Positions 1 through 64,000 of a stretch of 64,000 bases of DNA are shown here, in pieces. Below the pieces are notes generated by a model. It worked only from the letters and a program-made list of their open reading frames with translations. It did no database searches and had not been told where the DNA came from. Position 1 is the stretch's first letter, and the number at the start of each line of letters is the position of its first letter. Origin of the DNA: Mytilus edulis. Taxonomy: Eukaryota. Where the stretch lies: NCBI RefSeq assembly GCF_963676685.1, contig NC_092356.1, positions 38,254,001-38,318,000 on the forward strand. Reading direction: 5' to 3'. The position numbers were made by a program, and so were the translations under genes.

Positions 1-402
1 GATAATTTTTATGAACACATCTACCAAGATTTACAATTCCCAAAATTGCGGCGATCACACACTTCACCTTTTACCTACTCAATGGAAGCAGTACCTCCCT
101 CGGAGCGAAGCCAGTTGAATTGGTACAGGATGGCCAATGGGGTGTAGTCCAATTTGGAAATGAACTGACATTTTATGAGCTACTTCCATCATTTCTACAT
201 TATTACCACTAGAAACTTCTACGAGGACCACTACACAGAGGTGCAAGAACTTTATTGACTAACTTTCTCTTTGAACTATACTAGATTCTTATTTTACTTT
301 CACTTTCTATTTATATCTATAACGTCGTCATAACAACCTCTATTGTTAAGGCAAACCGCACAACCGCAAAATTTGTACTTCACTGTTTGATTCCATGTAT
401 AA

Positions 403-452
403 TATTGTCCTGAAGACGCCACGCTTGTTGGCGAAACATGTCGACCACAATA
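403..452 (+). ncRNA. Minimal type I hammerhead ribozyme (Penelope-like element LTR type)
   Basis: UAUUGUC-CUGAAGA-c-GCCA cgcuugu UGGC-GAAA-C au GUC-GAC cac AAUA; palindromic ACAUGU at stem III; one extra nucleotide after A9. Confidence 0.65.
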
Positions 453-595
453 AATTAATCACCATGCGGTAATTGATGGGTGTTGTTGTCTTTAATTACG
501 TTTATTTGTTTCAAAAGAGAAAACTCACATTTAAGGAGTAACTGAGAATTTCATTAAATCTATCCTTCTAATCTGTTTATTAAGTAATAAAATTA

Positions 596-690
596 ATGGT
601 ACATGTACCAATTTTCTGGCACCAGATGCATTTTAACAATACATGTCTCTTCAGTGATGCTCATGGCCAAAATATTTGAAATCCAAAGAT
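596..690 (-). pseudogene. Decayed retrozyme fragment with inactivated hammerhead
   Basis: Minus strand GCAUCA-CUGAAGA-GACA..UGUU-AAAA-UGC AUC UGGUGC; GAAA core replaced by AAAA. Confidence 0.5.
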
Positions 691-816
691 GAAGAAGATA
701 TCCAAGAACTTGAGGTTTGGTTCCAAATTTTACAAGAAAATATACTTATTGGGCAAAAATATGAGGCATATGAGCAGTGAACAGCAACACTTATAAATTA
801 AATAATAATAAATTAC

Positions 817-3800
817 CATAATTGATTACTCTGATTTTCAGCCAGATGGGAACACCATCAGTTAGAATTCTAACAAGTGTTATGTTAGAATCAAATGAAA
901 GTCTGATCCATTTCATCTCTACACAATCTCTCTTTGACCTCCCTAAACATATGTCATTGAATTCCAATCCAGAATGTGGATCACTAAAAATAAGGAAATA
1001 CATTGTTAAAATACCATAAACAATATGCGAAAAAGGGAAGATAAAGATCCTGGATTAAAAAAAGGAAAACAAATAATGTGTTCTGATTGATGGAAATGCC
1101 TTATGATATTATAAAATTTAATATTTTGGCGTTTTTGGATAGATCTAATCAGTTTATCTATGTATGTACTGATAATATTAAACTCAATTTCTAAAACTGT
1201 TTGTTAAGTGAAAGCAGTCTATCATTAAAATTTTAAAGAAGAACACATAGGTCTTAATAAAACCGAGAATGGAAATGGGGAATATGTCAAAGAGACAACA
1301 ACCCGATCAAAGAGCAGATTGTCTAGATCTGTCACTGATTATGTAAACTAAGCTTGCATGTCTGCATAAAATTAAAAAAAAAAAAAGTCTTTTCTCTAAG
1401 GTTAACTTATGTACTGGTTATGACCCATCTGTACATTTGTAAAACAAACAACTTTCATATTCCCAGATTATTTTTTTTTCAAGGCTTCAAGTATTTTATA
1501 CCAAGAACTTTAAATAACTTAAGGAATGACTGTAACATTTTTTCTGGTTATGAAGAAATAACCTCAAACATGTGGTGCACACTGAATAACTGTGTAGTGG
1601 GTTATTCAACAGTGTGCACCACATTTTTGAGGTTATTTAGAATAACAGTCAATAGTCAAATCAACTTTCTAAGAGTCTAAATAAATTGTTGCTTTGTTTG
1701 GTTAAAAATCATGATTTTAAGATGATTTCAAAACTTTGTGGTTTGAGGGAAACCATGAAAATAAATAAAAAAATATAGCAAAATACTAACCTAGAGTTGT
1801 GCTTTGCTCTGATGGTGGAGGTTATTTCGTTGTAGCTTATATCATAAATTTCCAAGGCTAAAGGTGGTGAGTTGTCTACAGAAATTGGTGTGGAATGACA
1901 AACAGTGGTAGCCAATGGACCTCCATATTCTACATTATTCAACGCTCTAACTGATATATAGTATCTGGCATCTGCAATATACAAAAAGTAATGTTAAAAA
2001 CAAAAGTAAGACCCAGTTCAAGCTGACTAAAATAAACTATGTAATTGTGCTTTCAGACTTGGGAATATCAAATCAATGAACATACTTTTATTTTTCAGGT
2101 TTGTAATCTTTATTATTTTTAATGAAACATGAAATTAATGAAAATGATGTTTTCCTTTTAATTTCAGATAAAGTTTATTACCTGGCAGTGTTTGATATGG
2201 AGCAGGAATGGGATAAATTGTAGCAGTATGAGTCCACTGGGATACCTCAAACAGATGTTTGTGTGGATCATAATGTGGATGAATCAAATCATCACAGACA
2301 CTCTTTCCAACAAATATTGCATAACCCAACAGTCCACTCTCTCTATCTAGGAATCCATCCCAGTTAGCTGTAAATAAAAAAAAAAGCGTGAACAAGAATG
2401 AACGTCCTTATTACACCATACACTGCTCACTCTTATCTCATTTTCATGAACAGTGAACAGAAAAATCTTGGAGAAAACCCTAATATCCTAACTAAAACTA
2501 GACATCATTGAGGGGGAGCTGGATGATCTCTGTGAGTCCCACTGTAAATAATGGACAAAATTTGTTTGAATAAGCTGATATGACGCACTTTTTAAAGTTA
2601 ATACATGGTCTTGTTATATACAAAACTTGATTTTTTTCTAGGTTTTATAAGTAAAAGTGTTTAATTTAACTGATAAATATCCTATAAACTTTGAAATCAT
2701 AACAGTTGTCAAGATATAGAGCGAACACAATGTCTTACCACAGGACATGGGGTTGTCAGCTGAAACTAGTTTTTGACCTTTCACCTTGCAAGTTAGAATT
2801 ACATAATGACACAGTGACCACTCTGGTGTTGGTTAATGTACAAGTATAAAGTATGAAATCCTAACAGTTCTCAAGATATAGAGTGTACGCAATTTGTTAC
2901 TGACAGACAGACTTGTCAATATAGGGTGACCCATCACTCTTATTAAAACCTGATTTGCTACAGATAGAAATAGGACTCTGATTCCAAAGAAAGATAACAT
3001 TAGCAGCTGAAAATTAAAATATCAACTAAAAATACATAACACAATAAGTTTTATTCCTAGATATAAATACCTGAAATGTATGTGTTGTGTCTTGTGTACA
3101 AGAGATCTGTCTTTGGCTCCAATCCATTGAAAACTGCTTTGGAACCTGGGCCATCTACTATCAATCTACAACAGTTAATTTAATATTCATTATCAATAAA
3201 AAAAAATTAAGCACATTTCACATAATATCTGTGCATACATGTACATAATTATGCAAAACTGAAAAGAAATTGCACTTTTAATTTACAAGATACTACTGTC
3301 TTTACATTAAAAAAAAGTTCATGTCAGCAAAATATCAATGCAGGTAAGACTATACTGCAAAAAAAAAGAAGACAAGTAGGCAAAAAACAAAATATGTAAA
3401 TTTTGCTCTGGATATTGGGCTGTGTTAAAATCAACTAAAAGCTTCTACACAATTTTCATAAAATTCAATGAAGGGTTTGATAAAGTTATTATGTTTTAAC
3501 AAACTTTAACTGTAGACTGAACCTAAATGTGATAGGCAAAAGGAATTATGTAGGCTTGCTATGTCTTGCTATGTCTTGCTCCTTCAATAGGCTACACAAG
3601 AAAGAGTCAACATTATATGGTTGAAAGACATACCTGTGATTTTTTATATTAGGATTAGTCCCATCACAACGTATAATCCAGTCAGGTCTGTGTACCTCGG
3701 GAATGATAGACAGACAGTCAACACGCAGAAGGATGTCTCTACCTGAATTTCTAATGTCTCCTGAAAAAATGTTTTATATAATGCATTGAGATAAGTTCCC

Positions 3801-6800
3801 AAAAGTTACCTTGGAACCCTGAATCTATTGCCATCTGCTGCTGTCAGAGTTAAAGTGTTATGTTAATTGCCAAAATTAAGTAAATTTATCAGACAAATAA
3901 ATAAAAGTAATCAAACTTTTTTCTTCAAGTGCTATTTCTTGATCTTGATGAAACTTTTGTCCGAGTAACATTACCTTTCAAGTATTGCAAAAGTCATTAG
4001 TGTCTGGAAAACTTTAATCTAAGACTGGACCTTAATTTCAAATGCAAAAAAAAACCCAACTAAGGAATATATGGATATATTAAATAAAACATATGTCAAA
4101 TTTTGCTTTGAATACAGTCTTTTCACCATAAAATACTTCTGTCCGAAATTCAAACAATTACATGAAGTTTGGACAAAGCTTATATTGATGTATAGAAACA
4201 TTATCCACAGGCTGAACAGAAATGTTTGAACTAGTACTTTATTTCATAGTTGTGCTTAATCTAATACTTATTCAATAAAAAGCTTTCAAGAACTTATGTT
4301 GTTCTTTTATATGTCAATCAAATCAAAATAAAACTGTTATAGTCATATATTCTATATTCTGTATGTAAATCCTATCTAGACTCTCTGTAATTATAGATTA
4401 TCGTTGATCAACAAGATTGATTTTCTCACTTGAGCCGGGACAGCAAAATCGAGAAAGGCAATCGAGTTGAGATGACCAATGATAATCTGTTTATCCCTGT
4501 TTTACCTTTGACGACATTGTCAATATCATGTCAATTTCATTAGCAACACCACATGCCTCCTTAGTTTCTAGTGATAATTTTCCATCTCAAGCGAGTAGCA
4601 TGATATGAAAAATTATCACAAAAAAAGATCAAAGGAAAAATTCACAAAATAGCAATAATGCAATATATATATATATATTACCTGTAGTCGGTGTAGTCAA
4701 ATCAACAAGGACACCTTGAGTGTTGATTATAGATGTATATCCAAGATAATTCCTAACAAGGAAATTCACAAAGTAAATTGTGTTGTGTTGTAACTGCAGC
4801 TGATCAAAGTTGAACTGTTTAGTCTTTCCTACACCCAATCTTTCATAATGGGAAAAATATCCTGATCTCGATCTTTTATAATGATATCCCTCAATGGCTT
4901 CCACAAGTTCACATGCTCCATCTGTAGAGTCAAAATTAAAACTCATACATTTAGTTGGTGGCAATTCAACACATGCTCTTGCACAATCTCCAGATGAGTG
5001 ATGGTAGGAGTCCTTGCCTGCTTTTGGTCCAACTAATTTTCCTGTGCGTGGGCTAGTAAACATTCCAAACACCTTTCGGTTAAGAGGATCAGACTCTAAA
5101 AAAAATCATATATAATTCAAAAACACAATTTCTACAATGATTCTTATCAAAACAAAATATTGCATCCAAACATTGTTGCTGTGAGTTGTCCTGAAATAGA
5201 AGTTCCAAATGAAAGAGTATTCTAGAAAATTATACATAAATATAACAGTATATGTTCCTAACAGAATAAATGGTATAGAATATTTGATCTAACAGGAATA
5301 AAGTTATGACTTCATATTTCTTTACAGTTTTTCATTCAAAGCAGTTGTCGGAAACTCTCTTTTCAAGTACTGATAAGACTATATGCATGCAGCTTTGGTT
5401 AACAAGTTTATCTCTTTTTTATCTTATTCTAGCAGAACTTTGTCATTTAAAAGGAACATAATAAACAGTCATGGGCTTTGCTCATTGTTGAAGGCTGTAT
5501 AGTGACCTATAGCTGTTAATTTTTGTGTCAATTTGTCTCTTCTGGAGAGTTGTCTCATTGGCAATCATACCACATCTTCTTTTTTTTTTATAAGAAAACT
5601 CTAATTGAAAGAAGTCTCAATGCAGAATATTAATATTCATTAAATGATCTAATATTGAAGCATCAGTGGTGCCATTAGCTTGGTCATCCGACATTAAGGA
5701 TTTTGTACCCTTGTGTTGATTTAATGCTAAACATATGGAAATGTTATAGAAAATTCACAGCCTTTATCCTTGTACTTTCATATTTGGCAATTTAATGACT
5801 GATAGATATAGGATTATTGCAATCAGTGCTAGCATTGATTTCCTTAAAACAATTTTATTCATGTAGTTATTGGTTAAAACAATTAATCAAAGAGCTGAAA
5901 GCTCTGAGGAAAAATGATGCCACTGCCTCTAATATTGGGATATTTTTTATGCAAGTCTTGATTTTCACATAACGTGATAAGTTTAACATTGCAACATGTC
6001 TCGTAAGCATATACATGATATTCGTATATGTGTGTGTAAAGTGAAGATGACAACTGACTGTTTTTTTTTATAGTACAAATGAATAGGTCAAGAGTCAAGA
6101 CTACCTAAATGATCTACAGTATCCAATGACTACTGGTTTTTTTTTTTTGTAAAAATAAATAGGTCAAGACTACCTGAATGATCTACAGTATCCAATGACT
6201 TCTACCTGTTCTTTTGTACTAATAAAAAGGTCAAGACTATTTCAATGATCCACAATATTGAATGACTACTGGCTGTTCTTTTGTACATTACTAAATAAAG
6301 ACTACCTAAATGATCTAAAGTATTCTAAGTAATGTGTAATTTTTTTCTTGCAATTACATTTTTCTAAATCAAGAATACAGACTACTAGTATCCTTTTCAA
6401 ACCAAATGATTATGAAGAGCCTGTTGTAACAAGCTCTTATAACCCCACTAGTCCTATAACATATGACTTTGCATTCTTAACATTTTTATATTGATATTTT
6501 CATTTTTTTTTAAATTTTTGAATGTGAAGTGTGGCACATTGATACATTTAGTAAATTTTTTTTTTATCAGAACAGTAAATAGAAATAGTAAATAATGCTC
6601 CTAAGGTCATATGTTATAGGACTAATTACCCACATACTCATTAATAAGTTACTAGTGACATAGTTATTTCTGTTACTTGAAGCAAATTCTATTTCTAACA
6701 GTCTATTATTTGAACTTGGAATTATTTTTAACTATGGAATTTGCTTGATTTCTTGTTATTGAAATTTTTAATAAATTCCATGATTATTCTGTACTGAAAT

Positions 6801-9800
6801 GTTCTGTGCTGCGCACAACACTTTCTATTACAAAGAAAATAGCATATTTTCAATAGAATGTACTGTGCCGCGCACAACACTACCTAACCAAAATACATTG
6901 TATGGAAAGTGTTATTAACCGCTCAAAAGAACATAATACAAAATAAACATGGAATTTATAAAAAAATTAAACACAAGAAATTATGCGAATTCCATAATTA
7001 AAAATAATTCCAAGTTCAAATAATAGCCTGTTTTCTGTAGATTTACACAATAGCATAATATTGTTATACTAGTTTTATTTCACCTTGAAGATTAGACAAA
7101 TACTCCTTTGATTTGTTTTTCTCATGTCAGTCAGGGTGCTTTATATGAAACTTGAAACCACTTCTCTGCCATATTTATATTTTATAACAACTCTGCCCAT
7201 GACCCATATAATTGATAATCATTCTTTAACCATATATCATAGTAAGATTGTTTTTTATTTTGCACTAACCCACCATCTTTCATGTCAAATTTATGTCTCA
7301 ATTTAAGTTTATGCCATTGAACCGTCATGGTATTAAACACAATTCCAAGTAATTATGCTGTTATAGTGGGTCACCATATATTCAACTTGGGTGGCATTCC
7401 AGTTATTGAAATTTGTGTCAGATCAGAACAATGAATTAGACCTTTACGAATGGATCTCATAATTTAATATGGAGCCATAGTATGCGACCCCTGCCCGGTA
7501 ACAAAAATAAACAAGCTTGAAAGGATACATGTCAAAATTTATCACCAGAGATTACAAGTCAAGAGAGGACGGATATGTCTCCAAAATGCTTGCCAAACTG
7601 GAACTACAACTAGATCTCAAGTCAAGGACAAACAAGGCATTGAAGCCAAAGTTAATATTTATGTAAAAAGTTGTTGAGGGGCTGATTCACGCTATTGAAC
7701 GAATTCCTCAAAAAAGTATGTCCGAAGAGAACCATAACTGCCGAGAAATTAAAAGAATACCACGAACAACTATTGTGGAAAAGCAAGTGAAGAATAACTC
7801 TAACTGTGATTGTATTGACATTCCTCCAAGTAAAATACTGCAAAATAACCAAACTCATCCTTTGTAAGACAGTGATCGCATCAAGAGAGCTTCAAATCTG
7901 TTCTCACGCCCCGCCAATAAATCGGCGCCGCTCTCTCAAACCATTGTATTAAATCCAGCATAGATATCGACAATTTATTCACATGTCATACAAATATAGT
8001 CTGTTACAGACTCTGCTGCTGTAACTTTGTAAACAAAGATTGAGTCTGGCCCAGTCTGGGTCCTTAGCCACTAGCCCCATGCCCCAGACTAATATTAAAT
8101 TTTCAGCTCAGACTAGTAGATTTTAATTATCGCTAGCGGGGGCTGCCCTACTGGACTAGTAAGAAAGATAATGTCCTATCTATGTTATTTGAACATATTT
8201 GAGGTTTAGATTGACAAGTAATGCAGAAAAGATCAGGAAATTAATGTGTAAGAACGTAACGGTCTTAACTATGGAGATCGATAATTATACATTTATCCTG
8301 AGAAAGTGAAACAGAAACGTAAACCAGTCGCAATATTCCTGGTATTTCGATCTGTCTTATAGTCAGTAGAAAGTGGACTGAACACGGACACATTATATTT
8401 TCTTATAATAAAAGCAGTTGTTAAATGTAAAACAAAAAGACTATCAAGTTTTCCCCTGATCAATTATATATCTTTAATGTTTTAACAATGTTTTAGTTTT
8501 ACTTCACATAATCAATAAAAGTATAAAAATAGATTTATGAGTATCTTAACAACATCATGTTGGTACATTTCGATCTTTTTGGCAACAAGAAGGACCAGAG
8601 ACCATGTGTCATCAGACGATTCATACGCAACACGTTTGTATAACCATATTACTAATTTCCGAATATCCAAAACTTCATAAATCTGGATAAAGACTAGTAC
8701 AAATGTATCTATCCAATGCATGTCAAGATGATTCCAATTAATACTTTTTTAATGGTTGTTAAGTTGAAATGGTAAGAAAGGCTGACATTATTTAGGAGAA
8801 CTACCAAGCGTGGTAGGCAGAGAAATGTAATGGAAGTTCAGGTCAATATTATTGGAAACATGCCGCTGAAAGCGTCATTTTCCAAAAATATGGACCAAAT
8901 CAAGTACACCTTTTAGGGTTCCCTCGACTTTAGTGACCTAGCACGAGGTATTTTGGAATTACAAGTGGATTAGAACTTTTTGTAAAAAAAAAACAGAAGT
9001 ACATCATAGAAAAGCAAGTAAGTAATCTATGTTTCAAATTTTATAACAAAAATCTCTGTCTTAAAGGCTGCGGATTTTCTATAAATATCTTGAGTACTAA
9101 GTTCTATTAAATGCAATGAAACAGTAAACAATGATGATTTGCATCAAGTTTTCCCTTGGTATATGTACAAAATGGCCTATCTCTATTATTCATTATACCT
9201 GTAGTCTTGATACAATTGAAGTTTGAAAAGTTCGTACAAAAATGGCAACAGAAGGGGTCATATAAACCTTAAATCATTATGTTTAATCTTTCATTACAAT
9301 GTTTTATTCAAACTTACCAATTGTATAAAACTCACTTTTCAAGTATTTATAGGGTCATAAATTGTCATGCCTCTTATCTAGCTATTTTTTTATTTAGTTT
9401 TCAAGATCCTTTATATATAGAGAGAGAAACATATTCCAATTACCTGCAGTAATATGATTTATATTGCTTTGGTCAAGTTCAACATCTTGCCATGGAACAA
9501 TCTGTTCACCCCATATGTCTTTTCCATAACCCATTGCCACTTTTGTTTCTACAAGCTCTGAATCTTCATAAACTGTTACTGAAGCTTTAATAACTGATGG
9601 GTTACTGGTTGTCTTGTAATCTTCATCAAATCTTCCACCAGGTGGGGTTATATCATATGTTGATAGGTCACATGAAGCTTTGGACTTTTGACCAGAGTCA
9701 TTCTCAGCAGTTACAGTAAAATACAGCGGAACACCAGATGCTTTTAAAACCTATTAAAAAAATTGTCTTCTTAAAAATTACAAAATACTTACAATAATTG

Positions 9801-10090
9801 CATTAACTCAACACAACTATAAAACATAATATGAAGATGCATGAACAACTGAGCAAACTTTTCCTTTGATTTCAAATAATATTTTTTTTACAAACCTCTG
9901 ACAAAATGGTAGCAGGTCCTGCCAGTTCTCTATTGTTTAATACATCTCTACCACCAGGTACAGTTCCGACATCCAAGTATAACCTGACACCACTTCTGTC
10001 ATCCCCAGCATGGATAGAAATTTCAAACTGAGGCTCTGTGTAATCCTGATCAAGAATTTGTCTTACCAAACAATTTGCTGTGGAACGCTT
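817..10090 (-). CDS. Host gene, C-proximal FN3-like modules with embedded PAN/apple domain (9896-10090, 9444-9750, 4682-5095, 3634-3760, 3071-3165, 2182-2367, 1791-1971, 817-983)
   Basis: FN3-like signatures VGTVPGGRDV..LYFTVTAEN, ANWDGFLDRESGL..YYISVRALN..VDNSPP, DPHSGL..WLKIRVIN. PAN/apple pattern DCARAC..KCMSFNFD..CEL in 4682-5095. Confidence 0.83.
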
Positions 10091-13000
10091 CTGAAATTTT
10101 TTATAAACAGTTTGATTAAGGTATGATATGTAAAACATAAATTGTGCAATTTGGCCAATCAGTTTCAACTTAATAAGAAACACTTATATCATTGAAGAAA
10201 AAAGTTAATATGGATCGAGCTATACAATGTAATTACATAAAAATAAATCCATGCTTACAAGTATTAATTAATTGAATAAGAATATTAATTGAATAAGAAT
10301 ATTAATTGAATAAGAATATCAATTGAATAAGAATATTAATTGAATAAGAATATTAATTGAATAAGAATATCAATTGAATAAGAATATCAATTGAATAAGA
10401 ATTGTAGATTGATTAGAAAAAGCATCACACAGTTAAACATGCTCAATACCAAATTTTGAGAAACTTCCTCTACAAATGAACATAGACGATGGTACTGTTA
10501 CCAAATTTCTGGAAGTTTTCTTCCAAAGAATTATGAGGTGCATATTTAGTCAAATCATTGTATTTAAGGAGCTTCTAAATTATTACCAGACCTCCATAAT
10601 TTGAAAGTCTGGAATCAGGATATCCTTAAATCAATTAGGACCTCCTAAAATATTTGGTATTGGAAAATGAAAGAATGAATAAATGTTGATATATATATAT
10701 ATTCTACCACTGCATCGAGTGTGATACGATATTTATCCACTTGAGACAGCTTTTTAAATATTTAAAATTTAACTGTCGAGAGTGGATAAATATCTTATTA
10801 CAAGAGATTTGGTGGTGTAATCTGTTTCTCTAATGATTTTTAAATAATAAGCGTGCAAAATTTTTCTTTCTTTTATAGTGATCTGCGAAAAAATGTCTTC
10901 TTTCTACGTGACGTCATCAGGCATGGTCGCCTTTTTTCATGCTGTCCCAATAGGAAATTCAGAGGAAAGCAAGAAAATTCGATGTCATAATCGGATTTTA
11001 ACCAAGAACTGAGATCTAACAAACCACACCTTGCCTGATGACGTCGCATAGGATAAGAACACATCTTTTTGCAGGTCGTTCGAAAAGCAGGAATAAGAGT
11101 GTTGTATATTGTCTAAATATCATTAGAGAAACAGATTCCACCACCACATCTCGTGCAATACAATATTTATCAACTCTCGACAGTTAAATTTAAAAATTTT
11201 AAAACGTGATGCAGTGGTGGAATCTATATTTATACAATGGGTGCAGATAGGGATAAAATGACAAAGAATTAGAGAAATGTTAATACCCTTTCAGTTCCTG
11301 GTTTGTCAATAAACTCTGTTATGACTGGACTGGTTTTATCTTTTTCATCCTTCCTGTTGTTTAGAATGTTTTGTGTTATACTTGGTGATGAATATTCCCA
11401 CAATGTTGCTTTGTATAAGGTAATTGACCAAATTATCTCAAGTGTTATCAACACCTTCAGCTTAATTCGTATCGGTATCATTACTAGGTCCATAACAATT
11501 CTGAAATTGGCATAATGTAATAAATACATGAATATACACCTGTCAATCTCTGGGACAGTGTATTAGGGAAATCTCCCCCTTTTGTGAAGCTGCCTAGGGG
11601 GAGATAATTTTTAATCAAAATTAACACAATGATTAGCTATAGTTTTTTCTATTTTTTTTTAAATTTGAATGAAGGGATTTTATATAGAATGCCAGTTATT
11701 TTTTATTTAATGCCTTTTATTCCAATTCCAATAAGGATTCGTCAAACGATTTCCTCCAAATTGTCTTAGTTGTAGATCTTGTCTTGCTGATCCTTGCTAA
11801 TTTTAGTTTCTGTCTATGATAGTTTTCAAGAATATCTAAAAAATTAAAAAAAAGGTAAAATTTGTCTGGCAATTTGGACGTTAACAGACAATTGGTAGAG
11901 CTCAATCTTCTGAACATTTTTGCCCCTGTAAGATTTTCTCTATCAATAATAGATTTCAAATATACAAAATGTTAACCATTCATTTAAACATTTTAATTAT
12001 AAAGTCAAACTTCAACAATGTATTATTATGTGAATTGTATATCCGACAGTCACAAGTATTCATCATAATTAAGTTCTATAACAGCAGAAAGGTGGTATTA
12101 TTTCAAAAAACAATAGAACAGAGATGGAAACTGGGAATATTAATGTGTCAAAGAGGCAACTACCTGACCCTAACACTTTAGGTAGTATAATTTGATAGGT
12201 GATATTACCCAACATCCAGAGGAAATTTCTTGAATATCAGCTCTCCTCTGGTTGGAAATCTCAGCTCCATAATATATCCCTCAAGTCTTAAATTGGCAAA
12301 AATGACCAAAATTCCAATTCCTACTTCTCCGTAAACCAATATCCCAGTATATGGTGTTATCTCACCTATTGCCTTCATTCCCATAATATTAACTCCTACT
12401 CTCAAATCTACACCAAAATATATACCAGCACCAACTTCTGCAATAAATACAGTTATAAATAATTACAATTTAATTATTTGAAATTGCACACTTTAGTCTG
12501 AATTTAAAAAAACAAGAAGTAAATTCTTAAAAATATAAGATGAATGATTGTCAATGAGATAGTTAACTACTTTATCTTACAACCTGCAATAATGAGCAAA
12601 ACCATATCACATAGTAGGATATAAAGGACACTGAAATGACAAATGTATAACTATTCAAACAAGAAAACTAAAACGGGACTTATGTACAAAAAAAATAACA
12701 ATAAAAAATCAGCTAACAGTGCCGCCAACCACTGAATTACAGGCTCATGGCTTTAGACAGGTTTGTTTATCTTACAATAAATAGAATGCCTTTGGCTACT
12801 TAGCAGTTTAGTCAATGTAATAATCAGGAATAATCAATATTAAAACAAATTATTTAACCTTTCTATGCACATAAATATGAGATATGACATTCAGAGAGTT
12901 TAATTTGAAGGATTTTTATAAACAGATCAATTAAACCCTTCAAAATCATTGCTGTTTTTCACTAAAAAGCACTAAAATCTTTTTCGCTATTCTCAAAATG

Positions 13001-16000
13001 TACAAGATGATACTCAAGTCAAACAAGTAGAGCTGTGCAAAGCTAACTATAAATGAATTTTAGAAGTTGAAATTGAAATTGAAGTTTGAAAATTTCATTA
13101 GACAGATATGGGTAGGACAGTATTCCCCCTCTTTTGGGGCAGAAATATAAATACCTGGTTACTGCCAATAAAATTAGTGGCAATTAAAATTAAAAAAAAT
13201 GGATGTAGATGATTCAACTACAATTTTATATGGACAAAGGAAGATAACTCCAATTTTACTGATTACTTTTACAATGACATCATTGATATTTTTAGAACTG
13301 ACATAAGATTACTGCATCACTTTTTGTTTTTCAAACATATACTGTTGCACACTGTCTTTGCAGGCAATAATGAGCTATATCTATCAGTATCCATGGGTCT
13401 TGTATTAAGTCAAGATAAAGGATGAAGTGCAATATCACCCCTTCTTTTAAAGTAGGTGCACTGAAGAGTATAAATCTACATAAAGGAAATTTATATTTGC
13501 ATGAATTTAAGAGAATAATTTCATTATAAATAAACGTACTAAAATGCAAAGTCACAATTGAAGCAATGACCATTTTTGAACCATACTCCACTGTTTTTGA
13601 ACGAGATGGCAATGGAATTTCTCCCATCATATCAAGATCTTCTGATTGGAAAAAATCTGAATCTCCTCCAACTATCTCTGTCAAAAACTCTGATAACTGC
13701 AAGAAGAAATATATTTTTTTTTCTACAAAATACCAAATTGATTTTTGAATTGTAGAAAAGTAATTTTCAGAATTCAAATTCTAATAATTAAGTGTTTATA
13801 TCTATGCAAAGATCTGGTTTTATTTTCCACGTTTGGCTTCATTCTAGGTCCTTTTTGGTTTGATTAACACTTCATCATTTGACAATCAGATCTTGGATTT
13901 TGAACATTTTTGGCATGAGGATCCCTCATCTGGAGACATAAATTATTGAAATATATATTTTTTTAGTTTTACTTCAGGGATTTCCCTTGTGTGAAATATT
14001 GTTAAATATATTTAAAACTGGTTAACTCTTTAAATGGGTTACTGATATTAGGATCTAATAATATTGGTTAATATGCATGTGAAATCTTTTGGCAGATTAA
14101 AGAGTGGGGTTCCATTATATTATATAAAGAAATGTTGAGTTGTCAGTTCATAGAAGATGCTTACAGTAACTACTGTTTATTTTTGTATATATGAATATTG
14201 ATCATATGGGTACTGTGTAAGAGTATCAATATGAATATTGATCATATAGAGTTTGAAATAATTTATATATATATGTATAACTATAAGTTGTTTGCAGGAG
14301 AAAAGAACAAGTTACTGTGAGCAACCAAACCTATATTAGAGTTTTGTCTTATTTAAAAGAAGGAATTTAGTAAAGAAATATTTAAAATTTGGATAAGAAT
14401 AGCGAGGGAGAATTTAAATGTGCATATTATGCAATAAAATTGGTACCCTTAATGCAATTACATCATCATAGGGTCATTAAAGTTCTTTGCCTAAGATTGA
14501 CCTTCAAGCATCAATTGGTGTTCATGAATCATATTTAAAAGAGAAAAATAGTCATCTTTTCATCAAATTTTAAAAACTTGAGCGAATCAAAATTTCTGAG
14601 AAAAAGTGTTCAAACTATTGAACTTCCATTCCAATATTGAGTTTGAAGGATGCTTAAGGTGTAATACATTGTACCACCAAATCATGGTACCTCACATCAG
14701 GTTGTATACGAAAATAGGTTGAAAAAAAATCCCTTGAATTTGACAGTTGTAGGTAATTAGTCCTACATTTTATTGCAGAAAAACTTTTCTGTGTCATAAA
14801 CATATGTCTTGGGTATTTCAAAGCACCCTTTTTTTTTATTTGGGATTTCGATAGAATATTTTGTAAACTTGAGGTTACATGGTAACTAAACCTTTTACAC
14901 AGATTAAATAAGGGGAGAAATTTGATTGGTTAACTTCCAGTGATGGTTATTTTCTTATATGCAATGAAATGTTATATGAATTTTTTTCTTTAGTACTGGA
15001 TAGGATTAAACTTTACTCATGCCAAGTATTTCTTTATTTGAAACAAAGATAAATTCTGCACATTTTTTTGAAAAGTGCAAATTTAACAAAGACTAATAGG
15101 GGAAAATCAATGGTAGTATATAAACTCATCATAGATACCAGGACTACATTTTTCTATACGCTAGACGCGCGTTTCGTCTACAAAAGACTCATCAGTGACG
15201 CTCGAATCCAAAAAAGTTAAAAAGGCCAAATAAAGTACGAAGTTGAAAAGCATTGAGGACCAAAATTCCTAAAAGTTTTGCCAAATTCAGCTAAGGTAAT
15301 CTATGCCACCAGAAACAAGTTAACTTAATTTTCAATACAAATATCTAGAAAGCACATTTTTTTTATACAATCATTAAAGAATTGTAGAATTAAAATGTGT
15401 GAACATAGTTTACGCAAATAAAATGGCATTTAGGCGATGACCATAAAAGCAAATGGTTTTAAAAACCACAAAATAATTTCTGAATTTACAGTATGTAAAA
15501 TGAGAATAATACTATTCCAAAAAGAACACTTTAATAAAAAATGTATCATGTAATTTATATTTTACTGATATACACCTACAAGCAATTATGTCACACTGCA
15601 TCTTTTAAAGAAAATATTTTAGAAGTGAATGTTTTTTTTTTATATAGCTTATAATTACCAAAGCTTTAAACAAATCTCTTAGCTCATCAATCAGTTTTGA
15701 TACTTCCACTGGATCTACATTCTTCATATCTAGCAGATTTTCTATATCTCCAATGGTCATGTTAGCCAGCTTCTGTCCAAGTAGTCTAACACCTGCATTT
15801 GTCAAACCCTGTCCAACAACAAATGCCTGATTGGTCCTCCCTGGTATATCAAATGTAGCCCCTAGCATGCTTTGGATAACATCACCTGAAAGATAGTACC
15901 AATAAATCATAAAATATAATCTAGATCTTTGAACAGGTGCTTTAAGGTGACTTCCGATACTAAGGGAGATAACAACATTTTACTGATGTAAAACTGGTTC

Positions 16001-19000
16001 CCGTTTAAAAATTTAGGATATATCGCCTGTATATCTAGGTCACGGTAACAGTTCCGATGTCGTCTGTTGTCAACGTGTGTAAACAACTTCCAAGTTACAG
16101 CTCATCGCTCAGAAGAAAGGAAGGTTTATCATAAAGGATAAATGCATGCGTTCTTTAAAAATAAAGAATATGAATAGCTTCAGCCTGAAAGTTCACACAG
16201 TCTTAAATGATTCTCAACTTATAATATCATATGATATAAGTTTTTGAGAGTTGGAGAAATTCGGCGTCCGATCACAGACAGTGATGTTTCGTTTGACGGA
16301 ACCTGGAAGAAGGTCGACGGCTAGCTCTGATGATCACCTAGCGCAGAATATGTTCGTTAAGATGCAAAACTGTCCCCTGCGGATACTGTCTGTGAACGGA
16401 AATACGACCTTCAAGGCTTGGACCAGGAGGTGGAGGCCGTGGAGCATTTTGTCCATACCATATCGTTGTAGCTGCAGTGCATGTAACCTGCATATCATGT
16501 GTGACAGTGTAGAAACGAGGGGGAAAATGGGACTGGTGGATTTGTTATCAATTCAAAAGCTGGACATGGTAAGAGAGTTCAATTTTCTCTTTATTATATA
16601 TTCTCTTTAGACTTTACACATTTTACTGGTTGGAGAAGGTGTATGGTTTCATGTCTTGAATAAATGAACCTGCCCCACACATCTCTTTTTCTTTCTTTAA
16701 TTCCCCTCTATTATGGTCTGGGGTTTATGTGGTTTGAGGGTAAAAAGCTTTATTTTGAGGGGAAGTGCTGCCCAAATTTTTTATGAAGCTTGACTTAGTA
16801 ATTTTTCTGGAATTTTTCCCCTGGAAGTTATTTATCATTTTTGCAATGTACACAAAGACATCTATACATAAGGGGCTTTTTAGTTTTGCATCCAAAAGGA
16901 GAGGATTATTTTGTAAATACTTATTTGGTAGCAATTATATAACCATAAATAAAATTAGAATTGAAAAAGTAAACAATTGCAGTCACAATGATTCATTCAC
17001 AAAAATAATGTTTTACAAACTCAAAATATTAGTTTTCTTTATTTTATAATCAGAATTTTCATATTAAGTCATCTTTTGCATGTGATCAGAGACCAAGTGG
17101 TCGGAAACCTTACATATTTAGTCATTTAGAATGATGTGTAGAATGCAGGATAATGCATGAAGGCAAAAAAGAAAATTAAGAAGGGGGCACCCACCCTCAT
17201 TCCACATTATTAGAAATAAATGTGAGTCTGTGATCTATAAGAATAAAGGTAAACATGAATTCACAATCATATTATATAAATATAAATTGAAAAAATCAAT
17301 TGTATATTCCAAATAAAATTATGAACTCAAGTCTAAATAGTTTATAGTTTATCTAATTAACCAATACATGTGCAGACTGACATTTCATATCATATTTTTC
17401 AGGAATGATACATGCAGGAATTTGTGCCACACATTTCAACAATTTCCTTAATGGATTGAATGTACTGTCTGTGAATTCATTAGCCATACTTAAATAAAAA
17501 GGAGAATTAAACTGGAAAGAAAATATTTGCAGTTGCAAAAGAATCCTGTAAATAAATTCAAAAGAAGAAACAGTTTTAAACATGGTTAATTTAATGAATA
17601 ATTGGAAGGTAATTAAACCTTTAGTCATATAATTCATAAATTTTCCTAAGTAGATATAAAGTATAATGAGGACCATAATTATATTCATATTTGCACTTAA
17701 GCAGTCATAAAAATGAATTAACAGATCTTGGTAATAATTTCAAGTTTAGGGTCAATATTTCAAATCAATTTTGTGGTAAAGCATTGTTATATATACTTGA
17801 AGACTTTCATGTATAGAACATGACAGAATTTGTTTCAACAAAAATATTGAACTAGAATTAGTTACATATGTATAATTTATTAAATGAAATCTATATTAAT
17901 GTATAATTTCAACAAATTTAATGAAACCTATTTGGTTTTGAAAGCCTTTATACATATTATTATTACAAATTTCATTGTTAACAGCCTGAGTTTCCAGTTA
18001 ATTTTAAATGTAATATGTTTTAGCTATAGTATTTGAACACTGCATGCACTTTCATTTATATATATTTGTTATCACTTTTTTTCATTAGGTTGAAGCTAAT
18101 TATGTTGCAGAATTGCAAATGTTTGGTACTGGTTGAAACTATGAAAGTAATACAGGTAAATTTAAAGAATTTAGACTTTAACTTTATTAATAGAAAAGAT
18201 ATTCCCAAATGTCAAGGTGAAAGTGGACATTGTAGATTCTAAACACCCATGTGAAAGCAACAGTCTTCTATGGTGAGAGGATGCCATACTTAGCAATGCT
18301 CTTGTTATTATATGGAATATGGCTTTTTTATCATTATTTTCACTATTTTGATATTGAACAACCAACATTGATAAAAAGTAATATAAAACTCTCACTTTTT
18401 ATGAATCCTATATTATCTGATTATATTAATTTACTTATTTAATTTTTGTTATATTTGTTATCAATTGTAGGTCTCATGGTCATCATTTAACAGCAGGTTA
18501 TTAGCAGCAGTTTTGTAGAAAAATGAAGGATGACTGTCAATGGTAAATACATACATTTTAGGATAATTACATGTAGTTACCTTTGAAAAAAAACTTAGGT
18601 TCCATTTGAGACTTTTTAATCTGATAATGGTGTTTTGCAGGCATTCATAACATTTCTTTTTGGACAATATATTTAGTAGATTCAACTATAAAATGTAGGA
18701 TCACGTAAACTTGTACACAGATGTCACTGACCTACATTTTCCACTTCACTGACTTTGGTTACATTAAACATCCAATTTCATATACAACAAATGTATATCT
18801 CAGCAACTAAAAGGTGTCAGATCATGCAAACTTATATATACACTCTCAGAGTCTCAGTAAGTAACTCAGCTTCCAGGCAAAAGAAGGTCACAGTGATCCA
18901 CATTTTACACTATTGATTTGTACTTTATTTTATAATTTAAATACAAAGTATATTATCAAGACTGCCACTGGTTCTTGTGTGCCACAATTCTGACAATGAA

Positions 19001-22000
19001 GATAACTATGTGATGTAGATAACTTATGTTTATTTCAAACTTGGTCACATGCTGTATATATGTAAATGTTTACCAAAAAGAACAGTTCAACTGTTTTGAT
19101 TTAAGGTACACATATATGGTAAAGGTCACACCTATTAAATATACATGTATACCTTGAATTTATTTGCATTGGACCCTATAATGCTCCCTATATCATTTAT
19201 ATTGTCAATTATTGCATTCCAAATTGCCATTGTTCACAAAACAAAAACCACTAAAAAGGATGGCCATCATATGCAAAAGCAATATAAAATGCATACCCAT
19301 CAGCTGACCTAATTATTGCAATCACTTCAAAAACCTGGCCATATATCATATTATAAAACTCTTAATGAGTACCTTTGTTAGTCAGGTATAATATCATCTT
19401 TTTAAATTGATGTTGTAATGCATGATTGGATTAATTTTGCACTCACTGAAATATTATATAGATTTAGTAGTTTATTAGTATATATTACACCTTTTCATTA
19501 CAAATAAATAAATTAAACTTTCAGGTAAATGCAGCAACAGAATGTTTCCCTGGAAAATTACCGTAGAAAATTTGGGAAAGTATGAATAAGAAATTAGAGA
19601 GGCAAACAGATAACCAGAAAACAAAGATTTTGAAAGAAAAGAATTGCCACTAATAGTAATATGCTATATCTGACTGGGAGCAACATGTACTATTCAATAT
19701 GGAAGGATTGATAATTTTGACTGAGAACACAGTGAACTCTAATAATGCTATGACTATCAATAAGTACTTGACTGAATCAGAGGAGTAAACTATTTACACA
19801 TTTGTAAATATAACAGTTATATGTTTGCTTGATTATTGAGGCATTCAAAATAAAGAAAGTTGAAAAACCTTTGAAAAAGTTATAATTTCATCATTTTTTG
19901 GTTATGTTACGATGACAACTGAAATATATAATGTATTATCATTATGCTTCATCAAACTTAAATCATTAATTGTGGAAAAGGTGACAAAGTCTTTTTTAAT
20001 CCATTTACTTGCATGACTGTTACCTATGAATCGATAATTTAAAAAAAAATATATTTGGTGATTTTCGCTAACTTCTGAGTAATTTATTTTGCTCATTTAA
20101 GACCACAGTAATGCTAATATAAGCTGCATTACAATGTATCATAATATTTGTTTACATTTACATAGAAGCCATGTGTTGTTGGTCTGAAATCATGGTATTT
20201 GATCTGCCATTGTCTGTTAGGTTGTTAATCTTGCACATCAGAACAATGCAAAAACTTGAATTTTCCAACTTCATGTCCTGTTGCCATGGTAACCGTTGTT
20301 CATAGAAACCAAAAAATTGTTCTCATTTGATTGCCTTGTGAAACTGTATTATTCTGTGTTAGTTTAACAAAGGATATGACAACATATGTCACACTTTGAT
20401 CACCGATGATGAAAGATATACAAAAAACTGCTGTTGATCACTGTTTCGTTAGGGGTCACAAAAACATTTTTCGTGCAAAAAATAGTCTGGTGACCCATAT
20501 TTTTTTTTATTTCTTTTTAAAGCTCATTGTTATGACCATCTTATGTCAAATTTAAAAAAATATTCATTGGACCATTTTTTTGGAAATTTAAGAAAAATAG
20601 AAATTTTTAACAAAATCTGTGTTTTTTTTTGTGGAGCAGTGTTGATGAAATTAGAGACGAAATCAATGAAAATGAATAAAACTGCCATTATTTGTGTTTT
20701 ATTTACATTTTAAATAATAATTTTGTAATAAATGAAGAACAAACCCTTCAAAATACTTTCAAAGGCTTGAAAAAAATCCAGAGTTTCTACATCAGGTATG
20801 TATTTATGCATACACGTGATGTACCAACTTTGGTGACCGTTACCATGGAAACGAGTCTGGTGACATACTATTTTTAACTCAAATTTTCATAGAGGCCATT
20901 GCATAGTATATGTATGCAAATTTTAAGAAAAATTCAATGGTGAAAAAAAATTTGCTATATCTGTAGGGATCCACCTTAAAATATACCTCCATTTCTCTTT
21001 AACCATAATAGGTTAATATTTTAAGGTATTTTCACTGATTTAATGTGTTCTTGCTCTTATTCATACAATTTTTACAATAACAGTAGTTTATATATCTTAT
21101 TTTCAACAATGAACTTAGATATCATAATCTTCTTACCTGCAGCACATCAGCAGAGATCAAACTTCTAACTAGTCATTAAAATTAGAAAGATCATATCATA
21201 GGGAACATGTATACTTAAAGGGAAATCACACTATTGTTTATACGCATCGCTCTCGGCGCCGCTATAGTGTCGTAACCGTATTATGACGTCGCCGTTTTCG
21301 AGTCCGCCGATTTCTAAAATGGCGGCCCGCTCGAATGGTCGTTTCACGAAAGCAGGAGAATGCAAACGACGTATTGATTTAAGTGTAAAAATGAAAATGA
21401 TATACGAAACGGACAATTTGTTTGAAGCTGAAATCAGTGAACCAAGACAGTTAGACTCCTGTATCTGGATACCGGGAGAGAGGCGTGTTTTTGAACCATA
21501 TGAGATGGACAAACAGCTAAAAGCAGGTTGTGTAGACTGTGAATTACCACTTCAGTTTACCAACGTTACCGAAGAAACAAAGTGTGGTCTAGGGTGCATT
21601 CTGTATGTGGCATGTTCTTGTGGTGTGATAAATAAAATCTACTCCGGAAAGGTCCATTATGATGCAAAAAAACAGAAGACAAGACCAATATTTGATGTAA
21701 ATTCGAAAGCAGCAGTAGGTAAGATAAATCGGTAAACGAAATGAGTGATTCAAGTTTTTAAAATAATGTTACTGTTCCTTTATTCTTTACAAAAAAAAAG
21801 AAAACGTTGTTTTATTGGCACTAATACCACATCTTCTTATTTCTAATAAGTGAAAAAGAAAACTATCAGAATAAAAAGCTCAACAAAAATGCAACTAACT
21901 ACTTGAACTAGCTGTTCCTTTGTCCAAAGGACTCCAAACAAACAGTTTATTTATAAACAACATACTGCATGTATGTATTAATGATACTAAAAAAAAAACT

Positions 22001-25000
22001 GACCATCAAAGTTCTATGAATAACATAGTATTTTTCCAACTATTCCCTAAATATTACACTGTAAAACGTTGTCACAGATACCAGTATATTTTGAATTCGT
22101 ACGTTGTGCAATATGACGTCATGTTTATCATTATGACGTTACCGCATCAACCCATCCACCGTATAGCTACAAAGGAAAAGCAGGTGCTTCTTACCTTTTT
22201 GTGTATTGCACTGTATAGCATAAATTAATGTACAAATTAAAACAAGGAACATTTTGTAATTGATATGAGAACAATGTCAGAGCATACCAATCACAAATAA
22301 TTACATGTAATGACAATGATATATTTATTTGTTCAATGAACAGATTGTATAAACATGTCTTTTAAACTGTACTATATTACTACAGATTTTATTTATTTTT
22401 GAATGCAAACAAAGAATATTGTTTGAGATGATCCTTTTAACGATCATTCTTTAATTTTTTATTACAAATTCGGTTTGCGCCACCGTGACGGCATTTTTGA
22501 AAGACAATGATTTTTTACAAATACTAGTAACGGAAACATTTTTCTTACATTAATTTTATACGGCTATTCTACACCCTTTACTGAGGGGTAAGACCTTTAT
22601 AGGTACTTCGGGATCGGGTGTTTTTAAGCTCGGGGTTTCGGGATTGACCCTTGCGGGATCCGGGAATTCTGTCTCGAATTTCGGATTGTCGGGAATTAAA
22701 TTTATATAAATCAGAGAAATCGGGATTTCGGGGTCAGGACCCTCCTACCACACTCTATAGTTTAAGAAATTAATAAACAATGTGACCTCCGACGCGTAAG
22801 CTGATGATTAACACTTCAATGGCAGTAGTCCTTCTAGTGAACGTCGATTTTCATTGAGTTGGGTGCTCCAGACTTGTGTGATTAAGACAGCGATTTTCTG
22901 AGTGAGACTTTTATGGTTTTCCAGCATAGGACCGATCCCACTATTTTCATGTGGTTTCCATTCGGTCCAAACATTGTATCCTAATTTGATTTACAAAAAT
23001 TGTCATTTTCCCTGATCTCAATAAAAGAGCGTAAAAATCGTTCAAAAGATAAAAGAAACCCGTTTCATTTATTTTTTTTTTAACTATTTTTGTACTTTAT
23101 TAACTAACAACAACATATTGGAAAGAAGTTGTCTGGAAGATGTTGGTACTAATTTCGATATGAATTATCCGATGATGCGGTGCACTATTTATTGAACGCG
23201 CAGATTGATACATTTCTTTCAGTGTTTACCTCCTTCCTTTCTGAATAGTATATGTGAAATATTCGATTTCCCCGGACTATGCGGTATGGGCTTTGCTCAT
23301 TATTGAAGGCCGTACGGTGACCTATAGTTGTTAATGTCTGTGTCATTTTTTGTCTCTGGTGGACAGTTGTCTTATTGGCAATCTTACCACATCTTCTTTT
23401 CTATATAAGACATCATAAAATATTTCAAAACATCAAATATAGTTGATCTTTTGCATAAAGTATTTATTTAGATAAATAGATCAAACTCAAAAACTCAACT
23501 TTGACCACTGAACACTGAAAATGAGATCAATGTCCGATATCACCTACGAGCCAGAAGCGCACATCTTACAATCATTCAATACACCAAATAAAGTAGATCT
23601 ATTGCATACAGTAAATAGTAAAAACAGACCAAAAAACAAAAACTTAACTTAAACCACTGATGAAAATGAGGTCGAGCTCAGATGGCACACGCCAGTTAGA
23701 CATGTACATCTTACAGTTCTTTCATACATCAAATATACTAAGCCATTGCTTATAGTATCTTCAGATATGAACTGGACCTTAACCTATTAATCATAATCAT
23801 GATAATAAGACAAAAAGTAAATTTACAAAAAACCTGAACTTTTTTAAAACTAGTCACTTAAGCATGAAAATGAGGTCAAGGACAATGGACATGTGACAGA
23901 CGGAAACTTCGTAACATAATGCATCTATATGCAAAGTATGAATCATCCAGGTCTTCCACCTCCTAAAATGTAAAGCTTTTAAGAAGTTAGCTAACGCCGC
24001 CGCCGCCGGATTACTCTCCCTTGGTCGAACTTTCTGCGACAAAAGTCATCGGCTCGACAAACACACATTCGTTGTCCGGTTTTTCATTCTATAAAAAGAA
24101 ACATGCTTCTGTAAACCTAATTCCCCCCGAGAACAATAATTCCTTCTTTGTGGTGAATAGTTTTACATACATCCCAATAAGAGGCCTTTTCCGAATCAGC
24201 CCAGGAATCATCCCAAAAAAACAAATATCAAACCTCGAATAAGTCTCGAACGGATATTGGTCGAGGGATGATATCCGGACACGCATTAAACTTTCATAAT
24301 TTTATCATATACTAACGACTCACTAACGCAACAAGGCTAATAACCACATAACAGCCCTACCATGCGATGTTGCATACTGCTGATATGGGTATTCTGACCG
24401 GTTTTTAAGTTATTGATAGTTTGCTCCCGCTCATCACACGCATATATATGTATTTCATATAATCTAGAATTTTCAACGTATGATGCACATCAAATTGAAA
24501 GTATATCTAAGACTCGATCATTACTTTTATAGCTATGTATGACACTGGTCTTGGACCTGCAGAAGTAAACAGATATTTAGCTAATTTAAATATAAATGGG
24601 ATGTCACAATCTGCTTTCAAGAAAAGAGAAAAAGAAGTGTACGAGCCTATAAGAAAAGTTGCACAAAATTCACTAGATACTTCTTTAGAGGAGGAGAAGA
24701 GCAAATCTCCAGTAATAGAAGATAGGTATGTACGTGTATGAAGTTTACAACCACATGCAGTCAAACACCAAACTAAGTAACGACATAAACGTTACCAATA
24801 TCATTGCATAAGATGCGGATTTTAACAAGTGGTTTCTCGCCAGTAATGCTCGACGAGATCAAAATATGTGAAAACAGAAACTTTTCCAACTGTTGACATG
24901 AAAAGCAAATAAAAATTGACATTAAGTATAGCTTAATCCGAAGAAGGATAAATTCTTAATCTTTCAAATATGTTAAAACTCAAGAATATTATTAGGGCTC

Positions 25001-28000
25001 ATTCGTTCTTATTTTGAACCTTGATTTGCTCAAGTGGGTTAAGAATCCAGCGTTCTTCTTTGCATTCAACTGTTCTTTTCATTTGCACAAATGCACTCGA
25101 CGTAGTGAATAATATGGGTTTGTTTAAAACTTACTAATTGGTGTGAGACAGGGCTCCGCGTTGAATGCATCACCTTGGCCTATATAATTGCTTACATCGA
25201 CAATATTTTGTCTTGGAGATGAATGGAGATATTTCTCATTGGCAATCATACCACATCCTCTTATTTTATTAAACACAAATGTATTACAGTTTGTTTTCTT
25301 TTAAAGTCCGTTTTAGATGAATAAAAAAAAAAACACTCCACAGAAAACGTTATGATATTCATTGGACAGGTTTTTTTTTTTAAATAATGTTTTTCCGATA
25401 ATGAGTTTTTCAATTATTTGTAGTGAAAATGGTGAAGATGTTAGTCTGGTAACTGTCAAGTATGATATGGGGTGGCAAAAGAGAGGCTCCGGAAGAAAAT
25501 ACGACTCCAAATCAGGCGTTGGAACTTTAATCGGCGACCAAACAGGAAAGGTTGTAGGAAGGGGTATTCGGTCAAGCGATTGTAGAGTTTGTACCTATTG
25601 GGAAGCAAAACATGTTGAGCCACAGGAACACAAATGCACCCGCAATTGGTTTGGTTCTGCTAAGGGAATGGAACCTGACGTCGGCGCAAGACTAATAGAG
25701 GATATTGAAACAAAAAATTGTCAGGTTTCGACTGTTATTATGGATGACGACACTACAACCATGGCACGCATAAGACGAACAATCCAACATCCTATAAAAA
25801 AATTGAGTGATACGAACCATATCAAATCACAATTTAACAACAAACTATGGAACTTAAAGAATACCTTTAAAAATGATTTAACTAAACCTGCAATAACCCA
25901 TCTCAATAGGTGTTTTTCTTATGCTCTTTATTCAAACAGAAATAATCCGGAATCCATGAGTAATGACTTACAAGCTATTGTACCTCATCTTTATAAAGAA
26001 CATGACCTCTGCAATCAGAAATGGTGTTCATACAAAAGAAATCCTAATAAGTACAAACCCACGGTATCTCTTGATAGCCTTCCTCTTCGTAAAAAACTGG
26101 CTGAAATCATTGGGGAATACACCTCTAATGACAATATTGAGAAAATATCCCCCTGTGCATCCACAAAAGAGGTTGAATCGTTTCACAGCATGCTAGCCAA
26201 CAAAGCACCTAAGGCGAAACATTTATGCTCATCGTCAAGTTTGGAATGTCGGGTTGACTGCACTGTTGCTCAAAAAAATATATCGTATGGTTATATATCA
26301 CAGGTATATGAAGAGTGTGGTCTTTCACCAGGTAAAATAACAGAAAAATCGTCAGAAAAACTTACGGATAAAAGAAAATACCAAAATGATTATAAGAATT
26401 CAGCAGTTAATAAACGGAGAAAACTATTTCGGAAACAGATTATAAAAGAGAAGGAAACAGTAGTGGAGATGAGGGAAGGTGACACGTACAAAAAATCTAT
26501 TGATTTAGAACAACCGACCCTAATAGACATTGATTTCATATCTGATCCCTTGACAACCCCTTTATTAGAAACATTTGATGTCAAAATTGATAATATGTCA
26601 GTTGTTTACTTTGACTTAGAAACAACATCACTAGCCAATGATTGTGATATAATCCAAATTTCAGCCATTGAAAAGTCTTCAGAATTCAATCAGTACATTA
26701 CTCCATCACAGTGTATAAGTAGACAGGCATCATCCGTTACAGGACTATCAGTGTGGAACAACACACTTGTATATTATGGTCAGCGGGTAGATCAATGCAT
26801 TCCACAAAAAGCATTTCAAAATTTTATATGCTGGCTAGAGAAATTTCCCTCTCAGATTATTTTAGTTGGACATAATTGCCGACGTTTTGATGCCCCAAGA
26901 CTAATTAGATCCCTGTCTCAATATAATCTAAGCACATCATTTCAAAAGAAAGTAATCGGCTTTATGGATACACTATCTTTTTTCAGGAACAAGTATCCTC
27001 ATCTAAAGTGCCACAAGCAGGAATTTTTGGCTGAAAATTTATTACAAAAGCAATACCAGGCACACAATGCTTCTGAGGATGTTAGAATCTTACAATCTAT
27101 TCTTAACCATGCACAACCATCAGAAACAGAGATCTCAGAAAATTCTTTTAGTACAGAATCCCTAATCAGAAATATTGCTTCTGTCAAACAGACAAACCAA
27201 AGATATTTAACACTGCAAGGGCTTGTGGATAAAAAAATCATAACAAAATGTATGGCAAAAAAAATAGCCGAGAGTGGTCTTGATATGGCTCAACTGTTAG
27301 CAGCGTACCGTCGCGATGCGGTATGTGGGATTCAGCGTATATTTTCTGAGAAAAAGGTTGACAATAAACCAAGAGTAACAGCATGCAAGCGTATAGCTTC
27401 CGGAATCTGTAGTTTTCTGTCCAACGGAGAGAAGTAAATAAGGACGATCAGTTTAGACTGTCAGTTTTCTCACAATACATAAAACGTCAATACTTTAGTC
27501 TTCTATACATACTATATAGTACATAAATAAGTCAACAAAAATTGAATTGCATATTATTATTTATTCGGCTCAGTCTGTCGATTTAGTGAAAAGAATTTTT
27601 CGATATGTTCTAGTTCTGAATATGCATTTAACTTGCCACTAGTATTTCTTCAAACTGCATGTCAATTAGATAACGGTTGTCCTAACTAGTATCGTGTCGA
27701 CAGGGGACCATACGACCTTCAACAACAACAAAAATGTTTGGCTTTACAAGTCTCCAACAAGACAACTATTTAACACACAACACCCGTCCATTTATGTAGA
27801 GAAATCTGATGTGTAGTGGTTGTCATTTGTTGATGTGGTTGTTCTCGTTCTCGTTTTTCATATAGAGTAGACCGTTAGTTTTCCTGTTTGAATGATTTTA
27901 CATTAGTCGTTATTGGAGTCCTTTATAACTTGCTGATAGGTGTTAGCCAAGGCTCCGTGTTGAAGACCGTACTTTGATCTATAATTGTTTACTTTTATAA

Positions 28001-31000
28001 ATTGTGACTTGAACGGAGAGTTATCGCATTGGCACTCATACAACATCTTCTTATATTTACTTACAGAGTACTGCTAGATTTTAACATTAAGGTCCGTCTT
28101 ACGAAAGGGTATTCAATCCATAGATATATATATAATTTTATTTTGAGTGCAACCTGATATAACATTGTATACATACATTGATACAAAGTCAATCAGCCAG
28201 CCTTCAAAGGCTTACGAAGCACTATCAATTAATATCTATAATTTGCGCTAATATTGAAAATATGAAATTTATACTTCAAGGACATTTTAAAACAAGATTA
28301 TTTAGATATCACAATGAGAAAGTAACTGAGTTCTGATTTTAGAAATATTGAATATATAGTTTGACACTAGTTTACAGTTTGTATTTAGCAATTTAATGAG
28401 AATTTCGTGACTGTGTTAGCGTTAGTATTCATGTAATATTTGCCACTGAAAGTTTTAAAATACAAAACAAGTAAAGGACGAAAAATAAACCAAAAATAGT
28501 TCAGATGTATGTTCATGTTCAGGTCACTCACTGTGGTCTATTGCCTGTCAACAGAGATGAAGGGAGATAGTTGCATCCGATTATGTCGGAAAGGACAGTT
28601 CGTTTTTCAATACAGAGGTAGCTGGTTCTCTCTGAATACATTGGTTCTTTCAAAAAATGGCTAACGTGACATAGGAAAGAGAGCTGCAAGTGGCACACAC
28701 AATCAATCAGTTATTTTCAAATCACTTTTAGACATTTACTTGGCATAGATCATTATTGGCAAAAAAGTATATATAACAACTGAAACATACATCTGGTAGA
28801 AAAATATAAATTCAAATAAGTCAAGAGGGGCACCAACAGAAATAGAAACTGCAATGTTACTCTTTATTTTATCGGATCTCAAAATTTTAACTCTTACCAC
28901 AATTTTCACTATGATAACTCATAGTATAAATCGGAAGCTTATAAGTGTAACGAAAACTTATACAACTCAAAGTAAAACTCAAACTTTAACTCAAAATAAA
29001 GCTGTAACTCCAACTTAATCTCTTAATCTACCTGAACGTTTAGCCATATCTGATAAAAAAAAATAGTTAGATAAAAATTCCACAGAAAAAATAGTTATCT
29101 ATAATATGTCCACAGAAAACGGTATAAATGTAGCAAAACAGGATAAAATCAAAATCCGTTTATAACAATTTTTTTTTATTATTATATATCAATATTGGGA
29201 TGTGTATTTTGTCCAGTGGCGGTTTCATGATGTTTTGTAAGATATAATCAACCAAATTTTTCCAACAAAAAGGGGTAGGCGGGTTCCTGCCCACGCCCTT
29301 TGCTTAATTCGCCTCTGTTGTCATTGTGTGGTACATCTATCAGATGCAGTGCATTGCATAACATTACAAGTTGATCGACTTATTGAACGGTGATAATAAA
29401 TAAGAAATCGTAAAGCTCTAATACCCAGACAATGGACATTGAACAATATGATAATGTATGTACAATGAATATGAATACGGTGTGACGATGATCGAACTCA
29501 GTAAAAATTTGTTGCCACAGTTTGAATAAGTTATGCAGCGTTGTGTTAGTACGGAAATTTTAACCAATTGTCCTTTCGCTACATGTGGTTCGACATTAAG
29601 GTTTTTTTTATCATGCTGGGTTTTGCATTTTTTACATGGATTTTCAAGTTTTATCTTCCCGGTCCGAATGGACAAGGCAGTGCAATTGTTCTGCCTGTAG
29701 ACAAAAAGGCACGCACTTCTTTTCAGCGGAAACACTGCAAGCCGAAAATAATTTCTATCATATATGGCATGAGGCAATCATTAATTTCGTTTTCCTCATA
29801 CAAAAAATGCAATTAAAAAGAATGAGATGATTTCATCGTGGACAATATTTTTTTAAACTTTGTTGAACAATTCCATAGATTGATAAAAATATTAATGAAT
29901 AATCAAAATACCTTAAAAAACCATTTCAAACATGATATAAAGTTTGTAGTGAAATAATTTGTTTCAACTCAACGCAAGCTTTGCACAAAATGCTGCTGTA
30001 CCAGCAACGTCTTTCTATAACGTTAAAGAAAAGTTATATTTCCCGCCAAAAATCGATAATATGATTATTTCCTTTTTAGCGGTTTTAAAACATCGGTGAC
30101 CCCCCTTTTTTATTTATGCTTTTTAAATCTTCTCTGAAGCTGCAACTTATGCAGAAGTTTAAAGGAAAAAACATTAGTAGATTTTTTTTATTTTGAGAAA
30201 AATCTAGAATAGATAGGAATTAAAATGGCGGGAAATATTAAAAAGCCTTGAAAAGCAAGGAAATTGCTACAAATAACTGTTTTCAAGGTACAAGTTATAT
30301 TTGACTGTTTTTATTTTCTCAGTTAAACATCTTTTTTTAATAATTTTGGATTTTTTTAACAACTTGGAGGGCTATTTTTATATTTTGGTTATTAGCGATT
30401 CTTTAAGTTTTGATGACGTCATATCTCGAAAACAACATCGGTGACCCCAATTTTTTTTTCGCCTAAAATTTCGTAATAAGTATGATTTATCTGCATGCAA
30501 AATTTCAATTAATTATTATTAGTAGTTTAAATAGTGTGATTTCCCTTTAAGTTTCAAGTTAATTGGACTTCAACCTCATCAGAAAAATATCTTGACTAAA
30601 AACTTTAACCTGAAGCGGGACAGACAGACAGACGAATGGATGGATGTACAGACCAAAAAACATAATGCTCCCAAGGTTGGGCAAGAAGGGGCATAAAAAA
30701 AGAAGATAATTTACCTCCAGTAACTGATTCACTTGCTTGTGTGTCAACTGATAAAGGAATAGTAGCAGGATTGTTCCATCCAAGGGCCTTCATTGCAGAC
30801 TTCGAACCTGTTTTTGTATCAGTGTCAGGCAGCACAGCTCCTTTAAGATTTTGTTGTATCAAATTATTCTAAATAATAAAAAATAACTTTAAACAAAGCC
30901 CTAATTATACAACATTAATTGCAAACTTGATAAGTCTTTAGACACCTAAATGGGAGGAAGCTAATGAATAGGAAGAATTTACTGTTGTTTCATTCTATGC

Positions 31001-34000
31001 AGTCCAAGGTAGGCTTCATGGATTTTTAATAATAAGTGACAAAATAAATGTTTAAAATAGTTTCGCAACCTTTTTCTCTTCATTATATATATGAAAAAAA
31101 GGTTCAAATTGTTTTAAAATGATTTTTAAAAATGGGATAACATATTAATTGATGAATTCCCAGGTTATTTGAGATAAACTCTAACAGGTTTTGAAACATA
31201 TCGGATGAAAAGTAAATTCACAGGTCAAATCCTGCAAAATACATTTCACTTGACAGGTATGCATGCATCGTATCTCAAAGATAAAACAGTGATGACACTG
31301 ACATCAAAAATTTCTAAAAAAAGAAAAGACAAGAAAGTGTCTCTAGTACACGGATGCCCCATCTCCACTATCATTTTCTATGTTCAGTGGACCGTAAAAA
31401 TGAGGTAAAAACTCTAATTTGGCATTAAAATTAGAAAGATTACATGCATCATAGGGAACATGTGTACTAAAATTAGAAAGATCATATCATAGGGAACATG
31501 TGTACTAAGTTTCAAATTGATTGGACTAACTTCATCAAAAACTATAACCCAAATAATTCAGTCCTTATATTTTGCTGATCTACGATTATTACATTAACGC
31601 TTGAATGCATAGACATTGAAAAATCTACAATCAACATTTGGAATTAGCTTGGGATTTACCTATCTCGATAAAATTGAGCTGATTTCTGATTTGTAACCTC
31701 CTCTACAGGGCAACAATCAAAATCCAAGATTCATGAAGAGTTTTTGTTGTGTTAGTAATTCAGGCCCACGCAAGTAGGAGAGATCGATTACAGGGAGGGA
31801 CTGAATTATTCAGGTAACAAAAACTACCTCAACCACAACTTTAACCTGAAGTGGGACAGACGGACGAACAAACAGACGGACGAATGAATGGACTGACGGA
31901 CAAACGGACAGACGGACCAGTAAACATAATGCCCATAAATGGGACATAAAAATCATTATTTTATGTAAGGGTCTAGGTTAAGGTGCAATCATGTGATTTA
32001 TCGTGATAAGTTGATACACCTTCATGTCAAATAAGTTAAAAAAGAAAAAAATACTATAAAAACATTAAGTCTCCATAAGTCAAAGTGGGGATATAATACT
32101 TTTTTATGGCATATAAATTGTTCAAACTAAAGACTAAATTTTGGCCTTCCCTACTTCTTTTGGCAACTATTTTCTTTTTGTGTCCAATCCTATTTTCTAT
32201 TTGTGTCCAATCTTATTGTCAATGTTTTTGAACAATAAAATATGTTTAAACTAACTATTTTCTTGTTCATTACTATTAAATAAAAGTGTGTAATATTATA
32301 CCTCATATTTTTTCACTTCATCAATATATTCTTTTATTTCTTTTGAAGAAGCTTTTCTTTTCATTAAAATTCTCATTCCAGTTTTGAAATCTGAAACCTT
32401 AGGCCTGAAAATGTCAGAAATATAAAATAAATAATAATTCAGTAACACCAAGTATCATACCCTTAAAATCATAATTTAACCAGATGCTTCGCAAGGTGCA
32501 GCTTTATACGACCGCAGAGGTTGAACCCTGAACGGTTGGGGCAAGTATGGACACAACATTCAAGCTGGATTCAGATCTAAATTTGGATTGTGATTAAATA
32601 GTTGACACAGCATAGGTTTCTGACACAGAATGAATGTGGTCTAATGAACTTAAAATATTTTTTTTGCCTTTGAGCAATTCACTATGCTGTTGAAAAAATG
32701 TTTGAAGAAATTTAAATGTAAAATAAAGTGCTTGTTATCACTGAATGGTAAAGATTGTTTTAATTTATCAGTTGCTAGTTAAAGTGAATATAATTGTATA
32801 TTGTATAAAACAATGATTTAAGGAGGTATGGGTGTCTTCCTCCATCTTGGATTGTAAAAAACAGAGAAGCTAAGGTCCAGATTTTCTATTAAGTTAGCAA
32901 AATTTGATGCAGCAATGCAGATATTTAATGTGAATTTTCATTTAAAAGAACCAATTTATAAGAATATAACTTATAAATATTAGTATTTTAACAAGAGTTG
33001 ATTATTTTCGTTTTTTTTAATTGTTTTCAAATTGGCCTTTTAAAGGGAGATAACTCTAAAACAGTGCATTTTCTGAAGGATCCTACATGGAATTTTCCTA
33101 TTTTGTATTTTAGCTGGAAAAAACGTACGGTGACCCGATCTTTTCTTATGATTTTCTGAAAGTATTGTCTGAAAGCTTTCTTTTCCTAATTTCTTTTGCA
33201 ATTCTATCATTTCGTTTAGTTTCTAATCACAAATTGGTGTTTTTTCCTGTATAATCCATACAAAATGTGTCATTTTGTCACCACTTGTAGCTTGAGAAAA
33301 TGCGCGGTGACCTATCATTTTTATTATATTTTTGAACATATATCAATAGATACTACGTTTTGGCAAAATATGAACAAATTCTATCATTTTTATTTTAGAC
33401 TCCCATACCACCTTTTTTTGATTTAAGTTGATTCAACTACTATTCTGGACAAAGAAAGATAACTCCAATTGAAAATTTCTTGCTATTGCACAATATTGTG
33501 CAATTAGATATTTCATGCTATTGCACAATACTGTGCAATTGAAAATATTTGCTATTGCACAATACTGTGCAATTGAAGATTTCTTGCTATTGCGCAATAG
33601 TGGCAATTGAAAATTTCTTGCTATTGCACAATACTGTGCAATTGAAGATTTCTTGCTATTGCTGAATACTGTGCAATTGAAAATTTCTTGCTATTGCACA
33701 ATACTTTATATAATAATTTTGGATCCTGATTTGAACCAACTTGAAAACTGGGCCCATAATCAAAAATCTAAGTACATTTTTAGATTCAGCATATAAAAAA
33801 AGCCCAAGAATTCAATTTTTGTTAAAATCAAACTTAGTTTAATATTGGACCTAATTGGAATTTAATGTAGACCAATTTGAAAACGGGACCAAAAATTAAG
33901 AATCTACATACACAGTTAGATTTGGCATATCAAAGAATCCCAATTATTCAATTTTTGATGAAATCAAACAAAGTTCAATTTTGGACCCTTTGGACCCCTT

Positions 34001-37000
34001 ATTCCTAAACTGTTGGGACCAAAACTCCCAAAATCAAAGCCAACCTTCTTTTAATGGTTATAAACCTTGTGTTTAAATTTCATAGATTTCTATTTACTTA
34101 TACTAAAGTTATGGTGCAAAAACCAAGAATAATGCTTATTTGGGCCCCTTTTTGGCCCCTAATTCCTAAACCGTTGGGACCTCAACTCCCAAAATCAATC
34201 TCAACCTTCCTTTTGTGGTCATAAACCTTGTGTTTAAGTTTCATTGATTTCTATTTAATTATACTAAAGTTATTGTGTGAAAACCAAGAATAATGCTTAT
34301 TTGGACCCTTTTTTGGCCCCTAATTCCTAAACTGTTGGAACCAAAACTCCCAAAATCAATCCCAACCTTCCTTTTGTGGTCATAAACCTTGTGTCAAAAT
34401 TTCATAGATTTCTATTAACTTAAACTAAAGTTATAGTGCGAAAACCAAGAAAATGCTTTTTGGGCCCTTTTTGGCCCCTAATTCCTAAAATGTTGGGACC
34501 AAAACTCCCAAAATCAATCCCAACCTTCCTTTTGTGGTCATAAACCTTGTGTTAAAATTTCATAGATTTCTATTCACTTTTACTAAAGTTACAGTGCGAA
34601 AACTAAAAGTATTCGGACGACGACGACGCAGACGACGACGCCACCATCATACCAATATACGACAATTTTTGCGATCGAATAAAAAGCCTTCAAATAAATT
34701 ATTATAGCAAATTTTACTTTTCACTTTTCACTTTTCCTTTACACAGCATTACTTCTGAATTCAAAATGGATATCAAAGTCAAATGATAATCAATGTATAT
34801 GTATTCTGTATACGTAGTATAGTAAACCAGAAGGTTGACTTAAAATAAATGTTTTTTATACGTATATTTTGTTTAACAGTCCCTTTAGTCTATCATTGGG
34901 AGAGAGAGGGGAAAAGAGTATGTTAAAAAAGCAGGTAACAAGGAATTCATTCGCTTCATATACCACTTTTAGAAAATAATTAATATATATATATGATATG
35001 CCCATTTCTAGGAATAGAAATGAACTTCAAGTACTTGAAATGTATTTTCTGTTTGGACTGACCAACAGTATGATAGTGGTATGACATAACACCACAGAAA
35101 AGTTATGAAGAATGAAGTTAAAAATTCTTCTACATTTTAACCCAGACACCCCACAGAGAGTCAAATAGTAGACAATCATATCACAACCACATCTTAGCTT
35201 GGGGTTTCTACCAAATATTTGAATGTCTTTACTGATGTATTGTTTCCTAAAGAACATAAAAAAACTCAGGTAAATTTTTCAAAAGCCTACACCAAAACAT
35301 TGAATTGTAAAACAGTGCACACAGAAACTCTGCAATAATTGAAACTCTTAAAATGTTGCACTAAAAACCCTATTGGGATTATCAATAGTTGGCAGGTCTA
35401 GATCTGAAACTGTTGTATTTCTCTATTTGTTTCATCCTATCAAATATTATACAACTAAAGTCACTCTTTCTATCCTTTGACTAGTTCCTGGACAAGAATT
35501 AAAGAACTATATATAAATTTAGGCAATAAAGCATCAGAAAATAAGGGAAATTATTTTTTAAATTGTTATTATTGACAAAAAGAAATGGTATTCTTTGTTA
35601 TACTAAATCACATACTCTGTTGTAGCTCTTCTACGTCTCTTTTTCCCAATAAATGATGAACATGCAAAATCAGTAGAATTCACTAATACGTAGGTCTTAC
35701 AAAATCCATCAGCTAGATAACACACTTGTAGGTCTACAGTAACTGCATATTTTGATGAATCAAATCCTGATGCTAAGCTGTAGTTATACTGGAAAGTGTC
35801 ACCTATATTCTCTGTCACTACTTTATCTGAAATATTTTATATCAATAATTTAGAATACATTCCTTTATCCTGAGATAAATTAAAATTGATGTTCAGTACA
35901 TGCATCAATAAACTATTGAAATACAGATGTGTCTCATTATTTTTCAGCAATTCATAAATAACTACCTATCGCCTTTTCAATTTCAATTACATAAAAATAT
36001 GTATAACAAGAATGTGTCCCCAGTACACGAATGCCCCACTCGCACTATCATTTTCTATGTTCAGTGGACCGTGAAATTTGGGTAAACCCTCTAATTTGGC
36101 ATTAAAATTAAAAAGATCATATCATAGGGAACATGTATACTAAGTTTGAAGTCGATTGGACTTCAACTTCATCAAAAACTACCTTGACCAAAAACTTTAA
36201 CCTGAAGCGGGACAGACGGACGAACGAACGGAACGGACGCACAGACCAGAAAACATAATGCCCCTCTACTATCGTAGGTGGGGCATAAAAATTCTAAAAT
36301 GTATTCATAACATCAATGAAAGGAAGTTAAAAGTTCAAATACAATTGTAAGTATGCTTTATCATATCACCATGCACATTTAACATTAAATTGTGGTTTTC
36401 TACAGTAACTTTGTTAAAATTTCTGACCAGTTAAACAGTTTGATCTGATAAAACAAATTGAAAGTTGGTCAGAATTTTGAATACACTACTATAGATAGAG
36501 ATCAACTCTTATTTTCAAGTCACAGTAAATTTAATACTTTTTAAACACTAGTTTCAATGTTTTTGCTAAAAAGTTATGTGGTCAAGTGGCATCAATGACC
36601 TCACAGATACAAACAATAAAAATTATTGATACTTATTACAGTTAGTTTTCTTTAAAAAAAATTAAATGGTAAAGGAAAAAAATGTCAAAGATTTTGTTCT
36701 AAATGGTAATACTTTTATATGTGGCGTCACTGGATTAATGTATAGCATCCAATGTAATGGCCCTCACCATATAAATCTACCCAACCTCAATCAAGAACAG
36801 TGTAAACATAGAAATTTTTATTTTAAATCTACCGATTCTTACTTCTAGTTGGACAAACCTGTTTCAACACTTTTCTGCCAATTTTTTCTTTCAATGCTAT
36901 ATTCTAACTCAGTGCAAGAAATAAAGTGAAATGTAACACTAGTCATCCGTTGTCCATTGATAAAGTTGATTGGAAGGCAACATCTTATTCCTTGACAGTC

Positions 37001-40000
37001 AGAGGTATATGTACATACATCTGACATGTAACCAAATAAATACCAACTGCACATAAATGGTGGGGTTTGTAATGTACATTCTGTCGGCTGCCAGAGATCA
37101 AAAGAAATTCCTAAATTGAAAAGAACTTTTACTATAATTAAAACCCATTATTAACAATAAAGGTTTAAATGAACTTGTATGCAGATATGTAAATTTCTCC
37201 TTTCTTTTTTTATTACAAAAAAGTAATTACCGGTATGTACAAAAAAAGTTGTCAGAAGATAACACATCTTGCACAGATTAAAAAAATATGTACTGTTTGT
37301 TGTTCTTTTCTTTCAAATAAGAGAGATCATTGGCAACTCCAGTTATATTATACTGATATAAAAAACCATGCTAGATTTATACTTTTGTTTTTAATAAGGG
37401 AGATGACTTTCAAAGGCATATGACTAACTAACATATTTAACTAAGCCCATTCTGTATTTGCCAGTCCAAAGTCAGGAGCCTGTGATTCAGTGGTTGTCAT
37501 TTCTTGTTGTAAATCATATCTGGTTTTAGTTTATAATTTGCATATGAATCTAGCCATTAGTTGAAATTGTTTTACATTTGTGATTTTTAGGGCCTAGCTT
37601 TTGTAGCTTGATATGCGGTATGGGTGTTGCTCATTGTTGAAACAGTGACCTTTATTTCTAAAAGTCTACATCATTTAGTCTCAGGTCACGAGGAGACTTG
37701 TCTCACTGGCAATCATACCACATCTTCTAATATTTATATTTCAGCTATGTAAAGAGCTAAATTATATAACCACAGCATATTAGAACAAGAATGCTCAGCA
37801 TTTAATATAACAAGAATAGTGTCAGTAGCTATAGGACACCAGGTACTTTTTCCACTATCAAATTACCATGTTAAGGAAATAATGAAAGCTTGGTCTAAAT
37901 TCTATGTTAAGTTGGCATATTTTTTTTTAATTGCACATCAAAATGACCATGTTTACTACGTTTCAATTTGATGAAACTGCAGATTGATGTTAAACCATCT
38001 TCAGCCAAAACTTCCACCTTACATGGGATGGATACAACAGGAAGATAGAGGGATGCACAAGGTCGAAAACTTCTGTACCCTTATTACAAAATGTATCATA
38101 GGCAGGGCATTTACATATAATCTGAATAACTAAAAATAGTGAACAGTACAACAGACCATAATCCACTACCACCAGGCACCAATGAAAAAATAATCCTACA
38201 AACAAACAAAAAAAAAAAAAACCCAAACAAATCATAGCCCAGATAACTTGTCTTTGTACAGAAACAATATGTAGTGGCGTCCCAAGTCAGGAGCCTGTAA
38301 TTCAGTGGTTGTCGTTTGTTTATGTGTTACATATTTGTTTTTCGTTCATTTTTTTTACATAAATAAGGCTTTAGTTTTCTCGTTTGAATTGTTTTACATC
38401 GTCTTATCGGGGCCTTTTATAGCTGACTATGCGGTATGGGCTTTGCTCATTGTTGAAGGCTGTATGGTGACCTATAGTTATTAATGTCTGTGTCATTTTG
38501 GTCTTTTGTAGATAGTTGTCTCATTGGCAATCATACCACATCTTCTTTATTATATTTAACCAATTTCTGTGCACACACTTATGTATAATACTAAAAAATA
38601 TTGACAGTTTTTTTTATTTAATGAGAAACAGCTACTAATATCATAGAAATGGTAAGAGTAAGGCCAACTAAAATTAATCAGAAGATTTTCATCCAGATTT
38701 TTGAAAAAACTGGGGCGGGTGGGAGGATTTTATTTTTTAAATTTTATTTCATACGAAACCCTCTTGTGTCCAGTTCTTCATACCACAGGGCGTATAGGCA
38801 AGTGTAAAATAAGCTTATATCATGTACATAATTTTTTAAACTCTTGAATAAATATCTCTGATTGGCAACTACTGTTATACATGTAATTACAGCTTTAGAA
38901 ACTGGCCTATATATAAACATCAAAATTTAAAACGTAGAGAAACATGAAAAATGCTCTCTTCAGTTGGACTATACCTACACCAAATTCATTTTGCTTTCTA
39001 AGCAATGGTGTGTAGTCCCCATAAAATTAACCAAAATATATTGGTACGAATGTATGCAACACATGTATTATGAGTACAGAAAAAAATTAAAAACTCAAAC
39101 AATGTTGAAAGTAATAGATTTGGTGCTAAAGCAAGATGATGTAAAACATGAACTTAACCAAAAGAAGTAGTTGTTTAATGAATATATTGAGGGTATTGGG
39201 ACAGAGGGTGTTTCCTGTTTGTCAACAAAAAACGACAGCCATCTAAGGTAAATGTAAGGGCTTGCTATAAATTATAATAACATGCGTGTGTTTGTAGACT
39301 TTCTTTTTAGCTCAATTATATTATACGGTCATAAATCTAACAAGTTCGTGCTTATGTCAATTTCTTTAATCCAGTCTTGTTTTTGTACCAATGTGTTCCA
39401 CGACTCGTGCGCTTTGGATATCATTCACAGTCCAATTTCCTGACACAAAGTAATTGTATGAATAAAAATAAAAACGGTTTTCTACTCATTTGTGACACAC
39501 CGCGATTTCCGTTCTTTGACACAGCGTTTTACTCGTAACCCCAATATTTCATGCCTTTCTCGTAATTAATCTCTATTCTCGGTAGATGATGATGTCATCA
39601 TAGAGCAGCAGATTATATGCCGACTTAATCATTTGAGAAATAACTTGTTCAGAAATACAAAACCAAAATTTGAAACAGGAAGTTTGAATGAAACGAAATT
39701 GTAAATGGTTACCGGTAACGGACATGAACAAAATCCGGAAATCGTAAATTTTTTAAAATAAAAAAAAAATCGGGGCGGGACGATTTCAGAGGGGCGGGCG
39801 GGGATGAAAATCTATCAATTAATTTTAATTGGCCTAACAAGAAAATTGCTATAAACGGCAATATGGATTTTTCTGACTTCTATGATACCATAGTATTGTA
39901 CAGAAGTGGCATTTGATCCGATCATAGGAAGTTTTTCATATTCATACCTTTGAATGGAGCTCTTTCAACAGTCGGATCACACTCAGAGTACAGAAGCTGG

Positions 40001-43000
40001 GAATTCTCCATGACTGTGTACTCATACAAGCAAACAGAACTATTTCCTTCAAAACAGGCCTTGATTTTCATATCCATAGAGAATAATTTCTGCGAAGGAA
40101 TGTGATGGATAGCATATCTAAAATATAATATGTAATAATATACATTGGTATGAAGATACTTTTTCACTCATGTTATTTTACTATGAACAACAAATTTTTC
40201 TATTTTGCAAAAATATTTCTGTACTCCCAACAAAAAATTATTATATCTAAATTTATCTGTGTATTTGCATTTTGTCCCAGATTAGAGTTGTCTTTTTGGC
40301 ATTATTTTACAACACTCTCCCCCCCCTTTCTTAATATATATATTTATATTGTATTTATATTATTCCTAAGTTAAAATTTATTCATTCAGTATATGTAGCT
40401 TGTTTTTTCTTTAAATAGACAACTTTCGAGTTGGATGCATTTCCGTCAAAAACTTTGGTTCTAGTGAACATCATTTGTGCATTTAGGGGCGTCGTCAATT
40501 AAGTTCCAGTGATGAGCTAGTGGTTGGAAAACTATAATCCTATATTGAACAAATTATTCGACAAAATGAATTCTCATAATTGTCTTTCACCACTGCTGTC
40601 ATTAGGGAATTGTGATTAAGTACCTACAGAACAAATATTATTTCAAGTTTATCCTGCACAATGATGATCACTAAACTTTTTTAAAAGTCAGGAAACAGTA
40701 TTTTAGTGGTTGTTGTTTGTTGATGTGGTTCATAAGTGTTTCTTGTTTGTTATAAAGATTAAACCATTGGTTATCCTGTTTGAATTGTTTAAAACTAGTC
40801 AATTTGGGGCTCTATATAGCTTGCTGTTCAATGTGAGCCAAGGCTCCCTGTTGAAGGCCTTACTTCAATCTATTTTTGTTTATTTTTTACACATTGTGAC
40901 TTGGATGGAAAGTGTGGCACTCATACCACATAACATCAATGCTCATTAAGCCAAGTAACAAGAAAGAAAATATCAGTTAATACATTTGGCAGTATTTCAT
41001 ATTGGTCTTTTTTGTATAATTAACCCACTTACACCAGCTGCAGCACTCCATGGATTTCTACCTTTTCTTGTTTACCTAAAATATATTTATTTATGAGCAT
41101 AAACATTGCCATAAAAAAAAAAAATAGCTGGTCAATGCTTTGATTTTGGCTCTATTGGAAAACAATTTATGTAGTGTGCGTCTCTTAAGGATGCACTAAG
41201 GTGAGGTTTTGGAATTTGTGTCAGATGTTGGGACTCTTTGGTGATAAGTTCCATACGATACAAGGTAAAATATTTTGCCCCATAACACCCATTTATCTTT
41301 TCATATAAGACGTAATAGCTCATAAAAGGTCATGTAATAAAATTTAAGCAGATTCTTAATTTTCTTTCTTTTGGTTTTAGACCGAAACAAGTGAAACTGC
41401 GAGCTACTGCTCACTGATGATACCCCCGCCGCAAGTGGATAATATTAATAGTGTAAAAATATGCAAGTGTTCGGTAAACAGGAAGTTGTCAAGTGATGAA
41501 TCTGAAAACGCATCACACGGTATAGCTGACTTATATAAATCCTGAAACCAAATTTCAGAAATCTTTGTATTGTAGTTCCTGAGAAAAATGTGACGAAAAT
41601 TTTTAACTTGGCTATCATGTGTAAAATCATACAAGTGTTCGGTAAACAGGAAGTTGTCAAGTGATGAATCTGAAAACGCATCACACGGTATGGCTAACAT
41701 ATATAAATGTTGATACCAAATTACAGAAAGGGTGGATGTGTAGTTCCTGAGAAAAATGTGACGAAAATTTTCAACTTGGCTATCATGTGTAAAATCATAC
41801 AAGTGTTCGGTAAACAGGAAGTTGTCAAGTGATGAATCTGAAAACGCATCACACGGTATGGCTAACATATATAAATGTTGATACCAAATTACAGAAAGGG
41901 TGGATGTGTAGTTCCTGAGAAAAATGTGACGAAAGTTTCATGGGACGGACAGACTGACGGACGGACTGACGGACTGACAGACAGAGGTAAAACAGTATAC
42001 CCCCCCTTTTTTAAAGCGGGGGTATAATAATACCAATGCAAATATAAGGTAAAAGTCGGAGTCAGCCTTTTCCCGCCATATTTTATAAATCAAATATCTT
42101 GAAAAGGAGCTCCATGACCGATCAATAATTTTTTGCTTATTTTGTTCCTTAACTTATACTCTTCCAGCTTATAGCATCGATTTCAAATTCTTGATTTATT
42201 TAATTTCATGGAAGATGTTTTTAGACTCAAAGAGATCTGAGATCCACTAAACTTTGATCACAGACCTTGCAGACATAACCAAACATCATTCTGTCTTTAA
42301 TTTGTTGTGATTGCTTTCTTAAAATTTTGTTATAACTGACATCAAAATCAAGACATCAAAATCTCTCCTGAATGCAAGAAAGTGTTTCCTGAGACAAGTT
42401 CTAAAAAGATGACCTTGTTTTCTAATTCAACTCATTTAATTGTGTTCAGAAACCATGACATGGTTTAAAAAGGATTCCCACACTTATGATAATCTGAGAA
42501 CATAAACTTTTTCCAGCTGTTTAAATTGCAAACGTATCATGTTAATGATTGAAATATTTACCATGAGTTAAGCCAGTTTTATTTCCCAGCAGTATCAATA
42601 AAGTTTGAATTTAAAAACAACTTAATTTGTAGAAGAAGAAAAATTTGAAAATTACTTCAATTGCTTATCATCGCTATTTCATGAAATTTGCCTTTGATCT
42701 TTCTGCCTTTCTCAGCTCAGTAGAGTGAAATGGAAAATTATCACTAGTTATTAAGTGTACACGTGTCATCGTCAATGAAATTAACAACTTCCTTATAGGT
42801 GAACTAGCAATAAACAGATTATTATCGGTCATCTTAACACAATTGCTTTTCTCACTTTTGCTGCAATGGCTCCAGCGAGAAAATCAATCTCGTTGAGATG
42901 ACCAAACAATAATCTATAGATATCTAAATATCTTAATTAAAACCAACCCCATTCATAGTTGATCAAGTTGAATTCAAAGTGGTTTTCCTCAAGGTCTACA

Positions 43001-46000
43001 TCAAGTAAATAATCACACGTCCTGAGATTGACAGATGCATAGATATATCTTTTAAGAACAGGAATTTCAGAACAGCAGGTTACTCTATCACAAGTCTCAG
43101 TAATGTGGCATACAACACTCTCATTTAGCTTGATATATGGTGCTGTTATATTCAATTTAGTACATTCTGGAAAAAAGTACATATTATGCATTAATTAATA
43201 TACAGATGATTTGTATTTTTATTTACAATAATTATGCAATAAATCTCAATTTCTGGTTAATTTTTGAAATTTTTGTTGTTATGACAAGAAACAAGTGCAA
43301 ACATCCTTTGATTTGCAATTTGTTTAGAATTTTGAATTCACTGCAACAATTGCAGCTGACAATCAAATCAGAGTAATATTTCAAATCAAGCAATGGCATA
43401 AATTTACCATTCTTCCATCCATTGACAGATCCATTGTAAGGCATTAGATTGACATCACAAATATTTGACCACCCCATGTAATCAGAGAGACCAAGTTCTG
43501 TCATCAAATCATTGGCTGTAATATCTGTAATATTCCCTAGGTCGGTATTTCTACTCACTAACCAGTCTTCTAGTGAAAATGCTACAAAAGTAAAAAAAGA
43601 AGAAAACATTATAGAAAGTTTTAAGTTAATATTTTATTGGCAACTAGGCATTCCAAGAAATTGGAATCCTTCCCTCACCTTGCACTTATACTCGTCACTC
43701 TGCTTGAATTTGTACTAATTCCTAAAAGGAACAAATGTTTTTAACATTTCACAAACATTATTCTCATAAGCTCTGTTCATTTTTTATACTCACAAAGAAA
43801 ATGTTAGTATAAATAACAAATGAAACTGCGAGCTACTGCTCACTGATGATACCCCTGCCGTAAGTGGATAATATTAATAGTGTAAAATTATGCAAGTGTT
43901 CGTTAAACAGGAAGTTGTTGAGTGATGACTCTGAAAACGCATCACACGGTATAGCTCACTTGTATAAACCCTGAAAACAAATTTCAGAAATCCTTGTATT
44001 GTAGTTCCTGAGAAAAATGTGACAAAAATTTTCAACTTGGCTATCATGTGTAAAATCATACAAGTGTTCGGTTAACAGGAAGTTGTCAAGTGATGAATCT
44101 GAAAACGCATCACACGGTAAAGCAGACTTATATAAACCCTGAAACCAAATTTCAGAAATCCTTGAATTGTAATTTTCAACTTGGCTATCAGGTGTAAAAA
44201 TGATACAAGTGTTCGGTAAACAGGAAGTTGTCGAGTGATGAATCTGAAAACAAATCACACAGTATAGCTGAATTATATCAAGCCTAAAACCAAATTTTAG
44301 AAATCCTGGTAGTGTAGTTCCTGAGAAAAATGTGACAAAAATATTCATGGGACGGACGGACTGACTGACGGACTGACAGACAGAGGTAAAACAGTATACC
44401 CCCCTTTTTTTCAAAGCGGGGGTATAATTATGTATGATGATTGTAACAAATTAAAGTCTAGCTATATCAGTCCTTTGAACTGCAATGTCTCTAAATGCAT
44501 TTCTAATTGGGATATATGAAAAACTTGTAAGGATCTAGGACAGGTCAAGTTGTGCTTTACATGGGGTGGTTAACTCGTGTTATAAAAGAATGAAGTACTT
44601 TTAGTCACAGTAAAAACAAAAAGGATATGTTGTATTCTTGGGTTAGAACTGCTACTTACATGGGTTTAAGAATCCAGGAGCTTGGTCACAACTCTGTTGA
44701 TCAACAACTACATCTTTGAAGATCTCGATCTCAAACTCACAATCATTATTTGGTTCCATGCAAACAGATATATTGAGAGTTAAGCTGAATGTATCTAAAG
44801 AGGGTGTCTCTATCATGTATCTGTAACAAAGTAAGACATTTTATAAAGTATGTTTATACCTAATAATCTAATTTTGGATGTAACACACTGATTGGCTGAA
44901 AGTGTCTAGTTTATAAGTTTATGGATATAATTTTGTCATGTGACGTGGGTTTCCTGCCGGTTATATCCTCTGGGTTATAAAAAAGTAAATAGAAATATCT
45001 TTTTCTTTAAAGATCTAGTGATCTTTCATTTATTGTAGATTATTGGCAGGGCATCAACTATAAAATTTGTAATTTCATATTTTCCTAAACTGAACATTTC
45101 ACATTTCAAATATGAATCCTTCCAGTGATGGCCGAGAATAACATTTAAAATATGAAGATTTATAATGTACTTATAATGTACATGGTATCAACCAGAAAAA
45201 AATCAGATATTAAAATGATTTATGTACATTTGAATAAATTTCTTCGCAAAGCACAGCTGAGTACAACCACAGATGTCTAACCCTGAACAGTTGGGGCAAA
45301 AATAGACACAATATTCGTGCTTGATACAGGTTTGGTTATTTTTGCTTTTGTGCAATACACCATGCTGCTACAAATTTATTCTTTTATTTGCAAAAAAAAA
45401 AAAAAAATTGAAAGAAATTTTCTGTTTAATATCTGAAATCTTGAGAAAAAATTGTCCCCACCGGGAGTTTTTTTTATTCCTAAACTGTTGGGACCATAAC
45501 CCCCAAAATCAATCCCAACCTTCCTTTTGTGGTTATAACCCTTGTGTTTAAATTTCATAGATTTCTCTTTACTTATACTTAATTTATCTTCTGGAAACCA
45601 AATGTCTTCGGACAATGCTGAGGACTACGACTACGTGGTACCAATATACAACCGCAAAATTGTTTGCGGTCGTATAAAAAAACCACATTATAAAACTATA
45701 TACATGTGATAACAATAATGTAATAATTAGGGTACAAAATATGAATGAGAGCAGATTCTGAGATCATACTCTTGAATCCCTGTACTGTACTGCATGAAAC
45801 CATTTGTGGTGGCAAAAAGTAAAATCACAAAAATACTGAACTTAGAGGAAAATCAATTCCGAAAGTCCATAATCACATGGCAAAATAAAATAATAAAACA
45901 CATCAAAAACGAATGGACAAGAACTGTCATATTCCTGAAAATGGTGGATTAAACCTGGTTTTATAGCGTTAACCCTCTCACTTTGATGACAGTCTCTACA

Positions 46001-49000
46001 AATTCTGTTATATTTACAATGATGCGTTAACTAAACAGACACAATAAATAAAATAGTCAAAATATGGGTACAGCAGTCATCATCGTGTAACAATTTTAAA
46101 AGGAACAATTTAACAGAACACAAAAAACTCTATGTACAAACACATTCATTGATTTGCGTGTCTGAGTCAGAAAACTTTATACGTCACATATATTTGTTGT
46201 TCAATGTACATACAAACAATTTTAAAATTTCACATAGGCAATGTTAGCATACAGGGTTAAAAAATCAAAAGTATGTAAGAATAATTTTCAGAAATAGACT
46301 GAGATTGAAAATAGTCCAAAAGTTATATAGAATTTACAAGAATCCACAAATAGTTAATTCCACTACGCAATTGAATGATTTTGATGTTTGAGGTTCAACG
46401 TATTTTGTAATTCATAATAGAAATATATCATAATGATATAAAATAGAACAATATCATAATGACGGGATCTTTTAAAGTACAGAGTCACGTTATAAGAACC
46501 AAAGAAATACAAAAAGTTGTATATACAAAACACACCACCAAAACATGAAAGACAATACAAACACATTGACGGGATGTATAAGTACCGAGCCATGTTAAAC
46601 TGATATCACATAAAACAATCCAACAGTAAAAGTAATATTAATAATAGAACAAAGACAAATGAAAGAACTATAAAACATGTTGTTAAGATGATAAACAACA
46701 TCAGTATGCAGAATCTTTACATCAAGACCATTGTGATTCCAATCTTTAACTGTACATTGATAAAATGAATGTTTATAACTGCCATTAAATGTCTTTTAAT
46801 GATATGAATAAAAAAAATGTTTTACATACTTTATATTCACTATTCCCAATAGTCCAAAGGTGTACAAGTTACCTGAAAATAAAAGTAATATCTCTTGTTG
46901 ATCCTTATCTTGTCATTTGGTTATATGAAGCCTTTAAAGTGAGAGATCTGAGAAAAAAAATAATCTGGAGATATGACACAAAGACAATTTTTACTTCGCT
47001 TTAGTGATTCCAATGTGTTTTGGGGTACCACGAAGAGGAAGCAGTTGTTTTGATTAACTTCTTAACCTATAATTGACAATCAGTTTTATTCAAGGCTGGA
47101 CAGCAGGGATTATGCTACTGTGAGTCTTAAAAAGTCCATTTTTATCCATCTAACTTTGTTGGGCCTGATTGCCACAAGCATTATCTAGTCACCCAGATGT
47201 TTAAAAAGCTGATTTATTTATCAGCAGACTTCCATTTATATCAAATTGAAATAGTAAGTATTCATTTATATGTTAATATAATCAAAGACAGACATTGTAT
47301 TTCTTTATTTTCCTATCTGGCAGTAATTGTACAACACAACAATCAAGACATTTGTGCATAAAAAATGAGAAATACAGCTCTAAAACTCAGAACTATTATA
47401 CTTCTTTGATAATGGTTTCCTTAGATCTAAAACTTACCATACGAAACTTCTGACAACTTAATATCATGAACTAAATTGTCAATTTCTAGTTTTAGGTTGT
47501 TTCTGCATTGCATGATTCTGAACACTGTTGTAACAGCTGTTAAGGTTGGAAGATTGACACAACATTCTACACTCTGGCAATTTTCTGATATAAAGCATGA
47601 ATAACTACTATGGTGGTCTATTGGTATTACTTTTACATCAGCATTCTCACATCCTGTAAAAAAAATAAGGAAAGCAGTCAGCTAATAATTTTCAACAAAC
47701 TGTAATTCAAGCTGAATTCTGTATTCATGAGTTTTCTCTCTTATTTTTTTCCTCAATATAGTCCAGTCAAACTAAGGTTTAACCTCAAACTAATTGCGAC
47801 AGAAAATGTTTTAGTTCTAATCTATAGCATTTAGCCCCAATTATACACAGAAAAAAGTCCCATAAAATCCTTCCATCTGTAACTCTCTCTCACTCTTCTT
47901 TTTCTTTGCTACCCAATGACTATTTCGATTCCCTTTATCTATCTGTAAATAGTTAATAGTTGACTGTTAAAGCTTGGTACACAATATGATTTACACAAAC
48001 CATTATAATTGTAAAAGAAATAAACAGAGCAAGGTGCTGTTTTAAGAAACTGGTCTATCTTTAGATCCTGCTTTAGCTGAACTTTGGCCCATTCTAGCAA
48101 GTATCCTCCATACATTGGTGAGTTCTTTTCTTCAAGCCAAGTAGCCAGTGAAAATTCTAAAACAAATATGAGAATCAAGAGTTTAATATGGTAAAAAAAA
48201 ATATTAGCAGAAGACTTAGAAACAGCTGCCAAATAAAAAAAAGACTGTAAAATGACAGCTCTAATTATTTTAGAAAAAATAATGTAATTCTTAAACTTAA
48301 AGTTGATATGGAAGATAAGTCAAAGGTCAAATATTTTTTCTTCAAAATTGGGGAAAATCTTCGAATGGGTAGAGGGTCCAAAATGAATCCACTGGTTTAA
48401 CTCAAAGTGCAAGAAAGAAAGGTATTTTTAATATAATAAATATATGAATATGATTTCAACATATCAAAAATATCTTTAAAAGATTAAATTACCATTTTCC
48501 TTTGATCTGTCACAGAAATCTTTGATTATTTTTCTCCCATCTAATATGACCTCATTTACAGAGCAGGTACTATTTGCTTCCAGACACACCAAAATGTTAA
48601 AATACACCATATAACTATTTTCTGCTGCCAAGTTGTAAACCACAATTCTATAATAATAAAAAAAGTAAAAGATATCAAATATGTTGACACTACTGTTTGT
48701 AATGTTTCAATATGCTGTAAAAAAAAAACCAACACCACCATGTATCTTGTGCAGTGGTTGTTCTTGGTTGCTGTTTTAACAATGCTATTGTTTACATAAT
48801 TATAAATTAAGCCATAAGTTTTCCACTTTTGAATTACTTCACATTTTGTCATGTAAAGATCATTTATAGCTCATTTTAAAGTGTGATTTTGTCTCGTTGT
48901 TGAAGGCCATACAGTGACCTTTAGTTGCTAAGTAATACAGTATCATTTGTCTCTGAAGGACAGTTACATAGCAGGTACCATTTACTTTCAGGCACATCAA

Positions 49001-52000
49001 ATTTGTTTAAATACACCATATAACTATTTTAGCTGCTAATTGTATAAAAAAATCTTTTAACTACAAGTAATTTTCTTTAAAACAAAATAACTTACTCAGT
49101 TCTCAACACACCAACAAGTCCATGCTTCTTCAAAGTACCTAAAATATCAAATGTAGTTAATTTTATTTTAAACTATGAACAGCGAATTATGATAGTAATA
49201 AATATTTCAAAATTAAATAGTTCTTTACAAGTGACAATAACTGTAGAAAATTATTACAACCGAAACCATTCAAGATTTAATACCAATACTTAAAAATGGT
49301 CTGCCAAATTCTAAATTTATCTAAAGCTATGAAATAATGATTAATCGTTGAAGACCAATTGGTGACCTTCTGCTGTTGTCTGTTCTATGGTCGGGTTGTT
49401 GTATCTTTGACATATTTCCCATTTCCATTCTCAATTTTATTAGCATTGAAATCATTGCTGCTTTCTTGGCAGTGTGACCTTATTATAAACAAGAATAAAT
49501 GTGTTGTGCTTAGCATTGTAACTTAAACTAGAAATTATATTTTCAGAAAACAGGAAGGTGTTCCAACATATAAAAATGTCCCTAAAAATATAATAAAATA
49601 ATGCTCATACATTTCAACTCATTACTGCCAAGCTGCTTGCCAAATATAGTCATTCGGTGTTTTTACTTTTTAAGAAAGTTGTGATAAATATATATTTGGT
49701 TTTATTCAAAGTGTGTGTTTTAGAATTGGTAGTATGACACATGTTCATATAACAATATTTTATTTAAGGTGGTACCCAACACTTTCACTAAAATTAATTT
49801 GGCTCGTTTAAATTTCATAAAATTTTGACAAAGTATATACTTTGTCCCTTTGACGAAAATATAATAAATTCAAATAATTTGAACCAACCGTTTTTTCAGA
49901 AAAATTACACTGGTTATATAGCAGTTTGACAAATACTATTTTTGATCATTTAGAAGCTTAATATTCCCTTAACAACAAAAACGTAATTAAAACGTTTAGC
50001 TGATTTTACAGAGTTATCTCCCTGTAGTGTTAGGTACCACCTTAATGCCAAATTACCCCATGTGTAATCCACCAATGATATTTCCTCTGACAATCTTTCC
50101 AGTTGTAAAGTTAACTTCCTGTTGCAGTGGTCTATTGATAATGATACTTCCATTGTCCTTCCTAGATCTTCTACATCAACACAACAGCTGACCGTGTCAC
50201 ATGTATAACCCATGTTACATGTTATTTCTCCAGACAAAGCTGGAAGATCTTCATCATCTGTACATACTAAATTAAAAGAAAGTGTTAAAAACTGTGAATA
50301 TAAGTCTTTGACTTTAAATAAATTATCATTAAATTACTAATAACAATTAATTAAAATAGATATAAGAACACTGAATATTTAAAAGTGGTGAATTTTTATA
50401 GGCAAAATTTGATAGTTATATCTGTTAGAATTAAATTAAATATTCATTCATTGGCTAGCTTATCGTCAATTTGCTAACTATCATTTCTCTGACTGCTAGC
50501 CTATATTTAACAATCTACATAGGACCATAACTCTGAACGGCAAAAGGGAAAATTGTCCATATCAAACATCACCCCAATATTGTCATCAGTAACAATATAT
50601 TCAAATTTGAATTGGTTGAAAGATTCAGAGGTTACTGATTTATTTTTTTAAATAGAGTGCTATTTTTCAGAGTATCAATAATCATAACTCCTGGTTGGTG
50701 AAAGTGAAAATCAATCGTTAAAACAGAACTTGACCTCCAATTTGTCACAAGTAACAAGATATTAGAATTTCAAAAGTTTTGTTTGAATGGTTAATAAGTC
50801 ATGGCATAGAAACATTTGGAAATTGCAGCCCCTGACTGTTCATGGCTGTAAATTGTTTCACCATTATAATAATAAAATTATTTCTTCAGAAAATTATGTT
50901 TTAAAACAAGAATGTGTCCCCAGTACACAAATGCCCAATCTGCACTATCATTTTCTATGTATAGTGACCGTAAAAATGGGGGAAAATTAATGGCATTAAA
51001 ATTAGAAAGATCATATCATAGGGAACATGTGTACTAAGTTTCAAGATGATTGGACTTCAACTTCATCATAAACTACCTCGACCAAAAACTTTAACCTGAA
51101 GCGGGACAGACGGATGAACTGACAGACAGACGGTTGGACAAACAAACTGACGCACAGATCAGAAAACATAATGGCCATAAATGGGAAATGCCGCATAAAA
51201 AAAGTCTTATCAGCCATGTATCCTGTAATGATTGTCACAATGGTGAAATTTTGGCAGCCTTAAAACCAGGTTACAGTACAGACTCTCTTTTTCAAAAGGG
51301 TAATATGAATGATTAATAAAAGTCAATGTGTTTGACAGCTACCTAACAACACAAAATACTTCTACAGGAAAAATTTCTAAAATATATTAACAAATATCTA
51401 TACAATACATTCAGCACTTTATTGTCCAGAGTCTAGGAATAAATTTATCACACTATCAAAGAAATATCCATTTACATACATGACTTCCATCCATTGGTAG
51501 AAGGACTGTACAAATCACTGAAGTTGTTACATCTCACAGAAAGAAGATAGTAAGACAAACCAAGGTGTTCAAGCAACTCAGATGCTGCAATACTGTCCAA
51601 ACTATCATTTCCATCAAGTCCTCTTTCATTCTTCCACTTTGATATGGAAAAATCTGTAAAAAATACAGTAAATATGCATCCTCTCAAAAAAACATCTGTA
51701 GCATAAACTATATATTTTTTTGTGAATAGTATAAAAGAACAAGAATGTGTCCGGGGTAAACAGATGCCCCAATCGCACTATAATTTTTTATATTCAGTGG
51801 ACTGTGAAATTGGGATTAAAATTAGAAAGATCATATCATTGGGAACATGTGACCTATGTTTCAAGTTGATTGAACTTCAAATTTATCAAAAACTACCTTG
51901 ACCAAAAACTTTAACCAGAAGCGGGACAGAAGGAGGAACGAACAGATGGATGCACAGACCAGAAAGCATAATGCCCATAAATGGGGCATAAAAACTTTAA

Positions 52001-55000
52001 AATAAACTTTTCCAACATGAGTGGTCTATAGAACTTCATGTATATTTGACATTTTAACCTATTATGAATGTTTGCTTTGTTCACACATCATTGTCAATAT
52101 AATGAAATTTGATACAACTGTCATGCAAGTGAGAGGTTTTACCTAGCTAGGTTCAATCCACCATTTTTTTACATAAGAAAATGCCTGTACCAATTCAGGA
52201 AGATGACAGTTGTTATCCATTTGACTGATGTGTTTGAGCTTTTGATTTTGCCATTTGATTAGGTACTTTCCGTATTGAAAATTCCTTTTTAAGTTTTTGT
52301 GATTTTACTTTTTCATTCTATAAGATTTTTTTTTGAAAGGAAGAATTGTTTGACACCCCATTACAGAATATTCTAATATGACGTGCTTCTTTCGCTTTGT
52401 AAACAACACTGTGATATATTTCTCGATGTATCTATACTTAGCGCAGACTTAATGATATACATAATAATGGCTGTTACAATATACTTCCCACGTAAATCTA
52501 CATGTATTGGAACCTATTTGCAGACCTTTTGCCGATTTTATTGATTTAAAAAGTGCAATTATAAAAAGACAAAATAACTGTTACTCTTTTTCGGATGCAT
52601 AATAAATAGCAGTAATGCACAAGAGCTCGGAGAAATCAACAAAATAAAAATAAAATAAAATTCAACGAAAGTCTATTAATTTTTTTGGCGCATTTAAGTC
52701 TGATTTCAAAACATGACGTCATGCAAATGAAACCACTAAAGTTGAAAGTTTTCTGTTACGTGAACCATCAAAATTCCTATGATATTGTATCAAAGTTGAT
52801 TTTTGAGGTAGTTTTTGTTTTATATTCTTTTCTATTTCATTATTTGCATATTTACTCATTTCAGCAAGTCAACATGGTGGCTCCTTAGTTACGAAATGTC
52901 AACTTTGGATTTGACGGAAGCTTATGAGAAAATCATGTAAATTAAAAATAGCATATGTTGGGTTTCAGAATTAGAAGAATTATACAGTTTTTTTTATAGC
53001 GGTTATTTAAGAAAAAACCCATGCAAGATACGGATTTATTAAGATATTTGAGTTTTATCTAACAGGGAGTAAAAAAGATCAGTCACACACACACCAAACT
53101 AAACGTCGCTTCAGTATTTTAAAGACCGTATTTGTCATATTAGAATCGAAAGAATTCATGGAAGCCATAGATTGTTGAAAATTTAAACATGGCCTGGGAC
53201 ATGATTTTTCGCTAATTTTATCCCTCGCTAACGCTCAATATCAATTGAATTCGAATATCACTGCCTAGGCCATGTGTAAATTTCCAACAATCTATGGCTT
53301 CCATGAATTATTTCTTAAATATTCTACTAGTAAAATATACCTTCTTTAATAAATCCACCATTATTACTACACTGCAAGATCGGTAGCATCATATTCTCCA
53401 CTACCACATAGTCCTGTTCACAGGTACCCTGGCTCTCTGTACATATACTTATATTCTTAGATATCAGATATGAATGTTCCATTTTAAGGTAGTGTATGGA
53501 CAATCTAAAATATACAATATAAAATTTCTAATACAAGAAAATATGTCATACAGAAACCATACCCAGCTCAAACTACCAGATTTTCATTTCCAGTGAACCC
53601 TGAATTTTGGTCGAACTATTATTTGAATTCTTTTATTAATCGCATCTTTAAAATGAATGTGTGTAAACTTTAACATAAATCAGGAAGGCCATGCAAACAG
53701 AGGTACAGACTATTAAATGGAAAAGTCCTGAAAAATAATGCATCCCTCAACTATACTCTGCTGGGCTTGAAAAAAAATCCTATTGAATTTTTTTTCAATA
53801 ATTACTAAATTTCTTCCTTAAGACAAGATGGACACCAATTACATAATGCTGTTGATTTATTACTTGAGATTGAAAACATTTAAAAAGTCAACTGTCAAAT
53901 AGGGTCTCATATTTCTCTCCCCAATAATAATAACATTTCCAATTTCTGAATTTCTGAAATAGATGATATTATAAATGACGAAAAAAATTATATACCATAT
54001 ATTATTAAATCTAATCTTATCAATAAACAAAATAATATAATTATTAATATACATACTCTATGTTCACAATTCCTGCTAATGAGAACTTCTTTACGGTACC
54101 TAAAATTGATAATGTATTTTAAACCAATATGCATGTGCTTTAAATATCAAACCCACATTTGAAATTAACATTCTAGTAAACAGAAACTATTTGTCAAATA
54201 GAAATATCTGTTGAAAGTTATTGTGCTCAATTGACATTTATAGCAATGTTGACTTATTAACAGATCCTGTCCTGATTTTTATTTTTGTCATTTTCCGTAT
54301 TTGGTCAAAATAGGTATCAAGTAGAAATTGACTTTTCTGTCATGTCAAATTTCCTGTATCTTAAAAATTTACAAGACAATTGACAATACTTGCATTTTTC
54401 TCTATATGTTCCATTTTAAGCCTTGGCAGCCATGTTGGTTGAAAGTAGGATCTTCTGGCATATATATTAAAACTAAATACCCAAGATAATTTAAGCCAAT
54501 TTGGTTAGAGGAAAATCTATGGGTAAAAGTTGATGGACAACAGAACTGATGTAGACAGTCAATTGATTAATTTGGACCACGTGAGCGCTTAAAGTAATTT
54601 TAAGTAGATAATTCACTATTTAAATATTGTAAATAATAGGTGAACTAAGGAGTCTCTTATTGGGACTCTCACTTGATAATTTACCAGAAATGATAAAAAC
54701 TTGTAGAAATTGTATCGTACCAAAGGAAAACTCAGTTATTGAGGTGTTGTATACAAAATTGTCTATCCCAACAGTAACAACATAAGAACATGGATCAATT
54801 AGAACTATGGTATGGAAGCTTCTTTTTAACTTGTTTTCAAAGACACAACACTCAATACTAGTACATAAAGCTGACAGATGACATGGAATATCTATGTAAG
54901 GCATTGCTGGTGTTACCAATGGGCATGCTGAAAAATAGTCATAAATGTATGAAAAATAAATTGCTTCGCTGAGCGCAGCTTGATACAACCGTAGAGGTCC

Positions 55001-58000
55001 AATCCTGAACAGTTGGGACACAATATTTGCACTTGATACAGGTCTGAATTTGGATTGTAATAAATATTTGACCCATAATAACTGTGATCAAAGATTACAT
55101 AGAATTGTTTAAATGATTTGAATGCTGTTGAGAATTGACCCCCCTCCCCCCAAAAAAAATTACCCCCCCCCCCCCCCTTTTTTCACCTTTTTTGGGCAAA
55201 AAAATAAAAATATTTGAAGAAATTTTCTTTTTAATTTTTGAAACCTTAAGAAAAAATTGCCCCCCTTTTTTTTCTGAAAAAAAAAACTCTTTCCCTCAAG
55301 ATATGGTCAAAACCTCAATTTAAATTTCCAATGGAGTTTGTTACCATTATTACCCATTTAATAATTTAAAAGCACTGTAAGGGTGGTAATCTAAACTTCA
55401 AATTTTACTTATAACCATTAACCAGGACACCCTTGTTTTCCTCCTTTTTGTCCCTAATTCCTAAACAGTTTGATCGAGCCATAACCCCGGGCCAAAGCCA
55501 ATCATAACCATCCCTTTCTAGTATGGAATCCTTGTTGTATAATTTCAGAGAGATCCATAGACCAATCCACAAGATATTGTCTGGAAACTAGTAAAAATAT
55601 TATTGGGGCCCATTTTTAGGCCTGTAATTCCTAAACTAGGACCACAACCCCAAAATCAATCCCAACCTTCCTTTTTGTGGTTATAAACCTTGTGTTTCAA
55701 TTTCATAGATTTCTATTCACTTATACTAAAGTTATTGTCTGGAAACTAAATATATTTGGACCACTACAACAACGACAACGATGATACCAATATACCACGG
55801 CAATTTTTTTTTTGTGGTTGTATAATAAGGCAATGTAACATGATAATTCAAGATCAAAATGACACGAAATAAAATATCAAAACATATACAGGTAACTTTG
55901 CAACAACAACTATGAACTTCTCAATGAAATCAAGTTTTTCAAAAGGTATTTTCTCTTGTAAGTGTCTATCCTTTTTCTTTTTCAATAATCATAAAAGTTG
56001 TAAAATCATTTATATCAATAATGAGAACATAATTCAAAAACTTCATTTCCTTATCTTTATATTATGTAAAAAAAAATAATTCTGAAATCATTAACTCACT
56101 TTTCAATATTATTATTTAAATATTTCATTGAACACTAATATTTTTTATTATCAAAATCATTATGTTTCTCAGGCCAATTTCAATAGCTGATAATTTTTTC
56201 CTCGTCTTGAATGACTGAATAAACAGTGGATGTATGAAAAGAGTTTTATTTATGCAATTTCAGTACTTATATAACTATCAAAGTTTTAAAAATATGAGTT
56301 TTATATACTGCAAATTCAGAAATTTTTGCAATGCTTTTATTATTGTTAAATTTTCAAAAGGATCAGCAAGATTAAAAAATTGCATTTTTAATTTTGATAG
56401 AACTTTTGTTATAGCCATTCCCAGAATCCCCTTAAAAACCACACATATCTGAATTTACAGTAATCATCACCTATCTGAAAAAGGAATATGAAAAATATGT
56501 CTCTAAATCATACAATACAAACCATTTGTAAAGTGCCAGAAGGTGAACTTATTAATGATATCATCTACATCACATTGATCATCCAATAAATATGGAGCTA
56601 TGCCAGTATCTTCAAACAGAAGAAGTTTTCCATAATCTGGCAGTGGTAAAGACATCTCTTTGGTCTGTAGCCAGGCTGACAAGGAAAAATCTGAAAAAGG
56701 AAGAAAATGTAATAAAAAGGAATACTGTGGTATAGTATAGATTTCATTGGTAAATGATAAATAAAACTTACTTCTAAAGTATTTAAAAACTTATCAAACT
56801 GTCTGTAACAAAAAGTGTGTAAAAAAAATTATGATTGCACTAGAAGATTTAACAGCATTAAAACATTGTTGAAACATAAGTGCAGTAAACAAAGATTCTT
56901 TATTAGTTTGTCTCATGCCAAAAGCTTGTAGTTTAGTTGTTGTCATTGGTTGATGATTGACAATTTTTTTTGTTAAATGTAATATATAAGCTTATTTCAG
57001 GCCCTTTATGACAGGTTTCCTCTTTAAAATTGTTTTAAATTTTGTTCTCCTTCGGCTTTTTGTAGCTTAAAATTATGTATGAGTTATGGTTATTGCTTTA
57101 TATAATGTATGAGTTGTCCTTGTTGTTAAGGTAGCACAATACAAAGATTTTTTTACTTCCAATCACTAACCTTTGAAATGCTGTAACTTTCTTATGAATG
57201 CATAGAAAATAATAAAAGAGGTATACATAGATAGATAAAAGATTAATCTTTTAAATGAATGCAATATTTTTATTATGCAATCATTATGTAATCAATTATG
57301 ATGTAATTAGTGGCAAAATCTGGGTAAGTTCACTTGAATGAATTTAGCTCTATCATCTCTTTAACTATACAGAAAATTTTAACGAAATCTTAATCAACAC
57401 ATCATGGGCTTCAAAAGGGTGTCTCAGATTGTCTCTATGGTATTCCATTCTCTCATAAATCTCTAATTAGTGTAAACATTCTAACCACATAAATGAAGAT
57501 AATGTTTAATTAGGTGTAAAATTTGTTCTATACATTCTATCTGAAATCTGAGACACCCTTTTGTAGATAATGGCCATAGGAAAAACATATAATAAAATCA
57601 ACCCTCTAGGGATACCTATGCAGAAGCTAATTTCATTTGAAAGTGGAAATTTGGTGAAAAATATTTAAGACACAGTTAACATTATAATTGGTTACATAAT
57701 TGTTGCATAATACTAACATTGCATTAATTTGAAAGAGTAATCTGTTAGCTATTCAAAACTACCACTTTTATAAATTTTCAAGCATTATTAAGAAAGTTAC
57801 AGCATTTTAAAACTTGGGAGTTGGAGTTATAAAATCTTTGTATTGTGCTACCTTAAGGTCATGAAGTGACATGTTGTTGTTCACTGTCTAAAAACAAAGA
57901 CTCACGGAAATTACGCATTCTCTTCAAAGTTTAATCACAAATGAATTTGCTCAAACATGCACTCTTTCTTGAGAGAAGCCGATGGAATTATGGGTACATG

Positions 58001-61000
58001 GTGCCACAACATTTGAATCTATAAGTTAAATTTAACTGCAAGTTAAGTGATTACAAATATAAATCCTAACTACTCCTGAATATAAAATCTAATTTTTGTT
58101 TTTTTAAGGTTTTATTCAAATTGGAGAAAGGATTTTTTACAGCAACTGATAAAAAGTACACATTACTTGACTGATAATAGCTGGTATCCCATGCACACAA
58201 GGCCTTGGTCAGCCAGGTGTTACTAAGTATCTGTGCAGACACATGACAAGTCTTGTTACTCTCAAAGCAAATACTCATGTTCAGGCTGACTAAGTACATG
58301 CTTTCACCACTAAAGTCCTCTATGCTGTAAGACAGACGCAATACACCAGCAAGCCAAAAACTTTCCTGTTCTCCTTTAAAAGAACAAAAACATTATATTT
58401 TTATTTATAGCATTAATTGTAAAGTGACTATGGTGTAAAAAAGCAAAATTGAAACTACAAAACATTGATTTGATGTAAAATGTTAAATAAACAATTTTTA
58501 ACATTCTGTTATTAATTGTTGCTCCTATCTGTTGACCTTGAAATTTAATAGATGTTTAGATACAATTAAACAAATAGAAAATATACCCCATTGGTAGTTT
58601 ATAAGTGAAATGTTTCTGTGAAATTTCTCAATGCCAACAGTAATCATCTGTTTACAAGGATCTATATTGAGGTAAGAATGGAAGGAGTATGGAATAAAGT
58701 CAACATCTAAACAGCATTCTACTTCGGTACAACTGGTATCTAAGTAACAGGTGGTTGGTTCTGGAATCTGTGGAAGGTTTATATTGTTGGCACAACCTGA
58801 AAGTCAGAAAAAAAAGTTCTTCAAATATTTTGTTATTATGAGCACATTGTAGATGTATATATAGCAGGACAGACAGACGAAAGAATGAAAAGACGCACAC
58901 ACAAAAAAGCATAATGCCCCTTGGTAGGGCATAAAAATTACCATAGATATCTAACTATTGCTTCCTACCTTTATTCCATCCCAGGTTACTTGGATAGAAA
59001 GGTGATGATTGTCTTGAGCATTGTTCAACATGTAGGTATGGTGATATCCCAAGACCATTGAGTAGTTCAGAAATCATCCAATCTTCTAACTTTGATCCAG
59101 ATGACAAAGAATGCTCATTATACCAAGTGTCCAAGGAGAATCCTGAACATAAATTGTAAAAAATCATTAATCAATATAGCCAGGTTTTGAACATGTTGAA
59201 AAGGTTGAAATAATAAGATCTTCCTTCCTCCTAGCTGCAGCTTTGGGCAAGCTGTAAATTTAAATGCAGTAAGCAAGTAAAACATATTTCAAAAGATAAC
59301 ATTTCAAAGCTTAAAAAATGATTTATGTATAACTGTTTAAACCGCAGGGCGCAGCTATATACGACCGCAGAGGTTGAACCCTGAATAGTTGGGGCAAGTA
59401 TGGACACAACATTTAAGCTGGATTCAGCTCTAAATTTGGATTGTGATTAAATAGTTGACACAGCATAGGTTTCTGACACAGAATGAATGTGGTCTAATGA
59501 ACTTAAAATATTGTTTTTGTCTTTGAGCAATTCACTATGCTGTTGAATATTAATCCTCTCAAAAAAATATTTGAAGAAATTTTCTTTTTATTTATGAAAT
59601 CTGAAATGAGAAAAATTTACCCCCTCCCCCCCATTTTTTTTCACATCCCCCTTTCCCTTTTTCTAAAACTGATCTCAATTCAAATTCCTAATGGAGTTTG
59701 CAACAATAACTACTCATTTAAATACATCATAAAATATTAAAATGTAAAATAAAGTGCTTGTTATCACTGAATGGTAAAGATTGTTTTAATTTATCAGTTG
59801 GTAGTAAAAGTGAATATACATTGTATATTGTATAAAACAATGATTTAAGTTGATTCAACTACTATTCTGGACAAAGAAAGATAACTCCAATTGAAAATTT
59901 CTTGCTATTGCACAATATTGTGCAATTAGATATTTCTTGCTATTGCGCAATACTGTGCAACTGAAAATATTTGCTATTGCACAATGCTATTGCTGAATAC
60001 TTAATATAATAATTTTGGATCCTGATTTGAACCAACTTGAAAACTGGGCCCATAATCAAAAATCGAAGTACATTTTTAGATTCAGCATATCAAAGAACCC
60101 CAAGGATTCAATTTTTTGGACCTTAATGTAGACCAATTAGAAAACGGGACCAAAAATTAAGAATCTACATACACAGTTAGATTCGGCATATCAAAGAACC
60201 CCAATTATTCAATTTTTGATGAAATCAAACAAAGTTCAATTTTGGACCCTTTGGGCCCCTTATTCCTAAACTGTTGGGACCAAACCTCCCAAAATCAAAC
60301 CCAACCTTCCTTTTATGGTCATTAACCTTGTGTTTAAATTTCATAGATTTCTATTTACTTATACTAAAGTTATGGTGCAAAAACCAAGAATAATGCTTAT
60401 TTGGGCCCCTTTTTGGCCCCTAATTCCTAAACTGTTGGGACCAAAACTCCCAAAATCAATCCCAACCTTCCTTTTGTGTTCATAAACCTTGTGTTTAAAT
60501 TTCATTGATTTCTATTTACTTATACTAAAGTTATTGTACGAAAACCAAGAATAATGCTTATTTGGGCCCTTTTTTGGCCCCTAACTCCTAAACTGTTGGA
60601 ACCAAAACTCCCAAAATCAATCCCAACCTTTCTTTTGTGGTCATAAACCTTGTGTCAAAATTTCATAGATTTCAATTTAGGGCTATTCCAAAAAAAAATG
60701 TATGGAGGGGTTGGAAGGCAGTTTTTGTCAGCACCCGCCACCCAGACAATTGTAATTGAGAATTATAGTGCATTAAAGTGTGAAAAGTTGCTCTGATACC
60801 CATCACCCATGTATTATTAATACAATGTGCCTTCCAAACACCCCCCCCCCCCCCCCTACATTTTTTTCTGGAATAGCCCTTACTTAAACTAAAGTTATAG
60901 TGCGAAAACCAAGAAAATGCTCATTTGGGCCCTTTTTGGCCCCTTATTCCTAAAATGTTGGGACCAAAACTCCCAAAATCAATCCCAACCTTCCCTTTGT

Positions 61001-63034
61001 GGTCATAAACCTTGTGTTAAAATTTCATAGATTTCTATTCACTTTTACTAAAGTTAGAGTGCGAAAACTAAAAGTTTTCGGACGACGACAACGACGACGA
61101 CGACGCCAACGTGATAGCAATATACGACGAAAAATTAAAATTTTGAGGTCGTATAAAAATTCAGAAAGAAGTACATTTTTAACAAAGCATTGTTGTGGGC
61201 ACATTCTTTCAAAATTCAATATCTAGAATACACATTTCTACCTTTTACCATAACTGTATATCATATGTTCAAACAATTTGAAAACAAACTATTTTTCAGT
61301 TGAAGAGCTTTGTTTTTCTAATAAGTGATATATTCCTTGCATGTTTTAAACTTAACATTAAATTACCAGGAGTAACAAATCCACTATTCCAATCACACTG
61401 CATTTTGGGAAGTTTTGTATTTTGTAGAATGGTAAACTGATGGTCACACTGAGGCTCTGTACTTTCATAGCAAAACTGAATTTTCATATTTACTAAGTAG
61501 TACATCTCAGTATACAAGTCTTCTATACTGTATCTGAAATAGTGATTTATGAAAGTATTAACTATCCAACTTGTTTTTTCTTTAGATTAATACTTTTTAA
61601 ATTTCTGCCCTTTCATTTAATGCTACTTAAATTTCAATATTCATGGTAAAAAATGCAACAATTCAATACTGGCTATAAACTTATGCCATAGTCTAACACT
61701 AGCAATTATATAAAAACATGCAATTAAATTCAAACACAAATAGTATAACATCAACATTATCTCTAGAAGACTTCTTAAATTTATTGAATATATATCCTGA
61801 TTTATACAAGTATTCCTCAATTCATCAAAAAACTCAAACAATAATGTAATTGATCTGGTAATTTACTTACTGAACTTGAATTAATCCCTGTAAGCTGAAG
61901 GAATAGTAAGTCCCTAAGATAAAAAAATAAATAAAAAGGCTTGAACAAGATATACATTAAAGTTGAACAGTCAAATTTGTTTTCATCTTGCATGTATATA
62001 AACATCAAATCTTTAATGTTACAAAATAAAGTGGTTTATTTAAATAAGTAAATTTCATGGTCTCTTATGAGCTCATTTGCAAAAAAGTGTTTAGCAGTAT
62101 GATGTTTCCAGAATGATTTTTTTCTTTCTTTAATGTTGATGTCCTTTCCAAATTGTCAATCTTAATTATGAGTTTTACCAACAGTTAATATAATTTTAAG
62201 ATAAGGTAACTCATGTCAACCAGGTTCAAGTTAAAGTCAGAGTATTCACAAGAAGTATTTACATAGTAAAAAAATATTTATAGAAGAATGTGTCCCCAGT
62301 ACATGGATGCCCCATTTGCACTATCATTTTCTATGTTAAGTGGACCTTGAAATTGGGGTTAATTAACTCTAATTTGTCATTAAAATTAAAAATCATTATA
62401 TTATAGGGAACATGTGTACCAAGTTTGAAGTTGATGGGACTTCAACTTCTTCAAAACTACCTTGACAAAAAAATTTAACCTGAAGCGGGACAGACAGACA
62501 GATGCACAGACCGAAAACATAATGCCACTCTACTATCATAGGTGGGGCATAAAAAACTCTTTAAGTGCTAGGTAATAACCTTCATCTGATATAATATTCA
62601 TATATATATAATTAATATTCGTTGTTAATAGTGATTTCAAGACTAAAGAATTGATTAAACACATCAATTATATACTTTAATTAAATTTGAAATATTATTA
62701 TACATTTTGTTTGTCACATCATGTTGTAACAGAGCTAGCCTTCTATGGTATGTTTATATTTTGCATTTTGTAATGTTCCATTAAAATATAGAAAGTCTTT
62801 AATTCACACCTGTTTTTATCTTACCTAATTTGAAATCCAGTAAAGTGTCATTGTATTGTATTTTCTCTATACTGATACTTAGTTTCCTGTTACAGCTGTC
62901 CAACAGAAATGAGATTTCAAATGTCTGTTGTAATAAAGTATTCATAACACAACACTGAATCCCTGTGCAGGTATCAGTGATATAACAGGAAACATCTGAT
63001 GGTAACATCGGCAAAGACATTTTCATAGCACAAC
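817..63034 (-). CDS. Giant multi-exon gene (partial, open at both ends): uncharacterised Cys-rich-repeat / FN3-like / PAN-apple extracellular protein
   Basis: 38 exons with GT-AG boundaries and matching phases: 62825-63034, 61871-61913, 61367-61533, 58969-59142, 58587-58796, 58167-58373, 56523-56690, 54721-54927, 54057-54099, 53341-53504, 51480-51653, 50057-50266, 49096-49138, 48493-48647, 48001-48156, 47438-47653, 46830-46872, 44660-44820, 43408-43581, 42948-43166, 41033-41075, 39948-40117, 36859-37110, 35616-35826, 32302-32404, 30715-30868, 15659-15885, 13540-13696, 12209-12437, 11287-11500, 9896-10090, 9444-9750, 4682-5095, 3634-3760, 3071-3165, 2182-2367, 1791-1971, 817-983. Total 6,576 nt (2,192 codons), no stop seen. 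Confidence 0.88.
6085..6325. repeat. Imperfect ~68-bp tandem repeat x ~4
   Basis: gtcaagactacctaaatgatctacagtatccaatgact recurs. Confidence 0.75.
6697..7032. mobile_element. MITE with ~48-bp TIR and possible 4-bp TSD TTCT
   Basis: aacagtctattatttgaacttggaattattttta / taaaaataattccaagttcaaataatagcctgtt. Confidence 0.7.
7465..7940 (+). mobile_element. Degenerate 3' fragment of a CR1/L2-group LINE ORF2
   Basis: Frameshifted translation YGAIVCDP..KINKLERIH / KFITRDYKSREDGYVSKMLAKLEL matches the post-RT motif (EY...VWDP...I.KLE.VQR.AARF) of these LINEs. Confidence 0.65.
10268..10402. repeat. 17-bp minisatellite (AATTGAATAAGAATATY) x ~8
   Basis: Direct tandem array. Confidence 0.9.
10699..11226. 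mobile_element. Long-TIR (~140 bp) palindromic MITE in TA context
   Basis: attctaccactgcatc..aaatttaactgtcgagagtggataaatat..tctgtttctctaatgat is mirrored at ~11118-11224. Confidence 0.7.
11287..32404 (-). CDS. Host gene, Cys-free middle region (32302-32404, 30715-30868, 15659-15885, 13540-13696, 12209-12437, 11287-11500): helical then amphipathic beta-strand segment
   Basis: Phases join in frame: PKVSDFKTGMR..KKYE / NNLIQQNLKG..SVTG / GDVIQSMLG..LFKAL / LSEFLTEIVGG..VTLHF / KVGAGIYFGVDLRVGVNIMG..PLDVG / IVMDLVMIP..PGTER. Confidence 0.82.
15157..15202 (-). ncRNA. Type I hammerhead ribozyme of a non-LTR retrozyme (element ~15110-15307)
   Basis: Minus strand GAGCGUCA-CUGAUGA-GUC uuuugua GAC-GAAA-C gcgc GUC-UAGCGUA: full core, palindromic loop III, one C-A mismatch in stem I. 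Confidence 0.8.
15946..20975. mobile_element. Probable non-autonomous/decayed TTAA (Kolobok-type) element, ~5.0 kb
   Basis: TTAA|GGTGACTTCCGATACTAAGGGAGATAAC ... GTAGGGATCCACC|TTAA. Imperfect TIR. The left end resembles the 49768-50041 MITE end (AGGGAGATAAC); the right end carries the GGTGAC-N51-GCAAA motif. No recognisable ORF. Confidence 0.6.
21240..21329 (+). promoter_or_regulatory. CpG-rich putative transposase promoter just inside left TIR
   Basis: Dense CpGs in a CpG-poor window, a TGACGTC (CRE-like) site and AAAATGGCGGC (YY1-like) overlapping the ATG. Confidence 0.45.
21319..27437 (+). CDS. Spliced transposase gene: Zn-binding CxxC..CxC N-terminus + DDE (Kolobok/'Mutator-like') transposase + DEDDh 3'-5' exonuclease + PML/Plex9-like C-terminus, ~868 aa
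   Basis: Exons 21319-21718 (AG|GTAAGA, phase 1), 24533-24725 (tttatag|; AG|GTATGT, phase 2), 25424-27437 (tttgtag|) splice in frame. An alternative ATG at 21283 gives 880 aa. Transposase motifs: NSKAAVAMYDTGLG, YDMGWQKRGSG..SGVGTLIG..TGKV..CRVC..HKC..NW.GSAKGME, IMDDD, DTNH, HLYKEHDLC..WC, EVESFHS. Exonuclease motifs: ExoI YFDLETT, ExoII GHNCRRFD, ExoIII HNASED. Confidence 0.9.
23440..24062 (+). repeat. Helentron-like repeat nested in transposase intron 1
   Basis: Imperfect tandem units (gaaaatgaggtc..), (GCC)n and 3' hairpin gtcga..tcgac. Confidence 0.55.
31545..31817. mobile_element. Mutator-like MITE (273 bp) nested in a pearl/Helentron-like repeat
   Basis: 9-bp TSD CAAAAACTA (31536-31544 and 31818-31826); 20-bp TIR TAACCCAAATAATTCAGTCC / TTACCTGAATAATTCAGTCC. 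Confidence 0.78.
32475..34685 (+). repeat. Helentron-like element carrying ~39-bp palindromic repeats and ~4 tandem ~160-bp units
   Basis: 5' block tatacgaccgcagaggttgaaccctgaa; TTGCACAATA(C/T)TGTGCAA repeats 33468-33705; units spaced 161/161/158 bp; (GAC)n near the 3' end. Confidence 0.8.
32822..33412. mobile_element. Kolobok-type MITE (591 bp) nested in a Helentron-like element
   Basis: TIR GGAGGTATGGGTGTCT / GGTGGTATGGGAGTCT (14/16), inserted at TTAA. The empty site (caatgatttaagttgattc) is visible in the sister copy near 59838-59857. Confidence 0.8.
35616..43166 (-). CDS. Host gene, repeat unit 6 and terminal variant unit 7 ending in KKRRRR (42948-43166, 41033-41075, 39948-40117, 36859-37110, 35616-35826)
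   Basis: CTKLNI..VCHITETCDRVTCC..TCDYLL..YEWG / KQEKVEIHGVLQL / YAIHH..ACFEGNSSVC..ECD / ISFDLW..VCTYTSDCQGIRCC..SC / ..VCYLADGFC..FACSSFIGKKRRRRATTE. Confidence 0.83.
36006..36290 (+). repeat. pearl/Helentron-like (HINE) short element, full copy; other copies ~21173-21218+30547-30700 (split), 31329-31951, 50906-51200, 51739-51993, 62283-62555, partial 58862-58937
   Basis: Shared core acaagaatgtgtccccagtacac..attagaaagatcatatcatagggaacatg..aaaactttaacctgaagcgggacaga, (GACG/GACA)n microsatellite and 3' stem-loop atgcccc..ggggcat. Confidence 0.8.
38283..38555 (+). repeat. Abundant SINE-like interspersed repeat (best copy); others ~5470-5590, 23275-23405, 25150-25270, 27810-28058, 37470-37740, 40690-40935, 48750-48960; inverted ~12540-12760
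   Basis: Shared ..ggtatgggctttgctcattgttgaaggc..tgacctatagtt..ctcattggcaatcataccacatcttc. Confidence 0.75.
38662..39834. mobile_element. PIF/Harbinger-like non-autonomous element (1,173 bp)
   Basis: TAA TSD; ~33-bp TIR GGCCAA(C/T)TAAAATTAAT..GATTTTCATCC. Confidence 0.8.
41387..42027 (+). repeat. Helentron-like element with 168-bp tandem units; second copy ~43815-44427
   Basis: Units ..agtgttcggtaaacaggaagttgtcaagtgatgaatctgaaaacgcatcacacgg.. spaced 168 bp; GACG/GACT microsatellite; 3' hairpin tataccccc..gggggtata. Confidence 0.82.
43408..47653 (-). CDS. Host gene, repeat unit 5 (A 47438-47653, B 46830-46872, C 44660-44820, D 43408-43581)
   Basis: CENADV..SCFISENCQSVECC..QCRNNLKLEID..SYG / NLYTFGLLGIVNI / YMIE..VCMEPNNDCE..SCD / FSLEDWL..LGLSDYM..ICD..NGWKN. 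Confidence 0.85.
45808..46730 (+). repeat. Interspersed repeat; related inverted fragment ~52190-52312
   Basis: aaaaagtaaaatcacaaaaa..atggcaaaa..catca..atgga..actgtcat.ttcctga matches the reverse complement of 52190-52312. Confidence 0.55.
48001..50266 (-). CDS. Host gene, repeat unit 4 (A 50057-50266, B 49096-49138, C 48493-48647, D 48001-48156)
   Basis: CTDDEDLPALSGEITCNMGYTCDTVSCC..DHCNRKLTLQLER..YTWG / TLKKHGLVGVLRT / IVVYNLAAENSY..VCLEANSTC..FCD / FSLATWL..LKIDQFL..PC. Confidence 0.85.
48965..49047 (-). pseudogene. Decayed partial duplicate of host exon 48493-48647
   Basis: agcaggtac.attt.ctt.cag.caca.caaa.tgtt.aaatacaccatataactattt..gctgc is present at both ~48562-48628 and ~48970-49037; the copy has indels and lacks the splice sites. 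Confidence 0.75.
49768..50041. mobile_element. Kolobok-type MITE (274 bp)
   Basis: TTAA TSD on both sides; TIR GGTGGTACC(C/T)AACACT 15/16. Confidence 0.85.
51480..54927 (-). CDS. Host gene, repeat unit 3 (A 54721-54927, B 54057-54099, C 53341-53504, D 51480-51653)
   Basis: CPLVTPAMPYIDIPCHLSALCTSIECC..DPCSYVVTVGID..FSFG / TVKKFSLAGIVNI / LSIHYL..ICTESQGTCE..LPILQC / FSISKW..LGLSYYL..RC..NGWKS. Confidence 0.85.
53150..53312. repeat. Long hairpin (terminal palindrome of a non-autonomous element); similar fold-back elements at ~4393-4620 and ~42665-42917 (mutually homologous, inverted)
   Basis: aattcatggaagccatagattgttgaaaattt.acatggcct / aggccatgtgtaaatttccaacaatctatggcttccatgaatt. Confidence 0.65.
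56523..58796 (-). CDS. Host gene, repeat unit 2 (A 58587-58796, fused B+C 58167-58373, D 56523-56690)
   Basis: CANNINLPQIPEPTTCYLDTSCTEVECC..DPCKQMITVGIEK..YQWG / EQESFWLAGVLRLSYSIEDF..CFES..C..CAW / FSLSAWL..GIAPYL..QC. Confidence 0.85.
57130..57852. mobile_element. Kolobok-type non-autonomous element (723 bp)
   Basis: TTAA TSD on both sides; perfect 22-bp TIR GGTAGCACAATACAAAGATTTT. Confidence 0.88.
58969..63034 (-). CDS. Host gene, Cys-rich repeat unit 1 (exons A 62825-63034, B 61871-61913, C 61367-61533, D 58969-59142)
   Basis: CAMKMSLPMLPSDVSCYITDTCTGIQCC..DSCNRKLSISIEK..FKLG / TYYSFSLQGLIQV / YSIEDL..CYES..CD..LPKMQCDW / FSLDTW..LGISPYL..C..GWNK. Confidence 0.85.
59335..61157 (+). repeat. 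Second near-full copy of the same Helentron-like/satellite element; shorter copies ~45245-45680 and ~54965-55825
   Basis: High identity to 32475-34685; 3' hairpin tatacgac..gtcgtata. Confidence 0.8.
60680..60879. mobile_element. Harbinger/Tourist-like MITE (200 bp) inside a ~160-bp tandem unit
   Basis: TTA TSD; TIR GGGCTATTCCA.AAAAAAATGTA; removal restores the host repeat unit. Confidence 0.82.
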
Positions 63035-63189
63035 CTACAAAATACCACAAGTCTTATTAAATCTTTTTGTATAGAAAAATATCAATGTATTACATCGACA
63101 GAATTTGTGTTTTATTTTCATTTTTATGAAAAGGCTTAACAGAAAACTGTTAATTCAGAAATTATTGCATATATCTATTATTGCAATTG

Positions 63190-63908
63190 CAGACCTGCCA
63201 ACTTTTAAAAATCTCCATGGGGGATTTAGTGCGCGACCAGATTTTTAAGGGACAATTTTTGTGGCATTTCTGTGTGCAATGTTTTTTACTCTTGCTTTCT
63301 TTAATTTGCATGATTCTTGTACTTATTCTAAAATTGACAAAATAACTTTAGAATAGAGAAAAATGGCATTAAAAAGTAAAGGATACTAAGTGAAAACCCC
63401 CCTTTCCCCCCTTTCGTCAAACATACTATATGGCTATATAATATATCATTGGATTCAGAAAAATGAGTACTTTTATAATATTGTTGTCCTCAAAAAGAAA
63501 TGTGGTAACAGTTTTGCATGAAATAAGGTTAAAGATCAAATTCTGTGTTTTCCTTTTTTTTCTTCCATTCTTTTAAAATTTGAAGATATATACACCAATC
63601 TAGGTTAATATTCAGATACAGACATGTTTTCAAATCAATTAACAATGAATTATCTCGAAAATGTAAAAAAAATGAATTAGGAAATTGATTTATTCTTGTA
63701 ATTGGCGTTTTTCAAAACTTGGTTTATTCTACAAAATTTCTGTTAAAATTGATCAGAAAAACTTCAAAATCGGTAACCAACTATAATTTTCGGGGATATT
63801 TTGTGAAAAAAGGGATTTTGACTTATTTTACGATCCCGATATCGGGATTCAGATTGAGGGATTAAAATCAGGATGATATTGCGAAACTCAGGATAGTTGG
63901 CAGGTCTG
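63190..63908. mobile_element. Non-autonomous TIR element with CAG termini (hAT-like), 6-bp flanking CAATTG
   Basis: TIR CAGACCTGCCAACT; CAATTG on both sides; repeated subterminal GGGAT motifs. Confidence 0.72.
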
Positions 63909-64000
63909 CAATTGTTGAACTGTGGGTTTTAAAGAACGAGAAAATAATTAAAAACCACTTGTTCAGAGAACAAGGTCTTTCCACCACTGACAATATATTT

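What the first reader, a model, noticed from the sequence alone, without database searches (positions are those of the whole stretch)
21219..30546. Intact Kolobok-type transposon whose DDE transposase is fused to a PML/Plex9-like DEDDh exonuclease
Seen: perfect 17-bp TIRs, TTAA duplications, and three exons that splice in frame into ~868 aa with no stops or frameshifts. Candidate DDE residues are D at 25464, D at 25743 and E at 26175, with a DxxH motif and several Cys/His clusters. After a basic NLS-like stretch (KRRKLFRK) comes a complete DEDDh active site (D 26613, E 26619, D 26889, H 27063, D 27078) and a tail (MAKKIAESGL..LLAAYRR..GIQRIF..KPRVT) like the C-terminal region of PML/Plex9 proteins. 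Established: TTAA plus RR..YY termini define Kolobok; Kolobok subgroups are known to carry accessory enzymes; DEDDh nucleases of the TREX1/PML-exon-9/Plex9 type degrade ssDNA/cytosolic DNA and can restrict retroelements. Inference: this cut-and-paste element carries its own 3'-5' exonuclease in cis. It could trim ends or excision products, dampen host DNA sensing, or attack competing retroelements, and it may represent a mobile reservoir of the PML-type exonuclease domain. I cannot confirm whether this exact architecture is already in Repbase.
Basis: partly seen in the sequence, partly recalled or inferred. Interest (0 to 1): 0.9.

Follow-up and report, generated by a model that had tools for sequence, protein, structure and literature searches.

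The report
Intact KolobokD transposon with Plex9-like exonuclease
This is an intact cut-and-paste DNA transposon of the blue mussel, from the already described KolobokD lineage, whose transposase carries an exonuclease module that is strikingly close to the fish Plex9 / PML exon-9 exonuclease, which hints that this vertebrate module came from such transposons.

Summary
There are perfect 17-bp TIRs (21219-21235 / 30530-30546) and TTAA duplications. Three exons with GT/AG borders read in frame into 868 aa (ATG 21319) or 880 aa (ATG 21283). Pfam finds a Mutator-like (Kolobok) transposase split over the three exons, then a DEDDh exonuclease, then a PML_C domain.

The genome is Mytilus edulis. It holds 185 exact TTAA+TIR ends, which suggests roughly 90 elements, with different flanks in the copies inspected. 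Every other copy I inspected lacks the transposase or carries a broken one. This copy is the only intact autonomous one found.

The transposase-exonuclease fusion is not new. Kojima & Bao 2022 named it KolobokD, in molluscs, arthropods and cnidarians.

Purifying selection acts equally on both halves (dN/dS 0.12 and 0.13).

The tree could not be rooted. The scan had noted this stretch twice before.

The parts
21215..21218 (.). Left TTAA target-site duplication
   Evidence: The flanks join across a single TTAA-like site in uninterrupted paralogues of the host repeat.
21219..21235 (+). Left 17-bp terminal inverted repeat (5'-AG terminus)
   Evidence: There are 185 exact TTAA+TIR ends in the genome against 0 for the reversed control pattern.
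21284..21302 (+). Left subterminal motifs: TGACGTC at position 66 from the end and TTTTCGAG at position 77. TGACGTC overlaps the first ATG.
   Evidence: TGACGTC sits at the same offset in 12 of 12 copies examined. A role as a transposase-binding or promoter element is inferred.
21319..21718 (+). Exon 1 (alternative upstream ATG at 21283). It encodes the N-terminal Cys-rich part of the transposase, Pfam PF20700 profile positions 2-82.
   Evidence: M1 of the Solemya homologue P0317 aligns to the residue encoded by ATG 21319.
21719..24532 (+). Intron 1 (GT...AG). It contains unrelated repeat fragments and about 0.9 kb that the chromosome-3 copy lacks.
24533..24725 (+). Exon 2 (PF20700 profile positions 80-135)
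24726..25423 (+). Intron 2 (GT...AG)
25424..26411 (+). Exon 3, transposase catalytic core. It holds D 25464; CCHC finger at 25581/25590/25629/25635; MDDD at 25743-25751; DxxH at 25809/25818; HHCC finger at 25986/26001/26010/26025; and E 26175.
   Evidence: Pfam E 8.9e-52. Residues are conserved in 24 homologues.
26412..26435 (+). Basic KRRKLFRK stretch in the linker (NLS-like)
   Evidence: The KRRxLxxK consensus is conserved in alignment A2. Nuclear-import function is inferred.
26595..27155 (+). DEDDh 3'-5' exonuclease domain, with D 26613, E 26619, D 26889, H 27063 and D 27078
27204..27425 (+). PML_C (SAM-like) domain, followed by stop TAA at 27435-27437
   Evidence: Pfam PF25244 E 3.4e-19. 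The region is helical in the model. Exu EXO+SAM (5L80) is the next-best fold match after the two Plex9.1 entries.
27438..30529 (+). 3' non-coding part. Segments at about 28428-28951 and 29338-30529 are shared with the non-autonomous copies.
30415..30432 (-). Right subterminal motifs: TGACGTC at position 126 from the right end and TTTTCGAG at position 115
   Evidence: Both sit at the same offsets in 12 of 12 copies examined.
30530..30546 (-). Right 17-bp terminal inverted repeat (CT-3' terminus)
30547..30550 (.). Right TTAA target-site duplication

Best explanation
Window 21219-30546 is an intact autonomous DNA transposon of the KolobokD lineage (Kolobok superfamily) in Mytilus edulis.

Its single three-exon gene encodes an 868-880 aa protein. 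The N-terminal two-thirds is a Kolobok DDE transposase with a Cys-rich DNA-binding head, a CCHC finger, a DxxH signature and an HHCC finger. A basic linker follows. The last 290 residues or so are a catalytically complete DEDDh 3'-5' exonuclease plus a SAM-like PML_C domain. This is the same EXO-SAM module found in fish Plex9/PML-like proteins, PML exon 9 and Exuperantia.

Inferred mechanism. The transposase recognises the 17-bp TIRs and the fixed-offset subterminal motifs, excises the element, and inserts it at TTAA. The tethered exonuclease, helped by the nucleic-acid-binding SAM-like domain, trims 3' ends of DNA intermediates in cis, either at transposon ends or at the donor gap. It is as necessary to the element as the transposase.

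The element is probably the transposase source for the copies, roughly 90 by the end count, that share its exact ends; all those inspected were non-autonomous or degraded.

Shown: the anatomy, the homologies, family mobility, conservation of catalytic residues, and purifying selection on both halves.

Inferred: current activity, the substrate of the exonuclease, and the step at which it acts.
For: Termini and insertion site. TIRs, TTAA and AG...CT termini are present. The flanks rejoin across one site in uninterrupted paralogues of the host repeat.

Copy number and mobility. The genome holds 185 exact TTAA+TIR ends against 0 for the control. Five of six paired copies examined have TTAA on both sides, and all have different flanks.

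Domains and gene model. Pfam finds PF20700, RNase_T/Exu_RNase_H_like and PML_C in one reading frame. The exons tile full-length homologues of 841-904 aa.

Conserved residues. The Kolobok signature residues and DEDDh are invariant or nearly so in 24 fused homologues.

How common the fusion is. 55 of 154 fetched relatives carry transposase-like sequence N-terminal to the exonuclease. Named examples occur in many bivalves, Haliotis, Ptychodera, Glandiceps, Temnothorax and a newt.

Selection. Against the 90%-identical degraded copy on chromosome 3, dN/dS is 0.12 for the transposase half and 0.13 for the exonuclease half.

Closest structures. Plex9-type proteins are closest by sequence and by fold.

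Literature. The KolobokD lineage definition and its zinc-finger pattern are given in PMC9587614.
Against: No transcript or junction-read evidence could be obtained.

No second intact or near-identical copy was seen in this assembly. Recent transposition of the autonomous copy itself is therefore not shown.

The own-genome DNA search scored only the best 40 candidates, so an intact copy could have been missed.

Nothing here shows what the exonuclease does biochemically.
Confidence: 0.85

Rival explanations
1. The exonuclease does not take part in the transposition chemistry. It acts in trans for the element's benefit. It might degrade excised or cytosolic DNA so that host DNA sensing is not triggered, or destroy cDNA intermediates of competing retroelements, as TREX1 and Plex9 do for LINE-1.
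For: The domain is closest to Plex9.1, which the literature describes as an ssDNA exonuclease restricting L1 (PMC10123124). The genome holds at least 127 PML_C matches, many in ORFs of about 285 aa without a transposase in the same frame. This suggests the module can be kept on its own.
Against: The module is covalently fused to the transposase behind an NLS-like linker in dozens of lineages. Its tree is broadly congruent with the transposase tree. This fits a cis role at the transpososome better than a trans role. There is no functional data either way. The two roles do not exclude each other.
Confidence: 0.25
2. The locus is a domesticated, immobile host gene derived from a KolobokD element and kept intact by host-level selection, not an active transposon.
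For: It is the only intact copy found. dN/dS is about 0.12. The nearest full-length copy is 10% diverged.
Against: The TIRs and TTAA duplications are perfect. The element still carries 3 kb of non-coding 3' sequence and subterminal motifs shared with the non-autonomous copies that have its exact ends. It sits inside a dispersed repeat. Low dN/dS between two transposon lineages is also what selection for transposition predicts.
Confidence: 0.07
3. The C-terminal module is a catalytically silent nucleic-acid-binding domain, like human PML PXL or Drosophila Exuperantia, that only helps DNA or RNA binding.
For: The EXO+SAM architecture is the one reported for the pseudo-exonucleases Exu and PXL (PMC13659232). 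Exu is the next-best structural match after Plex9.1.
Against: All five DEDDh residues are present and are invariant or nearly invariant across 24 fused homologues. PXL and Exu have lost them. The best match is the active enzyme Plex9.1, at 41% identity and rmsd 1.0 Å.
Confidence: 0.08
4. The transposase and the exonuclease are two separate genes or products, and the fusion is an artefact of reading one long ORF.
For: Many database entries hold only the EXO+PML_C part at 250-350 aa. RNA evidence is missing here.
Against: One uninterrupted 2,013-nt exon runs from the catalytic D through the stop. RefSeq and other gene models of 865-904 aa in seven other genera have the same three Pfam domains in one protein. 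Many of the short entries come from contigs of only a few kb and may be truncated gene calls.
Confidence: 0.03

Closest known systems
KolobokD lineage of the Kolobok superfamily (Kojima & Bao, Mob DNA 2022, PMC9587614)
   Same: Both have TTAA duplications, 5'-RR...YY-3' termini and a DDD/E transposase with the C/DxxH signature. [quoted passage not shown] KolobokD is reported from molluscs.
   Different: The paper compares the exonuclease with Exu, TREX and ERI1 only. It does not mention PML, Plex9 or a C-terminal PML_C/SAM-like domain. Whether this particular M. edulis family is catalogued in Repbase or Dfam could not be checked. The held supplements name no KolobokD family.
Plex9.1/Plex9.2 and the PML-I C-terminal DEDDh exonuclease domain of jawed vertebrates (Mathavarajah et al., NAR 2023, PMC10123124; PDB 9MRC/9MRD)
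   Different: Plex9 and PML are host genes without a transposase, TIRs or TTAA duplications. Teleost Plex9 has lost the PML_C part. PML joins the module to a TRIM/RBCC N-terminus. In mammals the active site is lost.
Drosophila Exuperantia (EXO-like + SAM-like domains, PDB 5L80) and human PML PXL domain (PMC13659232)
   Different: Exu and PXL are pseudo-nucleases lacking the DEDD residues. Sequence similarity to Exu is weak (E 2e-4).
TREX1 / TREX2
   Different: Sequence similarity is only marginal (E about 1e-2, about 20% identity). They have no SAM-like domain and are dimeric host enzymes.
Other Kolobok lineages with accessory enzymes: KolobokE (PD-(D/E)xK nuclease), KolobokP (His-Me endonuclease), KolobokH (RecQ helicase)
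   Same: They share the superfamily and the habit of adding a DNA-processing enzyme downstream of the transposase.
   Different: The accessory fold is different in each. Here it is DEDDh.
piggyBac
   Same: It also makes TTAA target duplications.
   Different: Per PMC9587614, piggyBac also makes TTAA duplications but lacks the 5'-RR...YY-3' termini of Kolobok. Here the termini are AG...CT and the transposase matches PF20700 with a DxxH signature.

Membership tests
Kolobok superfamily | [quoted passage not shown] | tested here: met
   TTAA lies on both sides of this copy, and on both sides of five of six other paired copies with different flanks. Empty-site paralogues agree.
Kolobok superfamily | Termini 5'-RR ... 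YY-3' | tested here: met
   The termini are 5'-AG ... CT-3'.
Kolobok superfamily | [quoted passage not shown] | tested here: met
   D 25464, MDDD at 25743-25751, D25809-x-x-H25818 and E 26175 are present. They are invariant or nearly invariant in alignment A2. Pfam PF20700 matches at E 8.9e-52.
Kolobok superfamily | [quoted passage not shown] | tested here: met
   H188, H193, C196 and C201 of exon 3 (25986-26025) are invariant in 24 homologues.
KolobokD lineage | Second CCHC zinc finger downstream of the first catalytic D | tested here: met
   C53, C56, H69 and C71 (25581-25635) are nearly invariant.
KolobokD lineage | DEDDh (DnaQ-type) exonuclease encoded downstream of the transposase | tested here: met
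   It lies in the same ORF. RNase_T and Exu_RNase_H_like match. DEDDh residues are conserved. The fold is confirmed.
KolobokD lineage | The transposase groups with reference KolobokD families in a phylogeny of the D-to-E core | not testable with these tools
   No Repbase or reference KolobokD sequences were on hand, and the supplements name none. It does cluster with other exonuclease-fused transposases.
Plex9 / PML C-terminal DEDDh exonuclease (EXO + PML_C) family | DEDDh exonuclease domain more similar to Plex9/PML than to TREX, ERI1 or Exu | tested here: met
Plex9 / PML C-terminal DEDDh exonuclease (EXO + PML_C) family | PML_C (SAM-like) domain after the exonuclease | tested here: met
   PF25244 matches at E 3.4e-19 and 69 bits, against a cut-off of 27 bits.
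Plex9 / PML C-terminal DEDDh exonuclease (EXO + PML_C) family | Orthology with the vertebrate host genes: synteny with the pml locus and no transposase | tested here: not met
   Here the module is part of a transposase inside TIRs in a mollusc. It is a homologue of the domain, not a Plex9 or PML gene.
piggyBac superfamily | piggyBac-type termini rather than the 5'-RR...YY-3' termini of Kolobok | tested here: not met
   The termini are AG...CT, the Kolobok type. The only transposase family matched is PF20700.

The most novel reading that the evidence does not exclude
The EXO-SAM module of PML exon 9 and of the fish Plex9 genes was acquired in an early jawed vertebrate by domestication of the C-terminal exonuclease module of a KolobokD transposase. 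Insect Exuperantia may be another such acquisition. KolobokD elements like this one would then be the still-mobile source of that module.

Support:
- The fused architecture is spread over molluscs, arthropods, hemichordates, cnidarians (literature) and a newt. PML and Plex9 are reported only from gnathostomes.
- Fish Plex9 is as similar to this mussel exonuclease (about 40-45% identity) as other KolobokD families within the same mussel genome are.
- The fish clade (SH-aLRT 98) lies inside one of two exonuclease groups that mirror the two transposase groups.

Not excluded: the root lies on the fish stem, which would mean the transposon captured a host gene. No outgroup was available.

No paper in the searchable library links PML or Plex9 to Kolobok.
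Probability: 0.5. Interest if true: 0.8.

Novelty: new member of a known kind. Interest (0 to 1): 0.6.

Why it matters
The element itself is a clean, intact exemplar of a published but barely studied lineage. KolobokD gets one short section in one paper. This copy could serve to test why a cut-and-paste transposase needs its own 3'-5' exonuclease.

The wider value is evolutionary. PML-I's isoform-defining domain and the Plex9 exonucleases appear abruptly in jawed vertebrates, and their origin is unexplained. The 2026 PXL paper explicitly calls for evolutionary analysis of EXO-SAM proteins.

A transposon origin would add PML to the list of transposase-derived vertebrate genes. It would also make the ancestral activity testable with a living relative.

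Tried and rejected
P0406, a possible non-D Kolobok transposase, matched too short a stretch and was left out of the tree.

Steps left out by rule:
- I did not build or search the joined three-exon protein. Exons were translated and searched apart.

Attempts that gave nothing useful:
- Single-sequence AlphaFold gave a useless model with pLDDT 37. It was replaced by an alignment-based model with pLDDT 96.7.
- The word-indexed protein search with the 290-aa module found only 8 hits, so it was replaced by the full HMMER scan.
- An Atlas search of the unknown N-terminus of P0013 gave nothing.
- The supplements of PMC9587614 name no KolobokD family.

Hypotheses rejected:
- piggyBac, because of the termini and the transposase family.
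- Further autonomous copies among six TIR pairs spaced 6-11 kb apart. All six lack a transposase.


Full report
**1. The observation**

The 17-mer AGGGAAATCACACTATT lies at 21219-21235 and its exact reverse complement at 30530-30546. Each is flanked by TTAA, at 21215-21218 and 30547-30550.

The left and right flanks belong to a short dispersed repeat. Uninterrupted copies of this repeat lie elsewhere in the window, at about 36090-36264, 50994-51114, 51815-51974 and 62368-62502. Joined across one TTAA, the flanks align to these copies without a break. This fixes the element's boundaries to the base.

- AG|GTAAGA after 21718
- AG before 24533
- GT after 24725
- AG before 25424

The two split codons read GCT and AGT.

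The coding length is 868 aa from ATG 21319, which has a good AAAATGG context. The first residue of the Solemya homologue aligns to this methionine. From ATG 21283 the length is 880 aa.

Each exon was handled by reference.

**2. What the gene encodes**

Pfam places one Mutator-like transposase profile (PF20700) across the three exons, at profile positions 2-82, 80-135 and 146-357. In the same frame of exon 3 it then finds RNase_T/Exu_RNase_H_like and PML_C (PF25244, E 3.4e-19).

Eight full-length homologues of 841-904 aa from other animals match exon 1 and exon 2. In five of them exactly one residue, the split codon, lies between the two matches. Exon 3 follows after a short variable linker. 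This is homology support for the splice model.

An alignment of 24 transposase-fused homologues (coordinates) shows these residues as invariant or nearly invariant:
- first D at 25464
- CCHC finger at 25581/25590/25629/25635
- DxxH at 25809/25818
- HHCC finger at 25986-26025
- E at 26175
- DEDDh residues at 26613, 26619, 26889, 27063 and 27078

A KRRxLxxK stretch (26412-26435) in the linker is also conserved.

**3. Which organism, and is the family mobile**

The exonuclease part is 100% identical to a Mytilus edulis protein. RefSeq M. edulis proteins sit on contigs whose lengths equal those of this assembly's chromosomes 3 and 12.

The genome contains 185 exact copies of TTAA plus the 17-bp TIR, 89 forward and 96 reverse. 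The reversed control pattern occurs 0 times. Most pair up at a spacing of 3-5 kb.

I examined six paired copies. All have different flanks, and five have TTAA on both sides. These copies have lost the transposase. They keep the first ~200 bp, the last ~1.2 kb and some internal pieces.

All 12 copies examined keep TGACGTC at position 66 from one end and position 126 from the other. They also keep TTTTCGAG at position 115.

Only three kinds of transposase-bearing copies were seen:
- the window copy, which is intact
- a copy on chromosome 3 at 90% identity, with stops and frameshifts
- five heavily degraded copies in a duplicated stretch of chromosome 12

Six further TIR pairs spaced 6-11 kb apart hold no transposase. 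The window copy is therefore the only intact autonomous member I found. The genome search scores only the best candidates, so this is not proof of uniqueness.

**4. Selection**

Between the window copy and the chromosome-3 copy, exon 3 shows the following:
- transposase half: dS 0.21, dN 0.025, dN/dS 0.12
- exonuclease+PML_C half: dS 0.11, dN 0.015, dN/dS 0.13

The exonuclease has been under the same purifying selection as the transposase. This argues that the element needs it.

**5. The exonuclease module**

A sequence search of solved structures gave these matches:
- four Plex9-type 'exodeoxyribonuclease III' entries (9L8B, 9L85, 9MRC, 9MRD): E 3e-39 to 1e-33 over ~180 residues
- Exuperantia: E 2e-4
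- TREX1: E ~1e-2

An AlphaFold model built on 82 homologues has mean pLDDT 96.7. Foldseek ranks zebrafish Plex9.1 first, with E 5e-18, target TM 0.93 and 39% identity. Exuperantia EXO+SAM, TREX2 and TREX1 follow.

Residues ~197-290 of the model are a helical SAM-like domain, which is the Pfam PML_C match.

The 2026 PXL paper describes this EXO-SAM arrangement for human PML-1 and Exu, both of which have lost the DEDD residues. Here all of them are kept.

**6. What is already known**

Kojima & Bao (Mob DNA 2022, PMC9587614) define Kolobok by TTAA duplications and RR...YY termini. They name a lineage KolobokD that encodes a DEDDh (DnaQ) exonuclease. It occurs in molluscs, arthropods and cnidarians and carries the two zinc fingers seen here. 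They suggest that the exonuclease degrades DNA intermediates from the 3' end during transposition.

The fusion itself is therefore catalogued.

That paper compares the exonuclease with Exu, TREX and ERI1 and never mentions PML. The PML/Plex9 paper (PMC10123124) and the PXL paper never mention transposases or Kolobok. No paper in the library links the two.

**7. Breadth and the PML/Plex9 connection**

A full HMMER scan of 1.84 billion representatives found 2,508 relatives of the 290-aa module. Of these, 194 scored below E 1e-30.

Of the 154 proteins fetched up to that point, 55 carry transposase-like sequence N-terminal to the exonuclease; 38 of these have a match of at least 100 aa.

Proteins with all three Pfam domains occur in these genera:
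- bivalves: Mytilus, Crassostrea/Magallana, Saccostrea, Pinctada, Solemya, Argopecten, Mizuhopecten
- gastropod: Haliotis
- hemichordate: Ptychodera

Mercenaria and the ant Temnothorax carry the transposase and the exonuclease but have no PML_C match on record. In Glandiceps the transposase and the exonuclease module were found only in separate proteins.

A 917-aa protein of the newt Lissotriton carries a transposase remnant plus RNase_T and PML_C.

After the self-hit, the best hit in the whole library is a fish Plex9-like protein from Cottoperca. Paddlefish and sturgeon 'protein PML-like' entries have EXO+PML_C and align end to end with the mussel module.

I built a 111-row maximum-likelihood tree. 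The 29 fish sequences form one clade (SH-aLRT 98). This clade sits inside a group (support 94, subgroup 89) that also contains transposase-fused proteins of Mytilus and Crassostrea.

A transposase tree of the same proteins splits into two groups (96). These groups match the two main exonuclease groups. The module has therefore co-evolved with the transposase, and the fish clade joins one of the two groups.

No outgroup could be obtained. A root on the fish stem, which would mean capture of a host gene by the transposon, is not excluded.

Three points favour domestication in vertebrates:
- The fused form is spread across phyla, while PML and Plex9 are reported only from gnathostomes.
- Fish Plex9 is no more distant from this exonuclease than other KolobokD families within the same mussel genome.
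- The stem of the fish clade is not unusually long.

I put this reading at about 0.5.

**8. Mechanism**

Shown: a complete transposon with a selected, catalytically complete exonuclease tethered to its transposase.

Inferred: the transposase binds the TIRs and fixed-offset subterminal motifs and moves the element between TTAA sites. The exonuclease trims 3' ends of intermediates in cis. The SAM-like domain adds nucleic-acid binding.

A trans role, degrading free DNA or retroelement cDNA as Plex9 and TREX1 do, is a live alternative and does not exclude the cis role.

**9. Limits**

- There is no RNA evidence.
- There is no cross-species locus comparison.
- There is no Repbase comparison.
- The tree is a quick search with SH-aLRT support only and has no outgroup.

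The scan had noted this stretch twice before. I confirmed one note, on the empty site. I partly confirmed the other, on the subterminal motif.

**Verdict**

The element is a new, intact member of the known KolobokD lineage. The added value is its close and apparently unreported kinship with the vertebrate Plex9/PML exonuclease module.

Noticed in passing
G000 genome-wide, e.g. C13:1385650-1385871, C3:15177550-15177771, C2:7833573-7833797: The genome holds at least 127 matches to Pfam PML_C. Several sets of copies share identical scores and sit in open frames of about 285-288 aa, which is EXO+PML_C without a transposase in the same frame. These may be other KolobokD families with the exonuclease on its own exon, or elements that carry only the exonuclease.
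   Followed up: no
Proteins P0013, P0015, P0156 (ENA eukaryote assemblies, unnamed): These 771-832 aa proteins have an EXO+PML_C module that is among the nearest relatives of the window's module. Their N-terminal ~480-540 residues match no Pfam family and gave no Atlas hit. This may be a different fusion partner for the same module.
   Followed up: partly
window 21284-21302 and 30415-30432; loci L031, L034-L037, L039-L041, L043-L045: TGACGTC (a CRE-like half-palindrome) lies at fixed offsets 66 and 126 from the two ends in 12 of 12 copies, and TTTTCGAG lies at offset 115. At the left end TGACGTC overlaps the first ATG. These are candidate transposase-binding or promoter elements.
   Followed up: partly
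window 20819-21218 and 30547-30946; paralogues at 36090-36264, 50994-51114, 51815-51974, 62368-62502: The element is inserted in a short dispersed repeat that ends in ...CTGAAGCGGGACAGACAGACAGAC. The window holds at least five copies of this repeat. Its nature (SINE or MITE) was not determined.
   Followed up: partly
G000:C12:2.95-3.28 Mb (L003-L007, L010-L013, L032, L033): Five degraded copies at 84% identity to the element lie 30-175 kb apart on chromosome 12 with the same internal structure. This looks like a segmental or tandem duplication that carried a dead copy along, not separate insertions. The TIR was not found at mismatch 3 or fewer in the two loci examined.
   Followed up: no
Proteins P0094, P0030, P0049 (Anabrus simplex, Mormon cricket): These are proteins with two to four tandem Exu_RNase_H_like domains, up to 1,333 aa. 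They form a long-branched clade placed next to the fish Plex9 clade, which may be long-branch attraction.
   Followed up: no
window 22959-23857 (intron 1): About 0.9 kb is present in this copy's first intron but absent from the chromosome-3 copy. Short pieces of intron 1 (element positions about 1360-1512 and 2057-2174) match unrelated loci. These are probably nested repeat insertions.
   Followed up: no
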